This document shows, in pieces, positions 1-64,000 of a stretch of 64,000 bases of DNA. Below the pieces are notes generated by a model, which searched no databases, was not told the DNA's origin, and saw nothing but the letters and a program-made list of their open reading frames with translations. The translations under genes were made by a program, and so were the position numbers. The stretch's first letter is position 1; each line of letters starts with the position of its first letter. This stretch comes from a virus: IMG/VR virus record IMGVR_UViG_3300020442_000017, positions 28,305 to 92,304 of that record. One strand, 5' to 3'.

Positions 1-216
1 GCATACTTTGCTGAACGTGTTGGTCTTGGTGAGAAGATATACCTTCATGCTGAGATTGCTGCGTTGATCAAGTGTAAGCAAGAGTGTGATACAATTGTAG
101 TCGCACGTGTTAACTCACAAGATAGACTACGAATGGCAAAACCATGCCCAATTTGTGAACTTGCTCTTAAAGAAGCAGGTGTATCCAACATTTATTACAC
201 CACAAATGAACACTGA
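1..216 (+). CDS. Zn-dependent cytidine/dCMP deaminase-like protein (5'-partial)
   Basis: Frame-1 translation AYFAERVGLGEKIYLHAEIAALIKC...MAKPCPICELALKEAGVSNIYYTTNEH* has the HAE and PCxxC deaminase motifs; not in the ORF track. Confidence 0.8.
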   Translation, partial: AYFAERVGLGEKIYLHAEIAALIKCKQECDTIVVARVNSQDRLRMAKPCPICELALKEAGVSNIYYTTNEH

Positions 217-421
217 CTCTATCAATGCCGCACGTGATGATCTCACAACGTGGATAAACAATCGTTTCCGCTACTTGTATGGCAATAAAAGGCATGATGA
301 TGCTATTGAATTTGCAAACGAGTGGTTTGAATGGATGGATCCCAACAACTATATAAACGAGTCTACACTTTTTTACGACGAGAATGAACTCAGAGAACTA
401 TACGAGTCTATCAAAACATGA
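206..421 (+). CDS. hypothetical phage protein
   Basis: In-frame ATG at 206 within track ORF 107..421, overlapping the upstream stop. Confidence 0.6.
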   Translation: MNTDSINAARDDLTTWINNRFRYLYGNKRHDDAIEFANEWFEWMDPNNYINESTLFYDENELRELYESIKT

Positions 422-566
422 ACATCTTGATGAACAGTTGAAAGCACTCGCATTAGCGTACATTGAAGCACACAATAGAAAGGACTTCACTGTTGCTGAA
501 ATGATTCGTCATGACATTGATCAATTGAAAACCCTTTCCAAACATGGCAAGAAAGTCAAAGACTGA
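384..566 (+). CDS. hypothetical protein
   Basis: 60-aa ORF that fills the gap between its neighbours. Confidence 0.5.
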   Translation: MNSENYTSLSKHEHLDEQLKALALAYIEAHNRKDFTVAEMIRHDIDQLKTLSKHGKKVKD

Positions 567-897
567 ACAGTCACTCACTAAAAACCTATCTAAACTCACT
601 ACTACGAGTAAGAAGAAGGTAAAGAGTGTTAAATCCACTCCCAAACCATCACGTAAGACTAGAATTGATAAGAAACCAGTCTTTATTGATGTAAAATCAG
701 ATGCTAAATGGGAACTATGCAATGGTAATGGTAACATAAAGAACACATCTCCGTGGTATCTACACCCAGTAAAGCAAAATCATTTTAATAGATCATGGTT
801 TAGAGACTATGATGACGCATGTAAACAAATTAAAAGGTTGAAACTACGACCTGAAGACTACACATTATGGCATTGGACGAATCAAAAATCATCGTAA
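544..897 (+). CDS. hypothetical protein with Lys/Ser/Thr-rich basic N-terminus
   Basis: 117-aa ORF starting MARKSKT, very K-rich first 45 aa. Confidence 0.65.
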   Translation: MARKSKTEQSLTKNLSKLTTTSKKKVKSVKSTPKPSRKTRIDKKPVFIDVKSDAKWELCNGNGNIKNTSPWYLHPVKQNHFNRSWFRDYDDACKQIKRLKLRPEDYTLWHWTNQKSS

Positions 898-1463
898 GAG
901 ATGATTATCTACCACAACAGCAGTATGAACAACTAAAGGACTATTTCCTAGGTCCACGTTGTTATTGGTATTATTGTGGTAACTATAGTGGTGGATACCC
1001 ACAGATGGAGCATGTATTCTATAATGAATTTGTAGGCACACAGTGTTATGCTGGTGTGCCATTTCAAGCAGGTGAGGGTATGGCATTGATGAAACCATTG
1101 CTTAGTTCATTTAATCATTCAGCACTCCTTCGTATTCGTGCAATTTGTAATTGGAGGACTGGTACAATGACACAACGTGGATGGCATGTTGATGTACCAT
1201 TTGATTGTACCACTGCTATCTACTATCTACATGATAGTGATGCACTCACATTATTCAAAGATGGTGATGATGAACCATTGGAGTGTGAGACCAAGGGAAA
1301 TAGATTGGTTGAGTTTCCATCACAGTATGAGCATACGGTAACACCAATGACCACACCAGAGCGTAGGATACTAATCAACTTTAATTTCATACGAGCATTG
1401 CCTGTTAAAGATGGACAGACATTTGTCTCACATAGATTATCAACACAACATCCTATGTCTTGA
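867..1463 (+). CDS. 2OG-Fe(II) oxygenase superfamily protein
   Basis: HVD facial-triad motif, TAIYYL, GNRLVEFPS..EH, distal RILINFN. Confidence 0.75.
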   Translation: MALDESKIIVRDDYLPQQQYEQLKDYFLGPRCYWYYCGNYSGGYPQMEHVFYNEFVGTQCYAGVPFQAGEGMALMKPLLSSFNHSALLRIRAICNWRTGTMTQRGWHVDVPFDCTTAIYYLHDSDALTLFKDGDDEPLECETKGNRLVEFPSQYEHTVTPMTTPERRILINFNFIRALPVKDGQTFVSHRLSTQHPMS

Positions 1464-1488
1464 CATAGATCAAAGTATACAGTATTAT
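1460..1488 (+). promoter_or_regulatory. sigma70-like promoter
   Basis: TTGACA(1460-1465)-17 nt-TATTAT(1483-1488), followed by AGGAG RBS and ATG at 1509. Confidence 0.7.
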
Positions 1489-1508
1489 TATTAAAGTCTA
1501 GGAGCATT

Positions 1509-1721
1509 ATGCCACTTTCAGATTCGGTACAGAACAGTCTAAACGAAGCAACAGGACACATTCGCAATGCATTGGCATTTGCTGCACGTCAAGAACGACC
1601 AGTAACAGTGAGTGCAATTGCAAAATTGTTAAGTGATCTTGAGCATGTAGAGGCATTTGATGGTATCCTAGATAAAATAGATCACACATTAGAAAAACAT
1701 TTAGATGATGATAACATCTAG
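1509..1721 (+). CDS. hypothetical cyanophage protein
   Basis: 70-aa ORF with promoter and RBS. Confidence 0.7.
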   Translation: MPLSDSVQNSLNEATGHIRNALAFAARQERPVTVSAIAKLLSDLEHVEAFDGILDKIDHTLEKHLDDDNI

Positions 1722-1956
1722 TAAATACCTCGTATGTAATGGTGATGACATCATGATGACAGAACATTATGAACTCATGTCCAAGCGTTCTCGTGCTGGC
1801 AAGAATGGAAAGAACATCAAATGTCCTCATTGTCAATCAGTACATAAAATCTATCATCTGTCATGGTCATCATTGACATGTCATAAATGTCAGAATGATA
1901 TTGACAAATATGATTGGTTGATTGATCAATTAGACACATGGAGAACACCTAAATGA
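1705..1956 (+). CDS. zinc-ribbon protein
   Basis: CPHC...CHKC motifs; true start may be a downstream Met. Confidence 0.6.
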   Translation: MMITSSKYLVCNGDDIMMTEHYELMSKRSRAGKNGKNIKCPHCQSVHKIYHLSWSSLTCHKCQNDIDKYDWLIDQLDTWRTPK

Positions 1957-2081
1957 ATAAACTATTACAATGGGATAAGCGTTTAGCAATTAAATTTCAA
2001 CAGAAGTTTGATCTATCCAATTATCAAATGCTATGGGTAGCATTTCTTAAAGGTTTACTAATTGGTGCTATTATTCTATGA
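1953..2081 (+). CDS. small membrane protein
   Basis: 42-aa MNKLLQWDKRLAIKFQQKFDLSNYQMLWVAFLKGLLIGAIIL*, coupled by ATGA overlaps on both sides; not in track. Confidence 0.65.
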   Translation: MNKLLQWDKRLAIKFQQKFDLSNYQMLWVAFLKGLLIGAIIL

Positions 2082-2614
2082 GAGAACGTGTACTTGAACT
2101 ATTACGTGAAAGATCGTATAGACTTGGTAACTATACACTATCATCTGGTATAGAGACCGATCATTATGTCAATTGTAAACCTGTCACATTAAATGGTGAA
2201 GGTTTATATCTAATTGCAAATATGATGCTAGATCATATTCATAAAGATACAACAGCAGTAGCAGGTTTAACACTTGGTGCTGATCCTCTTGTATCTGCGG
2301 TGGCAATGGCATGTCATCAACAATGGCGTCCTCTTGATGCTCTTATTATTCGTAAACAACCTAAAGGTCATGGTACTACATCTCAAATAGAAGGTCACTT
2401 ACCACCAGAAGGTGCTACAATTACTGTATTGGAAGATGTGACCACAACTGGTCAATCAGCACTTAATGCAGTACAAGTACTACGAAATGCCAATTATAAC
2501 GTAGATAAAGTTGTTACAATCGTAGATAGACAAGATTGTGATACTCATGCTATAATGTTGAATGAAGGACTTGAGTTCTTCTCCCTATTTTCACTTTCAG
2601 AATTATGCGAATGA
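2078..2614 (+). CDS. pyrE: orotate phosphoribosyltransferase
   Basis: YTLSSG, VAGLTLGADPLV, IIRKQPKGHG and the PRPP-binding motif VLEDVTTTGQS. Confidence 0.93.
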   Translation: MRERVLELLRERSYRLGNYTLSSGIETDHYVNCKPVTLNGEGLYLIANMMLDHIHKDTTAVAGLTLGADPLVSAVAMACHQQWRPLDALIIRKQPKGHGTTSQIEGHLPPEGATITVLEDVTTTGQSALNAVQVLRNANYNVDKVVTIVDRQDCDTHAIMLNEGLEFFSLFSLSELCE

Positions 2615-2838
2615 ACGACCAAACGAAACTAGTATTTGCACTTGAGCACGTTGCACACTTGTATGATCTCATTGATGGGAATGAATGGCAACAATACTTG
2701 ACTGAACATCTGGTTCAATTTGAATCTGAACTAGAACGTCAACTCTCCCTAGAATTGAAGCGTAAATCTAATCAACCATGCCCTCCACGTAAGTCGGCAG
2801 TAGAAGCACGTAAGGAACAAGCAAATGTCAACCGATAA
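2605..2838 (+). CDS. hypothetical cyanophage protein
   Basis: 77-aa ORF overlapping both neighbours. Confidence 0.6.
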   Translation: MRMNDQTKLVFALEHVAHLYDLIDGNEWQQYLTEHLVQFESELERQLSLELKRKSNQPCPPRKSAVEARKEQANVNR

Positions 2839-3157
2839 ACATAATGATTGTATGGATGAATACTTTGAGTGTTCATCCTCATGCCCCCCTGATGATAATA
2901 CATGCCATACTGATTGCGTAGAAGAAATGAAAGAATGTCAAGTACCAGGAATTGATGTGTCTGATTATTATCATGGTCTTATTCCATATAAGTCATGGGA
3001 TAACTCTCATGGTGATCTCATCGCTGAATTACTACAAATTGCAGCACAACTAGGTGGCACTATGGAAAGATCAACTAGAGTGACATCACAAGGTACATCA
3101 TCACAAGTTATCACAATTGAATACAATGTACAAACTAACGATAAAAGAACACCTTAA
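2825..3157 (+). CDS. hypothetical protein with Cys-rich N-terminal domain
   Basis: CMDEYFECSSSCPPDDNTCHTDCVEEMKEC. Confidence 0.6.
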   Translation: MSTDKHNDCMDEYFECSSSCPPDDNTCHTDCVEEMKECQVPGIDVSDYYHGLIPYKSWDNSHGDLIAELLQIAAQLGGTMERSTRVTSQGTSSQVITIEYNVQTNDKRTP

Positions 3158-3239
3158 GTTCCTTAAACAACTCAAGAAAGATCTTAAAAAACCTGGTACA
3201 CCACTAAGGAAACGTGACAAAATCAAGAACATTCATTGA
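3126..3239 (+). CDS. small basic hypothetical protein
   Basis: 37-aa MYKLTIKEHLKFLKQLKKDLKKPGTPLRKRDKIKNIH*, bridging its neighbours; not in track. Confidence 0.45.
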   Translation: MYKLTIKEHLKFLKQLKKDLKKPGTPLRKRDKIKNIH

Positions 3240-3840
3240 ACAATACCCTAATACATTAACACAAGAACAGTGTAAAACCTTGATCTCCCTATACAAACAA
3301 GATGATAGGAAAGTTCCTGGTACTATTTCACGTGGTATTGTAGATAAACGTATTAAACATAGTATGGATTTGCAATGCACATTCTCTGATAAGAAGAACT
3401 GGGCACAATACTCATCCATACTATATCAACCATTGAATGATGCCATCTTCAAATATGTAAATGAATACGACTATCTAATGGATCTTCCTCCATTTGAAGT
3501 ACAAGACAACTATAATATTCAAGCATATAAAAATGGTGAAGGTTTTGGTAAACTACATTGTGAACTACAAGGTATGGGTAATAGACTACTTGCATGGATG
3601 ATCTATCTTAATGATGCAGCATCTGGTACTGATTTCCCATGGCAAGATACAATAACACAAGCAGTAGAAGGTACATGTGTTATATGGCCAGCAGGTTTCA
3701 CTCACCCACATAGAGGAGTAACACCTAATAAAGGATATAAAGTCATTGCTACTGGATGGTGTCAATACATACCCAGAGAAGAAGAATTACCACATCTCAT
3801 GAGCACATACAAGAAGGCATTTCCACATAAGTTTGCTTGA
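3214..3840 (+). CDS. 2OG-Fe(II) oxygenase (prolyl-4-hydroxylase-like)
   Basis: HCE...RLLAWMIYLND...GTDF...IWPAGFTHPHRG...KVIATGW. Confidence 0.85.
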   Translation: MTKSRTFIEQYPNTLTQEQCKTLISLYKQDDRKVPGTISRGIVDKRIKHSMDLQCTFSDKKNWAQYSSILYQPLNDAIFKYVNEYDYLMDLPPFEVQDNYNIQAYKNGEGFGKLHCELQGMGNRLLAWMIYLNDAASGTDFPWQDTITQAVEGTCVIWPAGFTHPHRGVTPNKGYKVIATGWCQYIPREEELPHLMSTYKKAFPHKFA

Positions 3841-3994
3841 CACATCATACACATGGATACTATCCTTTCAACACATTTTACACACACCTCCGCACCTTGC
3901 AATGACTGGGTTTTCCACAGTTTTTGATGTGCTTGTGGAAAACTTTTAAAATCATTAAAAAAATATAGGTAACGTGCGGTGGAGAAGGTGTCTT

Positions 3995-4023
3995 AGCCTA
4001 CCACCTAACGAAAGTCAAGTCAA
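3995..4023 (-). promoter_or_regulatory. leftward sigma70-like promoter
   Basis: On the minus strand TTGACT(4023-4018)-17 nt-TAGGCT(4000-3995). Confidence 0.45.
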
Positions 4024-4053
4024 CCCTCAGAAACACTTTGAAACAATCACAGG

Positions 4054-4109
4054 GACACTTGGGGAACTGGCACACACCCCTTGACAATCCTCGGAAAACC
4101 GTGTATTAT
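4054..4109 (+). promoter_or_regulatory. early promoter with palindromic upstream motif (copy 1)
   Basis: GACACT-N6-ACTGGCACA (4054-4074), TTGACA 4081-4086, TATTAT 4104-4109. Confidence 0.8.
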
Positions 4110-4292
4110 TAAAACATGGACAACCGAGGAATTTCAAAAACTTCAAAAACTCACTTTTTTACTTTTTTAAGTTTTTTACTTTTTTAAAAAAGTGAGATTT
4201 ATGACTTTTTTCGTTTAATTCAGAGGTATTTTCCACAAACCCTGTGGAAAACTCCATATATTCAATATAAATCAACAAAATCATTACAAAAC

Positions 4293-4535
4293 ATGGCAAT
4301 TTACTCAAATTTTGAATCAACTGCTGTAAAATCTATTGAAACTACTCCAAATCAAGTAAAAGTAGTGTATAATAGTAATGAAAGTAAAGAATATGCATTT
4401 GATTGTGAAGATGTCCTAGAATTCGCCAACAATTTGTGTCAAGTTCTCATTGACGCTGAGTTGGATCGTCCCTCTGGAAGTGTCGGACGGTTTCTGTCAC
4501 AATCAATCAAGGATCGTGTCCTTATCGCTCAATAA
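4293..4535 (+). CDS. KTSC-like domain protein
   Basis: ESTAVKSI...VKVVY...EYAF...GSVGRFLSQSIK resembles the KTSC pattern. Confidence 0.5.
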   Translation: MAIYSNFESTAVKSIETTPNQVKVVYNSNESKEYAFDCEDVLEFANNLCQVLIDAELDRPSGSVGRFLSQSIKDRVLIAQ

Positions 4536-4572
4536 ATAACTGAACGTTTAGTAAAACCACTGCACATTAATC

Positions 4573-4728
4573 ATGTCCAGGCGTAATAGCAACAATTCCT
4601 ACAAGGATGTGCCCCAAGATGAATACTTTGAAGACTATGGTTATGAAATCAAAAATGTAAAACGAAGTAAGAAGAAGAAGGTAGCAAAGTTTAAGCAGTA
4701 TGAGTCGTGGGAGGAGGACAGTTATTAA
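4573..4728 (+). CDS. hypothetical protein
   Basis: 51-aa MSRRNSNNSYKDVPQDEYFEDYGYEIKNVKRSKKKKVAKFKQYESWEEDSY*; not in track. Confidence 0.6.
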   Translation: MSRRNSNNSYKDVPQDEYFEDYGYEIKNVKRSKKKKVAKFKQYESWEEDSY

Positions 4729-4773
4729 AGTGGCATAGTATTAATTGACTTAAAGATCCTGTTCGTCTATTGT
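4717..4773 (+). promoter_or_regulatory. early promoter with palindromic upstream motif (copy 2)
   Basis: GACAGT-N6-AGTGGCATA (4717-4737), TTGACT 4745-4750, TATTGT 4768-4773. Confidence 0.75.
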
Positions 4774-4794
4774 ATAGATGTACAGGATTTTTTA

Positions 4795-4977
4795 TTGTCT
4801 ATGTTCTTCAAACACATTTCACTTCATGAATACGACCTCACTAACAAGGGCATCTCTCAAGCATGTTATGATGAACTTGTTGCCAGTGGTAACAATTCAA
4901 CCGAAGCACAGTTAAGAGTCCTAGCAGATAACATGCGTGAAGAGTTTAAAGACTACATGCGTCCATTATTTGCTTAG
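4795..4977 (+). CDS. hypothetical early protein
   Basis: 60-aa ORF downstream of the promoter; alternative ATG start at 4801. Confidence 0.7.
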   Translation: MSMFFKHISLHEYDLTNKGISQACYDELVASGNNSTEAQLRVLADNMREEFKDYMRPLFA

Positions 4978-4988
4978 GAGGAGATAAC

Positions 4989-5156
4989 ATGATGGATAAA
5001 ATTGATTTCCTTACTATAGTCTACGAAGACTATTGCACCAAGCATAGTTTACCTTTTGTCAGTGCAGATGAGCAGGACACGGTAGACATGGATGAGAAAC
5101 ATGTATCATGGTTGCACACATTCAACGAAATGTGGGACATTGCACAGGACAGTTAA
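4989..5156 (+). CDS. hypothetical early protein
   Basis: 55-aa MMDKIDFLTIVYEDYCTKHSLPFVSADEQ...WDIAQDS* with AGGAGGAG RBS; not in track. Confidence 0.7.
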   Translation: MMDKIDFLTIVYEDYCTKHSLPFVSADEQDTVDMDEKHVSWLHTFNEMWDIAQDS

Positions 5157-5206
5157 GAAAGTGGCACAGGGGGTATTGCATTCCCCCTTTTTCTGTGTCA
5201 TATTAT
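5148..5206 (+). promoter_or_regulatory. early promoter with palindromic upstream motif (copy 3)
   Basis: GACAGT-N6-AGTGGCACA (5148-5168), TTGCAT 5176-5181, CATATTAT 5199-5206. Confidence 0.75.
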
Positions 5207-5232
5207 AAGAGTCAACCAATTCACAACATTTT

Positions 5233-5556
5233 ATGCGAAAGATTGAACAGCAAATGAACAACGCCATCTCTAACTGCAAAGACTGGAGATCTGGCAACAC
5301 TGAGGTAGTTAACTGCAACGGTGAATCTTTTGTTTATTTGCATGGCAATCACATCGCCACACTGGGTGATGATTTTGTGAGAATCTTTGATGGTGGATGG
5401 CAATCCAACACCACTAAATCTCGTCTCAATGCAATCATCAACGGTTTCTGTAATGCATTCACTGATGGTGTATTTCAGAAAGATTTTGTGTGGTATGTGA
5501 TGGACGGAGGTGTACAACACCAGTTCGTCAATGGTTATGAATTTCAAGGTGCATAA
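5233..5556 (+). CDS. conserved cyanophage early hypothetical protein
   Basis: 107-aa MRKIEQQMNNAI...VYLHGNHIA...DGGWQSNTTKSRLNAI. Confidence 0.8.
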   Translation: MRKIEQQMNNAISNCKDWRSGNTEVVNCNGESFVYLHGNHIATLGDDFVRIFDGGWQSNTTKSRLNAIINGFCNAFTDGVFQKDFVWYVMDGGVQHQFVNGYEFQGA

Positions 5557-5575
5557 TATCGGTTGAACATATACA

Positions 5576-5605
5576 CCACCTGCTTCAATTGCAGGTGGAT
5601 TTTTA
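5576..5605 (+). terminator. rho-independent terminator
   Basis: CCACCTGC-TTCAATT-GCAGGTGG followed by ATTTTTA. Confidence 0.7.
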
Positions 5606-5711
5606 TTACCCATAGAGTGAAAACAATTCCAACGAGTTGTAACGATGAACTCCTATTGTGGGGTTTATATGTTATAATTACTTCTACGTTCTTTCGCACG
5701 AGGTCTCGCTC

Positions 5712-5837
5712 ATGACTTTCCAGGAGTATTTGGCAGAAGAATTAAAGTATTACGAGGAACACCCAGAGGAGCAAGATCCACTGGAGGCACACTCAAACTG
5801 TTCTACATTTGAAATAGATTACACAGTACAATCATGA
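5712..5837 (+). CDS. small acidic hypothetical protein
   Basis: 41-aa MTFQEYLAEELKYYEEHPEEQDPLEAHSNCSTFEIDYTVQS* with GAGG RBS and TGTTATAAT upstream (~5671-5679). Confidence 0.55.
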   Translation: MTFQEYLAEELKYYEEHPEEQDPLEAHSNCSTFEIDYTVQS

Positions 5838-5890
5838 TAGAAGATGTAACACATAGTCTACACGATTGGGAGGATTTTTGGTACAATTCA

Positions 5891-5947
5891 ACCACTTCTA
5901 CAAGTGGCACAGTTGTGCTTGATTCTCCAGTTGATGTGTGCCATAGT
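5891..5947 (+). promoter_or_regulatory. early promoter with palindromic upstream motif (copy 4)
   Basis: ACCACT-N6-AGTGGCACA (5891-5911), TTGATT 5919-5924, CATAGT 5942-5947. Confidence 0.7.
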
Positions 5948-5953
5948 AACAAC

Positions 5954-6250
5954 ATGGAAAACAACCCAATGATTTCCCTTCCAAATCCAACTAAGAAAAT
6001 TCTCATGGCAGACAACATTGTTGATCGTGATGAACTCCAACAGAATCTAATTGATCAGATTGTTGATGACATGGATCTGAAAACGTTGATGCAATTAGTT
6101 GCAGAACAGTTGGATCATAATTATGATTCGTATACAGTAGATGAACTGATTGCAGAAGCAGAGGAATACTATCCACATTTGCTAGAGAAGGAAGAACATA
6201 ATTTCTCTGAACTTGAGGCACAATGTAATGATTATGGTGTGGGCAAGTAA
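5954..6250 (+). CDS. acidic hypothetical early protein
   Basis: In-frame ATG right after promoter copy 4; the track ORF extends upstream to 5834 across the promoter. Confidence 0.6.
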   Translation: MENNPMISLPNPTKKILMADNIVDRDELQQNLIDQIVDDMDLKTLMQLVAEQLDHNYDSYTVDELIAEAEEYYPHLLEKEEHNFSELEAQCNDYGVGK

Positions 6251-6277
6251 GTAACACAAACTGGTCAGCCGCTTCGC

Positions 6278-6334
6278 TCCAGTTGGCGAAGTGGCACACC
6301 ATCGCCCCATTCTCCCCCCACCTGTGTCTATAAT
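6278..6334 (+). promoter_or_regulatory. early promoter with palindromic upstream motif (copy 5)
   Basis: TCCAGT-N6-AGTGGCACA (6278-6298), TATAAT 6329-6334, poor -35. Confidence 0.8.
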
Positions 6335-6340
6335 GTCTGT

Positions 6341-6529
6341 ATGACATACGAAATCTTCTGCCCCGCTCTGGGCGAAACAGAGCACACCACTGATCTAGAC
6401 CGTGCGATGGATCTGTGTTTCTCCATGCATGACGAGTCCAACTCCTATGCTTGCATCCGTGACGCCTTCGGTGATGTCGTTGGTGAATACGGTGACATCA
6501 TGGAGGCAGTCGCTGAGGGTTTAGTCTGA
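6341..6529 (+). CDS. hypothetical early protein
   Basis: 62-aa ORF starting at the predicted +1 of promoter copy 5. Confidence 0.75.
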   Translation: MTYEIFCPALGETEHTTDLDRAMDLCFSMHDESNSYACIRDAFGDVVGEYGDIMEAVAEGLV

Positions 6530-6720
6530 TGCATTTCAACGTACACTACATTGATTTTGATTTTGACGATGAGCACATCAGTAAGGATGAGCGAATTGAA
6601 ATCACCCAAGACCACATCGGTACATGGGAGGCATGTGACGAGGACGACCTCATAGAAGAGATTACCACATCCAGTGGATGGTGCATCAAAAAAATTGATT
6701 ACGACATCCAGTTGAAGTAG
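6529..6720 (+). CDS. acidic hypothetical early protein
   Basis: 63-aa ORF coupled by TGATG to the previous gene. Confidence 0.7.
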   Translation: MHFNVHYIDFDFDDEHISKDERIEITQDHIGTWEACDEDDLIEEITTSSGWCIKKIDYDIQLK

Positions 6721-6762
6721 TGGCACACAAGGGGTCGCATTGGTCACCCCTTGCCCTATAAT
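6707..6762 (+). promoter_or_regulatory. early promoter with palindromic upstream motif (copy 6)
   Basis: TCCAGT-N6-AGTGGCACA (6707-6727), TATAAT 6757-6762. Confidence 0.8.
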
Positions 6763-6787
6763 AACTGTATACACAACAAAGGAGAAC

Positions 6788-7093
6788 ATGAAACGCCTTG
6801 AACTCATCATGGGTCGCAACATTCCAGACAATGGCATTGTGACCGATGCAATGATGAACGACTTCATCAAACGTGAAATCATGCCACATTTTGAGTATGG
6901 CACTTTCATTGATGGCGAAGGTCTCTGGAAAGGTGAACTAGAACAGACAAAGATTTTCTACCTTGAGGTGCCTGACTCTGAGGTTGATGATCACATGATC
7001 TCCCTTAATTGCATTGCTGCCATATATAAAAGGCAGTTCAGACAAGAGTCAGTTTTGATCTCTCAAGTGCAAACAAACGCCATTTTTAACTAA
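6788..7093 (+). CDS. DUF3574-like protein; candidate SAM lyase
   Basis: AAGGAG RBS and ATG at 6788; ELIMGRNIP...DFIKREIMPHF...DGEGLWKGELEQTK...IAAIYKRQFRQESVL. Confidence 0.6.
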   Translation: MKRLELIMGRNIPDNGIVTDAMMNDFIKREIMPHFEYGTFIDGEGLWKGELEQTKIFYLEVPDSEVDDHMISLNCIAAIYKRQFRQESVLISQVQTNAIFN

Positions 7094-7263
7094 TGCCATC
7101 CATTCGCTATTGGGACGGGGTTGATCAACGTCACCCCCGTACAATTACATACAGAACAGACACCCAAGCAAGGGACGCCCATGCATACTATATCAGTTGT
7201 GGCATCCGATGCGAATTGATAGACAGTAGAGGAACTGTCACACGTGGTGTCGCCTTTGCTTGA
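7093..7263 (+). CDS. hypothetical early protein
   Basis: 56-aa MPSIRYWDGVDQRHPRTITY...TVTRGVAFA*, TAATG-coupled; not in track. Confidence 0.6.
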   Translation: MPSIRYWDGVDQRHPRTITYRTDTQARDAHAYYISCGIRCELIDSRGTVTRGVAFA

Positions 7264-7278
7264 TCGGTGCCCTATACT
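7222..7278 (+). promoter_or_regulatory. early promoter with palindromic upstream motif (copy 7)
   Basis: GACAGT-N6-ACTGTCACA (7222-7242), TATACT 7273-7278. Confidence 0.8.
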
Positions 7279-7284
7279 AAGAGC

Positions 7285-7509
7285 ATGAACACAAACGAAC
7301 TTCCCAAGCACATGCAAGACCGTTACGAAGTCAGAGACGGTTTCATCATCAACAAAGGATGCACAGACCCTGTGATCTTCGCCGCCATGGAATCCATTAA
7401 GGCAGACATGCTGAGAGAAGCACAGGAACGAAAGGAGATCCGTGAGGGTCGCCGTCCCCTCCCCCGATATGACAACTGGGGAGTCTGGAACATCAGCGAC
7501 CGCCACTGA
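7285..7509 (+). CDS. hypothetical early protein
   Basis: ATG at the predicted +1 of promoter copy 7 (MNTNELPKHMQDRY...WNISDRH). Confidence 0.7.
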   Translation: MNTNELPKHMQDRYEVRDGFIINKGCTDPVIFAAMESIKADMLREAQERKEIREGRRPLPRYDNWGVWNISDRH

Positions 7510-7528
7510 TACAAAACAACTACTCATC

Positions 7529-7750
7529 ATGATCAGCATTTCACCCATCTCCCCTACCGTCTCCCAGTCAGTATGGACGCTTAAGGTCAACCCCTTCACA
7601 GGGTCATGCCGTGTCCGTTGGTTTAAGGGGTGCTTGACTGAGTACACCTTCAAGACTCGCAAGCGTGACATCCTAGCACTGATGATGGCAGGCGACAGGT
7701 CACTGGGTCAGTGGGTAAACTGGCACATGCGTAATGGCATTGCTGCCTGA
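7529..7750 (+). CDS. KTSC-like domain protein
   Basis: SQSVWTLKVNPFTGSCRVRWFKG..EYTF...SLGQWVN resembles the KTSC pattern; in-frame ATG at 7529. Confidence 0.5.
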   Translation: MISISPISPTVSQSVWTLKVNPFTGSCRVRWFKGCLTEYTFKTRKRDILALMMAGDRSLGQWVNWHMRNGIAA

Positions 7751-7762
7751 TACCCCTATAAT
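7707..7762 (+). promoter_or_regulatory. early promoter with palindromic upstream motif (copy 8)
   Basis: GTCAGT-N6-ACTGGCACA (7707-7727), TATAAT 7757-7762. Confidence 0.8.
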
Positions 7763-7789
7763 AAGAGAGTACACAACACAGGACACAGC

Positions 7790-8041
7790 ATGAACGGTTG
7801 GGCAAACTACGAAACATGGAATGCATCACTTTGGATCAACAATGATGAATTTCTCTATAACACTGCCAAGGCATGTGTACGGTTTGCAGTCAACGAAGAA
7901 CCATGGACTAAGTTCGTTCGGTGCATGATGGATGGCGAAATCGGTCGCCATTTGTGTCAGACAGGCGACGGCGTTTCTTGGGATGATCCTAACATTGACG
8001 CTGACGAAATGAACGACATGATGCTAGAACTAGTCATGTGA
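7790..8041 (+). CDS. conserved phage hypothetical protein (NGWxNYETW family)
   Basis: MNGWANYETWNASLWINNDEFLY; AGGA RBS. Confidence 0.8.
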   Translation: MNGWANYETWNASLWINNDEFLYNTAKACVRFAVNEEPWTKFVRCMMDGEIGRHLCQTGDGVSWDDPNIDADEMNDMMLELVM

Positions 8042-8052
8042 CAGTATACACA

Positions 8053-8078
8053 GGGGGCAGTTATTTGCCCCCTTATTT
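8053..8078 (+). terminator. rho-independent terminator closing the early array
   Basis: GGGGGCA-GTTATT-TGCCCCC followed by TTATTT. Confidence 0.7.
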
Positions 8079-8214
8079 GTTACTAACGGGGTGCCGAGCG
8101 ATGATGGGACTCCTAACCCTTCTCTAACCTACAAAAGTATCCAAACGAGTGATAAATATTCATCGTATATAAAAAAATTTCCTGGAAAATTTTAGGCGAA
8201 AAAAGTCGCCCATA

Positions 8215-8223
8215 TGCTATAAT
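8215..8223 (+). promoter_or_regulatory. extended -10 promoter
   Basis: TGCTATAAT upstream of ATG at 8248. Confidence 0.5.
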
Positions 8224-8247
8224 CAAAATACCTGAGAACACCACAGT

Positions 8248-8598
8248 ATGACACACGAAGAAATGCTTGAAGAAGCAGCACGTAGGGAAGGAACGCCCGA
8301 AGCACCCGACGCAAACGTGATTATTACTCCTGACCTCCATAAGGATAGTCTAGACTATGAGGACATGTATTACGAGACAGCACACAAGGAGTTGCTAGAG
8401 AATCCACGGTATGCCGTCCATGTACACGAGACACAAATCAATAGGTTGATTGAAGTACTGGATGAAGTTGCAAAACGACTCATCTCTTTGGAAGAGACTG
8501 TAAATCAAATGCAAGTTGAGATGCGATTCAGTAAACCAAAGAATGATGGTCCCCCAACACCACCATCAGAAGGTGCAGACGCATGGTCTTATGAGTAA
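8248..8598 (+). CDS. hypothetical protein (coiled-coil C-terminal half)
   Basis: 116-aa ORF. Confidence 0.7.
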   Translation: MTHEEMLEEAARREGTPEAPDANVIITPDLHKDSLDYEDMYYETAHKELLENPRYAVHVHETQINRLIEVLDEVAKRLISLEETVNQMQVEMRFSKPKNDGPPTPPSEGADAWSYE

Positions 8599-8603
8599 GA
8601 ACA

Positions 8604-8876
8604 ATGGAAAAGCGTAAACTAACAGATTCACTGAACGGTGAGTTTGAACCAGAGGATATTGATAATATTCTAGATAACTTTGACCAGTTTTGCGATGAAT
8701 TTGAAAATGCAGCCGCAAAGCGATTTGCAGGAAGAGATAATGACTCCCGAACACCAATCACACATAGCAGCGTTGAATCAGTCACTCCAGTCGTTGTCCG
8801 AGAGGTTGAACCACTTGGAGCAGAGGATCTTATCGCTGGAGAGTCCCCAATTGATGTACAAGCGTCCGAACTCTGA
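8604..8876 (+). CDS. acidic hypothetical protein
   Basis: 90-aa ORF overlapping the next gene. Confidence 0.6.
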   Translation: MEKRKLTDSLNGEFEPEDIDNILDNFDQFCDEFENAAAKRFAGRDNDSRTPITHSSVESVTPVVVREVEPLGAEDLIAGESPIDVQASEL

Positions 8877-8991
8877 GAAGTACGAGACTATTGCAACGAC
8901 ACTAGACTACCTACATAAACATGTGGAAGCACTAGAAAACGTTCATAAGTACAGACTAAGATGGCAGCAACCGTCAGAACAGGAGACCTAG
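8740..8991 (+). CDS. coiled-coil hypothetical protein
   Basis: In-frame ATG at 8740 with a purine-rich RBS; heptad pattern. Confidence 0.55.
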   Translation: MTPEHQSHIAALNQSLQSLSERLNHLEQRILSLESPQLMYKRPNSEKYETIATTLDYLHKHVEALENVHKYRLRWQQPSEQET

Positions 8992-9308
8992 TAAAGACAA
9001 CCGAACCATGTCATGCACCTGGTACCATTCCAATAGCACCGAGACCTGAGGGTACAGTACTAATTAATGGTAAGGCAGCGGCAAGGTTGGGAGATCTCAC
9101 ATTGCCATATGGCGAAGGGTTTCCACCTGTCTGTGTATCCAACGCAGGCAGACCGATCACTGGACCATGTGTTCCAACAGTTCTCGTGGAAGGTAAACCA
9201 CTATCAGTGTTTGGTGATGTGGTTGATGGTAAGAATCCAATATTGGAATATTCTCCAAATGTTTTTGCGAATACAGCAGGAGATGACATTGAGGTTGCAG
9301 AAGAATAG
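8961..9308 (+). CDS. PAAR-repeat spike tip protein (T4 gp5.4-like)
   Basis: ATVRTGD, TVLINGKAAARLGD, TVLVEGKPLSVFGD, SPNVFA. Confidence 0.85.
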   Translation: MAATVRTGDLVKTTEPCHAPGTIPIAPRPEGTVLINGKAAARLGDLTLPYGEGFPPVCVSNAGRPITGPCVPTVLVEGKPLSVFGDVVDGKNPILEYSPNVFANTAGDDIEVAEE

Positions 9309-9349
9309 TCTGCATGTTATAATAGTATTAAACCAACTGGTATTGAATT

Positions 9350-9481
9350 ATGATGATGAAAGGTGGAACCTATGTTCCTTCAACCCCTAAGACGACACGT
9401 CAGGGTAACTCAAAGAATACGAAACTATCTGCGACTAGTCGTAACGGTAAGAAGAAGCGTTACAGAGGTCAAGGCAAGTAA
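9350..9481 (+). CDS. small Lys/Arg-rich protein
   Basis: 43-aa MMMKGGTYVPSTPKTTRQGNSKNTKLSATSRNGKKKRYRGQGK*, TGTTATAAT upstream; not in track. Confidence 0.7.
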   Translation: MMMKGGTYVPSTPKTTRQGNSKNTKLSATSRNGKKKRYRGQGK

Positions 9482-9657
9482 TGGAATGGATTTACAAGAT
9501 TTGGATGGACATCGGATATTGGGAAGGTGCCGTCCTTACACTATGGCTTGTCGGTCTGTACTGGGGTAAGAAGAGACTAGATTTTCATTTTGCCCGACGT
9601 ACTCAACGTGTTATGGAGAAAAGTATCTACAAGGTGAAACTTGTAGAGGACATTTAG
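9481..9657 (+). CDS. small membrane protein
   Basis: 58-aa MEWIYKIWMDIGYWEGAVLTLWLVGLYWGKKRL..., TAATG-coupled; not in track. Confidence 0.6.
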   Translation: MEWIYKIWMDIGYWEGAVLTLWLVGLYWGKKRLDFHFARRTQRVMEKSIYKVKLVEDI

Positions 9658-9701
9658 GAGCGTGGTCTCCGAGCGAAAACACCGAAAAACTCTAAAGGAT
9701 T

Positions 9702-10424
9702 ATGAAAATCAATAAGATTGACGTAGATGAAGATAGAAGTATTACTATTATAGATGATGCTTTTACCGCTGGCGAGATGGATGCATTGTATTCGTATTGC
9801 ATTAGTTTGCAGTACAAGGTATGTAATGTAAGTAATTTTGATATTCAAAATATTACTGATCGTCGTCTACGTGCCGATCTCCCACAAATTAATATGACTA
9901 AGTTAATTGCACAGGATCAGGAGGGTGCAGCACTCCGAAGATCTTTGTGTCCTGATTGTGGAAGGAAAGAAACTCTTGATACAGAAGGAGTAGCAAATAT
10001 TCCTGATGATAATATCTTGAAGTGTATTTTTCATGATAATGATCGTGTAGCAAACTTCAATCAAATCATTGATCCTGAAGAGCATGAATTTGATAATGCA
10101 TATGTTAACCTAGGACTAGTTAATGATTCCCATGAGATCCACGTGGATGGTCCTAGACCAAAGCAAGTGGTCACCATGCTAGTTTATCCCAATCGTCATT
10201 GGGAACCCAACTGGGGCGGCGAGACAGCGTTCTACGAAGAGGATCAATCTGAACTGGTATACTTGAATCCATATGTACCTGGTCGTATTTGTATTTTTGA
10301 TGGAAGTATTCCTCATTGTGCAAAACCACAGGCATTGATTGGAGACAAGTATCGTTATACAGTTGCAGTTAAGTTTTCACGTATTGAAGCAGGAACTAAC
10401 GATTTAGATTATTTTAGTAATTGA
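9702..10424 (+). CDS. 2OG-Fe(II) oxygenase (prolyl-hydroxylase-like)
   Basis: HVD...TMLVYPN..W...WGGET.FY...PGRICIFDGSIPH...RYTVAVKF. Confidence 0.88.
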   Translation: MKINKIDVDEDRSITIIDDAFTAGEMDALYSYCISLQYKVCNVSNFDIQNITDRRLRADLPQINMTKLIAQDQEGAALRRSLCPDCGRKETLDTEGVANIPDDNILKCIFHDNDRVANFNQIIDPEEHEFDNAYVNLGLVNDSHEIHVDGPRPKQVVTMLVYPNRHWEPNWGGETAFYEEDQSELVYLNPYVPGRICIFDGSIPHCAKPQALIGDKYRYTVAVKFSRIEAGTNDLDYFSN

Positions 10425-10425
10425 A

Positions 10426-10710
10426 ATGTATCAAGCATTACCAAGTAGACTACATGTAAAAGATAGTATGGTTGCAGGGCAGGGTATTTTCGCTAAAGAG
10501 AATATCCCTGCTGGTGATGTACTGGGTATGTCACATGTAATTGTAGATGAAGTGATCTATAGAACTCCTCTAGGTGGGTTCCTTAATCACTCAGATGATC
10601 CAAATTGCGTGAAATATTGCGAGGAGAACTTTTACTTTGTGAAGACAACACGTCCTATTCGCAAGGGAGAAGAGTTATTCTTAAAGTACACGTTCTATTC
10701 AGTTAAGTAA
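10426..10710 (+). CDS. minimal SET-domain protein (lysine methyltransferase-like)
   Basis: GQGIFAKENIPAG, GGFLNHSDDPN and IRKGEELFLKY are canonical SET motifs. Confidence 0.9.
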   Translation: MYQALPSRLHVKDSMVAGQGIFAKENIPAGDVLGMSHVIVDEVIYRTPLGGFLNHSDDPNCVKYCEENFYFVKTTRPIRKGEELFLKYTFYSVK

Positions 10711-10750
10711 AAGACGCTAAATAACTACTGACTTCGTATATTGTCGGTAA

Positions 10751-11143
10751 ATGGCGAGCAGATTGTCTTTCAAAGACATTAATATTAATTTCAAGAAGCA
10801 TCCTGTTACTAATGACTTAGTTGTTAGTAGGGATGCTTCTGCTGTTAAGCAAGCAATTATTAATCTTTTACTGACAAATAAAGGAGAGCGTCTGTTTCAA
10901 CCAGACTATGGTTCTGATATTAGAAGTCAATTATTTGAACCTTTAGATTTTGCAACGTGTGCTGTCATCAAGAACTCAATTCTATATACATTGAATACAT
11001 TTGAACCACGTATTGCAGTATCTAAACTTGATGTAAAACCAAATTTTCAAGATAATGGTTTCATGGTAACCATGGAATATGGAATCACAGGTTCTGATGT
11101 ATTACCCACCAACATAGAATTCTTCCTTGCAAGGACGAGATAA
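10751..11143 (+). CDS. g25: baseplate wedge protein gp25
   Basis: AVKQAIINLLLTNKGERLFQPDYGS...LFEP...FEPRI; CTAAATA late-promoter variant at ~10717. Confidence 0.9.
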   Translation: MASRLSFKDININFKKHPVTNDLVVSRDASAVKQAIINLLLTNKGERLFQPDYGSDIRSQLFEPLDFATCAVIKNSILYTLNTFEPRIAVSKLDVKPNFQDNGFMVTMEYGITGSDVLPTNIEFFLARTR

Positions 11144-12945
11144 TGCCATATACCCAAGTAAATAACTTAGACTTCGCTGATATTAAAACTGCTCTCAAAG
11201 AATACATGAGGGCAGAGACAGAATTTACTGACTATGACTTTGAAGGATCGGTCATCAGTCAATTAATTGATGTATTGGCATATAATACGTACTACACGGC
11301 GTTTAACGCCAACATGGTAGTCAATGAACTGTTTCTAGATTCATCCACATTACGAGACAATGTGGTAGCACTAGCGAAACAGTTAGGATATGCACCAAAA
11401 TCAATAACCTCTCCAAAAGCAGAAGTTGATTTACAGTTATTTTTTCCTAATAATTCACCTAGTAATGTAATTATTAAGAGAGGTGGTGGTTTTGTTACAA
11501 ATTATGATGGTTCTCTGTATCAATACGTAGTAAAAGAAGATTATAAACAACCAGTTGTCAACGGCACTGCTACTTTTGAGGATCTTCCCATCTATGAGGG
11601 TACTCTTATTACTACAAAAACACTTGTAGATACCTCACTTAAGAATCAAAGATTTATTATTGAGAACAATGGTGCTGATACTAGCACACTTACTGTTAAG
11701 GTATTTGAAAATGCAAATTCCACAGCAGAGACTATTTTTAGTAAAGCAGAAAATATCTTAGAAGTAGGTGCAGATGATACTGTATACTTCATCAGTGAAA
11801 TTGAAGATGAGAGATATGAGATCTTTTTTGGTGATGGCGTACTAGGAAAGAAACTTGGCAATCAAAATATAGTAGAAATTTCATATGTTGCTACTAATGG
11901 ACCTGTTACTAATGGTGCTAACAACTTCATTTTTAATGGATCTGTTGTAGATGGTGATGGAAATTCACTAGGAGTTCCGTTTTCCGTATCAGATTTAACA
12001 ACATCTTCCGCAGCAAGCGGAGGTGCAACTATAGAATCAGTCTCTAAAATTAAATATAATGCACCAAAATACTTTGGATCACAAAATAGAGCAGTTACAA
12101 GTAATGATTATTCTGCAATTGTGCGGAAGATCTATCCTGCTATTAGCGATATTATTGTATTTGGAGGAGAAGATCAAGAACCACCTGCATATGGTAAAGT
12201 CTTTATTTCAGTAAAACCATCAGAAGCGGCAGCTCTTTCAACTTTTACAAAGAATCAACTAAAAACTGAACTTAAGAAGTACACTGTTGCCTCTATTAGA
12301 CCAGAATTTGTTGATCCTTCTATTCTTTACGTAGAATTGAATACAAGTGTATACTTTGATGGCACTAAAACTCAGTTACTATCTACAGATATTGCTTCAA
12401 AGGTATCAACTGCTGTACAAAATTATTTGACTACCTCAGGAACAGAAAAGTTCAATGGTAAGTTTAGATATTCAAAATTTGTTGGTGTCATTGATGGTTC
12501 CGAACGTGCTATCAATTCAAATGATACCACTGTTACTATGAGGAAAGATTTTATTGCACAAATAAATGCATCCACATACTATGAAATTTGTTATAAGAAT
12601 GCATTCCTAAAAGATTGTGATGATCCTGTAGTTTCATCTACTGGTATGACTGTCTTTGAGCATCCTACTTATACTTCATATCTTGAAGATAGAAGTGGCA
12701 AATTAGTCCTATATAGACTAGATTCTATCACTGGCGACAAAATTGTCTTAAATGATTCTGTTGGTGATGTTAATTATGACACAGGTGAAATTAAAATTTA
12801 TGACTTTACTATCCTAAAAGGTAGTTTTACTGACAATCGTATTGAATTGCGTGTAAAACCTGCTAATAAGGATATTGAAGTAAAGCGTGAGATGTATCTA
12901 TCTGTAGATGTATCAAACAGTAAATTCGTTGCGTATAAAGAGTAG
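11143..12945 (+). CDS. g6: baseplate wedge subunit gp6
   Basis: LDFADIK...FTDYDFEGS...LAYNTYY...NELFLDSSTLR; FGDGVLG; QNRAVTSNDY. Confidence 0.92.
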   Translation: MPYTQVNNLDFADIKTALKEYMRAETEFTDYDFEGSVISQLIDVLAYNTYYTAFNANMVVNELFLDSSTLRDNVVALAKQLGYAPKSITSPKAEVDLQLFFPNNSPSNVIIKRGGGFVTNYDGSLYQYVVKEDYKQPVVNGTATFEDLPIYEGTLITTKTLVDTSLKNQRFIIENNGADTSTLTVKVFENANSTAETIFSKAENILEVGADDTVYFISEIEDERYEIFFGDGVLGKKLGNQNIVEISYVATNGPVTNGANNFIFNGSVVDGDGNSLGVPFSVSDLTTSSAASGGATIESVSKIKYNAPKYFGSQNRAVTSNDYSAIVRKIYPAISDIIVFGGEDQEPPAYGKVFISVKPSEAAALSTFTKNQLKTELKKYTVASIRPEFVDPSILYVELNTSVYFDGTKTQLLSTDIASKVSTAVQNYLTTSGTEKFNGKFRYSKFVGVIDGSERAINSNDTTVTMRKDFIAQINASTYYEICYKNAFLKDCDDPVVSSTGMTVFEHPTYTSYLEDRSGKLVLYRLDSITGDKIVLNDSVGDVNYDTGEIKIYDFTILKGSFTDNRIELRVKPANKDIEVKREMYLSVDVSNSKFVAYKE

Positions 12946-15900
12946 TGCCTAAAACTGCGAATAAAATCTCATTCTTAATTGAGTCACAATTACCTGATTT
13001 CATCAACGAAGAGTATGAACTTTTTACTAAGTTCATACAAAAGTACTATGAGCAGATTGAAATTCAAGGTCAACCGTTGGATATTATCAGTAATCTCCAA
13101 CAGTATCGTGATATTGATTTTTATGAGAAGAATGTATTACAACAGTCAACTACTACATCTGCATATGTCCAAAATGTAGACACTACAATTAGTGTTGTTG
13201 ATGCGACTTCATTCCCCAAGAATGGTGGTTATATCAAAATTGATGATGAGATTTGTTTTTATAGAGAAAGAACTGATAATCAGTTTTTAGAAGTAAGTCG
13301 TGGTGTTAGTGGAAACACGACCATTGGTGATTTATACGAGAAGAGTACTTTTGTAACTACTCAAGCAGACAATCATATTTCTGGTTCTACTGTACAGAAT
13401 ATCAGTAATCTTTTCTTATATTCTCTAGTAAAAAGTTTTGAAAAGGAATATCTAGATAATTTTCCTGAAGAGTATTTAAAAAATGATGTTGATAAGAGAA
13501 CACTTATCAAAAACATTACTTCTTTCTATAAAGCGAAAGGTACTGATCAATCAATTAAGTTCTTATTCAAATGTCTTGTTGACAATGATCCAGAACCACA
13601 AGTTTTATATCCAAGAGAACATACCTTAAAACCATCAGATTCTAATTGGATTAGTAACTATTCAATCAAGGCAAAAGTTTTATCAGGTAACGTTAACGAT
13701 CTCATTGGTAGAAAGATCACACAAACTACTGGTGAATATGCTTCTGCTATTGTAGATAACGTTCAGTATTCTGGTAAGTTTGATGGTGAAGATTTATATG
13801 AACTAATTTTAGCAGAAGGAAGTATTAATGGTTCATTTTCAGTTGCTGCTAGAACTAAATTAACCAAAAATATTTCACCAGGATTAGGTGTTGGTGATAG
13901 AGTTGATGTGTTTTCCACAATGGGTTGGGAAAATGAAGGTACGTTTACTGTTGGTAATGAAGTATTTTCTTATGAAGACAAGAATGTAAATCAATTTGTT
14001 ATTAAATCTAGGACTAGTAATGGTGTATACAGTGATGGAGATCCTGTATTCTTTGGTTCTAATGTAAGTGGTAATGGTGTAGAGTTATTAGTATACGGTA
14101 TTGTATACAACCTAGAAGCAGAAACTAAGTTTCCATATTCATCTACAGGTGATTCTGTAGATATTTCTGATGCAGGATTCCTCACAGATGATATTAGAAT
14201 CTTTGATTCTCAAAATAATCTTAGATGGACTATTGGTGGACTTCCACCTGCTGTAAGTGATTTAGTTTCTAATGTATCTGCAATCTTTGAGGATGCTGAC
14301 ACTTATTACATTGCTTCTTCAGGATTCCCATCTCATAGTATTGGCACACTCCCTGCTGATGCGGCAGATCAAAAGCATCTTAAGATCTTAAGAAAAAGAC
14401 CTATCTCAACTACTGAGTCTTATGAGACTCAATTTAGAGACGTTGGTATTGCCACAAATGGAGTTCCTTTCCTAAGTTACAAAGATGAAGATGTGATTCT
14501 CAATGGACCTCTTCAAAATATTGTTGTTAACAAGAGAGGTAATGGTTATAAGAAACCACCATTCATTCTTGTTAATGGTGTTGCTAATCAAGCAATTGCA
14601 AATCTTGCTGGTGAAGTAGTTGAATCAATTAGTATTACTACAGCAGGAAGTTATATTGATACACCTATAGTTGAAGTTGTATCTGGCAGAAATGGCACAG
14701 TAACTCCAATTGTTACTAATGGTGAGGTTACCAGTATTAGTATTGATAATGCTGGTGAATATTATTCTTCACCACCAGAAGTAAGGATTGCTGATCTTGC
14801 AGGCAAAGGACAATTTGCTGTGTTTAAAGCAGAAGTGTCAACTGCTGGTGAATTGACTGGTTTTGTTAAAGTAAATGGTGGTAAAGGATACACTCAAGGA
14901 AATATACTAGTAGATATCATTCCTGTTGGATCTGGTGCTGTTGCTACTGCCAATATCAAAGAATGGAGAAAAGACAGATTTGTAAAGACAAACGTAGATT
15001 CTGAGAATGGTACATTCTTTACCAATTACGTAAGTTCTAATGGTCAGGGATATGCATATCTAGCATCTCCTGCTACTTTGAGAGCAAATGATAATGGAGT
15101 AAATCATTCTCCTATTCTTGGATTTGCTTATGACGGAAATCCCATTTATGGTCCATATGGATACAGAGATAAATTAGATGCAAATTCACCAATCATTAGA
15201 ATGACATCTAGTTATGGTCCATCATCTACAAGAGTTGATGGTCCTGATGTAACTACATATCCAATCGGAACGTTCATTCAAGATTGGAATTATATCCATG
15301 AAAGAGGAACATTAGATAAAAATAATGGTCGTTATTGTGTCACACCAGAATTCCCAGAAGGTACATATGCATACTTCATCACGGTGGATGATCAGAATGC
15401 TCCTGTATTCCCTTATGTTATCGGCAAGTGTTATTATTCATTACCTGTTGACTCCAACTACAACTCTGAATTAAATCAGTATGATTTACCAAAGAGTGCA
15501 AGAAGATTAAGAACTAGTGATATTGAAAATAATGGTGGTGGTACATCATTACTAATAAAAGATGTAATTAGTGGAAATATTTCATCTGCAACTGTAGAAT
15601 CTTCTTCTGACAACTTTAGAGTTGGTTCTAAGTTAGTTATTGATAATAGTGGAACTGATGGAACTGGTATTGATGCGGAAGTTGAATCTGTAACAGGAAA
15701 GTCGGTACTCTCAATTGAGTCTCAAACTGATAAAGTATTATTTGTATCTCTAAAAGAATCTGCATATCTATTTGATGGTGATAGAGTCACACAAGGAGCA
15801 GCAACAGGTCGTGTTGTGGGTAATGTGTTCTCTGGTACTACATTTGCAATTAAGTCGGTCACAGGGTCTTGGAGTGCTTCTGGAACGCTAACTTCCGATA

Positions 15901-18900
15901 CATCAGTACTAACACTACTGCTTGATCGTAATGCATCATACACAAAAGGTGCAATTTTATCTTTAGGTGATGGTGTTGCACTTCCTGTTGCCAAAGGTGA
16001 GGTGTTAGAAGCTACTGCTTCACAAAATAGTGTAAAAGTAAAAGTTACTCAAGCAGGTTTTACAGTTTCCTCTTCTCTATTCATTTCTAGTTCTGATTTA
16101 CTTAACACACCAGGTGCACAAATTATCTCAATTAAGTCTTTAAGTGAGAATTTGTCTATTTCTAATATTCAAGACAATGTTGCTCTTGTTACTACAGGAA
16201 CAAATCACGGTGTAGCAGAAGGAGAAAAAATTGTAGTTGATATTAATCCTGATGACAGCACAACTACTACTACCTTTAGTGTAAAATCTGCTGTATATCA
16301 AGAAGTAATCATTGAAACCCCAGTCATAGCAACGACTCTCAATGACACTGGTATCGGAAGAATTGAAATTTTAAATGGTGGTAATAACTACACAGTCGGA
16401 CAGTATAATGATATTGCTTTATCTGGTGGCAAAGGATCTGGTGCTAAAGCATCTATTAAGGTAGAGCAAATTGGTAATAATAAACCTGTAACAGAAATTG
16501 TTATTACTGATAGAGGAACTGGTTATGAAAAGTTTGATATTCTTACTGTTGGTGACAGTGATTTAAATAAAACTGACAATCTTGAACCAAGATTGCAAGT
16601 TCGTGTTGATCATGCTGGATTCTCTAGTGATAGAACAGATCTTATTGTAACAAGTGCTTCTAATTTTAGTGTAAACGATCAACTTACTCTTGGTAGCGAA
16701 ACATTAACAGTATCAAATATTAGTGGCAACACTATTACTGTTGTAAGAGGATCAAATCCTGTAGATCATTTCAGTGGATCTACTGTTAGCGTAAAAGACG
16801 CAGGATTTACTCTGAATAGTGGATATCAAATTAATCAAGAAACTAATGATCCTGCACAACCATATGTTGTGTCTTATGATTCAAATACCCAAAAAGTTGT
16901 ATTTAAATATGGATATGGAGTAACACCAACATATCTTACACTAAGTTCTGTTTTCAGAGATCAGAGTCAACCATCTACTAGACTAGTTAATGTTTTTAGT
17001 GTTGGTGATCCATTTACTGCTTTTGAAATTGATGGAGAAAGAAACAAAGTAATTGATATTAAAAAATCCTATAAGTACGTATTTGATATTAGTCATACAT
17101 CAATGACTGGTACAAAATTTGATATATCACCAAGTAGTAATTTTAATCTTATTGCTGGTGAGGTAGATAAACCTAATCTTTTTGAAGTTAATATCAAGAC
17201 TGGTTTTGGACCTAGACTTGCAACAAATGCATATGATACTAGGGTAGATAGTCCATACAATAAGTATTACTATTTTGATCATAACAATGTAGTAAATGCA
17301 GAAGGTGCATATCTGAATGTCATTGATGATCCTTTACAAGGTGAAAAGGATGTGTTGTATGTTACACCTACTGAGATTGTTTATTCTACTGGGAATGTTG
17401 CCAGTCATGATGGAACAGGATCAATTTCATATACAACAAAGTCTTCTTTTGCTGTTGGTGCAATTAATTCAATTGCAATTAAGAACACAGGAGATGACTA
17501 TAAAAAACTTCCTATCGTAACTGGTATTATTGATGCCGATGGTGAAGTTGATAATACTGTAAAGTGTTATCTACAAAGTAATAATATTGGTTCACCTAAA
17601 AATATTAAAATTATTAATAATGGTGGAGCATTTCATAACGATACAACGTTACAGTCTACATTCAGATCAAATTACATATTTACATTATCAAACTTCAATA
17701 TTAAACCTTTTAGTGTAGGTGAAACTATCATTCAAAAGTCTGGTTCTGTGGAGGTTGCTAGAGCAAGAGTGACTTCTTGGACAGAAGGGACAAATATTCT
17801 TGTAGTTGATAGAGTAACTGGTATTTTCAGAAAAGGACAAGATATCATTGGTCTTTCTAGAAATCAAAAGGCAAAATTAGAAAATATTAATTTTACTGAG
17901 TTTTCTCCTGTAATTCAAACTAACTTTGATAACATTGGTTCTTATTCATCTGATTCTGGAAAAGTCAGTGATGCCAATCAGAGAATTCATGATTCTTATT
18001 ATTACCAAGATTATTCTTATACTATTAAATCAAAGACTCCAATAGAAACTTGGAGAAAACTCATCAAGGACACAACCCACCCAGCTGGTTTCCAGTTATT
18101 TGGTGAAGTCTTAATTGAGTCTAATATTGATTCACGAATGACAGAGAATACTTCTGTCAGTAGAGTTAGTGTAATCCAAGCATGGGATTCAACTAAGAAT
18201 AAAATTACTGTTGAAAGTGTAACTAAACAGATCAGGCAGAATATTGTCCTAATGGATAATATGAATGTAGAAAGTGGTGTTGGTGCAATTTCACTTGATA
18301 CAACAAATACCAGTGAAATTGTTGCTCAAGATGTAAAACTAAATGATGTATTTAATGGTGCATTTGGAAATAAAGGCAATCGTGAGGGTAAGAAACAATT
18401 TACTCTAGTAGATAAAAATAACAATGCTATTACTCCAGTTAATGAACAAGCATTGATTATTACTTTAGATGGTATTTTACAAGAACCAGGTAAAGCATAT
18501 ACTGTTAGTGGTGATAACATTGTATTTGCAGAAGCACCATTAGAAGGTGTTTCTTTCTCAGGAAGGAAGTTCCAATTCAAGACAAGTGCTTTAAATAATT
18601 ACTACCTTAAAAAAATTAGAAATATTTTCCAGCGTAATGGTAGGTGGTTAGACGCTGCAAATCAAATTGAAAGAAATAAAGAGTTTATTCAAGAGTCAAC
18701 TCTAGAGCATATTCAAACGGTCCATCCTACTCTAGCATGGAATCGTTTAAGTAATAAATGTTTTAGAGACATTGGATTTATTGTTGATGCATTAGCACAT
18801 GACATCAGATTTGGTGGCAATGAAAAAACAAAGGTTTCTTTAGAGAAATATTTTAACAATGGTATTTTGGATTACATTGATGGTGAACTAGAACCAACCA

Positions 18901-21353
18901 TTGAAGCATTCCAGTATGCTGTTACTCTTGCAAAGAAAGCAATTAATAATGAACTATCAGGTGGATTTGTTGATCCTGACATTTTAACTGACAGTGGACC
19001 TGTTAAATGTGAGGATGTTCTTGCTGCATTAGATACTCTATCTGAAGTTATAAGAGTTATCCTAACTACAGGTCCAGGTTCTGTTGCTGTTGGATATCCA
19101 GACTATTTCAATGGCAAGAATACTATTTTTGATTTGTATTATACTGATGGTACACCAGTTGATACAGAAGAAAATGAAGATCTATGGATTGCCTTAAGTG
19201 GAGTATTGCAAGTTGGTGATGCTTATACTATTGATAGAACAACTATTCCTAATAAAGTTGTATTTGCAGAACCTCCTATTTGGGGTCAGTCAGAAAACAC
19301 AAAAACTGTGTATGAACCATTAGCAGTTGAAAGATTCTTCGGTCAAGGGATTGGATCATACAAAAAATATACTATCAGTATCAATACTGCTGGCACAGGA
19401 CCATTCTTGATTATTGATGAAGAGAATAAGATCAAATCTATTGACAATAGCAATTTTGCTTATGTTTTTGTAGATGGTGTTTTACAGAAAGAATATAAGT
19501 CATATACAATTAGTGGTTCTACTATTAAATTCCACACCAAGATTTCTCCTGAAAACAAAATTAATATTATTAGTCTTTACGGTAGAGAAACTGATACAAC
19601 AGTAACACTATATGATTATGAGAGAAATCAATATTACAACGAACTTAAATTAAGTTGTGATGCAGGTTCTCCAAATGATTTTATTGATTGGATCTCTTGG
19701 TATAACCTATCTTATAATGATCATCAAGTTGCATATCAAAAAGTTGGTGGTGTTAAAAAGTTTATTGGTAATGTAAAAGTATATAATGCCTCTCCAAACG
19801 TATTGACTATCACAATTGCTGGTGGTAACTATGTTTTAGATAATTCTAGTATTTTCTTTGCTGGTAAAGCAGATTATAGTGATGAGTATGAATTAAGTGG
19901 TACAACAAATACACTATCTTCAGTAAAAGATGCATTCCTTGAAAATCAAATGCAAAGAAATGCAACTAGATGGTTGTATGGTTCACCCAAAGGTGATAGT
20001 GCATTCTTTGAAAGAAATAGATTGGGTGCTAATATATCCAATGGTGATCTTATCAAAATTGATGGTGAGGATGAATTTAGAACTATTAATGAACTACCAC
20101 GTTATGTAACGCCAAAAAATTATAATGCAGATGCTGATGTATCAAATGATTTCCGTGGCAATGTATTAGTAACTAAGTATTCAGGTGAAACACGTGGAAC
20201 TGGTCTTAGTGTTGAATGTTCTGTAACGAATGGTAAAGTAACTTCTATCACTTGGAATAAAAATTCTGGTGGTTACGATGGTACACCTGTACTACAATTC
20301 ATTCCAATTGATCAGAAAGGTGGTGGAGCAAGAGCAGAAGTGCTTATGCAAAATGGTTCTGTTGTTGATATTGTAATTACTGATGGTGGTTCTGGATATG
20401 ATACTGCTCCTGAAGTGGTTGTCTCCAGACAATTCAAAGTAATTAAAAAGAATGGCAGAAAGATTGATAGTCTAATTAAATTAGGTTTTGAGAATAAAGT
20501 TCTAGTTGACAACATTAATGTTGTCACTAGTACCTCAAGGTTCTCTGGTAAGGAATTTGGTTCTACTCTTTCAGAACCTCTTGGTCCTGTAATGCCAGAT
20601 GCTCCTGTTGATCCATATACTATGATCACAAAGAATATTGATTTGACATTTACTTTGCCAGCACCAGTTGGAATCCCACAAGAATTGATGAGATATTATC
20701 CAACTGTTATTGATTCCGTAAGTATGCCTGATGCTATCATGCCTACATCAGCGGCAATGAGTATTATAGAGTTGGCAACTCAAGTAACTACTGTATCAAC
20801 AGCAGAAGGAGAATCTTCTACTACCTATCAGACAGGATTTGTTGATCATCGTTTCTGGAATGCATCTTACAACTCCGCTCCTCCTTCACTACATAATATG
20901 ACGATGAGACCATCGTTCCTCCAGTGGGAAGGTGCTAAATTTATGAATACAGGTACTATTACGTCTGCTTCTGGACTAACTGTATCAGAGTACACCATTG
21001 AGGAGTTTGCAAGGTATGGATTTACATTAAGTGATTTCAGTGACTTTGCTGGATCTGGATGGTCAAGTAGTGGTTATTCCATGAATGTTGGATATCCAAC
21101 CATTAATAATTATCTAAGTCAACTAGATACTACAGATCTACCTGATGAAAATGGGGCAGGTTATCTTGCTACTGGTGCAGTTGTTTATTGCAACACTACC
21201 AATTTCCCAGCATCTGGAAAGATTTTAATTGGTAAAGAAACTATTTCTTATACCAGTAAATTGAGTGATCGTTTCATTGGATGTACACGTGGTGTAGATG
21301 GTTCACCTATAGAGCAACACACCATTGGAGCATTCCTAAGGAACGCACAATAA
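12945..21353 (+). CDS. g7: large baseplate wedge initiator (gp7-like) with YHYH-like insert
   Basis: 2802 aa between g6 and g8; FYKAKGT..SIKFLF and DSYYYQDYSYTIKS...HPAGF motifs. Confidence 0.75.
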   Translation: MPKTANKISFLIESQLPDFINEEYELFTKFIQKYYEQIEIQGQPLDIISNLQQYRDIDFYEKNVLQQSTTTSAYVQNVDTTISVVDATSFPKNGGYIKIDDEICFYRERTDNQFLEVSRGVSGNTTIGDLYEKSTFVTTQADNHISGSTVQNISNLFLYSLVKSFEKEYLDNFPEEYLKNDVDKRTLIKNITSFYKAKGTDQSIKFLFKCLVDNDPEPQVLYPREHTLKPSDSNWISNYSIKAKVLSGNVNDLIGRKITQTTGEYASAIVDNVQYSGKFDGEDLYELILAEGSINGSFSVAARTKLTKNISPGLGVGDRVDVFSTMGWENEGTFTVGNEVFSYEDKNVNQFVIKSRTSNGVYSDGDPVFFGSNVSGNGVELLVYGIVYNLEAETKFPYSSTGDSVDISDAGFLTDDIRIFDSQNNLRWTIGGLPPAVSDLVSNVSAIFEDADTYYIASSGFPSHSIGTLPADAADQKHLKILRKRPISTTESYETQFRDVGIATNGVPFLSYKDEDVILNGPLQNIVVNKRGNGYKKPPFILVNGVANQAIANLAGEVVESISITTAGSYIDTPIVEVVSGRNGTVTPIVTNGEVTSISIDNAGEYYSSPPEVRIADLAGKGQFAVFKAEVSTAGELTGFVKVNGGKGYTQGNILVDIIPVGSGAVATANIKEWRKDRFVKTNVDSENGTFFTNYVSSNGQGYAYLASPATLRANDNGVNHSPILGFAYDGNPIYGPYGYRDKLDANSPIIRMTSSYGPSSTRVDGPDVTTYPIGTFIQDWNYIHERGTLDKNNGRYCVTPEFPEGTYAYFITVDDQNAPVFPYVIGKCYYSLPVDSNYNSELNQYDLPKSARRLRTSDIENNGGGTSLLIKDVISGNISSATVESSSDNFRVGSKLVIDNSGTDGTGIDAEVESVTGKSVLSIESQTDKVLFVSLKESAYLFDGDRVTQGAATGRVVGNVFSGTTFAIKSVTGSWSASGTLTSDTSVLTLLLDRNASYTKGAILSLGDGVALPVAKGEVLEATASQNSVKVKVTQAGFTVSSSLFISSSDLLNTPGAQIISIKSLSENLSISNIQDNVALVTTGTNHGVAEGEKIVVDINPDDSTTTTTFSVKSAVYQEVIIETPVIATTLNDTGIGRIEILNGGNNYTVGQYNDIALSGGKGSGAKASIKVEQIGNNKPVTEIVITDRGTGYEKFDILTVGDSDLNKTDNLEPRLQVRVDHAGFSSDRTDLIVTSASNFSVNDQLTLGSETLTVSNISGNTITVVRGSNPVDHFSGSTVSVKDAGFTLNSGYQINQETNDPAQPYVVSYDSNTQKVVFKYGYGVTPTYLTLSSVFRDQSQPSTRLVNVFSVGDPFTAFEIDGERNKVIDIKKSYKYVFDISHTSMTGTKFDISPSSNFNLIAGEVDKPNLFEVNIKTGFGPRLATNAYDTRVDSPYNKYYYFDHNNVVNAEGAYLNVIDDPLQGEKDVLYVTPTEIVYSTGNVASHDGTGSISYTTKSSFAVGAINSIAIKNTGDDYKKLPIVTGIIDADGEVDNTVKCYLQSNNIGSPKNIKIINNGGAFHNDTTLQSTFRSNYIFTLSNFNIKPFSVGETIIQKSGSVEVARARVTSWTEGTNILVVDRVTGIFRKGQDIIGLSRNQKAKLENINFTEFSPVIQTNFDNIGSYSSDSGKVSDANQRIHDSYYYQDYSYTIKSKTPIETWRKLIKDTTHPAGFQLFGEVLIESNIDSRMTENTSVSRVSVIQAWDSTKNKITVESVTKQIRQNIVLMDNMNVESGVGAISLDTTNTSEIVAQDVKLNDVFNGAFGNKGNREGKKQFTLVDKNNNAITPVNEQALIITLDGILQEPGKAYTVSGDNIVFAEAPLEGVSFSGRKFQFKTSALNNYYLKKIRNIFQRNGRWLDAANQIERNKEFIQESTLEHIQTVHPTLAWNRLSNKCFRDIGFIVDALAHDIRFGGNEKTKVSLEKYFNNGILDYIDGELEPTIEAFQYAVTLAKKAINNELSGGFVDPDILTDSGPVKCEDVLAALDTLSEVIRVILTTGPGSVAVGYPDYFNGKNTIFDLYYTDGTPVDTEENEDLWIALSGVLQVGDAYTIDRTTIPNKVVFAEPPIWGQSENTKTVYEPLAVERFFGQGIGSYKKYTISINTAGTGPFLIIDEENKIKSIDNSNFAYVFVDGVLQKEYKSYTISGSTIKFHTKISPENKINIISLYGRETDTTVTLYDYERNQYYNELKLSCDAGSPNDFIDWISWYNLSYNDHQVAYQKVGGVKKFIGNVKVYNASPNVLTITIAGGNYVLDNSSIFFAGKADYSDEYELSGTTNTLSSVKDAFLENQMQRNATRWLYGSPKGDSAFFERNRLGANISNGDLIKIDGEDEFRTINELPRYVTPKNYNADADVSNDFRGNVLVTKYSGETRGTGLSVECSVTNGKVTSITWNKNSGGYDGTPVLQFIPIDQKGGGARAEVLMQNGSVVDIVITDGGSGYDTAPEVVVSRQFKVIKKNGRKIDSLIKLGFENKVLVDNINVVTSTSRFSGKEFGSTLSEPLGPVMPDAPVDPYTMITKNIDLTFTLPAPVGIPQELMRYYPTVIDSVSMPDAIMPTSAAMSIIELATQVTTVSTAEGESSTTYQTGFVDHRFWNASYNSAPPSLHNMTMRPSFLQWEGAKFMNTGTITSASGLTVSEYTIEEFARYGFTLSDFSDFAGSGWSSSGYSMNVGYPTINNYLSQLDTTDLPDENGAGYLATGAVVYCNTTNFPASGKILIGKETISYTSKLSDRFIGCTRGVDGSPIEQHTIGAFLRNAQ

Positions 21354-21358
21354 ATAAG

Positions 21359-21366
21359 TATAAATA
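21359..21366 (+). promoter_or_regulatory. T4-type late promoter
   Basis: TATAAATA upstream of g8. Confidence 0.75.
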
Positions 21367-21411
21367 GACCAGATTCGTCTATAATTAAAGAACTAAACGA
21401 GACTCAGTGCT

Positions 21412-23205
21412 ATGGCAGCTATTATTTCAGAAAAATTTAGAATCTTCAATGCGAAGCAATTTCTAGAGTCGTTAGGTGAAGGTGCAAATGATGCCTCCGC
21501 TGATCGTACTAGAATGTATTTCTTCGTTGGAAGATCAGCAAAATGGAACGGTTACCTTGAAATTTTCAATGTAAGCGGAACTTTTGCAGTAAACGACGTT
21601 GTATACGAAGGCAACGATCCTAACACCGCAACCTTTAAAGGAACTGTAGAGGCAGTTTACCCTAACAGTCTCCTTCTCAATACCATTCTCCCCACGGCAT
21701 CTGCCACACCTTCCTTTGGTACATCCATTACTAATGGTACTGCTACTGCAAAGACAGGTGTATATAGATATGCCAACGAGGAAGTTCCCCCTATTCCTCT
21801 AGACAACGCTGAAGAAAAGGGTGAAGTATATAATGAAATTATTGCTGCCAAGCGTATTCTAAGTGACAATGCTCGTTTAGTTGTTCCTCGTTATAACTGG
21901 AATACTCAGACGAATCCAAAGTTTGACATGTATCGTCCTAACTACTCACCCACACCAGGTGGCGGTGGTGCTATCGGTACACAGACTGCTCTAGGTTCAA
22001 GTTCTCTATCTGGATCTAAGTATTATGTAATGAATAGCAGCTATGAAGTCTTCAAGTGCATTTACAACGGACAAGATCCTGTAAACACTGCTGGTCAAAA
22101 CGCAACTTACGAACCAAAATCACAACCTAGTGCTGGTCAAGGAACATTTGATTCTGCTACAGGTGTGTATACAGAACCTGCTGGCACTGCTGGTTACATT
22201 TGGAAGCATATTTTCACCCTACCTACTGGTGATGTGCTTGCGTTCCTATCCACAGACTTTATGCCTGTTGTAGCAAAAACAGAGGCATCTAGAGTAGCAG
22301 TAGAAGCACTAGCAGTTGATGGTGCTATTCATGTTGCTGTAGTTAGAGATGCTGGAAGCAATCTCCCTGCTTCTGCCACACTATACACTCCAGTTAAGGG
22401 TGATGGTACAGGTGCCATCGTTAAGTTTGAAACCAATGCTTCTGGTGAAGTATCTTCTGCTTCTATGGAGGCAGTTGGTTCTGGTTACACTTATGGCAAC
22501 CTTATCCTATCTACAACCACTGTATTTACAGATTCTGCACTAACAACTAATCCTGGTGCATTCACTGGTTCCGCATATATTGAAACCGTTATTTCACCTG
22601 AAGGTGGTCATGGTTCCAATGCTGACGTAGAACTCTTTGCCAAGAGAGTAATGACTAACGTCCGTTTAACATATGCAGAAGGACAGGGTGATTTCCCTGT
22701 AGACAACGACTTCCGTCGTATTGGTATTATCCAAGATCCATATCAGTATGGTACTACAACATATGCTTCTGATAGCACATTGCGTGGTACACATGCACTA
22801 AAAGTAAATGGAACTGGTGCTGATTATGTTGTTGATGAATTAATCTCACAGACTGTTACAGGTGGTACTGCTAAAGGAACCGTCGTTTCTTGGGACTCAA
22901 CTAATCAAATTCTTAAGTACTATCAGTCTCCTGCTGTACACACTGATGGTGGTGTTGTACTTGCATTTGAATCTAATGCTTCAAATGCTGTTGCTGGTGC
23001 TCTTACTGGTGCTTCAAGAAATGTTGTTACCACAGAAGGTACTTCAGGTACACCTTCAGTAGTTGCAGACGTTTCTTTCGTAGAAGGTCTTGCTTCTGCT
23101 GAACTTGAACCTAACTCTGGAGATATCGTATACATAGAGAACAGAAGACAAATTACAAGAGCTGCTGACCAAATTGAGGACATTAAGCTCGTAATTGAAT
23201 TCTGA
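21412..23205 (+). CDS. g8: baseplate wedge subunit gp8
   Basis: MAAIISEKFRIFNAKQF...YYVMNSSYEVFKC...GYIWK...RRIGIIQDP...IVYIENR...QIEDIKLVIEF. Confidence 0.9.
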   Translation: MAAIISEKFRIFNAKQFLESLGEGANDASADRTRMYFFVGRSAKWNGYLEIFNVSGTFAVNDVVYEGNDPNTATFKGTVEAVYPNSLLLNTILPTASATPSFGTSITNGTATAKTGVYRYANEEVPPIPLDNAEEKGEVYNEIIAAKRILSDNARLVVPRYNWNTQTNPKFDMYRPNYSPTPGGGGAIGTQTALGSSSLSGSKYYVMNSSYEVFKCIYNGQDPVNTAGQNATYEPKSQPSAGQGTFDSATGVYTEPAGTAGYIWKHIFTLPTGDVLAFLSTDFMPVVAKTEASRVAVEALAVDGAIHVAVVRDAGSNLPASATLYTPVKGDGTGAIVKFETNASGEVSSASMEAVGSGYTYGNLILSTTTVFTDSALTTNPGAFTGSAYIETVISPEGGHGSNADVELFAKRVMTNVRLTYAEGQGDFPVDNDFRRIGIIQDPYQYGTTTYASDSTLRGTHALKVNGTGADYVVDELISQTVTGGTAKGTVVSWDSTNQILKYYQSPAVHTDGGVVLAFESNASNAVAGALTGASRNVVTTEGTSGTPSVVADVSFVEGLASAELEPNSGDIVYIENRRQITRAADQIEDIKLVIEF

Positions 23206-23236
23206 TTGATCCAATCCAAAGTTAGAGAAACGTGAG

Positions 23237-26200
23237 ATGCCTCAGAAGACGAACCTTAATGTAACTCCATATTACGACGATTTTTCGCAAACTAAAAACT
23301 TCTATAAAGTACTCTTTCGTCCTGGATATTCTATTCAGGCGAGAGAGTTAACTCAGTTACAGTCTGTTCTTCAGAATCAGATTGAAAGTTTTGGTAAGTA
23401 TGCGTTCAAACAAGGAGAACTAGTTATTCCTGGCGAGGTTGGGATTAACACTAAACTCCCCTACGTTAAATTATCTTCGGTATCTGAGATTCCTATTAAT
23501 GTAGATGGTAAGATCGTATATAAAAAATATGATATTACTCAACTGAGAGGATTGGTTCTTAGAGGTAATACTTCTGGAGTAACAGCAACAGTTATTGATG
23601 CTAATGTAGCAACAGATACTGCTTCTGATGTTTTGTATGTAAACTACACTAACAGTGGTGATGCATCAAATGAAGTAACTTTTCGTCAAGGTGAAACCCT
23701 AGAGGTAGTTGATGGTGTAAATACACCATTAATGGTTGTTGGAACTGATGGTAGCGTACTTCCTACTTCTATTTCTATTACTGATCCTGACACAGGTGCA
23801 TCGTCAACCTTAGAAAGTACAGCGATGGGGTTTGCTTCTGCTGTTAAGGTAGAAGAAGGTATTTACTTTGTTAATGGATATTTTGTAAGGAATGCAGAAC
23901 AACTATTAATTATTGATCCATATTATAACAAACCATCAGCAAAAGTTGGTTTTAAAATTATTGAAAGTGTCGTAACAGCAGAGGAAGATAATTCTCTATA
24001 CGACAATGCTATTGGATCTAGTAATTTTTCTGCACCTGGTGCAAATAGATTAAGTATCACTCTTGATCTAGTAAAATATAATTTAGATGTAAGCACTGAT
24101 AAGAATTTTATTCAGATTCTTACTGTTAGAAAAGGTGCTGTACAAAGTCAAATTGTACAAACAGATTATAATCTATTAGAGCAGACTCTTGCTAGAAGAA
24201 CTTATGATGAGTCTGGAGATTATGTTGTTGAAGATTTTTCATTAGATGTTAGAGAATATTATCAAGAAGATGGCAATCTTGGTGTTTATGGACAAGATGA
24301 ATTTGGTTTAGTTAACGGTTTATCTGTTAGTGATGCAAAAGATAAATTGATTGCAAGCGTAAGTTCTGGTAAGGCTTATGTAAAAGGATTTGAAATTGTA
24401 AATAAAGAGACAAAATATCTTCCTGTATCCAAAGCAAGAGAAACACTTGATAGAGAAGACATCAGAAAGAAAACAACAGGTCTTCCTACTTATAGAATTA
24501 CAAATACATATGGAAGTACACCATTGAATGCAGATGGTGGAGATCTAACTGCATATCCAAATGTATTTCTTTCTTCCGTTTTCAATGATGGAAGTGTTGG
24601 TCTGAATGGATCAGAAGCAGATAATGACAGTAAGCAAACTACATCACGTAGAGGTCATTTCTTTGATCAAAATCAAGGTATTAAAACAGTTTATGTACAA
24701 AAAGAACCTAACATAAATCTTAGCACATTGAATGGTGCTTCAAGTGGAGTTGGTACTTTTGCTAACAATGGTGTTGCTGATTCTAGCAGAACTGCTGGAA
24801 CTTACACCAACGTTACTACAACCACAGCACAGAATGGAACTGGTGCAACATTTGATATTGTTGTAGCTGCTGATGGAACGCCTACAATCACGCTAAATCA
24901 AGCAGGTACAGGTTATGCATCAACTGATACTTTAAGCATCATTGACGGCAATCTAGGTGGCGGTGGTGGTGCTGACATCACTATTACAGTATCTACTATC
25001 TCTGGTGTAGATGCTACTGATACCTTTGATGAGAGATTGACAGCATTATCTACTTTATATTGGGTGCAGGGTAGAAACGTTTCTGGTGTACCAAATACAA
25101 TCAGTCCTATTGATGTTATTGCTTATTCAGAAGTTTCTAGACCTGAACTTGATGATCCTGCAAGCACACCAGAAACATACTTAGAATTGACACTTGCTGG
25201 TGACAAGAATCTTCTTGATAAATTCTTTACAGAGTATGATGCAGAAAATTCTGGTGACAATGGTATTAGAGAACTCTTCAGAACTAAAGTAGATGGAGAG
25301 AATGACCAAAATAGATTTGGTATCATACGAGACTACAATGAGACTATTACACCAGTTATTGGTATTGCAAAACCTAGTAACTTTACATTAGTAGAGAAAG
25401 GAACAGGATTTAATACTGATACAGATATTATCCTTTCTAAGGGTAAACTTTCTGATGGAACGTCTGTTTATAATAGCATTTTTGGTCTATCTTACTTTGA
25501 TCCCCAATTCTTCACTAAATTGCTCCTAGACGATTCAACTGAGACTACAGGAGGATTTACACCAGGTCAATATGTATACGGTGTTACAAGCGGTGCTTAC
25601 GGTGTTGTAGAAGGTTCTTCAACTGGATCATTCAGTAAGAATAAAGTTTTGATGGTAAAAACTTTATTTGGAACATTTAAGTCAGGTGAGATTATTAGAG
25701 ATGAGAATAACAATTCAGTAAGAATTGCACAAGACAATACTATTTCACATTTTATTGTTACTTTCCAAGGTGTTGGATACGAATCAACTGGATGTTCTTT
25801 AAAAATTGATGGTGTTGATTATGATTCATCCAAGATTGAATTGGATATTTCTACTAGTAAAAAGGTTCTACAAGCAAATATCATTAGTAGAGAATTTGTA
25901 AATGTAGAGTATTCAAAACCACCTACTGTTTTAGTAAATCAAAAAGCAGGTAATGCAGCACCATCAAAGGCAGCAAAAATTACACCAGTTCTTGTTAGAA
26001 ATGCTGTAACGACATTCACACCACAGAATGTGAAGTCATTCTATGCTGAATTTGGTTCAGGAAACAGTAACGTATTTACTTCTGATATTGAAATTAATAA
26101 TGATCAATATGTGGAGTCTATTCCTGTAACAAACTTTACATTTGGTGGAGAGAAGGGAAATAAATTTATTGAGTGTAATGGATTTGGTGGTGATAGTACA

Positions 26201-29200
26201 CGTGTACTACAACAGGGAGATATTGTACAATTCTCTGATACCGATGAAAATATTGTTCGCTGTATTGTTCAGTATCCAACAAAACCATCTGGTGTATTGA
26301 AGTCAAGAATTTATTTTGACAGAGCACTTCCACAAAATGTCAGTAATACTAGTGTAGTTAGAATTCGTCCTAACATTAAAAACTTTAACCAAGGAACTTT
26401 ACTTTATAAGACAGGAACTAAACAAGTTTCTTCTATTGTAGCAACTAGTGAAGATTCTAAAATTACACATTATGTAAGAAGAGATTTTGTAAGCACTGGT
26501 AGTTCTAGTGGTGGTAGTATTACATTTACCGCTCAACTTCCTTTTGGTACACAGAGATTTGTCTCCTTTAGTGAAAGTAATTTCCTAGTTACTATTCTAG
26601 AAAAAGGTAGTGCAACATCTATTGAAAAGGGAGATATCATTTACTTGACATCAGATCAAGTTAGTATTTCTGCATCTACTGATGCTGCGAGTGGATTGAC
26701 ATCTGGTAGTGTTGTTTTAAGTCTCCCACAGACATTCTTTGGTGGAGATGCATCTAATTACACAGAGTTCCCTAAACTAAAATTAAGTGCCACACTTGAA
26801 GTATCAAAAGCAAAACCAAGACTTAAGACAGCAAAACTAAACACTAGAATTGTTATTGAATCTCCTGGCGATAGGGTTATTCCTTTCCGTGGAAAAAATT
26901 ATGACACACAGAGTGTTGAGACATTTACATATGCTGATGCATTTAAGTTGAGATATGTATATGAAGGAACCACACAAGATCCACCAACTGTAGATGCAGG
27001 TGGTAATCTCGTCAGTGGAACTGATGTAACCAATAGATATACTTTTGACGATGGTCAAAGAGACACTGTATATGATGTTTCTAGAATTATCTTAAAGCCA
27101 GGCTTTGATGCACCTGTTGGTCAATTACTAATCGCATTTGATTATTTTGACCACACAACTGGTGATTTCTGTACTGTAGATTCTTATCTACATGAAGCAG
27201 GTGTTGGTGCTGATGAAATTCCATCATATAATTCACCTGCACTTGGTAAAGTATCTTTAGGTGATGTCTTAGACTTTAGACCTAAAGTAGATAATGATGC
27301 TATTATTTCTGGTTATCAAGATAGTTCTCTACTAGGTTCAGTTAATACCAGATCATTTGCTGGTGGTGGTGGTATTGTTTCCAGCACCCCTGCACCTGAT
27401 TCTAACCTAGAGTTTACATTCTCATTCTCTCAGACTCAATATCTCAGCAGAATTGATGGTCTTTTCTTAGATAAGAAAGGTAAGTTTTATGTTAAGGAAG
27501 GCAATTCTTCATTAAATCCAACTAGACCTGAATCTATTGAAGATTCAATTGCATTGTACTACATGTACATTCCTGCATTTACACAGAGTAGTAAAGATGT
27601 AAGAATTGTACCAGTAGATCATAAACGCTATACAATGCGTGATATTGGTAAACTAGAGAAGAGAATTGAAAGATTAGAGTACTATACAACACTTAGTATT
27701 CTAGAGCAGCAAGCCTTGAATATGCAAGTTATTGATGGCAATGGTAATAATAGATTCAAGAGTGGTTTCATTGTAGACAATTATGAGACACACAAGATTG
27801 GTAATCTAAAATCCATTGACTATAAGTGCTCTGTTGATACTCAACAGTCTGTAATGAGACCTCAGTCAAAAGAAGATTCTTTCATGTTGGAAGAGATCAA
27901 TACAAGAAATGATCAAAGAACTTCTGCTGGTTATGTTAGGAATGGTGATCGTGTTACATTACCATTTACTGAATTGGAAATGGTTAAGAATGAGTTTGCT
28001 ACCAAGACAATTAATCCCAACCCATTTGTAGTTCTACAATATGCTGGTGATTCATTTATTGGACCCAATGTAGATTCTTGGTATGATACTAGTGTTGAAC
28101 CACTAGTTACAGATAATAACACCAATCTATATTCTATCTTTATTGCAAAAGATAATATTAAAGATGCATTTTCAAGTCTTTACAATTCATATAAAGTAAA
28201 TTGGTTGGGTGCAAATAGATCATTCTTTAACATTGAGTCTTTTGCGGATACAAATTCTGATCTATCAGGATCAAATGTTACTAGTGCTTCTGTTTCTAGT
28301 TCTTCTAACGTAAGTCCTGACAACAATGAGATTGGTAAGGGTATTTCAACTAAGGGTGTTGGTTCTAATGTTGTTGCAACATCACTATCATTCTTTGCTA
28401 GAAGTATTCCTCTTAAATTTGTAATCAATCGTTTAAAACCAAATACAACTGTATATCCTTTCATGGAAGGTCAGGATATCTCTCGTTGGGTCAATTCTGA
28501 TTCTAAGTATACAGGTATTGCTGGCAATTCTTTGTCATCTTTCAATACTCCTATTAAAACTGATGCAAATGGTAATGCTAGTGGAATTATTCTAGTTCCT
28601 GCTGGTCAACCACCAAGAGAAAACAGTGTTTGGGGTGGTAGTGCTGAGAATTTAGATTACGATACAGATTCAGTTGAAGTTAGATTTACAACTGGTGTAA
28701 AAACTATTAGATTTACTTCTAGTAAAACTGATGCTCCCAAAGAGGATGTAGAGACATACGCAGAAGTTAAATTCTATGCAACTGGTCTTCTTCCTGAGAA
28801 TCCTGCATCTATCGTTTCCACTGCACCTGCTTTCTTCAAAGCAAATGAGGGAACACAGACAACTGATAGCAATACAGAAAATCCAATCAAACCAAATCCA
28901 CTTGCTCAGACATTTACTGTTGATGGATTTGATGGTGGTATTTTTGCAACTAGTGTTGATCTATTCTTCTCAACTAAGAGTGAAAATATTCCAATTAGAG
29001 TATACCTAACAGATATTCAAAATGGTAAACCAGGTAAAAATATTCTACCTGGCACACAGAAAGTTCTTAATCCAGACACCTATCTAAGAGTTCTTGCCAG
29101 TGACACGCTTGAAGTAACTAAGGGAGAAAAAGTTACTGGTCAATCATCAAATGCTTCTGGTCCTATTTCAAAAGTATTTGATAAGAATAATATTGAACTA

Positions 29201-31696
29201 ACACCAACATCTACTGGTGTGTTCTCACTATCAAATGATCAGGTATTTACTTTAGTTCTTGATAATCATACTGGAACATCTTTTAAACAGGATGAAACAT
29301 TAACAATTCCTTCTGTTACTGCTGCTAATAATGCAAACAATACATCTTTATCACTAAAGATTGTTAAAGATTCTGGTAGAGTTACAGGTTTAACTGTCAA
29401 AGACACAGGAACTTCATATAATTCTGCAATTATTACTTTGGAAAGTCCACAGTTACCTGGTGGCGGTGGTGCTACTGCTACTGTTAGAGTTTCTAATGGT
29501 AAAGTATATCATTCAGATATTGTCTTATCAGGTTCTGAGTATACAGAACCACCAGCAGTTATTATTAGAGGAACTGGAACAGGTAATTCTGGTGCTGTAA
29601 TTGAGTCTTCAATTACTATTGATACACCAGCAGTTCGCATGGGTATTTCTATTGACCAAGATGGAACAACCAATTCTACAGTTCCAACTAACTTTAAATT
29701 TGATTACCCTGTATATCTACAAAATGACACTGAGTATGCTCTAGTTCTTGAAACAGATTCTATTGATTACAAAGTATGGGCATCTAAACTAAGTGAAACA
29801 GATGTTGCAACGAGTAAAACTGTTGCTGCTCAACCTGCACTAGGTTCTCTATTTAAGTCTCAGAATACTAATTCTTGGACTGAAGATCTCTTTGAGGATC
29901 TTAAGTTTACATTACACCGTGCTAAGTTTGATGTTTCTAGAACAGCAGAACTTCTACTCACAAATGAAGATCTTGGTTATGAATTGCTAGATGTCAATCC
30001 TATTGAGACTAATTCAAATTCTCAATCTGGTGCAACATCTAATCTATTTAAAAATAACAGATCTGTTATTAAGGTTAATCATTTCAACAATGGATTTAGT
30101 GCTGATGGAGAATCTTACGTATTCTTTAAGGGCGGTCTTGATGTTGGTGGTATTGTTAAGTCTGAACTAAATGATACTTTATATCAAGTTACTAATGTTG
30201 GTATTGATAGTTACAATATTATCTCTGTAAATAAAGCAACTAGCAGTGCATTTGGCGGTGGTTCTTCACTATTCGCTTCTTATAATAGAAAGTTTGAAAA
30301 ATTACATGCTATTGTTCCTACATTAGAATTCGCTGATACAAAGATTGAGAGTTTTGTTAAGACAACTAACATTAAACCTATTGACGATAATGTAGGAACA
30401 TTCGCTACATATAGTCAACCTGATTATGAGAAGACATTCTTGAATGAAGATTTCTTCTTTATTAATCAAAAGGTATTGGCATCTAGAGTTAATGAAAGTC
30501 TTAATAATGTTGATAGATCATTAACTTATAAAATTATGATTTCAAGTGAGCAAGATACTCTTTCTCCACTAGTTGATTTAAGTAGAGCATCACTAAAAAC
30601 TATTAGTAATAGAATTGAGAATGCTGAGGGCAAAGAATCTAGATATGGTCGCAGAGATCAAGTACTAGAATTCTTCCCTGTTTGGAGTTTTGTTGTCACT
30701 AATACTTCAGGAGTTGCTATTACTGAAAATCAAAGAGTTTCAGGTTTAACTACAAATGCTTCTGGAACAATTCTAAAAGTAGATGGTTCTACTTTAATTG
30801 TAAGAGTTGATACAGTCAATACTTTTGTACAAGGTGAAGGACTTAAATTTGCAGATTCTGCTTTAAATCCTGACACATCTGGTGCAAATGCAGGTATTCC
30901 AAAAGTAACAGTAACACCATCTCAAGGTAATGTAACTGAAGTTGTCCCTGTCATTCCTAATGAGTCTTCTCCACAATCAACAGTGTTTGTTAGAGATGCA
31001 TCTCAGTTGAATGAAAATTACGATAATAAGATTAGTGGTACAGTTGTACTATGGAATCAGAATAATAAAATTCTAACTATTATCAATAATAAAAAACCAC
31101 TTGGTGATGACTACACATCTGCTAGTGGATCTGGACAGTTCTCCAGAGTTGCTGTTGGTGTATCACCAGCTCAAGAAAGTGATATCATTCGTGTTGGTGA
31201 TATTATTGGTTGGACAAATCAAACTGCTGGTGAAGAAAATTATCTAATGGTTTCTAATGTATCTTATACTGATGGTATTGATTTTGTTTCTGATATTCAA
31301 TCTAAAGGAACTAGTAGTGCTGCTTCTTATGTTACCAAAGAAGTTTCTATCACAAATCCTGCAACAGGAATTGATGTTAGAATGACTGCTAACACTGTTG
31401 ATATTGAAAATATTGAAGTTCTTTACAGGGTTAAAAAATCATCCTCTGAAGATAATTTTGAAGATCTTGAATGGGTATACTTCAACGAAACTGGTTTGCC
31501 AGATGTTGATCTAATTGCAACTGCTGAAAATTCAATCAGTGGTATCACTGAGAAACAAGAAGAATATCAAGAACTTTCTTATAGTGTTGATAACTTACCT
31601 GAATTCTCATCGTTTGCTGTCAAAGTTGTTATGAAGACAAGCAATCCAGCGTTTGTACCAAAAGTACAAGATCTACGTGCAGTAGCATCATACTAA
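23237..31696 (+). CDS. large virion structural protein (VrlC/DUF4815-like)
   Basis: 2819 aa; NLNVTPYYDDF..KNFYKVLFRPG.SIQARELTQLQS, LARRTYDESGDY, RYTMRDIGKLEKRI, PLAQTF. Confidence 0.75.
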   Translation: MPQKTNLNVTPYYDDFSQTKNFYKVLFRPGYSIQARELTQLQSVLQNQIESFGKYAFKQGELVIPGEVGINTKLPYVKLSSVSEIPINVDGKIVYKKYDITQLRGLVLRGNTSGVTATVIDANVATDTASDVLYVNYTNSGDASNEVTFRQGETLEVVDGVNTPLMVVGTDGSVLPTSISITDPDTGASSTLESTAMGFASAVKVEEGIYFVNGYFVRNAEQLLIIDPYYNKPSAKVGFKIIESVVTAEEDNSLYDNAIGSSNFSAPGANRLSITLDLVKYNLDVSTDKNFIQILTVRKGAVQSQIVQTDYNLLEQTLARRTYDESGDYVVEDFSLDVREYYQEDGNLGVYGQDEFGLVNGLSVSDAKDKLIASVSSGKAYVKGFEIVNKETKYLPVSKARETLDREDIRKKTTGLPTYRITNTYGSTPLNADGGDLTAYPNVFLSSVFNDGSVGLNGSEADNDSKQTTSRRGHFFDQNQGIKTVYVQKEPNINLSTLNGASSGVGTFANNGVADSSRTAGTYTNVTTTTAQNGTGATFDIVVAADGTPTITLNQAGTGYASTDTLSIIDGNLGGGGGADITITVSTISGVDATDTFDERLTALSTLYWVQGRNVSGVPNTISPIDVIAYSEVSRPELDDPASTPETYLELTLAGDKNLLDKFFTEYDAENSGDNGIRELFRTKVDGENDQNRFGIIRDYNETITPVIGIAKPSNFTLVEKGTGFNTDTDIILSKGKLSDGTSVYNSIFGLSYFDPQFFTKLLLDDSTETTGGFTPGQYVYGVTSGAYGVVEGSSTGSFSKNKVLMVKTLFGTFKSGEIIRDENNNSVRIAQDNTISHFIVTFQGVGYESTGCSLKIDGVDYDSSKIELDISTSKKVLQANIISREFVNVEYSKPPTVLVNQKAGNAAPSKAAKITPVLVRNAVTTFTPQNVKSFYAEFGSGNSNVFTSDIEINNDQYVESIPVTNFTFGGEKGNKFIECNGFGGDSTRVLQQGDIVQFSDTDENIVRCIVQYPTKPSGVLKSRIYFDRALPQNVSNTSVVRIRPNIKNFNQGTLLYKTGTKQVSSIVATSEDSKITHYVRRDFVSTGSSSGGSITFTAQLPFGTQRFVSFSESNFLVTILEKGSATSIEKGDIIYLTSDQVSISASTDAASGLTSGSVVLSLPQTFFGGDASNYTEFPKLKLSATLEVSKAKPRLKTAKLNTRIVIESPGDRVIPFRGKNYDTQSVETFTYADAFKLRYVYEGTTQDPPTVDAGGNLVSGTDVTNRYTFDDGQRDTVYDVSRIILKPGFDAPVGQLLIAFDYFDHTTGDFCTVDSYLHEAGVGADEIPSYNSPALGKVSLGDVLDFRPKVDNDAIISGYQDSSLLGSVNTRSFAGGGGIVSSTPAPDSNLEFTFSFSQTQYLSRIDGLFLDKKGKFYVKEGNSSLNPTRPESIEDSIALYYMYIPAFTQSSKDVRIVPVDHKRYTMRDIGKLEKRIERLEYYTTLSILEQQALNMQVIDGNGNNRFKSGFIVDNYETHKIGNLKSIDYKCSVDTQQSVMRPQSKEDSFMLEEINTRNDQRTSAGYVRNGDRVTLPFTELEMVKNEFATKTINPNPFVVLQYAGDSFIGPNVDSWYDTSVEPLVTDNNTNLYSIFIAKDNIKDAFSSLYNSYKVNWLGANRSFFNIESFADTNSDLSGSNVTSASVSSSSNVSPDNNEIGKGISTKGVGSNVVATSLSFFARSIPLKFVINRLKPNTTVYPFMEGQDISRWVNSDSKYTGIAGNSLSSFNTPIKTDANGNASGIILVPAGQPPRENSVWGGSAENLDYDTDSVEVRFTTGVKTIRFTSSKTDAPKEDVETYAEVKFYATGLLPENPASIVSTAPAFFKANEGTQTTDSNTENPIKPNPLAQTFTVDGFDGGIFATSVDLFFSTKSENIPIRVYLTDIQNGKPGKNILPGTQKVLNPDTYLRVLASDTLEVTKGEKVTGQSSNASGPISKVFDKNNIELTPTSTGVFSLSNDQVFTLVLDNHTGTSFKQDETLTIPSVTAANNANNTSLSLKIVKDSGRVTGLTVKDTGTSYNSAIITLESPQLPGGGGATATVRVSNGKVYHSDIVLSGSEYTEPPAVIIRGTGTGNSGAVIESSITIDTPAVRMGISIDQDGTTNSTVPTNFKFDYPVYLQNDTEYALVLETDSIDYKVWASKLSETDVATSKTVAAQPALGSLFKSQNTNSWTEDLFEDLKFTLHRAKFDVSRTAELLLTNEDLGYELLDVNPIETNSNSQSGATSNLFKNNRSVIKVNHFNNGFSADGESYVFFKGGLDVGGIVKSELNDTLYQVTNVGIDSYNIISVNKATSSAFGGGSSLFASYNRKFEKLHAIVPTLEFADTKIESFVKTTNIKPIDDNVGTFATYSQPDYEKTFLNEDFFFINQKVLASRVNESLNNVDRSLTYKIMISSEQDTLSPLVDLSRASLKTISNRIENAEGKESRYGRRDQVLEFFPVWSFVVTNTSGVAITENQRVSGLTTNASGTILKVDGSTLIVRVDTVNTFVQGEGLKFADSALNPDTSGANAGIPKVTVTPSQGNVTEVVPVIPNESSPQSTVFVRDASQLNENYDNKISGTVVLWNQNNKILTIINNKKPLGDDYTSASGSGQFSRVAVGVSPAQESDIIRVGDIIGWTNQTAGEENYLMVSNVSYTDGIDFVSDIQSKGTSSAASYVTKEVSITNPATGIDVRMTANTVDIENIEVLYRVKKSSSEDNFEDLEWVYFNETGLPDVDLIATAENSISGITEKQEEYQELSYSVDNLPEFSSFAVKVVMKTSNPAFVPKVQDLRAVASY

Positions 31697-31905
31697 TGAA
31701 ACATATAAAAGTGAAGAATGAAAACCACCTGTATCGTGATAGTGATACAGGTGCAATCATAAATACCGATAGGTCTTCGTTTGAGAAGTATAAGAGATCT
31801 AAATTAAAGTTTCAAAGTATGGAACAAGAATTAGATCATCTTAAAAGTGAGATAAGCGAGATTAAATCACTATTAAAAGAGATAGTAAAGTCCAATGGTA
31901 CTTAG
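31696..31905 (+). CDS. conserved small virion-module protein
   Basis: LYRDSDTGAIIN followed by a C-terminal coiled coil. Confidence 0.75.
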   Translation: MKHIKVKNENHLYRDSDTGAIINTDRSSFEKYKRSKLKFQSMEQELDHLKSEISEIKSLLKEIVKSNGT

Positions 31906-33496
31906 AAATGTAGCCAAATCATTCTCATTTGAGGAACAGAGGCAAGAAATTAATTTACTTGCTGTAGATGTTGATAGCATCGCAACTAATATTGCTTCCA
32001 TGACCTTGGTTAATGAGAGTAATCCTAAGTTGGGTGCAAATCTAGATCTCAATAATAATAGTATCACAGGTACTGGTGATATTAATCATAATGGACAGTT
32101 AACTACTGGTAGCATCTTAACTTCTGCATCTCTCAATAATAAAGGATCCATTCAGTTTGGAACTGCGGATGCTTATTCTCTTGGGCACATGCCTAACAAT
32201 AGCAACTTTGCATTTTCACAACTACATGGCGGTAGTTACTTATTCTATACTAATGCTAGTACGATTCCACTTCAGATTGATCCAACATTAGTTGATGTCA
32301 ATGTAAACCTAGATGTTACTGGAACCATAACTGCATCTGGAACCATAACTGCATTGGGTGGTAATTCTACTTACTGGAATAATGCACATAGTTGGGGAGA
32401 TCATTCTTTAGCAGGATATTTAACATCAGAAACTCAATCTGATTGGAATGAATCTGATACTAGCAATCCAGCACATATTTTAAATAAACCAAATCTCTTT
32501 GATGGTACTTGGGGATCACTTTCTGGTAAACCAACATTTGCAACTGTTGCTACTAGTGGAGATTATAACGATTTATCCAATACACCTACACAAGCTAGTC
32601 AAGTTCAATCTAATTGGGGAGAAACAGATTCTAATAACGTTGCATTTATTAAGAACAAACCTACTATCCCAACTATCCCATCAAATGTTAGTGCCTTTAA
32701 TAATGATGTAGGATACAAAACCACAGATAACAACACAACATATACTTTAGATGCTGGAACGCATGGTGCTTCTGATGCAAAGTTAACGTTGCTTGGAAGT
32801 ACTTCTACTATTGATAATGTTATCTTAACTGCTGGAACTGGTATTGCTTTTAGCTCAATTGGCAGTGGTGGATTTACAATTTCAACTTCTTTAAGTATTG
32901 GAAATCTAACCGACGTTAATGTTTCTGGTGTCACCACAGGACAAGTATTGAAGTGGAGTGGAACTCAATGGGCTCCTGCTGATGACACTCAAGGATCTGG
33001 GGGAGGTGGTTTCTCTGGAGATTATAACGATCTAACTAACAAACCTACACTTTATACTAATAGTGATGTTAATGCTCATTTAAACACATCTACTGCTGGT
33101 ACAGGACAAATTTTAAGTTGGAATGGTAGTGATTATGACTGGGTAAATGATCAGCAAGGTGGTAGTGGTAGTGGTTCTAATTTAGAAAGTTTAAACGATG
33201 TTGCTTGGAGTGGTTTAAATCCCAATCCTCAAAATGGTCAAGTATTACAACACAATGGATCTAACTGGACAAATAACACATTAGATTTACCAGATAAGAT
33301 TGAAGATTTAAGTGATGTATCTAATGCAGCACCGCAGGATGGTCATATTTTGAGATGGGATGCTGGAAATAATGTTTGGTTACCAGGATCTGATGATATT
33401 GATTCTCTCTACACAAAGTTAAACGCAATAGGAAATGATGCCAGCATTACTACTGTTGCTGGGCTTAAGTCTGCTCTTGCAGCATTGAGTCGTTAA
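31895..33496 (+). CDS. tail fibre-like protein
   Basis: 533 aa; LxDLSDV/GQVLKW fibre repeats, SGDYNDLxNKP and QSDWN motifs. Confidence 0.7.
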   Translation: MVLRNVAKSFSFEEQRQEINLLAVDVDSIATNIASMTLVNESNPKLGANLDLNNNSITGTGDINHNGQLTTGSILTSASLNNKGSIQFGTADAYSLGHMPNNSNFAFSQLHGGSYLFYTNASTIPLQIDPTLVDVNVNLDVTGTITASGTITALGGNSTYWNNAHSWGDHSLAGYLTSETQSDWNESDTSNPAHILNKPNLFDGTWGSLSGKPTFATVATSGDYNDLSNTPTQASQVQSNWGETDSNNVAFIKNKPTIPTIPSNVSAFNNDVGYKTTDNNTTYTLDAGTHGASDAKLTLLGSTSTIDNVILTAGTGIAFSSIGSGGFTISTSLSIGNLTDVNVSGVTTGQVLKWSGTQWAPADDTQGSGGGGFSGDYNDLTNKPTLYTNSDVNAHLNTSTAGTGQILSWNGSDYDWVNDQQGGSGSGSNLESLNDVAWSGLNPNPQNGQVLQHNGSNWTNNTLDLPDKIEDLSDVSNAAPQDGHILRWDAGNNVWLPGSDDIDSLYTKLNAIGNDASITTVAGLKSALAALSR

Positions 33497-33530
33497 AACT
33501 AAATATAATGATAGGATGATATAGTATCAA

Positions 33531-36500
33531 ATGGCAGTACTCAGAAATGTACCAAAGACGTTTTCTTTTGAAGAACAACGCATAGAAATTAATGAGATTG
33601 CACAAGATCTCTATTCACTTAGTAGTGGTAATTTAACACAGTTTTCTGTTACTGTTAGTGCTGCCAGTGGCAATGGTAATTTAACCTATGATAATACTAC
33701 TGGGGTATTTGATTACACGCCACCAAATATTTCATCTACTTTTTCTGGAGATTATAACGATCTAAGTAACAAACCTACACTATTCTCTGGAGATTATAAC
33801 GATCTAAGTAATAAACCTACACTATTCTCTGGATCCTATAATGATTTAAGTAACAAACCTACAATATTCTCTGGATCCTATAATGATTTAAGTAACAAAC
33901 CTACTATACCAATAACTTTAAATGATCTTAGTGATGTAGATGCAACAACTGGAGTAGCAAACGGTAAGATACTTAAGTATAATGGAAGTGGTTGGGAAGT
34001 AGCAGATGATCAATCAGGTGGTGGAGGATCTTCTTATACTAATTCTAATGTAGATACTCATCTGAATGTTAGTGGTGCTTCTTCAGGTCAAATCCTCAGT
34101 TGGAATGGATCTGACTATGTTTGGGTAGCAGATCAGACTGGTGGAGGTGGTAGTAGCAACGTATCAGCTATTAATGATCTAAGCGATGTTGTTATTAGCA
34201 ATAGTCCCACTGCTGGTCATGTAATTAAATGGGATCAAACTACTAGTAAGTGGACCAACCAACCAGATATGACTGGGCAAGGTGGATCTGATTATCAAAT
34301 TTATAATTTTACTGTAGATGTATCAAACTCATCATATTTTACGATAAGTGGTCATGATAGAGTGGGTGGTGTTAGTGGTAACAATCCTACTATCACTATG
34401 AATGAAGGTGATAGAATCAGATTTGCTGTATACAATAGTGGAACAAATCACACATTTGAGATTAGAGTAAGTGCTGGTGGTGCCGAAGTTAGCAATTCAG
34501 CTCCAACTAAAACTACTCATGGTGGGGGAGATTATATTGAATGGGCACCACAAGTTGCTAGTGGAGGATCTGCTGGATCATATGTTTATGAATGTGATAA
34601 CCACAGCAGTATGGTTGGGGTAATTACAGTTCGTCCTAGAAATACTATTAATGAATTTGATACTCTGCAAACTGTAACTGCGAGAGGTAGTACTACAACT
34701 AATGGAATAACACTTAGTACAAGTAATCTTATTCTAGATTCTGCTAATGATCAACGTGTTCAACATAATGTTAGTGGAGTAGAAAAATCTAAGATCATTT
34801 GGAGAAGCACTGGTGCTGTAGATTTCTATGCTTCAAATGGCATGAGTTTCTTTGCCACTAGTAATACATCTCCTAACAATAGAAGATTACAACTCCTTAC
34901 TGGTGGTGGTGTAATACTTGAATGGCAGAATAATACACGACTTGAAACTACTTCTACTGGTGTAACTATTAGTGGTGTTCTAACTGCTGGTGGTCTTACC
35001 TATCCAAACTCCAACGGAACTAGCGGCCAGGTCTTGTCTAGTGATGGCACAGGAAATGTAGCATGGTCTACGGTGTCTATTCCTGCTGCACAAGTTAATT
35101 CTGACTGGAGTGCTACATCAGGTCTTGCTGAAATTCTTAACAAACCATACCTTCCTACATTTTCAACTACCAATCCCTCTGATGGTCAGATTCTAACATG
35201 GAATGCAACCAGCAGTGAATGGCAACCTGATAATGTAAGTTCTGGTTCAGTCACTTCAATTAATGATATTGGTGATGTCAATGTTCCCAATCCTACAGAT
35301 GGACATGTTTTAAAGTGGAACGCTTCTACTAGTAAGTGGATTGCATCTGCTGATTTAACTGCAACTGGTGGTGCTGGTATTGCATTAGCAGATCTTTCTG
35401 TAACTACTAACTCAGCAGGTACAGCAGCATTAACATACAGTAATACAACTGGTGTATTCAGTTACACACCACCAGACCTTAGTGGATACTTAACATCACT
35501 TGGAGACGCTGCTGGTGTTACTACTGCTAAAATTTCTAATTGGGATGATGCGTACAGTTGGGGTGATCATAGTTTATCTGGATATGCAACACAAACCTTT
35601 GTCAACACTGCACTAACCAATTTAAACAATTGGGATACTGCATATGGTTGGGGTGATCATAGTGCTGCTGGATATCTAACATCATACACCGAAAATGATA
35701 CACTTTCTTCAGTAGTTGGTCGTGGAAATACAGCAACTGGTCCTATTACTATTGGTGGCAATGGATCTAGCGGTGGTGTAACTCTTAAGGATGGTAAGAT
35801 TGAAGTAAGAACAGGAACTGGAAATGTAGCAGCAATTGATCTTTATTGTGAGGTTAATAATGTACATAAGATTAGTATAAAAGCACCACCACATAGTAAC
35901 TTTAGTGGTAATATTGATTTTGTTTTACCTCCAAACGCAGGTACATCAGGAAAAGTTTTAAGCACTGACGGAACTGGAGTTACAAGTTGGGTAGACAGAT
36001 CAACGTTCTCTGGATCTTATAATGATCTAACTAATAAACCAACAATTCCATCTACTTTAGATCAATTAACTGATGTTAGTGTTGGAAGTGTTTCTGAAGG
36101 TGATTACTTAAAATATACTTCTTCTGGATGGACTCATGGAACTATTACTGAGTTTTCTGGTAACTATAATGATCTTTCAAATAAACCAACAATTCCAACC
36201 AATATTGGAGATCTATCAGATGTAGATTTTAGTGGTAGCACTACTGTTGGTTATGTTTTAAAATGGGATGGATCAGAGTGGTCACCTGCTCAGGATACAA
36301 ATTATCCAACTGGTGGTATTGCAGGATTAACTGATGTTGATTTTGATGGAGGTTCACCTAGTAATGATCAAGTATTAGTATATGATTCATCTACAAATAA
36401 ATGGAAGAATGAATCTCCAAGTTCTGGTGTACCATCTGGAACTATTGTTATGTACAATAGTGGTTCTGCCCCTTCTGGATGGGCTGTGTGCGATGGTACT

Positions 36501-37142
36501 AATGGAACGCCAGATTTAAGGGGTAGATTTGTCCTTGGTTCTGGTGGAAGTTATAGTGGAACTGGTGGTAGTGCTGATGCGGTAGTAGTATCACACTCAC
36601 ATAATAATAATGCTAGTTCTTCAACTCACAATGGTCACTCGCATGGTCAGGGAAATCTATCCACGTCTAATGAAGGAGGTCATTCACATAATGTGAATGC
36701 ATCTGGTGGTAGCAACACTGGAAATCAAAGTAATAATCATTACCATACTATCTCAGAAAACATAACAATCGGTGGTGGAAGTCACTCTCACAATATATCA
36801 ACTGGTGATGGAACAGATGATCAAGGTAATTCTGGTCCTAAAGATACTTCCGATTGGGAACCTGGATATAATAGGAGTACTAGTAATGTTGGCCATAATC
36901 ACAATTTCAACTTAACTGTGCCAACGCAGGGTATTAGTCAAAACCATACACATGCATTTAATGTTACTGTAAATGGTAATACAGATAATCAAGGTTCTCA
37001 TTCTCACAATGTAACTGGTAGTACTGGAAGTGATGGTAGTCATGACCACTCAATTAATGTTACTATTGGAAGTCAAGGAGAGAGTGGTACAGGTAAGAAT
37101 CTACCCCCATATTATGTACTTACGTATATCATGAAGTTGTGA
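33531..37142 (+). CDS. tail fibre with tail-collar domain and His-x-His tip
   Basis: 1203 aa; VPSGTIVMY...PSGWAVCDG.NGTPDLRGRFVLG collar, nine HxH motifs, C-terminal NLPPYYVLTYIMKL. Confidence 0.85.
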   Translation: MAVLRNVPKTFSFEEQRIEINEIAQDLYSLSSGNLTQFSVTVSAASGNGNLTYDNTTGVFDYTPPNISSTFSGDYNDLSNKPTLFSGDYNDLSNKPTLFSGSYNDLSNKPTIFSGSYNDLSNKPTIPITLNDLSDVDATTGVANGKILKYNGSGWEVADDQSGGGGSSYTNSNVDTHLNVSGASSGQILSWNGSDYVWVADQTGGGGSSNVSAINDLSDVVISNSPTAGHVIKWDQTTSKWTNQPDMTGQGGSDYQIYNFTVDVSNSSYFTISGHDRVGGVSGNNPTITMNEGDRIRFAVYNSGTNHTFEIRVSAGGAEVSNSAPTKTTHGGGDYIEWAPQVASGGSAGSYVYECDNHSSMVGVITVRPRNTINEFDTLQTVTARGSTTTNGITLSTSNLILDSANDQRVQHNVSGVEKSKIIWRSTGAVDFYASNGMSFFATSNTSPNNRRLQLLTGGGVILEWQNNTRLETTSTGVTISGVLTAGGLTYPNSNGTSGQVLSSDGTGNVAWSTVSIPAAQVNSDWSATSGLAEILNKPYLPTFSTTNPSDGQILTWNATSSEWQPDNVSSGSVTSINDIGDVNVPNPTDGHVLKWNASTSKWIASADLTATGGAGIALADLSVTTNSAGTAALTYSNTTGVFSYTPPDLSGYLTSLGDAAGVTTAKISNWDDAYSWGDHSLSGYATQTFVNTALTNLNNWDTAYGWGDHSAAGYLTSYTENDTLSSVVGRGNTATGPITIGGNGSSGGVTLKDGKIEVRTGTGNVAAIDLYCEVNNVHKISIKAPPHSNFSGNIDFVLPPNAGTSGKVLSTDGTGVTSWVDRSTFSGSYNDLTNKPTIPSTLDQLTDVSVGSVSEGDYLKYTSSGWTHGTITEFSGNYNDLSNKPTIPTNIGDLSDVDFSGSTTVGYVLKWDGSEWSPAQDTNYPTGGIAGLTDVDFDGGSPSNDQVLVYDSSTNKWKNESPSSGVPSGTIVMYNSGSAPSGWAVCDGTNGTPDLRGRFVLGSGGSYSGTGGSADAVVVSHSHNNNASSSTHNGHSHGQGNLSTSNEGGHSHNVNASGGSNTGNQSNNHYHTISENITIGGGSHSHNISTGDGTDDQGNSGPKDTSDWEPGYNRSTSNVGHNHNFNLTVPTQGISQNHTHAFNVTVNGNTDNQGSHSHNVTGSTGSDGSHDHSINVTIGSQGESGTGKNLPPYYVLTYIMKL
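33741..33908 (+). repeat. 4 x 42-bp in-frame tandem repeat
   Basis: Unit TTCTCTGGAGATTATAACGATCTAAGTAACAAACCTACACTA encodes FSG(D/S)YNDLSNKPT(L/I). Confidence 0.95.
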
Positions 37143-37190
37143 TTGATCTAAATATGTTCACAACTATACACTAAACTGGATACTGCATTT

Positions 37191-37415
37191 ATGACTGATT
37201 CAGCTTTTAGTAATGGTGGAGATGACTATACAGAATTCCATCTTACTATTAACATCCACGATGTTAGATTATTACATTATAGTGTTACCGAGGCAATAAA
37301 AATCTGGCCAGGTTCTCCTGCACGTCCTGCTGAAGAACAAGAACAACTTTGGCACGTAAGGGACGAATTAGTAAAAATGTTACTGGAGCATCAATTTATG
37401 ATTGCTGAAGACTAG
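37191..37415 (+). CDS. hypothetical cyanophage protein
   Basis: 74 aa with WPGSPARPAEEQEQLW motif. Confidence 0.7.
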   Translation: MTDSAFSNGGDDYTEFHLTINIHDVRLLHYSVTEAIKIWPGSPARPAEEQEQLWHVRDELVKMLLEHQFMIAED

Positions 37416-37423
37416 TATAAATA
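37416..37423 (+). promoter_or_regulatory. T4-type late promoter
   Basis: TATAAATA. Confidence 0.7.
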
Positions 37424-37451
37424 TTAGTACACATTATTCTTATTGATAATT

Positions 37452-37649
37452 ATGGACGCAGCAAGTCTGAGAAAAGAATTTGAAAAACAAATTGAAGAAG
37501 CAGATCAAAAAATTGAAGCTGCTGAAAGGAGTTTGACACAACTCAAAGAATATAGAATTAAATTAGCTGGTGGAATGGAAACTCTTGAATTGCTTGCAAG
37601 TAATGAAGAGCAAAAAGCACCAGAACCTCCAGCACCTCCAGCTGAATAA
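37452..37649 (+). CDS. coiled-coil hypothetical protein
   Basis: ATG at 37452 within track ORF 37443..37649. Confidence 0.7.
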   Translation: MDAASLRKEFEKQIEEADQKIEAAERSLTQLKEYRIKLAGGMETLELLASNEEQKAPEPPAPPAE

Positions 37650-37674
37650 ATAAAAAATAGTCTAGGTTATATAA

Positions 37675-38010
37675 ATGGCAGCAATCCCCTTAAATCTATT
37701 GATGGAAAAAGGAACGGATTTTGATGCCACCTTTAATATCCAGAATGAAGATAACACAACTCCATTAAATTTGACTGGTTATTCAGCGGCGGCAAAGATG
37801 CGTCGTAGTTATTACGCTACGACTGCGACAGATTTTGTTGTTGAGTTTGTTGATCGGTATAATGGTATTTTGAAGATTAGTCTAAGTAACGCAAATACTG
37901 CTGGATTAGATCCAAGACGATATGTGTATGATATTGTTCTTACTTCTCCTCAGGATATAAAGACGAGAGTTATAGAAGGTATTATTGAAGTAACGCCAGG
38001 AGTTACATAA
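37675..38010 (+). CDS. conserved virion structural protein
   Basis: KGTDF...PLNLTGYSAAAKMRRSY...RYVYDIVL...TRVIEGIIEVTPGVT. Confidence 0.7.
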   Translation: MAAIPLNLLMEKGTDFDATFNIQNEDNTTPLNLTGYSAAAKMRRSYYATTATDFVVEFVDRYNGILKISLSNANTAGLDPRRYVYDIVLTSPQDIKTRVIEGIIEVTPGVT

Positions 38011-38735
38011 TGCCAAAGTATAACGTATCTGTAAAGTCTTCTAATTATCAGGTTCTTTCAGAACCTCAGAAGAAGTATAATGTGGGAGTCAATTATGAGA
38101 TTCCCAGTAAATACCTTCAATATGGTAATGAGATACTTAATGTATCCAGTTGGGTATTCAATGGAACCAATGTAGGATTTCCCCTAATTGATCCTGATGG
38201 AGATCCATACACACCAGCAAATGATCAACAATTAATTGTTGCGATTAATGGTTTAATTCAAGTACCTGGAATTGATTATACGGTAAGTGGAACAGATATT
38301 ATTTTTACAACTGCTCCAAATGCTGGCGATACTGTATATGTTGTAGGTCTTTCTACAACTGCTGATCTCACAAGAACAATTAACTTTGTTGTTGATGCTG
38401 GATCAGCTCCTATGTCTTCTGGTATTAAAGGGGACATGACACTAGACGTGACTGGAAAGATTGAGTCATGGACAGTTATTGCAGATCAAGAAGGTCAAAT
38501 TCAATTTGATATTAAAAAAGTTGATTATGCAAATTTTCCAAATTTCTCATCTATCTGTGGAACAGAACGTCCTACTTTAGGAAACATTTCAGCAGGTACA
38601 GAACAGAGGATAAATAGAAATACTACAATTACAACATGGAATTCAGCATTGAATGCTGGAGACATTTTACAGTTTGAAATTGTGTATGCACTAAATATAC
38701 AAAGGTGCGTAGTATCATTGAAACTCGCACTCTAA
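38010..38735 (+). CDS. virion structural protein
   Basis: 241 aa; LIVAINGLIQVPGIDYTVSG..IIF..AP module also found in the gp7-like protein. Confidence 0.65.
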   Translation: MPKYNVSVKSSNYQVLSEPQKKYNVGVNYEIPSKYLQYGNEILNVSSWVFNGTNVGFPLIDPDGDPYTPANDQQLIVAINGLIQVPGIDYTVSGTDIIFTTAPNAGDTVYVVGLSTTADLTRTINFVVDAGSAPMSSGIKGDMTLDVTGKIESWTVIADQEGQIQFDIKKVDYANFPNFSSICGTERPTLGNISAGTEQRINRNTTITTWNSALNAGDILQFEIVYALNIQRCVVSLKLAL

Positions 38736-38741
38736 CAATAT

Positions 38742-38749
38742 TATAAATA
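38742..38749 (+). promoter_or_regulatory. T4-type late promoter
   Basis: TATAAATA. Confidence 0.75.
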
Positions 38750-38786
38750 AGTTCATATAGGAAGAAAACACGAGGAGATACTTTAG

Positions 38787-40199
38787 ATGGCACTTCTAGT
38801 CACAGACCAGGGTGAAATTGATTCACTCCGTACTTTATTGAATTCAACGCATACCATTCCAAGGAATTTGGTGTTGAAGTTATACACTAGTAATACTACT
38901 CCTGGCGAGTCAGATGTTCCCTCATCTGCCAATTACTACGAACCATATAATGCAACTAACGCAAGCGGATATGGATCAGCAGCTACTACTGGATACCCAG
39001 AGGTAATTAATAATCGCACAGAGGAAAACCAAGACTTTACTAATCAGTATGGTATCCTCTTAAATGGTAACCGTTGGACTGTATCTACTACAGTTTCTGC
39101 TGTTGCTACTACAAATGCCACTGGTACTGCTGGCACTTATCAGATTGCTGTTGATGATACTGCCGACATCAAAAAAGGTGACTATGCCGAAGGTGCTGGT
39201 ATCCCTGCAAACACTTATGTTGTTGATATCCAAGGTCTGGATCTAGAACTAAGTCAGCAGTTGACTGCTGATATGACTTCTGTCGCAACAAACTTTGGTA
39301 GAGGACGTTCTACCGCTTCCTATCCTGAACAAGTATTCACCTTTGACGATGCTGCTGGTAACGTATATGGTTACTATCTGTCACGTGCAAACAACATGCC
39401 TGTTACATTACAGGGTGTTGCTGATGGTGGATCAGTTGCTGCTGGTACTACAATCAATAAGACAGGTTGTAAAGGAGTTATCGGTAACAACTACATCAAT
39501 CTCCTTGACATTACTCTAAGTAGAACTGCTACTGGTACAAGTGGCACCTTTGAGATGACCGTTAACGATGCTGCTGATGTTGTAAAAGGTCAGCGTGTTA
39601 CTGGTACAGGTGTTGCTGCTGAAACACGTGTTGTTGGCGTTGCTGGTACACAAGTTTACATTGATAAAGCACTAACTGGTGCTCTATCTACAACTGCTGT
39701 TGAGTTTAAAGTTAATGTTGCAGAGAATCTAACCGCTGGTATGGCAGTTTCTCAGACAGCAACTCCAAATGGTGTTGCTGCAAGCACAACTATCGTTGGT
39801 ATTGACTATAAGACACTCACTGGTGAGATTGGTCCTCGTGTCTATCTCAGCGAATCTTTGATTGATAACATTCAGGTATCTAATGGTAACGATCAAGTCA
39901 AGTTTGATTTCTCTGTTGTAACAACAGATCCTGGTGGTACTGCTGTTGATCACGAACTCAATCCTGGCGATGTTATCTACATTGCTGGCGGTACAACCAA
40001 TTCCATTACTGACGCACATTACACTGTGTTTGAAACACCAACTTCAAGCACATTCACCACAACTCCTGCTCTACAGGGTACTGGTGATGCGACTCTCTAT
40101 TCCAGCATCTTCTTTGCTGAGAGATTTACAAATGGTCCATACGCTATTCAAAACAAGGGTGACCAAATTAAGGTTACACTAAACGTCAGCCTAGACTGA
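38787..40199 (+). CDS. virion structural protein
   Basis: 470 aa, Thr/Gly-rich; GAGGAG RBS, late promoter and terminator; internal G.GI.A.T.VV repeats. Confidence 0.7.
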   Translation: MALLVTDQGEIDSLRTLLNSTHTIPRNLVLKLYTSNTTPGESDVPSSANYYEPYNATNASGYGSAATTGYPEVINNRTEENQDFTNQYGILLNGNRWTVSTTVSAVATTNATGTAGTYQIAVDDTADIKKGDYAEGAGIPANTYVVDIQGLDLELSQQLTADMTSVATNFGRGRSTASYPEQVFTFDDAAGNVYGYYLSRANNMPVTLQGVADGGSVAAGTTINKTGCKGVIGNNYINLLDITLSRTATGTSGTFEMTVNDAADVVKGQRVTGTGVAAETRVVGVAGTQVYIDKALTGALSTTAVEFKVNVAENLTAGMAVSQTATPNGVAASTTIVGIDYKTLTGEIGPRVYLSESLIDNIQVSNGNDQVKFDFSVVTTDPGGTAVDHELNPGDVIYIAGGTTNSITDAHYTVFETPTSSTFTTTPALQGTGDATLYSSIFFAERFTNGPYAIQNKGDQIKVTLNVSLD

Positions 40200-40239
40200 T
40201 CATATATATTAGAGACCCAATCTTTAATTGTCGTTTTGT

Positions 40240-40267
40240 GGGGGTTGCGTTTTGCAATCCCCTTTTT
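40240..40267 (+). terminator. rho-independent terminator
   Basis: GGGGGTTGC-GTTTT-GCAATCCCC-TTTTT. Confidence 0.75.
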
Positions 40268-40278
40268 AATGCTGCGTT

Positions 40279-43200
40279 ATGACCGTTTATTCCTACAACA
40301 CAATAGGAGTATTTCCATCAATCATTCGCACTGCGAGTGGCGGTTTAGGCAGCTTTTCATATGTTTATGAACCAAGCATTATTGATCTCTTTATTGAGAT
40401 TGATTATGGCACTTTAGCATTTGATACTACTCCAGTAACTACAACTACAACTGTACTGGTAGATGATCTAAATGCTACTCTAACAAATACTATCCTGTCG
40501 GATACTGGAACAGGGACAGGAACAACTGGTGGATTTAATATTGGTAGACATATTAGATTCAACAGCACAAATAAACCTAGAACGGTAGAGTTCAGTTTAC
40601 CAAACAATATTGATTCTTCACTAACTTTTGAAGTAATTAGAGGTAATGACGCCAACGGTGGTGAAGATCCAGATACTTTAGCAGAAAGTTTAAACTTAGA
40701 GTATTATGATGGAAGTTCATGGACTTCTATTGATACTGTAGTAGCATATAATGATGCTACATTTAACACGTTAAAATCTGTAGAGATTACAATTCCTTCT
40801 GTAGCGAGAGCAGCAGGTACACAATTTAGATTAATACAACCAGACCATAGTGGAAACAATTGGGATAACTATGGATTAAAATCAGTAGCATATACGCATA
40901 CGTCAACTCCAGTATTACCAACGAAAGATCTTGGTAATATTACAGATCTCAACGCTACGATAGAAGATCGTGGACGTATATTCTATGTTACAAATGTAGA
41001 ATCCTTTGGATTCGCTAAAACACTTAACGCTGCTTCTTGGAAAGCAACTAGTGCATGGGTCGGTGAAGGAAGTCTTATCTCCTTTGGTAGACAGACATCT
41101 CCTGCTGTATATGGTTACATCGCTGATGGTAAGGTCCGAAGTCTTCAAGGTACTGCGGATGTTGAGTTCACTGCCGTTGATGGCGGCAGTGGATTCTTCC
41201 CACTACAAGGAAGTGCTATTATTGGAATCACCGCTGATATTATCGGCAGTGGAAGATTTACAACGCTTTCAGGTTCTGCTGAATCTGTTGCAGTCAATCC
41301 AGACGAGAGGCAAATACTATTCTCGTTTACAGGTCAACGCAGTTCTGAAAGAACAACCAATATTTACAATGGTGTTGGAACACTAAGTAATCTCGCAAGT
41401 CTTGAGGAAGACAGAGGTTTTGCTTGGTATGGTTCTGGTGTCATTACCCTACAGTCAAATAATGACGAAAGGAAGACAGATAATTATAATCACACTTCTA
41501 TAGTTCCATGGTCTACGAGAGACTTTGGAAACATTACTCAATGTAATGCAGAAGAAATTGTTTCTGGTGATCTATCTGGTCAAGCAGCGACTGGATGCAC
41601 CATTGTTGTTGAACCTAATACAACAGCGAGAGTTGTACTTGGTCAAACATATCAAACTGCTCAAGACGTTAATTATCCATCAACGTTTATTGATTGGGGA
41701 ACTATCACATTCCCAGCAGCAATGTCTCAGGATTGGGGTAATATCCTTGATCGTGAGTTGCGTCCACAAGGACTCATCAGAATTGATGTAGAGAAAGGTG
41801 CTGCATCTATATTCCAACCCAATTGGGTTGGTCGTGGTGGATTGCGTCTCAGAGGCAAAGCAACACTACCTGTATTTGCTAACGAAAAAGGTACTGGTAT
41901 TCTCCACAAAATTCGTGGTGTTGCAATTACAAACTTCAGTCTACTGCAACCTGGCGACGGTCTATTCAAGTTTGTTAGTGATGCATCTTCTAGCACTGGA
42001 GTTGAAGCATTTGGTTCTGGATCCTTCAAGAAATTTGGTGGTGCAGCAGAATCTTCTACCTTCAATCCACTTGAAGAACAGATTCTATTCTCCTTTGGTG
42101 GAGCATATAGTAACCTCAAGTTTACCCACGGTACTTGGATCGGATCTGGAAGAATTAATAATATTGCATCTCTGGAAGCAGAGAAGGGATCATTTGATTA
42201 TGTTGGTTCTGGTGAAATTAATATTATTTCCAGAAAACCAGTATGGCCTGAAGATTCCGATGAGAAACATACAGAAGCTTACAACTTCAGTGCATTTGTC
42301 CCATCAATTGATCTTGACTACGGTCTAATTGTTGATATTACAAATGTTGTTGTTACTGAACTAACAACACAAACAATATCTACAGATACAACAGCACCAA
42401 GTGGTGTTATAAGAGTTGGTCTAAACGAAACTGTAACGTTAAGTGCAGTATACAATGTTCCTAACACAACATCTGTACCAACAATTACAGATGATTATGG
42501 TTTAGTATCTGAAGTTCATGATCCAACAACTGATTATGGTTGGATACTTGGAACTCATGCTCACGGTATTCCATTCGGCACAGTTGCCGATATTACTGGT
42601 ACTTCTGAAAATCCAAGAACTCGTACATACATTGCCAGTGGCGATGGACTATTCAAGATTACAGGTAAGGCAAGACTTCCTCTATTCGCCAGTGTATTTG
42701 GTGGAGGTCTATTCAAACCTCAAGGTGCATCTGTCACCAACTTTAGTCTACTTGCTCCAGGTGATGGACACATCAATGGAATGTATGGCGAAGGTGCAGA
42801 AAGCACTGTTACTGAATACTATGGTGATGGTGCATTTAGAAAACTCAGTGGTGCAGCAGAATCTGCTTCCTTCAATCCATTGGAGAGGCAGATGCTCTTC
42901 TCCTTCAATGGTGCAGTACAAAATCTTGCTTTCGCTCACGGAACATTTGGTGGCGACGGTGTACTGTTTACATTTGAAGGTGGTGGAGAGAGAACATCAT
43001 ATGATTATGTTGGTTCTGGTTCTATCCTCACATTCAACAAACTTGAGGAAGCAAGAACTTACTTCTACAACTGTAGTTCTATTGTTCCATTCTTGGATAT
43101 TGACTACGGTCTCATTGTTGATCAAGCAAATGCTGCTGTTACCGATCTCACAACACAGACTATTTCTTCCGATGAAATCGCTGCAACTGGATCGGTCAGA

Positions 43201-46200
43201 ATTGGTCTCAATGAGGTAGTAACTCTTGGTGCAGTATACACTGTTCCCAATCAAGTTACAACTCCAACCACATTCATTGATTACAATATTGTCAATGAAA
43301 CTGAAGATGAACTTCTTGATCATGGACACATTCTTGACAGTGTTCAGGTTGGAATGCCTGGCTGCATCTATGGAACTGTTGAAGTTCGTGGTGTTGCTGA
43401 TATTGCATTCACCCCCAATAATATTTCTAGGGGTGAATTGCAACTTAGAGGTGAAGCAAGAATCTTCAGCATTCTTAGAAATATTGGAGAAGGTACTCTA
43501 TTTGCAATTTCTGGTGCATCCAGTTCTTCTGGTGCTGCTTACGAATCAACAGGTCTATTCCAGACACTTGGATTTGCAGAGGTTGCTTTTGTCACAGAAT
43601 ATGCTGGATCTGGTGCATTCAGAAAACTCAGTGGTGTAGCGGAGTCTATTACCTTCAATCCACTGGAGAAGCAAATGCTCTTCTCCTTTACTGGTACTGC
43701 TGGAATTCCATCCATCACACTCAGTCATATTGGAGATGGCAATCTATTCACGTTTGATGGAACTACTGATAGCACCACATTTGCACATTATGGTTCTGGT
43801 GTTATCAGTCTCAGGTCCAAGAAACCAAGACCTGATGTTGACTCTGAAGAGAAGCATACCGAAGTATACGATCTTAACATTGATTGTATTCAACCAGAGT
43901 ATGATTATGGTTCACTTATTGACGCAGCACTTTCACAGTGTACGCCTACAAGTGGTCTAATAAATGCAACAACAACTGCACCTACTGGTTGTATTACTCT
44001 AGACGGTACACTTGGAATATATCCAAATGTAACTTATACAGTACCAGTTGCAGTTAACTCTCCAACTACTCTGTTTGATTACGGTACTGTTCCTGATCCA
44101 GAAGATGGAACGGATGATTATGGTTGGATTCTTGATCCAACTGGTAAGCATTGTCCATTCGGACAAATCCATCATATCAGAGGAAGTTCTGGTCCTAACT
44201 CCAGAACCTTCCGTGAAGTATTCACTGGTGAAAGTGAGCATAAGGTATACGGCATCAATATTTCTGGTGATGCAGAAATTGTTGTACCACCTCAGTGGTA
44301 TGGTTACGGTGTACTTGATGTCACATCACGTCCTATCTCCATCACTGGATTTAGTTTACGCACATTTGGTGGCGGTAATCTATTTGGTATTGGTGGTGGT
44401 GCAGAATCTGTTACGTTCGTTCCATCTGGTGGTCAGGTTCTATTCAAGTTTGTTCCTGGTCCGTTTGATAGATGGACAACATACGATTGGCAACCTTCTT
44501 GGCAAGGTAGAGGTGCGATTACGCTTCCTGACGGTGAAGCAGTTACACGTTATGTACCTCATGTTACTGGTACTGGTAACATTCCAGTATTCAGTGGTGC
44601 TGCTGAATCTCTCACTGTTAATCCAGAAGAAAGACAACTTCTATTCTCATTTACAGGAGAAGTTCAAGAAGCATTTGTTGCGAACCCACCAGAAAGAACT
44701 CTACAGATCAGTTTCAACAATCGTGGATTCACCACTGGTATATTCTTCGTTCCACATTATCCAGGCGATGGTCTTATCTCTGTTTCTGGAGATGCCAATA
44801 TTCATTATGTACCTCATGTTATTGGTACTGGATCTATTCCAGTATTCAATGGTGCAGCAGAATCTCTTACTGTCAATCCAGACGAAAGACAGATGCTATT
44901 CTCCTTTATCGGGGAACGTCTGTCAGAGAAGAAATCTGTTGCAGAGATTGGATTTGGAGATATTCTCTTCAGTGGTACATCTGGAGATCCATTACTTACA
45001 TTTGCAGAACAACCATTTGGTACAGTTCCTGTATCTGGAGAAGCACACATTGTTGCATCTCTACTCCATGTTGGTTCTGGTACATTCAGAAAACTCAGTG
45101 GTGCAGCGGAATCTGCAACATTCAACCCACAAGAAAGAGATCTTCTATTCTCCTTTACTGGAGAAAGAATTGCAGAATCTACAAGCTTCAGCGAAGTTGC
45201 TTCTGGAACTCTGTTTGGATTCAGTGGAGCATCAGAGACATTTGCGTTTGCTTACGAAACTCAAGGTCTATTCAGAGTTGCAGACGAAGCTCTGGTTGTT
45301 GCATCTCTACTCCATGTCGGTTCTGGTACTATCAGAAAGTTTGCTGGAGCAGCAGAATCTCTTACCGTCAATCCAGACGAAAGACAACTTCTATTCTCTT
45401 TCACTGGAGAAGGATCACAGTCTCTCACTGTTGCTGAGACCAAACAGGTTGAAATTGATATTACTGGTAAGGCAGATCCAGTTCTTAGAACTCAAGCATT
45501 CCATGGTTCTGGAACCTTTACTGTCACTGGTGAAGTTGGTGTTAAATATGTACCCAACAACGTTGGATTTGGTAATATCTTTGCTATCAATGGTGCAGCA
45601 GAGTCTATCACTGTCAATCCAGACGAGAAGCAAATGCTCTTCTCGTTCCTTGGAGAAGTTGCAGACAGCGTTACTGTCAGAGAAATCAGCAAAGGTGGAA
45701 CTCTTACATTCACTGGTACATCTGGAGATCCATTACTCTCATTTGCAGAGAGTGGATTTGGTCAGACAAAACTTCGTGGAAAGGTTCGCTTTACTACACA
45801 TCGCAGTATCTTTGGTACTGGTTCCTTCAGGAAGTTTGGTGGATCTGCGGAAGCAGTTGCATTCAATCCAGTGGAAAGGGATGCACTGTTCAGATTCGTT
45901 GGAGATGCTACGCACAAAATTACCAGTGTTTACATTGGTTCTGGTTCTCTCAGAAAACTCAGTGGTGCAGCAGAGGCAGTTGCCTTCAATCCAGACGAAA
46001 GACAAATGCTCTTCTCCTTCGCTGGAGATGGTGCAGATTCCAGAACAGCGAGAGAAGTCAGTCAGGGTGGAACTCTCAAAACATCTGGAACAGCAAAAGT
46101 TCTTGTCAGTTTTGCACACGCTGGCGAAGGTACAATTCCTCTCAGTGGCGATGCTCGCACTACAAGAGCAAGAGACTTTGTTGGATTTGGATCTATTCCA

Positions 46201-46584
46201 GTATTCAGAGGTGCAGCAGAATCTCTCACCTTCAATCCAACAGAAAGAGAAATTCTCTTCTCCTTCAATGGAGAGCGTATATCAGAGAAGACTACCGCAA
46301 GAGAACTCAGTCAAGGTGGCACTCTTCTTGTTGGTAGTGAACTTGAAGCAATACGACTCACATTCAGTGAGCAACCTCATGTTGAGATTGCAGTTAATGG
46401 CGACAGTGTTGACCTACGTGCCTTTGCATATCAAGGATCTGGAAGAATTTCCAATGTCAATAATGTTGAGGATTCATTTGTACGTGCTCCATGGCAGGCT
46501 AGCGGCACAGTCAAGATTACAGGTGATGCACTCATTCAAGTACAACTCTTCCAGCCAGAGTTCGTACAGGTTTGGATTATCTAA
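40279..46584 (+). CDS. large repetitive virion structural/fibre protein
   Basis: 2101 aa with about 12 copies of G.AES.T(F/V)NP.ERQ.LFSF.G, plus DYG repeats. Confidence 0.75.
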   Translation: MTVYSYNTIGVFPSIIRTASGGLGSFSYVYEPSIIDLFIEIDYGTLAFDTTPVTTTTTVLVDDLNATLTNTILSDTGTGTGTTGGFNIGRHIRFNSTNKPRTVEFSLPNNIDSSLTFEVIRGNDANGGEDPDTLAESLNLEYYDGSSWTSIDTVVAYNDATFNTLKSVEITIPSVARAAGTQFRLIQPDHSGNNWDNYGLKSVAYTHTSTPVLPTKDLGNITDLNATIEDRGRIFYVTNVESFGFAKTLNAASWKATSAWVGEGSLISFGRQTSPAVYGYIADGKVRSLQGTADVEFTAVDGGSGFFPLQGSAIIGITADIIGSGRFTTLSGSAESVAVNPDERQILFSFTGQRSSERTTNIYNGVGTLSNLASLEEDRGFAWYGSGVITLQSNNDERKTDNYNHTSIVPWSTRDFGNITQCNAEEIVSGDLSGQAATGCTIVVEPNTTARVVLGQTYQTAQDVNYPSTFIDWGTITFPAAMSQDWGNILDRELRPQGLIRIDVEKGAASIFQPNWVGRGGLRLRGKATLPVFANEKGTGILHKIRGVAITNFSLLQPGDGLFKFVSDASSSTGVEAFGSGSFKKFGGAAESSTFNPLEEQILFSFGGAYSNLKFTHGTWIGSGRINNIASLEAEKGSFDYVGSGEINIISRKPVWPEDSDEKHTEAYNFSAFVPSIDLDYGLIVDITNVVVTELTTQTISTDTTAPSGVIRVGLNETVTLSAVYNVPNTTSVPTITDDYGLVSEVHDPTTDYGWILGTHAHGIPFGTVADITGTSENPRTRTYIASGDGLFKITGKARLPLFASVFGGGLFKPQGASVTNFSLLAPGDGHINGMYGEGAESTVTEYYGDGAFRKLSGAAESASFNPLERQMLFSFNGAVQNLAFAHGTFGGDGVLFTFEGGGERTSYDYVGSGSILTFNKLEEARTYFYNCSSIVPFLDIDYGLIVDQANAAVTDLTTQTISSDEIAATGSVRIGLNEVVTLGAVYTVPNQVTTPTTFIDYNIVNETEDELLDHGHILDSVQVGMPGCIYGTVEVRGVADIAFTPNNISRGELQLRGEARIFSILRNIGEGTLFAISGASSSSGAAYESTGLFQTLGFAEVAFVTEYAGSGAFRKLSGVAESITFNPLEKQMLFSFTGTAGIPSITLSHIGDGNLFTFDGTTDSTTFAHYGSGVISLRSKKPRPDVDSEEKHTEVYDLNIDCIQPEYDYGSLIDAALSQCTPTSGLINATTTAPTGCITLDGTLGIYPNVTYTVPVAVNSPTTLFDYGTVPDPEDGTDDYGWILDPTGKHCPFGQIHHIRGSSGPNSRTFREVFTGESEHKVYGINISGDAEIVVPPQWYGYGVLDVTSRPISITGFSLRTFGGGNLFGIGGGAESVTFVPSGGQVLFKFVPGPFDRWTTYDWQPSWQGRGAITLPDGEAVTRYVPHVTGTGNIPVFSGAAESLTVNPEERQLLFSFTGEVQEAFVANPPERTLQISFNNRGFTTGIFFVPHYPGDGLISVSGDANIHYVPHVIGTGSIPVFNGAAESLTVNPDERQMLFSFIGERLSEKKSVAEIGFGDILFSGTSGDPLLTFAEQPFGTVPVSGEAHIVASLLHVGSGTFRKLSGAAESATFNPQERDLLFSFTGERIAESTSFSEVASGTLFGFSGASETFAFAYETQGLFRVADEALVVASLLHVGSGTIRKFAGAAESLTVNPDERQLLFSFTGEGSQSLTVAETKQVEIDITGKADPVLRTQAFHGSGTFTVTGEVGVKYVPNNVGFGNIFAINGAAESITVNPDEKQMLFSFLGEVADSVTVREISKGGTLTFTGTSGDPLLSFAESGFGQTKLRGKVRFTTHRSIFGTGSFRKFGGSAEAVAFNPVERDALFRFVGDATHKITSVYIGSGSLRKLSGAAEAVAFNPDERQMLFSFAGDGADSRTAREVSQGGTLKTSGTAKVLVSFAHAGEGTIPLSGDARTTRARDFVGFGSIPVFRGAAESLTFNPTEREILFSFNGERISEKTTARELSQGGTLLVGSELEAIRLTFSEQPHVEIAVNGDSVDLRAFAYQGSGRISNVNNVEDSFVRAPWQASGTVKITGDALIQVQLFQPEFVQVWII

Positions 46585-46586
46585 AA

Positions 46587-46594
46587 TATAAATA
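46587..46594 (+). promoter_or_regulatory. T4-type late promoter
   Basis: TATAAATA. Confidence 0.75.
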
Positions 46595-46621
46595 TACTTG
46601 AGAAGAAAGTGTACGTAAATA

Positions 46622-47083
46622 ATGACCACTCAGGTACAATTTAGAAAAGGTACAACTTCAGAACACGCCATTTTCACTGGTGCTAATGCAGAGATAACAG
46701 TTGATACTGAAAAGAAAACAGCTGTTGTACATGATGGAAGTGATGTTGGTGGTTTTGAATTACAACGTGCTCGCTGGGAAGTAGTTGACACATCAGGAGA
46801 TTTATCCTGTGGTGTTAAATATCTTCTTGACACAAGCAGTGGTGCTTTAACATTGCAAATGCCATATGAATCAAATGGGGTAGTACCTCATGTAGGTGAT
46901 ATGCTTGAAATGACTGACTTTAAAGCAACATGGGCTATAAATAATGTTACTTTAACAACAACTGGTAACAGTCAGTTATTCTTAAACAAATTTGGAAACA
47001 CTGATTCAACCTTTGTATTAGATGTCGCTGGACTTTATGTTCAGTTTGTTTGGGACGGAACTTACTGGAGGATCTTAGCATGA
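46622..47083 (+). CDS. fibre-associated protein with Mtd-N-like domain
   Basis: MTTQVQFRKGTTSEHAIFTGANAEITVDTEKKTAVVHDG; C-terminal YLLDTSSGALTL..P...GD module. Confidence 0.7.
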   Translation: MTTQVQFRKGTTSEHAIFTGANAEITVDTEKKTAVVHDGSDVGGFELQRARWEVVDTSGDLSCGVKYLLDTSSGALTLQMPYESNGVVPHVGDMLEMTDFKATWAINNVTLTTTGNSQLFLNKFGNTDSTFVLDVAGLYVQFVWDGTYWRILA

Positions 47084-47445
47084 GTTTATATCTCAGTGCA
47101 AGCACCGCAACACAAGAACAAAATGTTGCAAATTCAAATGATTTTACCGTACATGCTCTAAGGAGAGACAAGGACGGTATGCTTCATTACACAAAGGCAA
47201 GATCTACAGAAGATGAAGTCTTTGATTTTCACCGCACAGATGGTGAAGAATATACAGATTTTCTTCAAGGAACAGAATATGTTCTTGCAGATACAGGTGA
47301 AAAGAAGTATTCAAATGATACTGATGATAAATACCAACAGTTCAGGTTTGACTTCAGACGCTTGACATATTTCATTGATAGTGATGGTTACTTAGTCGCA
47401 AGACTAAATAAAGATTATGATCATAACGCAAACGGCCCTAAGTAG
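47080..47445 (+). CDS. virion structural protein
   Basis: ATGA-coupled at 47080; HALRRDKDGML.YTK...YQQFRFD...YFIDSDGYLVARLN. Confidence 0.7.
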   Translation: MSLYLSASTATQEQNVANSNDFTVHALRRDKDGMLHYTKARSTEDEVFDFHRTDGEEYTDFLQGTEYVLADTGEKKYSNDTDDKYQQFRFDFRRLTYFIDSDGYLVARLNKDYDHNANGPK

Positions 47446-47457
47446 GAATTATAACAA

Positions 47458-50400
47458 ATGGCAGATTTTAGACTCGGTAGACTAAAGTTTAAGTGGAGAG
47501 GAGCATGGGCTGCCTCCACTGCTTTCGTCATTGACGATATCGTCAAGTATGGTGGCAACACATATGTGTGTACAACCAACCACACTTCATCAGGCACAAC
47601 CTCTTTTTACTCAAGTGACTTAAGTAATTGGGATCTTCATGTTGAAGGTATTGAAAATAGAGGTGACTGGTCTAGTGGATCTTGGTATAGACTTAATGAT
47701 GTAGTTAAGTACGGTAATACTCAGTACAGAACTACTACTGCTCATACTTCTACTGCCAATTTTGATTCCACCAAATTTGAAGTATACCTAGAGGGTCTTA
47801 ATTTTGAAGATTCTTGGGTATCTGGTACTGAGTACCAAAAGGGTGACGTTGTAACTTTCAGAGGTTATAGTTACGTTGCTAAAACAATTCATACCAGTGC
47901 AACCTCACCTAATGCTGATTCAACCAATTGGGAAGTATTAACAACTGGTTTTGAAGCACGTGGTGAATATGATGCTGCTACAGCATATGCTTTAGGTGAC
48001 GTTGTACGTTATGGTGGTAATTCCTACGTAAACAAACTATCTTCTACTGGTGTTGCTCCTACAGCCACTGCTAACTGGACTCTAATTACTGAGGGTCTTA
48101 ACTGGTTGGGTGCATGGGATTCTGCAACAGTTTACCAGAAGGGTGATGTTGTTAACAGAAACTCAAACTCTTATGTTTGTATCACTGATAACACTACTGG
48201 TGCTGGTAATGCTCCTGAATTAGATCCTAGCGGAAACTATTGGAACTACCTAGCACAGGGTGGTAACGCTGCTCAGGTTCTACAAGAGACTGGAGACCTT
48301 CTCTATCAGGCAGCAAGTGGTGTTAATAGAATCGCACTACCAACTGGGTCTACAGGCACCGCAGCAGAGCAAGCACAGGCATCTGGTCAAGTTCTAACAG
48401 TTGGTGGTTCTCCACTACTCCCAAGATGGGAAAAGAACAATACAACAGGTTCTGTATTCTACGTAACTAAGGAAGGTTCTGATACTAATAACGGTCTAAG
48501 CATCTCTAGAGGTTTTGCTTCACTAAGATATGCTTGTGATTATATCAGTGCTTTAACAGGTGCTGATGCTCCTTCTGCAACCAACCCAATCACAATTTTT
48601 GTTAAGGCAGGTACTTACGAAGAAGTTAACCCAATCGTTGTTCCTGAATTCGTTTCAATTATTGGTGACAACCTAAGAACTTCTGTTGTCAAACCAGCGG
48701 CTGGCGATTCTAACATGCAGTCTTTGACGTTGGGTGCGTCACTCACTCATATTCAATATGGTGAGATCATCTCCAACGCTGCTGGAACCAAAACTGCCAT
48801 GGTTCTAGATACAGATTATGGTTCTGCTGTTCATCTACTAAACTTAACTGGTGGTGTATGGAATTCTGGTGACAAGTATCTAGATATTGTTTCTAACAAA
48901 AATGCAGATGCTCGTAATCTAATCTTCAAAAACGCTAAGTTTATTGCATGGGAAGCATATCATCGCCATGCAGCAAATGAAGGTGCTGTAAATGGAACAG
49001 AAGCAGACGTTAAGAACACACTCCAATCTTACATTGAAGCAATTGCTTTCAATATCAGAGCAGGTGGTAACAATAAAGTCTATGATTATGCTGCTGCTTA
49101 TGTTGGTGGTACTGCAATCACAGGTAACACTACTCAAGATACTACACTAAACGGTTATATTGAGACTATTGCCGATCAATGTCTACGTGGTATTACTGTT
49201 AGTACTTCCGCTGGAAATACTGAAACACAGTATGTGGATAATACGATCACAAATGACTCTAATGATCCTGCTTGTCCTACAGTTACTGCTGCACTATCAA
49301 CACTCGCTGCTATTCTAGGCAATGCTATTAGTAGCAACAGCATGAGTGGTGCTACATCTACAGATACTTCTATCCAAGTTTCTTCAGTAGATACTCGTAG
49401 CAATGCTGAGTCTACAATGTGCTTACTTGGTTCTCATACTACCATTAAGGAAATGGTATTTGAGGGCATGAGTGGATTCGTTCCTTCTACAAGTGACGAT
49501 AAGGATATGGACACCGCTACAGTTAAGGGTGTCTTCTTCCGACTCAATCCTAACTCTGCAATCACCAAATCTCCTTACATTCAAAACTGTACTCTATTCT
49601 CTGGAGCAGCAGTTGGTATTCTACTTGATGGTGGTGTACACGCACATTATGATAATTCTTCAACACCATCTAACAAGTCAATGGTGTTTGACTCCTTCAC
49701 TCAAGTTATTGACGGTGGTGTTGGTTTCTATGTAACAAGAGGTGCTGCAACTGAGATTGTATCATCCTTCACATACTACGCACACATCTCTTACACTGCT
49801 ACACGTGGTGGTAGAATTCGTGCTGTTACTGGTAACTCATCTTACGGTAAGTATGGTGCGATTGCTAGAGGATTTAAATCTGATGAAGTTACCATTGATG
49901 GTAAAGTCAAGGGTAAGCGTCTCACAATTGATGTTTCAACTCCTCTAGGTGCAACATTCACTGTTGGTGAAAGAATTACAGGTGGAACTTCAGGTGCTAT
50001 TGGTGAACTGATTAACGATCAGTCTACCTCTGGATTCTTGTATTACTTCCCCATTAAAGGAACCTTTGTACAGGGTGAAACAATTACAGGTGGGACTTCC
50101 AACCTCACAGCAAATCTTGTAAACAATACAGATGCTGTTACTGGACAGAAAGGATTTATTCTTACTGTTGTAGATCTACAGAATGCTCCAGATGCTGGTG
50201 GTTCAGTTGAACTTCAAGACAATGGTGTTAACGATGACAGTGGTTCATATGTTATCTCCAATGCTAGTTACATCGCTCCTGATGGAAGAGGTTCATTGAC
50301 TGTAAATCGTGGTCAGTTTGGCACAACTGCTGCTGATCATGATGGTACAACCGCTATTGCTCTATTCCCAGACTCAGGAAGTTCTGCTACTTTGTCTGCT

Positions 50401-51867
50401 GATGTTCTAGTTGGTGCTTCATCTCCTGTAACCATGCAGGTTTCTAGCGTGACTGGCATGACCATTAATGGTTTCATTGCTATCGGTAACGAGTTGTTTA
50501 AGGTGGTATCATTCCCATCAGCAACATCCGTACAAGCATCACGTGCTGAAGAAGGTACTGCTGCTGAAGGTCACTCAACTAATGATGCTATTACCATCCT
50601 AAATGCAAAGATTGCATCTCAAGATGAACTAATTGAGGATGTTGCTGCTGCTGATGTTTCAATTCGTGTGAAGCAAGCAAGTGTTGGTCTTGATGCTGGT
50701 GACTATATTCTAATCGGTAGTGAGTTCATGAAACTCGCTGCTGTTGCTCCTGATACCAAAGGTATTACAACACTACAGTTTGCTGATGAGAAAGTTATTG
50801 AGGCAGGTGATGGACAGGACTTCAAGATCCGTTTCCAGTATTCACAAGTACGTCTAACTGCTCACGACTTCCTAGATGTTGGTACAGGCAGTAAAGCAAA
50901 TACTAACTGGCCTGGTCTACCCAACTCACCTAACGTTCCTTCATACGAAATTGATGAAGATCGTCCAGGTCGTGTTTACTACGTATCTACTGACCAAGAT
51001 GGTAACTTCTCTGTTGGTAAGTACTTCAGAGTTGAACAGGCAACTGGTAAGGCAACACTAGACGCTTCTGCGTTTGACCTATCTGGTCTATCAAGTTTGA
51101 GACTTGGTTCTATCGGTGCTCAGTTGGGTGCTGCTATTAACGAATTCTCAACTGATGGCACATTGTCTCAGAATAGCGACAATAAAGTTGCTACACAGAA
51201 GGCAGTTAAAACTTATGTTGACAACCTATCTTCTGTTGATGGTAACTTCCTCGTTGGTGGAAACCTCACAGTTAAGGGTACAACAACATCAATTAACTCT
51301 GTTACTTTAACATCCAAGGATCGTAATATTGAATTGGGTAAAGTTGCTGTTGCTACCTTCACTGGTGATATCACTGAAGGTTCAGCAGACATCACCAATT
51401 GTAGCGATATGGATAATATCGCACCTGGCGTAGCAATTACGCTAGATGCTGGTGGTGGTACAGTTACACTCGCTTCTGGCGGTGTTGTAACTGCTGTTTC
51501 TGGAACAACTGTAACACTTGATCAAGTGTTTGGTGGATCTGGATCTGCTACAGGTGCTACCTTCTCTACAGGGGGTGCTACAGATACAACAGCCGATACA
51601 GGTGGTATTACAATCAAGGGAACTACCGACAAGACAATCCAATGGTTGTCTTCTAATGGTAAGTTCAACTTTAGTAATGGTATTGAACTTGCTTCTGGTT
51701 TAGGAGTGACTATCAATGCAACTGATGTCTTAACAGAAACTACTATTTTTGGTAAGACAATTGCAACAACCTTAGGTACGGACGACACAACAATTCCAAC
51801 CTCAGGTGCTGTTGATGCAGCGGTGAAAGGTGTGTCTGCGACTGCATATTATATCTCAGCGGTCTAA
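47458..51867 (+). CDS. long tail fibre protein
   Basis: 1469 aa; MADFRLGRLKFKWRGAW, repeated W...T.Y..GDVV.YGG..Y carbohydrate-binding-like modules, FYVTKEGSDTN.G...AGTYEE beta-helix-like region. Confidence 0.8.
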   Translation: MADFRLGRLKFKWRGAWAASTAFVIDDIVKYGGNTYVCTTNHTSSGTTSFYSSDLSNWDLHVEGIENRGDWSSGSWYRLNDVVKYGNTQYRTTTAHTSTANFDSTKFEVYLEGLNFEDSWVSGTEYQKGDVVTFRGYSYVAKTIHTSATSPNADSTNWEVLTTGFEARGEYDAATAYALGDVVRYGGNSYVNKLSSTGVAPTATANWTLITEGLNWLGAWDSATVYQKGDVVNRNSNSYVCITDNTTGAGNAPELDPSGNYWNYLAQGGNAAQVLQETGDLLYQAASGVNRIALPTGSTGTAAEQAQASGQVLTVGGSPLLPRWEKNNTTGSVFYVTKEGSDTNNGLSISRGFASLRYACDYISALTGADAPSATNPITIFVKAGTYEEVNPIVVPEFVSIIGDNLRTSVVKPAAGDSNMQSLTLGASLTHIQYGEIISNAAGTKTAMVLDTDYGSAVHLLNLTGGVWNSGDKYLDIVSNKNADARNLIFKNAKFIAWEAYHRHAANEGAVNGTEADVKNTLQSYIEAIAFNIRAGGNNKVYDYAAAYVGGTAITGNTTQDTTLNGYIETIADQCLRGITVSTSAGNTETQYVDNTITNDSNDPACPTVTAALSTLAAILGNAISSNSMSGATSTDTSIQVSSVDTRSNAESTMCLLGSHTTIKEMVFEGMSGFVPSTSDDKDMDTATVKGVFFRLNPNSAITKSPYIQNCTLFSGAAVGILLDGGVHAHYDNSSTPSNKSMVFDSFTQVIDGGVGFYVTRGAATEIVSSFTYYAHISYTATRGGRIRAVTGNSSYGKYGAIARGFKSDEVTIDGKVKGKRLTIDVSTPLGATFTVGERITGGTSGAIGELINDQSTSGFLYYFPIKGTFVQGETITGGTSNLTANLVNNTDAVTGQKGFILTVVDLQNAPDAGGSVELQDNGVNDDSGSYVISNASYIAPDGRGSLTVNRGQFGTTAADHDGTTAIALFPDSGSSATLSADVLVGASSPVTMQVSSVTGMTINGFIAIGNELFKVVSFPSATSVQASRAEEGTAAEGHSTNDAITILNAKIASQDELIEDVAAADVSIRVKQASVGLDAGDYILIGSEFMKLAAVAPDTKGITTLQFADEKVIEAGDGQDFKIRFQYSQVRLTAHDFLDVGTGSKANTNWPGLPNSPNVPSYEIDEDRPGRVYYVSTDQDGNFSVGKYFRVEQATGKATLDASAFDLSGLSSLRLGSIGAQLGAAINEFSTDGTLSQNSDNKVATQKAVKTYVDNLSSVDGNFLVGGNLTVKGTTTSINSVTLTSKDRNIELGKVAVATFTGDITEGSADITNCSDMDNIAPGVAITLDAGGGTVTLASGGVVTAVSGTTVTLDQVFGGSGSATGATFSTGGATDTTADTGGITIKGTTDKTIQWLSSNGKFNFSNGIELASGLGVTINATDVLTETTIFGKTIATTLGTDDTTIPTSGAVDAAVKGVSATAYYISAV

Positions 51868-51873
51868 GTATTT

Positions 51874-51881
51874 TATAAATA
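51874..51881 (+). promoter_or_regulatory. T4-type late promoter
   Basis: TATAAATA. Confidence 0.7.
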
Positions 51882-51932
51882 AATTAACAACACTAAACTG
51901 GTAAATTTTTAAATTAAACGGAGTAACCTAAC

Positions 51933-52244
51933 ATGGCTTCTGGAGTATACGGAAAAGTAGATGTCTCAAGTGCAAGCACTTGGACTGAAGTTGTATCTGC
52001 CGCAGCAGGTACAAGGGTAGCGACCCTAAATATCGCCAACCGCCAGGGTAGTGCAACCACTGTTAGGGTTGCTCTACGTGACGCAACAGGTAACATTACA
52101 GATGCTGATTGCATTGAGTATGATGTTAGTCTTCCTGCAAATGGCGTTCTAGAGAGAACAGGCATCGTTTTAGACGCCAACAACGGATTGCATGTCTATG
52201 CATCAGCAGCAGTCACAGCTGTTGCTTATGGCATTGATGGCTGA
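51933..52244 (+). CDS. small fibre-associated structural protein
   Basis: 103 aa; IEYDVSLPANGVLERTGIVL; GGAG RBS. Confidence 0.7.
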   Translation: MASGVYGKVDVSSASTWTEVVSAAAGTRVATLNIANRQGSATTVRVALRDATGNITDADCIEYDVSLPANGVLERTGIVLDANNGLHVYASAAVTAVAYGIDG

Positions 52245-52281
52245 ATCTGACAAACATTAACCAAGGAATAGGAATAAAAAA

Positions 52282-53766
52282 ATGGGAAGAAGAATTACAA
52301 TCCAAGAAAGTGGTGGAGGCGGCGGCACAGGCAACGCACATAAGGAAGATCCGTTTGATCAACCTTGTTTTAGTGCCTATAACGGTAGCTATAACTACTC
52401 AACTGGTTGGTTCACATGGGACCACAACCTAAACGTTCATAACTGGATCATTGGTGATAACAATGGTTACTCCCAGTATCGTTCTGATAACTCATCTCAG
52501 AACACTGAATTCATTAACGAACAAGGTTCTGACAACTGGTTCAACACTTGGAGTGAACCAAGCAGTTCTACTGATCGTGTAAACCTACTTTGTTATTCTG
52601 GATATCTAGGTCACCAGAACTTCCTCAATGGTTCCTGCCGAGGCAGTGCCACTCCTTGGTTCGTTCATACAAATGGTTCTAGTTACCGTTCATACGGTTT
52701 CAGAGACGTTTGTACTCTTCCTGGTGAAACTCATCAAGACTACGCTGTGTTCGTTCAATGGGGCGGCACGATGCGTATGTGTCAAAGATCCTCTAGTGAA
52801 TACTGGATGGGTTATAACTATGGTAAACTTCCTACAATTGATGTTCCAGATGGTTGGTCTAACCAAATGTATGGTGCTGGTTCCTACAACAGAAAGACCA
52901 AGAAAATGGTCTTCATGGAAACCAACGACAGTTATACATATCAACCATGGTTGTGGGAGAATGTCCCCAACCTAAGAGCTGTTGCCAACAACGGTGGTAA
53001 CTTTGAATATGATCACGCTGATCAGTATAATGCTTACGGCACCAGCAGTCTTCAGGCTTACTTCAACCAGACTTCTAACAGAAAGACTGGTAGTTATCCC
53101 AATAGTGGTTACTATGACTACGCAAGTGGCAAACCAACTAACCAGACTACAGAAGATCAACGGAGATGTATTACTGTTCTCTGTGATAACGATAGAATCG
53201 TTATGTTCCAAATGATTCCTAGCTACGGTGCTTGGGCATGTAGATGGAATTCTCCAACTGTAGATGGTAATGGTAATTCTCAAAACATTTACACTTGGAA
53301 CGGTACTACATCTTATGGTATTGACCAAGGTGAAAGATATGGTGCTAGATGGACAATGACCAGTGATGGTAGATACATCGCAATGTACTGCCCTTACTAC
53401 TATTATGGTTCTGGTATCTTTATTGCTATTACCAGAGTATCTGATGGTAAGACATTACGTAGTTCTTGGACAACTTCAAGTGAATCTGTAATTCCTGTAC
53501 CATTTGGTAAGTCTAACTTCCTGATGGTATCCAGTAGAAACACTGACGGCGGTCAAGGTATTAGATTTACCCAGTTCAACTGTGACTTCAGATTCGGTAC
53601 TAACAACGACGTTGGGGATCCAGATATGACTGGAGCAATTGACGCTTCTAGTTATCAGTTTGATAGTACTTATTACACTACATCTTATCCAGGTATTATT
53701 CCATCAATCTATAATACTTCTCTGTTTAACACAGAACTTGATACTGATTATACAAACGCAGGATAA
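52282..53766 (+). CDS. putative receptor-binding / distal fibre protein
   Basis: 494 aa rich in Tyr, Trp, Asn and Gly; lies between a fibre gene and a chaperone-like gene. Confidence 0.5.
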   Translation: MGRRITIQESGGGGGTGNAHKEDPFDQPCFSAYNGSYNYSTGWFTWDHNLNVHNWIIGDNNGYSQYRSDNSSQNTEFINEQGSDNWFNTWSEPSSSTDRVNLLCYSGYLGHQNFLNGSCRGSATPWFVHTNGSSYRSYGFRDVCTLPGETHQDYAVFVQWGGTMRMCQRSSSEYWMGYNYGKLPTIDVPDGWSNQMYGAGSYNRKTKKMVFMETNDSYTYQPWLWENVPNLRAVANNGGNFEYDHADQYNAYGTSSLQAYFNQTSNRKTGSYPNSGYYDYASGKPTNQTTEDQRRCITVLCDNDRIVMFQMIPSYGAWACRWNSPTVDGNGNSQNIYTWNGTTSYGIDQGERYGARWTMTSDGRYIAMYCPYYYYGSGIFIAITRVSDGKTLRSSWTTSSESVIPVPFGKSNFLMVSSRNTDGGQGIRFTQFNCDFRFGTNNDVGDPDMTGAIDASSYQFDSTYYTTSYPGIIPSIYNTSLFNTELDTDYTNAG

Positions 53767-53776
53767 TCATAATCCA

Positions 53777-53801
53777 TGGGTCACTCTACTAGGGTGACCC
53801 A
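53777..53801 (+). terminator. intergenic stem-loop
   Basis: TGGGTCAC...GTGACCCA; no clear U-tract on the + strand. Confidence 0.45.
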
Positions 53802-53840
53802 AACTAATAAATATATTTACAGGAAAGGTAATTAATTCAA

Positions 53841-54356
53841 ATGGCGTACTTAATTTACGATACAATCTCTGGGGAAACTGTTACACAGTTTGATTACGAC
53901 CCCACTGAAGGTGGTTCTAAACCACTGATGGATGGGTTCCTTATGTTTGAAGGAGAAATTGACGGTAGTAAAAATCTTCAGATGGCATATCGCCCAAATG
54001 CAGAAGGAACTGCTTTGGTAAATCCTTTTGAGGGAATGTCAATTGAAGACCAAACCAAAGAACATGCCAAAGAAATTTTGGTTAGAACTGCTAAAGATAT
54101 GAAAGCAGCTAAACTAAAACTTATCAAAACAAATTGTAGGAAGAAACTAGAAGATGAATTTGGCAGATCATCTTGGAAAGTGGAAAAAGCACAAGAACAA
54201 GATCTCATTAATGGCAACACTGATGCCATGAGAGCACTTGCTTTAGAGAAGCAAGCGATTCGTGATGGTAATAATGCTCTAGAAGTAAAACTTCAAGCAC
54301 TAGATCCTGCCACTGATGCACAAGCAATCGTTGATTTTGATCCTGATGATTTCTGA
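53841..54356 (+). CDS. putative tail fibre assembly chaperone-like protein
   Basis: 171 aa; helical C-terminus W..EKAQEQD...KQAIRD.NNALE; located after the fibre cassette. Confidence 0.5.
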   Translation: MAYLIYDTISGETVTQFDYDPTEGGSKPLMDGFLMFEGEIDGSKNLQMAYRPNAEGTALVNPFEGMSIEDQTKEHAKEILVRTAKDMKAAKLKLIKTNCRKKLEDEFGRSSWKVEKAQEQDLINGNTDAMRALALEKQAIRDGNNALEVKLQALDPATDAQAIVDFDPDDF

Positions 54357-54378
54357 TTTCCAAAGTAACATTTGAATT

Positions 54379-54414
54379 TATAAATACCCCTAGGAAACAC
54401 TAGGGGTATTTTTT
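54379..54414 (+). promoter_or_regulatory. late promoter nested in a terminator-like hairpin
   Basis: TATAAATA 54379-54386 overlaps AAATACCCCTAG-GAAACA-CTAGGGGTATTT-TTT. Confidence 0.75.
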
Positions 54415-55218
54415 ATGGCTGAACCCACCAGTAGGGCAGAATTAAAAGATTACTGTCTAAGGAAGTTAGGGTTCCCTGTACTAGAAGTCAATGTAGACGA
54501 CGATCAGATAGAGGACTCAATTGATGATGCTTTGCAATACTATCGTATGAGACATTACGATGGTGTTGAACTTGCATATATGAAGCACATCTTTACCGCT
54601 GACGACAAAACACAATTCCAGTCACAAGATACCACAACTACTATTGGTACAACTGAATGGAAAACTAGAGACAGGTATATTCAATTACCAACAGATGTTG
54701 TTGGTGTATCTAAAGTATTTGGTCTTGCTAGTAATGCTGTAAGAAATAATCTATTTGGTATTGAGTATCAAATCTTTTTGAATGACTTATATGCCGTAGG
54801 TTCTCTTGACTTTCTTAACTATTATATGGTTAAGCAGTGGATGGAAACTATGGATATGGTATTGAACAATGGTTCTTTTGTTCAATTTAGATTTAATATG
54901 AGACAAGATAGATTATATCTTGATGTTGGCGAGGACATGTTAGCAGAAGATATTCACGTCATTGTTGAATGTCATAGAGCATTAGATCCTGAAACATACC
55001 CTCAAGTTTATAGTGATATCTTTTTGAAGAAATATACCACTGCTCTTATTAAAAGACAGTGGGGTCAGAACCTAATTAAGTTTAATGGTGTGCAACTTCC
55101 TGGTGGAGTTAGCATGAATGGTAGACAACTATTTGACGATGCAGAAAAAGAAATTGAAGAACTAATGACTGCTTCTTCAAGCACATATGAATTACCACCG
55201 CTGGATATGATCGGATGA
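54415..55218 (+). CDS. g13: neck protein gp13
   Basis: ELKDYCLRKLGFPVLEVNVDDDQIED...KRQWGQNLIKFNGVQLPGGVSMNG. Confidence 0.95.
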   Translation: MAEPTSRAELKDYCLRKLGFPVLEVNVDDDQIEDSIDDALQYYRMRHYDGVELAYMKHIFTADDKTQFQSQDTTTTIGTTEWKTRDRYIQLPTDVVGVSKVFGLASNAVRNNLFGIEYQIFLNDLYAVGSLDFLNYYMVKQWMETMDMVLNNGSFVQFRFNMRQDRLYLDVGEDMLAEDIHVIVECHRALDPETYPQVYSDIFLKKYTTALIKRQWGQNLIKFNGVQLPGGVSMNGRQLFDDAEKEIEELMTASSSTYELPPLDMIG

Positions 55219-56633
55219 AGAAAGTATATTTTCCTCAACATGGTGGGATTACCACCGAACAAAATCTGGTACAAGACTTGGTTGATGAACAAATCAAGTT
55301 GTTTGGATCAGATGTGTTTTATATTCCTAGAGTACACTTAAAGGATAAAACTCTAGGGGAAGTCATACAGTCTGAATTTAATCAGAGCTATATGATTGAA
55401 ATGTTCTTAGTGAATGTTGAGGGATTTGGTGCTGGTAGTGAATTTGTAAGTAAGTTTGGTTTAAGGATTACAGATGAAATTACCTTTGTTGTATCACGTA
55501 GAAGGTGGGAACAATCAGCTAATCCTGCATTAAATCTTGCTGTAGATGGTAGACCCAATGAAGGAGATTTAATCTACTTCCCTTTGACAGAGGATTTATA
55601 TGAAATTAAATATGTTGAGAGAGAAAATCCTTTCTTTCAATTAGGAAAACAATACTTCTATACACTCACCGCTGAACTATACGAGCAAGGTGCGGATAAA
55701 TTTGATACTGGTATTGATGAGATTGATGAGATTGAAAGAGATTTCAGCAATATTACAACATTGAATCTATCAATTTCTACAAGATATCAAGCAACAGGAA
55801 CGTTGCAGGTAGATTCTTCTGGACAACTTACAGGAGCATCCGTAGGTATTGCAGGTACTGGATATAGTACAGTGCCTTCAGTAAGTATTGATGGAGCAAA
55901 CGGATCAGGTGGTATTGTTCAGGCAGAAATTGCTGATGGTGGAGTTGTCACATTAAGCATTTTAAATAGTGGAACTGGATACGTATCTGATACCACTAGT
56001 GCAGATTTTCCAAAACTTATTATTGATGCACCACCCAACCCTGTAGATTTTATTGCAGATGAACATGTTGTTATTGGTGGATTCACTCAACAGGGTGGTG
56101 GTAGATCATGGAGTTCTGAAAATGGTGTAGTTACTGTTACTGCTCTAGGTGGATTTGATCCTACATTCGCACCAAATACACAGAAAAAATATTTTTATTG
56201 GAAGTTTGAAGACAAACGTATATGTTATGTCTACACATACAATGGAACTACTGCAACAACAGAAACAGGTCATTTTTATTATGATGCTGCAAATGTCAAA
56301 TACATTATTAATACTTATATGGAAACTACTACAAGTGGTTCCCAAGCGACAATGTATGACTTAGATAGTGGAACAATAGCAGAAGTAGCAGATTGGAACG
56401 GGGTAACATATACACTTGAAGTTATGAATCGTACAGGTAACTTCCTTGATGGTGATACTATTAGAGGGGTTGAATCTAATGCCCTATATACATTAGGAGC
56501 ATTCTCTACTATTGATAATGAAAGTATTGAATATGATCAGAATCAAGCAATTGAAGATGGTGCTGACGATATAATTGATTGGGGTGAAGGAAACCCATTT
56601 GGTGAAATTGGTAATTATACAGGTAGCTTCTGA
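55215..56633 (+). CDS. g14: neck protein gp14 (with internal insertion)
   Basis: EQNLVQDLVDEQIKLFG...SKFGLRITDE...RPNEGDLIYFP...PFFQLGK; C-terminal NPFGE. Confidence 0.92.
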   Translation: MKKVYFPQHGGITTEQNLVQDLVDEQIKLFGSDVFYIPRVHLKDKTLGEVIQSEFNQSYMIEMFLVNVEGFGAGSEFVSKFGLRITDEITFVVSRRRWEQSANPALNLAVDGRPNEGDLIYFPLTEDLYEIKYVERENPFFQLGKQYFYTLTAELYEQGADKFDTGIDEIDEIERDFSNITTLNLSISTRYQATGTLQVDSSGQLTGASVGIAGTGYSTVPSVSIDGANGSGGIVQAEIADGGVVTLSILNSGTGYVSDTTSADFPKLIIDAPPNPVDFIADEHVVIGGFTQQGGGRSWSSENGVVTVTALGGFDPTFAPNTQKKYFYWKFEDKRICYVYTYNGTTATTETGHFYYDAANVKYIINTYMETTTSGSQATMYDLDSGTIAEVADWNGVTYTLEVMNRTGNFLDGDTIRGVESNALYTLGAFSTIDNESIEYDQNQAIEDGADDIIDWGEGNPFGEIGNYTGSF

Positions 56634-57445
56634 TGTTAGGAACACAATTTTATAACGAGGCAGTAAGAAAGACTGTCATTTCTTTCGGTACTTTATTCAA
56701 TAATATTGAATTAAAAAAGATCGTTAATGGACAAGTAATGGAAGTTGAAAAAGTTCCACTTGCTTATGGTCCTAAAAATAAATTTTTATATAGACTACAA
56801 GGGAATCCTACGGATGGTAGAAAGGTAGCAATTACTTTACCACGTCTCTATTTTGAGATGACAGGTATTGAGTATGATTCTGCAAGGAAAACTCCTGCAA
56901 TAACCAGAACTAAAGCAGTTCTACCTGTTGATGGGGAGTCAACAAATGCAACGCAAGTAATGACTCAATATGTACCTGTTCCATATAACATAGGATTTGA
57001 AGTAGGTATAATTGCAAAATCACAAGATGATGGACTACAAATTCTAGAACAAATTTTACCATTCTTTCAACCAAACTTTAACATGAGTGTTAAGTTTATT
57101 CCTGATATGAATGAAGTAAGAGATGTTGCTATCGTCTTAAACAGTGTTGACTTTGATGATGATTGGGAAGATGATTTCAACACACGACGTAGTTTAATTT
57201 ATACGTTGAGATTTACTGCTAAATCTTACATCTACGGACCTTACAGCAAGGCAGATGTTATTCGTAAGTCTCGCATCATTGAAACTATTGGAGATAAGGA
57301 AGTTAGTAAGAGACACGTTGAAAGATCATATACACCTAAAGCAAAGACTGATCTTAATAACGACGGACAGGTTACTGCCGCAGATGATGCATTTGTAACT
57401 GCTGCTGACGACTTTGGATTTAATGAAGGAATTGAATTCTTATGA
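56633..57445 (+). CDS. g15: tail sheath stabilizer / tail terminator gp15
   Basis: FYNEAVRKTVISFGTLFNNI...VPLAYGPK...LPRLYFEMTG...PVPYN...QILEQILPFFQP. Confidence 0.95.
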   Translation: MLGTQFYNEAVRKTVISFGTLFNNIELKKIVNGQVMEVEKVPLAYGPKNKFLYRLQGNPTDGRKVAITLPRLYFEMTGIEYDSARKTPAITRTKAVLPVDGESTNATQVMTQYVPVPYNIGFEVGIIAKSQDDGLQILEQILPFFQPNFNMSVKFIPDMNEVRDVAIVLNSVDFDDDWEDDFNTRRSLIYTLRFTAKSYIYGPYSKADVIRKSRIIETIGDKEVSKRHVERSYTPKAKTDLNNDGQVTAADDAFVTAADDFGFNEGIEFL

Positions 57446-57852
57446 GTAGCCTAGAAGACAACATGGAAAACATCCTCAACATTGATACTGAGGTTGTAGA
57501 AAGCAAACCAAGTAAACCTGTTCCACCTAAGGTTGACAAGGATGATCGTAAAAAAGATTATGAATATACTCGTGGTGAACTATACTCTCTCATAGATAAG
57601 GGTCAGGAGGCGGTACAAGGTGCCTTAGAGGTTGCTCAGGAGTCAGGGCACCCAAGAGCGTATGAAGTCGCTGTAGCGGCGATGAAGCACGTTGCTGATA
57701 TGACTGAGAAACTTCAAGACCTACATAAGAAGATGAAGGATCTAGATGAAGAAAAATCTGGTCCAAAAAATGTTACTAATAATGCAATGTTTGTTGGTAG
57801 TACAACTGAACTTCAGAAGATGCTTAAGCAAATGAAGGGGGGAAAGCGATGA
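57442..57852 (+). CDS. g16: terminase small subunit gp16
   Basis: DYEYTRGELYSLI.KG.EA...HPRAYEV...NNAMFVGSTTELQKML. Confidence 0.93.
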   Translation: MSSLEDNMENILNIDTEVVESKPSKPVPPKVDKDDRKKDYEYTRGELYSLIDKGQEAVQGALEVAQESGHPRAYEVAVAAMKHVADMTEKLQDLHKKMKDLDEEKSGPKNVTNNAMFVGSTTELQKMLKQMKGGKR

Positions 57853-58127
57853 AAGATTTTAAACAATTTAAAGAAATTTCTGAAGCTGCATGGACAAAAA
57901 AAGCAGGACAAAATAAAGAAGGTGGACTAAATGAAAAAGGAAGAAAGAGCTACGAGAGAGAAAATCCAGGAAGCGATCTTAAGAGACCTTCAAAAAAAGT
58001 TGGGAACCCTCGTAGAAAAAGCTTTTGTGCGAGAATGAAAGGGATGAAAAAGAAGTTAACTTCTAAAAAAACTGCTAACGATAAAGATAGTAGAATCAAC
58101 AAATCTTTACGTGCTTGGAATTGCTAA
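57849..58127 (+). CDS. highly basic conserved phage protein (possible internal head protein)
   Basis: GGLNEKGRKSY...RRKSFCARMKG...SRINKSLRAWNC; N-terminus MKDFKQFKEISEA. Confidence 0.7.
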   Translation: MKDFKQFKEISEAAWTKKAGQNKEGGLNEKGRKSYERENPGSDLKRPSKKVGNPRRKSFCARMKGMKKKLTSKKTANDKDSRINKSLRAWNC

Positions 58128-58157
58128 GTGCTATAATACTATTACTGAATTTTTATT

Positions 58158-59138
58158 ATGACTAAAATTAGAAGAGGATTTCAAAAGATTGAACCAATCT
58201 CTGCACCGCCAGAAAATAAAGGATTTGGTATTAAGAAACCAAGTTTAATCCTACCAAAAGGAGTTCAATCAACAGAACCAGAACCAGAACTACCTGAGGA
58301 TCTTGATCTAAGTGCAATGGGGAAACCAGATCCCAAAGCAGTTCCAGAACAATTTGCTAGAGCATTCCCCCCTCTATCAATGCCACCATGGAGATCTGAT
58401 CAGAATCCATCGGTAAAATGTCCTGAAACTAATGGAGATGAATTAGTTGATATTAATCCATTCCCATACTTATTCAAAGCAAAATATGATTTTAACTTTG
58501 AAAATATTCAGGAAAAAATTGAAACAGATATTAAAAGATCTAAAACACTTGTACAACAAAATAGTATTTCAACACCAGAAAAAGATGGTGGTACTACAAC
58601 TGTTTTATTGATTGGTTCTGAAATTAATGGCGAAAGATACACAGCACCACATGAGTGGCCAGAGTTAGAGCACTTTATTAATGAGTGGGTTCCAGCAAAT
58701 ATTAAAAAGATTTGGAAAGCGTGGAATTTTTGTTCTATGTCAGTTCCATATATTTCAGAGTCTTGGGTAAATGAACATCCATATGCTTCCTTCACAGAAG
58801 GTCATACCCATCGTCGTAGTCAAATTTCTTTATCTTGTTATCTAAAAGTTCCAGAGGATAGTGGAAGATTTATGGTTAGAGATCCTATGGATGCATATAC
58901 TTACAGTCAACCTGTTGCATATGATTATCATCCAACAGGAAAAGAGTGGAGATATATTGATGTAGAGGATGGAGATGTTTTATTTTTTCCTGGCTATTTA
59001 CATCACATGACAGAAAGATCTCTTTCTAAAGAAAACAGATATATTATGTCAATTAATATTTCTTCGTTAGACATTAATACACCTCAAGGTTTTGACAGAG
59101 GCATCTATAAACCAATGTGGGTGCCAGACCAAAGTTGA
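58158..59138 (+). CDS. 2OG-Fe(II) oxygenase (TIGR02466-like)
   Basis: SWVN...HTH...LSCYLKVPEDSG...DP...GDVLFFPGYLHH...RYIMSIN. Confidence 0.8.
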   Translation: MTKIRRGFQKIEPISAPPENKGFGIKKPSLILPKGVQSTEPEPELPEDLDLSAMGKPDPKAVPEQFARAFPPLSMPPWRSDQNPSVKCPETNGDELVDINPFPYLFKAKYDFNFENIQEKIETDIKRSKTLVQQNSISTPEKDGGTTTVLLIGSEINGERYTAPHEWPELEHFINEWVPANIKKIWKAWNFCSMSVPYISESWVNEHPYASFTEGHTHRRSQISLSCYLKVPEDSGRFMVRDPMDAYTYSQPVAYDYHPTGKEWRYIDVEDGDVLFFPGYLHHMTERSLSKENRYIMSINISSLDINTPQGFDRGIYKPMWVPDQS

Positions 59139-59163
59139 CAAACGCTGACATTTCAATTAGAAT
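59135..59163 (+). promoter_or_regulatory. sigma70-like promoter upstream of the AMG cluster
   Basis: TTGACA(59135-59140)-17 nt-TAGAAT(59158-59163). Confidence 0.7.
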
Positions 59164-59207
59164 ACTTGACAGAGTTATTATAATTAATACGTGATGCAAT
59201 GTCAAAC

Positions 59208-59369
59208 ATGAGATTAAACGAAGTGGACGTAAGTCGTCTGATCAAAGCATGTAACTTAGCGAAAGAAGTTTCTGGATCTGAGTACATGTGGGATGAGTAT
59301 GAAAAACTCACAGAAAAGCTACGGCAACTATGTGAGCAAGGGTACTGTTCTATTACGGAGGAAGGATGA
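59208..59369 (+). CDS. hypothetical cyanophage protein
   Basis: 53-aa MRLNEVDVSRLIKACNLAKEVSGSEYMWDEYEKLTEKL...; not in track. Confidence 0.65.
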   Translation: MRLNEVDVSRLIKACNLAKEVSGSEYMWDEYEKLTEKLRQLCEQGYCSITEEG

Positions 59370-59578
59370 CTGAAGATTGGCGTTACAGTGACGACAAAAT
59401 GTTCGTTAGAGAATCTGTACTAAAGATTCTATTACATAAGTTTGGCAGTAAACTAAAATCAGATGGTTCTTCTGATAAAACAAATCAGTCCATATACCAA
59501 TGTGCTCATGATTGGGTATCCCAAGGAAATATGAGATCTGATGGTGTTGTTGCATATTACAAAGCATATTATGGATAG
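59366..59578 (+). CDS. hypothetical cyanophage protein
   Basis: DWRYSDDKM...SIYQCAHDWVSQG; GGAGG RBS. Confidence 0.7.
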   Translation: MTEDWRYSDDKMFVRESVLKILLHKFGSKLKSDGSSDKTNQSIYQCAHDWVSQGNMRSDGVVAYYKAYYG

Positions 59579-59855
59579 ACATGATATACCATGGTTGGGC
59601 AACTTCTATACAAAGAAAGAAGTAGACGCTTTAATCGCTAGAGCACTTGAAGAAGCAAGAGCAATTGATGAAGCGTCTATGGCCAAACATAATCGTGAAG
59701 CTACAATCATTAGTATGATCTTAGGTTTCACATGTCTTGCATTATTTGTGGATGGATTGTTAAGGATTTTAGGAATTATTCCTCCATTCATGCACATTGA
59801 TGTAAATATCATTGATGACATTATAGATAATGTAAAAAGTGAAATGCTGAAATGA
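59571..59855 (+). CDS. membrane hypothetical protein
   Basis: KHNREATIISMILGFTCLALFVDGLLRILGIIPPFM hydrophobic segment; ATG at 59571. Confidence 0.7.
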   Translation: MDRHDIPWLGNFYTKKEVDALIARALEEARAIDEASMAKHNREATIISMILGFTCLALFVDGLLRILGIIPPFMHIDVNIIDDIIDNVKSEMLK

Positions 59856-60364
59856 AACAACTAAATTCGTTTGTTTTAGATAATACAGTATCAATTATTG
59901 ACTACCTTTATAGAGGTAGACACTTTCAAAGATTTTGGGTGCTTGAGGAAATAGCTCGGGCACCCTATTTTGCTTTTTTGAGTGTCTTACATTTAAGAGA
60001 ATCTATGGGGTTACGTGGTCCAGAACACATCTATCTAATGGAGGAACATTTTGCTCAAACACTTAACGAAACAGAACATTTGGAATACATGGAATCTAGG
60101 GGCGGTAATACTTATTGGGTGGATCGCTTTGTCGCCAGACACCTGGTACTTATCTACTATTGGATCAATGTGGTTTATTACTGGTTGGCTCCTAGGTCTG
60201 CTTACGATCTCTCCTACAAAATAGAACTTCATGCTGAGGAGACATATGCAAAATATCTCAAGTATGAAGATTGTAATGATAAAGATATTGAGAGAATTAT
60301 GAATGATGAAAAACATCATGCAGAGGAACTAAAGGCAGCGATGGAATTAGTACTGAGATCCTGA
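59852..60364 (+). CDS. ptox: plastoquinol terminal oxidase (alternative oxidase family)
   Basis: RFWVLEEIARAPYFAF, NETEHL, IELHAEETY and DEKHH di-iron ligand motifs. Confidence 0.95.
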   Translation: MKQLNSFVLDNTVSIIDYLYRGRHFQRFWVLEEIARAPYFAFLSVLHLRESMGLRGPEHIYLMEEHFAQTLNETEHLEYMESRGGNTYWVDRFVARHLVLIYYWINVVYYWLAPRSAYDLSYKIELHAEETYAKYLKYEDCNDKDIERIMNDEKHHAEELKAAMELVLRS

Positions 60365-60422
60365 CACAATTTTTTTCAATTTTGTAGAAAATACCTAGAT
60401 AGTACAGTCAAATAACTTTTAT

Positions 60423-60788
60423 ATGAAGTTACTACCATTACGCAAGTTTATTATCCGTACAGTTATTCTTAGTCTAGCATTTTTATCAATTGCACTTTTA
60501 CCAGGTCTGGCATATGCAGTTGACATTGAAATGGGTTCAGGTGGCAATCTAGTATTCAATCCATCTGAAGTAACAATCTCTGCTGGTGAGACAGTCAAAT
60601 TTGTTAATAATGATCTACCTCCTCACAATGTAGTTTTTATTAATGGTCATGAGGAATTATCACGCCCCGACCTTAACTTTATGAAAGGAGATACTGTAGA
60701 AATTGCTTTTGATGATCCTGGTGAATATGAATTTCAATGTGAACCCCATGCTGGTGCTGGTATGAAGGGAGTCATTCATGTTGAATGA
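60423..60788 (+). CDS. petE: plastocyanin
   Basis: Signal peptide ending AYA; LVFNP, PPHNVVF and FQCEPHAGAGMKG with intact His/Cys/His/Met Cu ligands. Confidence 0.95.
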   Translation: MKLLPLRKFIIRTVILSLAFLSIALLPGLAYAVDIEMGSGGNLVFNPSEVTISAGETVKFVNNDLPPHNVVFINGHEELSRPDLNFMKGDTVEIAFDDPGEYEFQCEPHAGAGMKGVIHVE

Positions 60789-60993
60789 TAGAGAATGGAA
60801 GATCATTAAAGTATGTTTAGAGAATGCTCCGACACCATATGATGTTGGAGATACAAAAAAAGAAGTAGAGAATTTACTAAAGAAAGTAGATTCTTATGCA
60901 ACAGTTGAATGTTTTATTGATGATGATCCAGTAGATTGTTATTCAATGGATCATGAATTGGATGAAGATCTTATGGAGTACCCTCCTTTATAA
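60778..60993 (+). CDS. acidic hypothetical protein
   Basis: 71-aa ORF overlapping the petE stop. Confidence 0.6.
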   Translation: MLNDREWKIIKVCLENAPTPYDVGDTKKEVENLLKKVDSYATVECFIDDDPVDCYSMDHELDEDLMEYPPL

Positions 60994-61024
60994 GATTAAA
61001 TAATAATAACCATAGTTTGATTTT

Positions 61025-61324
61025 ATGTTATCAACAAAGTATCGTTTACGCTTGGAAGCAATTTGTAAAAAGATTGCTGCCGAAGAAGAAGTGCCTCTAG
61101 AAGATATGATTTGGGCAAACAAATTATCAAAAGCAAACACTAGTGCTAGAGACATGTTAAACCGAGCAAGGAGGGCGGCAATTAATCCAGGAGATGATTT
61201 TTTTAATGGGTTGAATTTGGGGGATCCTGATCCTACAAATCATAAAACAAAATTTGAGAGTGTTGATGAAATCGTGGATTGGTTCAAACAAGAAAAATGC
61301 GACGATTGGAGGCAACGAGATTAA
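61025..61324 (+). CDS. conserved cyanobacterial/cyanophage hypothetical protein
   Basis: MLSTKYRLRLEAIC...LNLGDPDPTNH...DDWRQRD. Confidence 0.75.
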   Translation: MLSTKYRLRLEAICKKIAAEEEVPLEDMIWANKLSKANTSARDMLNRARRAAINPGDDFFNGLNLGDPDPTNHKTKFESVDEIVDWFKQEKCDDWRQRD

Positions 61325-61456
61325 ATGATTCATAAAGTTTTAACGTCAATAGATCCTGCATTGGTAGGTTCTATCATGGGAACTTTTTTATTAGTTCCAT
61401 TTGCATACTTTACGTATGACGTTAAAAAACATCCAAAAAACTATCAAGAACATTGA
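61325..61456 (+). CDS. single-pass membrane peptide
   Basis: 43-aa MIHKVLTSIDPALVGSIMGTFLLVPFAYFTYDVKKHPKNYQEH*; not in track. Confidence 0.55.
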   Translation: MIHKVLTSIDPALVGSIMGTFLLVPFAYFTYDVKKHPKNYQEH

Positions 61457-61485
61457 AATAAATAATTTATATTGGAGTCATCTAT

Positions 61486-62520
61486 ATGAAAGTTGGTATT
61501 ATCGGTCTTGGCCGAATGGGTGAAGGCATGTCTCGCCGCATGATGAAGAATGGTATTGAGACATGGGGGTATAGAAGAAACACTAAAAAAGCAGAAGAAG
61601 CATACGAAGCAGGATATGTTTCAGGTATTGCTTATAGCTTAGAACATTTATCAGAAGCAGTACATAGTAATAAAACAACGGGAGAAACGCCTGGCATTTT
61701 TATGTTAGTAGTCCCAGCAGAAACTGTGGAGGACACGATCAATGAGTTATTACCATTTTGTGTGGAAGGTGATATTATTATTGATCATGGCAATTCCAAT
61801 TTTAAGGATTCAAGGAGGAGAGCATGTAACCTTGAGAAATTGGGCATCCAGTATCTTGACTGTGGCACTAGTGGTGGTGTGTATGGTTTGGACCGTGGAT
61901 ACTGTCTTATGGTTGGTGGTGCAAATTATGCAGTACAAACCTGCTCTCCAATCTTTAGGGCACTCTCCCCAGACATTGCATCAGTTCCACGAACAGATGA
62001 ACGGAGTCATGTAACTTCTGCTGAGCAGGGATGGTTGCATTGCGGACCACCTGGAGCAGGTCACTTCGTAAAGATGGTACATAACGGAGTAGAGTATGGC
62101 ATCATGCAAGCGTATGCCGAAGGGTTTAACATTTTACATTCTGGTGATCTTGGTTCCCAATATGTTAAAGAAGGAGATGCTGAAGTTGCTCCAATGTCAG
62201 ATCCAGAAAATTATCAATATGATATTGATGTTGCTGAAGTGGCTGAGTTATGGCGTCGTGGTAGCGTGGTTGGGTCTTGGTTACTTGACCTTGCTGCATC
62301 TGTATTACGTAACGATAACGAACTCAGTAAATTTGACGGGGGTGTATCTGATAGTGGTGAAGGTCGTTGGACTGTTAACGCCGCTGTGGATCTTGGCGTA
62401 CCCGCTCCTGTTATTACTACGGCATTATATGAAAGATTCAATTCAAGAAACTTAGGAGGTTTTGGTAATAGAGTTTTAAATGGAATGCGTTTTATGTTTG
62501 GAGGACACAACGTAAGATAA
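61486..62520 (+). CDS. gnd: 6-phosphogluconate dehydrogenase (decarboxylating, short type)
   Basis: GIIGLGRMG, IIIDHGNS, DCGTSGG, GAGHFVKMVHNGVEYG, SGEGRWT, MRFMFGGH. Confidence 0.96.
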   Translation: MKVGIIGLGRMGEGMSRRMMKNGIETWGYRRNTKKAEEAYEAGYVSGIAYSLEHLSEAVHSNKTTGETPGIFMLVVPAETVEDTINELLPFCVEGDIIIDHGNSNFKDSRRRACNLEKLGIQYLDCGTSGGVYGLDRGYCLMVGGANYAVQTCSPIFRALSPDIASVPRTDERSHVTSAEQGWLHCGPPGAGHFVKMVHNGVEYGIMQAYAEGFNILHSGDLGSQYVKEGDAEVAPMSDPENYQYDIDVAEVAELWRRGSVVGSWLLDLAASVLRNDNELSKFDGGVSDSGEGRWTVNAAVDLGVPAPVITTALYERFNSRNLGGFGNRVLNGMRFMFGGHNVR

Positions 62521-62744
62521 TGGGAAATTCAAGAACAGATAAAAGTAAAGATTTTATAGATTCTGGTATGACACTTATTACACAAGTTGAATCTGACAAA
62601 TATCTTAAACAGCATTCGCAGGATAAAGTTTCTGATCCTAGAAACGAAGATGATTATGATACGTGGGAGTATGGTACTGAACCACTCCCCGATGATCATA
62701 CTTGGGGATATCCTATTCCTGATGATGAAACGTGGACAGCTTAA
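62520..62744 (+). CDS. hypothetical protein
   Basis: 74-aa ORF, TAATG-coupled to gnd. Confidence 0.6.
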   Translation: MGNSRTDKSKDFIDSGMTLITQVESDKYLKQHSQDKVSDPRNEDDYDTWEYGTEPLPDDHTWGYPIPDDETWTA

Positions 62745-62875
62745 TGACTTTCGGTAATGTCCTTGCAATCCTGGCAATACCCTTTGTATGTGCCACCCTC
62801 GCACTTGGAAGATATAAAGGTGAAATATCGTATTATGAATCAGAAGACTATGATGGAAACGGAACCGCTCACTAG
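62744..62875 (+). CDS. ndhP: NdhP-like small subunit of the cyanobacterial NDH-1L complex
   Basis: 43-aa MTFGNVLAILAIPFVCATLALGRYKGEISYYESEDYDGNGTAH*: one TM helix plus the NdhP-type C-terminal motif; not in track. Confidence 0.75.
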   Translation: MTFGNVLAILAIPFVCATLALGRYKGEISYYESEDYDGNGTAH

Positions 62876-64000
62876 ACGCATTGTTATTTTTGGTGCAACT
62901 GGTGACCTTGCTAAAAGAAAACTTATTCCAGCACTCTATAAATTATGGCAGAAAAAATTACTGCCACATAACATACTGATTGTTGGTGCTTCTCGTAGAG
63001 AGCATACTAAAGAGTCTTGGTTGAGACATCTTGGAGATTATCCTGAAGACTTTTGTCACTGGTTAGATTTTGTGTCATGCGACTTATCGTGTGAAGAGAG
63101 TTTGAATAAACTTCACGATGCGAGTGCAGATACTACTTACTTTTTATCAGTGCCACCACACACATATGCAGATGCTGTAGTTAATTTAAAGAAGGCAGGA
63201 TTCTTAGATGATCCGCAACGCAGTCGTGTTGTTATTGAAAAACCCTTTGGTAGTGATTCTAAATCTGCTCAGAAATTACAAGATACTATTTCAGATTATA
63301 TTCGTGAATCACAAATATATCGTATAGATCATTATCTTGGTAAAGATACTGTAAACAATATACTTGCTACACGATTCTCTAACACACTACTAGAACCTCT
63401 GTGGAATCGTAATTATATTGATGAGGTTCAAATATATGCGACTGAGACCATCGGGTGTGATGGTAGATCTCAGTACTACGAAACCGCTGGAGCAGTCCGT
63501 GACATGCTTCAGAACCACATGATGCAGTTGATTGCACTAATTGCAATGGAAGCACCGTGTAGGTTGTGTGCGAAAGAGATTCGTAGAGAGAAGATTAAAG
63601 TGCTCTCTGCTGCTCGTTTAGGAGAAAAACTTATTACTGGTCAATACGAGGGATATCGTGCAGAGCATGGTGTAGGACCAGAGTCAGAAACTCCTACTTT
63701 TGTTGCTGGTGATCTTTATATTGATAACTGGAGATGGCAGGGTGTTCCTTTCCATTTTATGACAGGAAAATCTATGCCATATCAATGTGCAGAAGTTGTC
63801 ATTAAATTGAAAGCACCTCCATTGAATCTATTTGAAGGTCATGAATATAATGATCGCATCGTAATGAGATTCCAACCAAACCCTCACCTTGATATTCGTA
63901 TTGATATGAAGGCACCAGGATTAAAAGATGATGTAGAAACTGCTACATTGACTCATCCATATCCAGATGCTGCTGTAGATGGTTACGAAAAACTTTTATA
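62850..64000 (+). CDS. zwf: glucose-6-phosphate 1-dehydrogenase (3'-partial)
   Basis: IVIFGATGDLAKRKLIPALY, VVIEKPFG, YRIDHYLGKDTV, GAVRDMLQNH, NWRWQGVPF; runs off the window end. Confidence 0.96.
   Translation, partial: MMETEPLTRRIVIFGATGDLAKRKLIPALYKLWQKKLLPHNILIVGASRREHTKESWLRHLGDYPEDFCHWLDFVSCDLSCEESLNKLHDASADTTYFLSVPPHTYADAVVNLKKAGFLDDPQRSRVVIEKPFGSDSKSAQKLQDTISDYIRESQIYRIDHYLGKDTVNNILATRFSNTLLEPLWNRNYIDEVQIYATETIGCDGRSQYYETAGAVRDMLQNHMMQLIALIAMEAPCRLCAKEIRREKIKVLSAARLGEKLITGQYEGYRAEHGVGPESETPTFVAGDLYIDNWRWQGVPFHFMTGKSMPYQCAEVVIKLKAPPLNLFEGHEYNDRIVMRFQPNPHLDIRIDMKAPGLKDDVETATLTHPYPDAAVDGYEKLL

Follow-up and report, generated by a model that had tools for sequence, protein, structure and literature searches.

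Few viruses of the sea are as abundant as the T4-like cyanophages. In a virus of this type, one long stretch between two gene units holds no plus-strand reading frame, and this locus raises the questions of where these phages begin DNA synthesis and whether the replication status of the host (or its iron status, in relatives) is read there. In those parts of the literature that the search reached, neither a mapped replication origin nor a host-factor input to the early programme of T4-like cyanophages was found, and the full-text matches for DnaA box and cyanophage concern, by their titles and abstracts, Nostoc and Prochlorococcus genomes. A first-pass annotation had proposed that the gap is a mirror-symmetric, bidirectional, RNA-primed origin. 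The window referred to below is the whole 64-kb stretch of DNA analysed, which belongs to a 92-kb contig.

The gap and its flanking genes

Of all stretches in the window that lack a plus-strand ORF, the gap (452 nt, positions 3841-4292) is the longest, as the first-pass annotation had noticed, and all the features listed there were recovered at their positions. It contains two head-to-head pairs of the 9-mer TTTTCCACA, a core that is conserved and single-copy, a rightward promoter close to consensus and a block of 82% A+T that includes an inverted repeat (Table 1). The array slot comes first, followed by the conserved core, a regular phage promoter, the palindromic AT-rich block and the first early gene. 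From sequence comparison, the gap appears to be a conserved control cassette in a T4-like virus of marine cyanobacteria.

Table 1. Features of the gap and of the two genes that border it (window coordinates).
Feature	Position	Strand	Evidence or remark
Upstream gene, 2OG-Fe(II) oxygenase family	3214..3840	+	PF13640, E 7e-6; phrog_61, E 1e-33
DnaA-box pair 1, GTTTTCCACA-N14-TGTGGAAAAC, head-to-head, centres 23 bp apart	3910..3943	.	Sequence match
A-rich tract between pair 1 and core (T-rich on the minus strand)	3945..3968	.	14 A and 8 T of 24
Conserved core, ATAGGTAAyGTGCGG...GTCTTAGC-N11-CGAAAGTCAAGTCAA	3961..4023	.	Single-copy; blastn and alignment
Upstream promoter element, ...ACTTGGGGAACTGGCACA	4047..4074	+	Member of the multi-copy (G/C)TGGCACA family
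Rightward sigma-70-type promoter, TTGACA-17-TATTAT	4081..4109	+	11/12 match; predicted start near 4116
Inverted repeat, CCTCGG (4089-4094) / CCGAGG (4124-4129)	4089..4129	.	Spans the -10 and the predicted start
AT-rich block, 82% A+T, CAAAAA and ACTTTTTT repeats as an imperfect palindrome	4131..4215	.	Stability and repeat scan
DnaA-box pair 2, ATTTTCCACA-N5-TGTGGAAAAC	4228..4252	.	41 nt upstream of the start codon
80-aa KTSC-domain protein (phrog_4357), first gene of the downstream unit	4293..4535	+	Profile and tblastn

The flanking genes all lie on the plus strand. The 2OG-Fe(II) oxygenase gene closes the preceding transcription unit, and a gene of this family is also annotated before the gap in the cyanophages S-RIM32 and Sf-CH3. 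On the other side, the KTSC gene was syntenic with the cassette in all relatives (tblastn, 24 phage records). PF13619 matched four of 31 homologues (best E 5e-6), and the AlphaFold model of the KTSC protein (pLDDT 93) gave the KTSC proteins 4rgi and 7x8c as top folds in Foldseek, with weak E-values (0.2-0.5, none below 0.001) and TM of 0.56-0.68. A role of this protein as a DNA-binding regulator was considered and dropped, the predicted fold being not obviously DNA-binding. The KTSC gene lacks an obvious ribosome-binding site. The stretch was also matched in marine metagenomes from several studies and, with small shares, in two metatranscriptome runs.

Perfect DnaA boxes are concentrated in the gap

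The two inverted pairs of 9-mers described in the first-pass annotation are present, and all four members are perfect copies of TTTTCCACA (3911-3919 and 4229-4237 on the plus strand, 3934-3942 and 4243-4251 on the minus strand). Their identification there as the typical cyanobacterial DnaA box agrees with the literature (PMC2275245, PMC4674748). The 9-mer is enriched: the window holds five copies where 1.39 are expected (sd 1.2), a count reached in one of 100 shuffles, and four of the six perfect copies in the 92-kb contig are found in one 341-bp part of the gap, the expectation for a 452-bp stretch being about 0.01. A host-consensus DnaA-box cluster, such as is sought in a bacterial oriC, is present in the gap, and additional sites accompany the cluster (TTTCCACA at 3820 and TTTTACACA at 3876). 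The copy at 13911 was rejected as a second site; a long reading frame beginning near 12946 runs across it, and it is probably a chance occurrence.

In each pair the boxes are directed inward, an orientation that puts the AT tracts on their TTTT side. In E. coli oriC the order of box and unwinding element differs from this arrangement. Six NAN triplets begin 4 nt past the box at 3934-3942, on its TTTT side, within an A-run where so permissive a pattern is expected by chance; the basal trio rule asks for a DnaA box followed, no more than 16 bp away, by at least three NAN trios leading into AT-rich DNA (PMC8287927). No DnaA homologue encoded by a phage was found: DnaA domain IV was detected neither in the contig, where PF08299 was absent, nor in S-RIM32 or the complete genome G204, and in Sf-CH3 the score was 14 bits, below the cut-off. 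Linkage of the cassette to dnaA or dnaN was not observed here.

Ten reference cyanomyoviruses, from at least six genera, have the cassette in the syntenic position, and it was found again in 63 distinct IMG/VR modules collected by the core motif alone. Perfect boxes occur in 59% of these modules, at 2.0 per kb in the cassette versus 0.03 per kb in the flanks, and are concentrated in the interval 10-130 bp before the core; variants with one mismatch, among them TTATCCACA, are enriched in the cassette as well. All five perfect boxes of the 194-kb S-RIM32 genome lie within 1.1 kb at this place, Sf-CH3 has three boxes there as direct repeats, and in the complete 182-kb genome G204 four of six fall within 660 bp. 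The layout envisaged in the first-pass annotation is conserved in part: cassette and boxes recur across genera, whereas the full two-sided arrangement was seen in only eight of the 63 modules.

Pair 1 is kept, together with its 14-nt spacer, in relatives whose KTSC proteins are 78% and 60% identical to the one described here (with one change in one box of L009), and 14 nt is the commonest spacer class among the IMG/VR pairs (39 of 139). In L398 and L009 both boxes of pair 2 are also kept, separated by an unrelated 14 nt versus the 5 nt of this phage, and box arrays in direct repeat are present in other relatives. Direct-repeat arrays and varying spacers between unchanged boxes indicate that the 9-mer was selected as a sequence, not only as the stem of a hairpin. 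This bears on the possibility that both pairs act as mRNA stem-loops with an incidental match to the DnaA box, the upstream one as a 3' end, terminator or stability element and the downstream one as a 5' leader structure, which would make the gap a composite terminator-promoter boundary of the PeSL type. As RNA, the two pairs do fold well (-14.9 kcal/mol, z -2.7 for pair 1; -13.5 kcal/mol, z -3.7 for pair 2), CUUUU follows pair 1, box-less relatives have another palindrome at the same place, so that the hairpin is conserved and the sequence is not, and PeSL-like units with G5/C5 hairpins and T-runs are found inside the promoters of this phage (PMC4122927). Against this, the same-orientation arrays of Sf-CH3 and many contigs cannot pair, more than 120 contigs use this 9-mer again while their spacers vary freely, loops of 14-25 nt predominate, and both hairpins failed the terminator scan, one having a 14-nt loop and the other no T-tail. 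We consider this explanation improbable. The pair of structured ncRNAs, which the first-pass annotation had offered as its alternative to an origin, gained no support from Rfam or RNAalifold: in Rfam no match reached the gathering score, and by E-value only chance-level matches (E above 2) were obtained. ARAGORN detected no tRNA.

The 9-mers thus appear, from their enrichment and conservation, to behave as real sequence-specific protein sites that match the host DnaA box. Perfect head-to-head pairs are common in phage contigs and were found in only four of 201 cyanobacterial genomes; the cluster adjoining dnaN in three small low-GC cyanobacterial genomes consists of TTTTCTACA, not TTTTCCACA, and one cyanobacterial genome (G001) has a cluster of seven TTTTCCACA boxes. 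Because the pairs are rare in cyanobacteria and the dnaN clusters use TTTTCTACA, the phage arrays are not copies of a host origin. A scan of genome contigs for inverted pairs gave many phyla among the matches listed and was uninformative on the host.

The rarity of the pairs in cyanobacteria, the use of other variants beside dnaN in probable host-type genomes and the flanks shared by the phage pairs, longer than a host box (tAG-TTTTCCACA-Gg), would also suit sites of a phage-encoded DNA-binding protein, or of another host protein that shares the DnaA-box sequence. The probability of this is low in our estimation: the sites match the DnaA consensus at 9/9 positions, the enriched variants include TTATCCACA, and among the proteins encoded by the phage no DnaA-like domain and no candidate for such a protein was found, the neighbouring KTSC protein having no DNA-binding fold in its predicted structure. 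Less probable still is a datA-like sink, in which the boxes would soak up host DnaA as phage genomes multiply and so shut off host initiation without any action in cis. Such a sink would profit from high-affinity consensus sites, more perfect here than those near dnaN in the sampled low-GC genomes, and its copy number would rise with phage replication, but it does not need one conserved place beside one core motif, there are only four sites per genome, and many relatives have none.

A conserved core and a promoter of an ordinary phage family

The rightward TTGACA-17-TATTAT promoter of the first-pass annotation was confirmed. It has the best score in 3 kb, a region in which promoter-like matches overall are not above chance (12 versus 10.7 expected). 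Its -10 aligns with TATAAT in eight of the 10 reference phages, and the consensus -35 is restricted to this phage and a few relatives. The (G/C)TGGCACA element upstream of it, which is also present in relatives, occurs in seven copies from -2374 to 7720 (window coordinates), each followed after 29-32 nt (mostly 29) by a hexamer of the TATWAT type, and several of the seven units carry a G5/C5 hairpin and a T-run. The rightward promoter is one of seven in an ordinary phage promoter family. CCTC...GAGG arms similar in kind to the inverted repeat of Table 1 were observed in S-CAM4 and ACG-2014e.

The core is present in a single copy. In blastn searches only this block was matched (80-84% identity), in unannotated gaps of S-CAM4, ACG-2014e/j, S-RIM32, S-H9-1 and Sf-CH3; its CTTAGC...GTCAA columns are invariant in 11 phages, and it is better conserved at the DNA level than the flanking genes. 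No consensus RNA fold of the core was obtained on either strand with RNAalifold. Readings of the core as a MotA-type middle promoter, a sigma-54 promoter, a SigF-type promoter or a small ORF were dropped because the spacing or the key bases do not fit. To our knowledge, cyanophages lack MotA.

On the minus strand the core reads TTGACT-17-TAAGAC (4018->3990) or TTGACT-17-TAGGCT (4023->3995). The latter had been proposed as a leftward promoter; it exists, but its second hexamer matches at only 3/6 positions and falls under the scan threshold, and its two conserved halves shift their spacing in the closest relatives. Because the leftward -10 is poor and the spacing of the halves changes, the terms bidirectional and mirror-symmetric stand on weak ground.

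The AT-rich block

The T-tracts, the repeats of the right tract and the perfect 12-bp inverted repeat pointed out in the first-pass annotation were all found. The segment 4153-4212 contains 35 T in 60 nt, the left tract has the composition given in Table 1, with a run AAAAAAyATAGG that is conserved in relatives, and four of the six window copies of ACTTTTTT lie within 4153-4211. The perfect repeat (4150-4161/4185-4196) extends to arms of 26 nt (4136-4161/4185-4210) with 81% complementarity. Region 4131-4210 (82% A+T) falls in the least stable 0.1% of 80-mers in the contig; in a ranking of non-overlapping 80-mer windows it comes 12th, behind others that are less stable still. The AT-rich element directly follows the promoter, starting about 15 nt past the predicted start. 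In relatives a palindrome with an A-arm and a T-arm is kept at this place, its sequence being different, and in the 63 modules 44% of leaders have a structure with z below -2 versus 18% of controls, z-scores being calculated with mononucleotide shuffles.

The array slot varies among lineages

In the 41% of modules that have no boxes, even degenerate ones, the array slot holds other repeats: Fur-box-like palindromes TTCTCAATAA-N9-TTATTGAGAA were found in box-less modules, TCTCAATAA reaches 1.23 per kb in the slot versus 0.027 per kb outside, and one module contains seven copies of a 22-bp tandem repeat, which is iteron-like. Because so many modules have no boxes and carry other repeats in their place, the boxes are optional, and DnaA cannot, on this comparison, be essential to the cassette.

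A slot that holds different host-regulator-like sites according to lineage (boxes in some modules, FurA-core palindromes in box-less ones) would suit a purely transcriptional operator array. DnaA bound to both pairs would then be a roadblock or insulator without a role in replication: transcription running on from the 2OG-oxygenase unit, or a leftward transcript, would be halted at pair 1, pair 2 would limit how much of the rightward transcription enters the KTSC operon, and early gene expression would be tied to the DnaA status of the host. The position of pair 2 within the predicted transcribed leader and the origin of the promoter in a multi-copy family are consistent with this, as is the overlap, in some modules, of a box with the predicted start of the leftward promoter-like core (offsets -15 to -28). 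Such an array does not account, however, for a core of about 70 nt whose DNA stays 80-84% identical between genera, the remaining promoters of the family being short motifs, nor for an AT-rich palindrome that is kept while its sequence changes; the seven-copy tandem repeat is more typical of replicons, and the palindromes are assigned to Fur by resemblance only. We regard a purely transcriptional array as possible and somewhat doubtful.

Evidence bearing on an origin of replication

The bidirectional origin proposed in the first-pass annotation is backed in part, by the conserved 9-mers and by the rightward promoter with its AT-rich block, but not by the weak leftward promoter, the optional boxes or the GC skew. 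Cumulative GC skew has no inflection in the window, the contig or the complete relative G204, and at the cassette it flattens only, without a turn; it is uninformative because the genome is transcribed almost wholly from one strand. A switch of strand or nucleotide bias like that at T4 oriE, oriF and oriG was likewise not seen at the cassette, where the flanking genes are all on the plus strand and the skew does not turn.

Our preferred explanation, which we hold tentatively, is that the gap is a single-copy early control cassette, common to many T4-like cyanophages (Kyanoviridae), on which host DnaA docks and which, with its promoter and unwinding block, may work in the manner of T4 oriF/oriG and lambda pR/pO. 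One head-to-head pair of perfect host-type boxes occupies the array slot and another stands immediately before the gene; host DnaA would dock on both pairs and set the amount of transcription that passes from the start near 4116 through the easily melted block 4131-4215. Transcription into this putative unwinding element, perhaps through an R-loop, would open the DNA so that phage replication can begin its first round; this is the use that we think most likely. The same rightward transcript would also express the KTSC operon. DnaA would be an accessory, lineage-specific input and not an essential initiator.

Several observations count against this explanation. The AT-rich block could be simply the U-rich, structured 5' leader of the KTSC gene, and it ranks no higher than 12th in instability; the promoter shares its family with six others; 41% of the modules are box-less; and the inward-facing boxes, the flat GC skew and the rarity of host pairs weigh in the same direction. 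The cassette is a good but unproven candidate for the place where the virus starts or times its replication and early transcription. A stronger version, in which it would be the primary replication origin of T4-like cyanophages, a transcription-activated promoter-plus-unwinding unit with interchangeable slot arrays (DnaA boxes, Fur-type palindromes, iterons), seems to us unlikely. If it were true, different lineages would license the first round of replication through different sensors of host state, here the host replication initiator.

A conserved single-copy cassette with exact sites for a host initiator offers a precise and cheap experimental handle, and cultured phages provide a natural comparison set, S-RIM32 and Sf-CH3 with boxes and S-CAM4 and S-RSM4 without them. 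Even if the boxes gate transcription only, this would be a new example of a strictly lytic phage borrowing a global regulator of its host.

Comparison with known systems

The TTCTCAATAA palindromes of box-less relatives are identical to the consensus core of the cyanobacterial FurA box (Gonzalez et al. 2014, PMC4005646). The gap of this window has no such palindrome, and a chance resemblance is not negligible because the sequence is AT-rich.

The PeSL cassettes of T4-like phages (PMC2839356, PMC4122927) are found where gene units meet in the variable early region and join a stem-loop to an early promoter of host type, and the seven one-family promoter units of this phage, several with an embedded GC hairpin and T-run, are similar to them. 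PeSLs are short, multi-copy and GC-stemmed, whereas the gap adds a single-copy conserved core, a palindrome rich in A+T and stems formed by exact DnaA boxes; the core, AT block and box-stem hairpins are not multi-copy, and the hairpins are not scored as terminators.

With the oriC clusters of cyanobacteria and the basal unwinding system (PMC2275245, PMC4674748, PMC8287927) the cassette shares the 9-mer, in both orientations and next to AT-rich DNA. It differs in having no dnaA/dnaN context, in its boxes facing inward, away from the AT tracts, and in its perfect head-to-head pairs, present in four of 201 genomes, the sampled low-GC genomes using TTTTCTACA beside dnaN.

A minimal T4 origin of the oriF/oriG type consists of a promoter and a downstream A+T-rich element, and oriE of an early promoter and iterons (Kreuzer and Brister 2010, PMC3016281). 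The predicted rightward promoter followed by the AT-rich block has, by analogy, the anatomy of an oriF/oriG unit, in a phage with a T4-type replisome. In T4, however, oriF (uvsY) and oriG use MotA-dependent middle promoters, in place of the host-type promoter with a phage-specific (G/C)TGGCACA element found here; T4 has no host DnaA boxes, and its origins sit at a switch of the transcribed strand and a shift of nucleotide bias, for which this cassette has no counterpart.

In lambda, as here, oppositely oriented promoters adjoin, pR and pO next to the phage origin, although the leftward one is doubtful in the cassette. Lambda encodes an initiator, O, whose gene contains the iterons, and no such gene was seen here; the lambda DnaA boxes are imperfect, in contrast to the four perfect ones in two palindromic pairs of this phage. 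The likeness lies in the DnaA-box-like sites downstream of the leftward promoter pO, beside the lambda origin, which are protected by DnaA in vitro, and lambda origin firing, which DnaA modulates, needs transcription (PMC3985674).

The gap lies in a cassette conserved among cyanophages

The window derives from a virus contig of 92,304 bp (about 48% complete by CheckV), of which it covers positions 28305-92304, and whose genes and nearest relatives point to T4-like cyanomyoviruses (Kyanoviridae) infecting marine Synechococcus. No close DNA-level relative of the window was found in the phage collection. The window stretch was present in marine metagenome runs from several studies (2014 to 2025), indicating that this phage type is widespread. 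Near-identical copies of the cassette, with a KTSC protein 99% identical, were seen on other IMG/VR contigs (L348, L396 and L397). The cassette lies in the early region of small genes. The 80-aa KTSC-domain protein encoded downstream was modelled by AlphaFold with a pLDDT of 93; its top folds were 4rgi and 7x8c, with weak Foldseek E-values (0.2-0.5), and PF13619 matched 4 of its 31 homologues.

Every element listed by the first-pass annotation, which had proposed a bidirectional, RNA-primed origin, was found in its place. The gap is the longest plus-strand ORF-free stretch in the window. The perfect DnaA box, TTTTCCACA, occurs 5 times in the window (1.39 expected) and 6 times in the contig; four copies fall inside 341 bp, arranged head to head in two pairs whose spacers measure 14 and 5 nt. 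The fifth window copy is immediately followed by an in-frame ATG (13920). It probably occurs there by chance, since it lies within a long reading frame with an apparent start near 12946. The rightward promoter, TTGACA-17-TATTAT, scored 11/12. Its proposed leftward partner, TTGACT-17-TAGGCT, is present, but its second hexamer is poor and below the scan threshold. The AT-rich block (82% A+T) is among the least stable 0.1% of 80-mers, ranking only 12th among non-overlapping 80-mer windows, and contains repeats of 9 and 8 bp as well as an imperfect palindrome whose arms are 26 nt long. The rightward promoter's -10 hexamer and predicted start are both enclosed by an inverted repeat, CCTCGG/CCGAGG, which could be an operator; similar CCTC...GAGG arms were seen in S-CAM4 and ACG-2014e.

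A blastn search with the region matched only a non-coding block of 70-110 nt (window 3910-4027; 73-84% identity) in unannotated gaps of S-RIM32, S-CAM4, ACG-2014e/j, S-H9-1 and Sf-CH3. Ten reference phages, representing at least six genera, supplied syntenic gaps anchored on the downstream 80-aa gene, and these were compared side by side. All showed the same order: a variable "array slot"; a core whose invariant words are GTCTTAGC/GGCTTAGC, followed after 11 nt by CGAAAGTCAAG (alignments A1 and A3); a GTGnCAC...GTGGCACA element; a -10 hexamer, which is TATAAT in 8 references; an AT-rich palindrome of CAAAAA and its complement, varying in sequence among phages; and the beginning of the 80-aa gene. 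The core gave no consensus RNA fold on either strand and matched neither an Rfam family nor a tRNA. The feature is part of a widespread, conserved cyanophage cassette.

Positions of the features in the window and in related loci
Feature	Locus	Position	Strand	Remark
2OG-Fe(II) oxygenase gene	Window	3214-3840		Upstream of gap
Gap	Window	3841-4292		
Box pair 1	Window	3910-3943		
Core	Window	3961-4023		
Rightward promoter	Window	4081-4109	+	
CCTCGG/CCGAGG repeat	Window	4089-4094 / 4124-4129		
AT-rich block	Window	4131-4210		
Box pair 2	Window	4228-4252		
80-aa KTSC-domain gene	Window	4293-4535	+	Always follows cassette
Small genes	Window	Downstream of gap	+	Series
Fifth TTTTCCACA copy	Window	13911-13919		
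Promoter-family copies	Window and contig	4067, 4730, 5161, 6291, 6720, 7720; -2374		-2374 is a contig position in window coordinates
Boxes, 4 of 6	G204, complete 182-kb relative	45973-46631		
TTCTCAATAA-N9-TTATTGAGAA palindromes	L124 (S-H9-1)	1140-1190		Also in many IMG/VR modules
	L125 (S-RSM4)	1140-1185		
	L127 (S-WAM2)	1150-1200		
22-bp tandem array	L356, IMG/VR contig	320-478		
TTTTCTACA clusters upstream of dnaN	L257	2031-2195		
	L258	1149-1326		
	L259	2029-2192		

Predicted promoters of the cassette

The rightward promoter belongs to a family of seven copies, spread from -2374 to 7720, with (G/C)TGGCACA, 29-32 nt (mostly 29) and TATWAT; its full pattern is (A/C)CA(G/C)TT-N6-(G/C)TGGCACA, with TATAAT, TATTAT or TATTGT as hexamers. 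In several copies a G5/C5 stem-loop and a T-run are embedded between the two parts, and the units look like PeSLs, the composite terminator-promoter elements known from other T4-like phages (PMC4122927). The seven copies and this resemblance indicate that the rightward promoter is an ordinary one for this phage. What sets the gap apart is its core, AT palindrome and boxes.

The leftward "promoter" is the core read on the minus strand, TTGAC(T/A), 17 nt, TAAG(A/C)C, a pattern that all 11 phages of alignment A4 match exactly; this -10 lacks the final T. In the closest relatives found, L398 and L009, the core halves are 5 bp wider apart, and the only surviving register is the one originally described, TTGACW-17-yAGGCT. 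We regard the core as a two-part conserved element; transcription leftward from it is possible but unsupported.

Distribution of the boxes

Among the ten references, S-RIM32 and Sf-CH3 alone carry boxes in the gap, and these adjoin the core on its upstream side: one on the plus strand and two on the minus strand in S-RIM32, three direct repeats in Sf-CH3. All five perfect boxes of the S-RIM32 genome lie within 1.1 kb at the cassette, and seven references have no box cluster anywhere. IMG/VR was scanned by the core motif alone, so that the choice was independent of the boxes, and 63 non-identical modules had enough flank. At least one perfect box was present at -250 to +450 in 37 of them, upstream of the core in 34 (concentrated 10-130 bp ahead of it), downstream in 11 and on both sides, as in the window, in 8. 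Density was 2.0 per kb within the cassette versus 0.03 per kb elsewhere in the same loci. One-mismatch variants, including TTATCCACA, were also enriched in box-bearing modules and showed no enrichment in box-less ones. The boxes are a frequent yet optional component of the cassette.

The converse scan, for TTTTCCACA-N(1-25)-TGTGGAAAA, found at least 120 loci; among the matches listed, 14- and 4-nt spacers are the main classes, and the densest clusters have 8 boxes per 500 bp. In most of the loci listed, homologues were found for the window genes from 4293 to 13920 but not for the rest of the contig, which indicates that the arrays hold their genomic place. A role of the boxes as a DnaA sink is considered very improbable.

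Both pair hairpins fold well as RNA, as a reading of the gap as RNA hairpins only would have it; neither matches an intrinsic terminator in loop size or T-tail, and Sf-CH3 and many contigs have same-orientation arrays, unable to form hairpins. L398 and L009 (KTSC protein 78% and 60% identical to that of the window) keep both pairs, with the same spacer in pair 1 and, in pair 2, an unrelated 14-nt spacer where the window has 5 nt (alignment A6). On these comparisons selection acts on box sequence and not on structure alone, and hairpins alone are an improbable explanation.

Candidate readers of the boxes

Ori-Finder and DoriC use TTTTCCACA as the cyanobacterial DnaA box, and in Cyanothece DnaA binds it in vitro (PMC2275245, PMC4674748). 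The contig, S-RIM32 and the complete genome G204 encode no DnaA domain IV, and Sf-CH3 gave a 14-bit sub-threshold match. The simplest reader would be host DnaA. Among 201 sampled cyanobacterial genomes, just 4 contain perfect inverted pairs, and in five small genomes perfect TTTTCCACA is not commoner than the reversed control. Three low-GC genomes (1.8-2.2 Mb) carry 6-8 copies of TTTTCTACA, not TTTTCCACA, directly upstream of dnaN; high-GC small genomes have just scattered one-mismatch boxes near dnaN, and one cyanobacterial genome, G001, has a 7-box cluster of the perfect 9-mer including inverted pairs. The phage arrays are not copied from a host origin, and their sites are of consensus strength in a phage-specific geometry. 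This leaves some room for a different reader. Another protein in place of DnaA is considered improbable.

Different arrays in the slot

In box-less references and modules the slot carries GGTTCTCAATAAG...TTATTGAGAATCAATAA, i.e. TTCTCAATAA-N9-TTATTGAGAA, and TCTCAATAA is enriched 45-fold in it. Both the Anabaena FurA consensus, AAATAAATTCTCAATAAAT, and the best-scoring furA promoter site have this word as their core (PMC4005646). In box-less relatives the 3' end of the upstream gene (ATTGAGAATCAATAA) was seen repeated after the Fur-like palindrome. On L356 the slot holds an iteron-like array just ahead of the core, in which the 22-bp unit GAAATAGTGCTAGAAATATTAT is repeated in tandem (7.2 copies). 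DnaA boxes, FurA-like palindromes and this tandem repeat indicate that the slot holds lineage-dependent arrays of protein-site-like repeats. Since it takes different arrays in different lineages, DnaA is argued to be an input to the cassette rather than its engine.

Such a slot is compatible with operator arrays as well as with the classical replicon layout of initiator array plus AT block. Boxes serving transcription purely would suit the former; we regard this as somewhat unlikely.

Comparison with known origins

The cumulative GC-skew curve, suggested earlier as a check on the origin, merely flattens around the cassette, both in the contig and in the complete 182-kb relative. The proposed bidirectional, mirror-symmetric origin found partial support only: the promoter-plus-AT-block anatomy is present, the leftward promoter is sub-threshold, and there is no strand or bias switch. 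Our analysis tentatively favours a DnaA-docking control cassette acting like T4 oriF/oriG and lambda pR/pO. Host DnaA on the flanking box pairs would modulate transcription that starts at the rightward promoter and enters the AT-rich block; this transcription would open the DNA for the first replication round and would also express the KTSC operon.

In E. coli oriC the unwinding element is on the CACA side of R1, whereas in the cassette each pair has its two boxes facing inward, with the AT tracts on the TTTT side. A permissive trio pattern (basal unwinding system, PMC8287927) adjoins one box, but inside an A-run only. T4 oriF and oriG (~100 bp) consist of a promoter and an A+T-rich unwinding element of free sequence, and oriE needs an early promoter and contains iterons (PMC3016281). 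The cassette, with its predicted promoter and AT block, shares the anatomy of oriF and oriG and is unlike the T4 origins in lacking the switch of strand or bias. The closest known parallel for a phage origin with host DnaA is lambda, in which boxes protected by DnaA are found downstream of pO and the firing of the origin is set by opposing promoters (PMC3985674).
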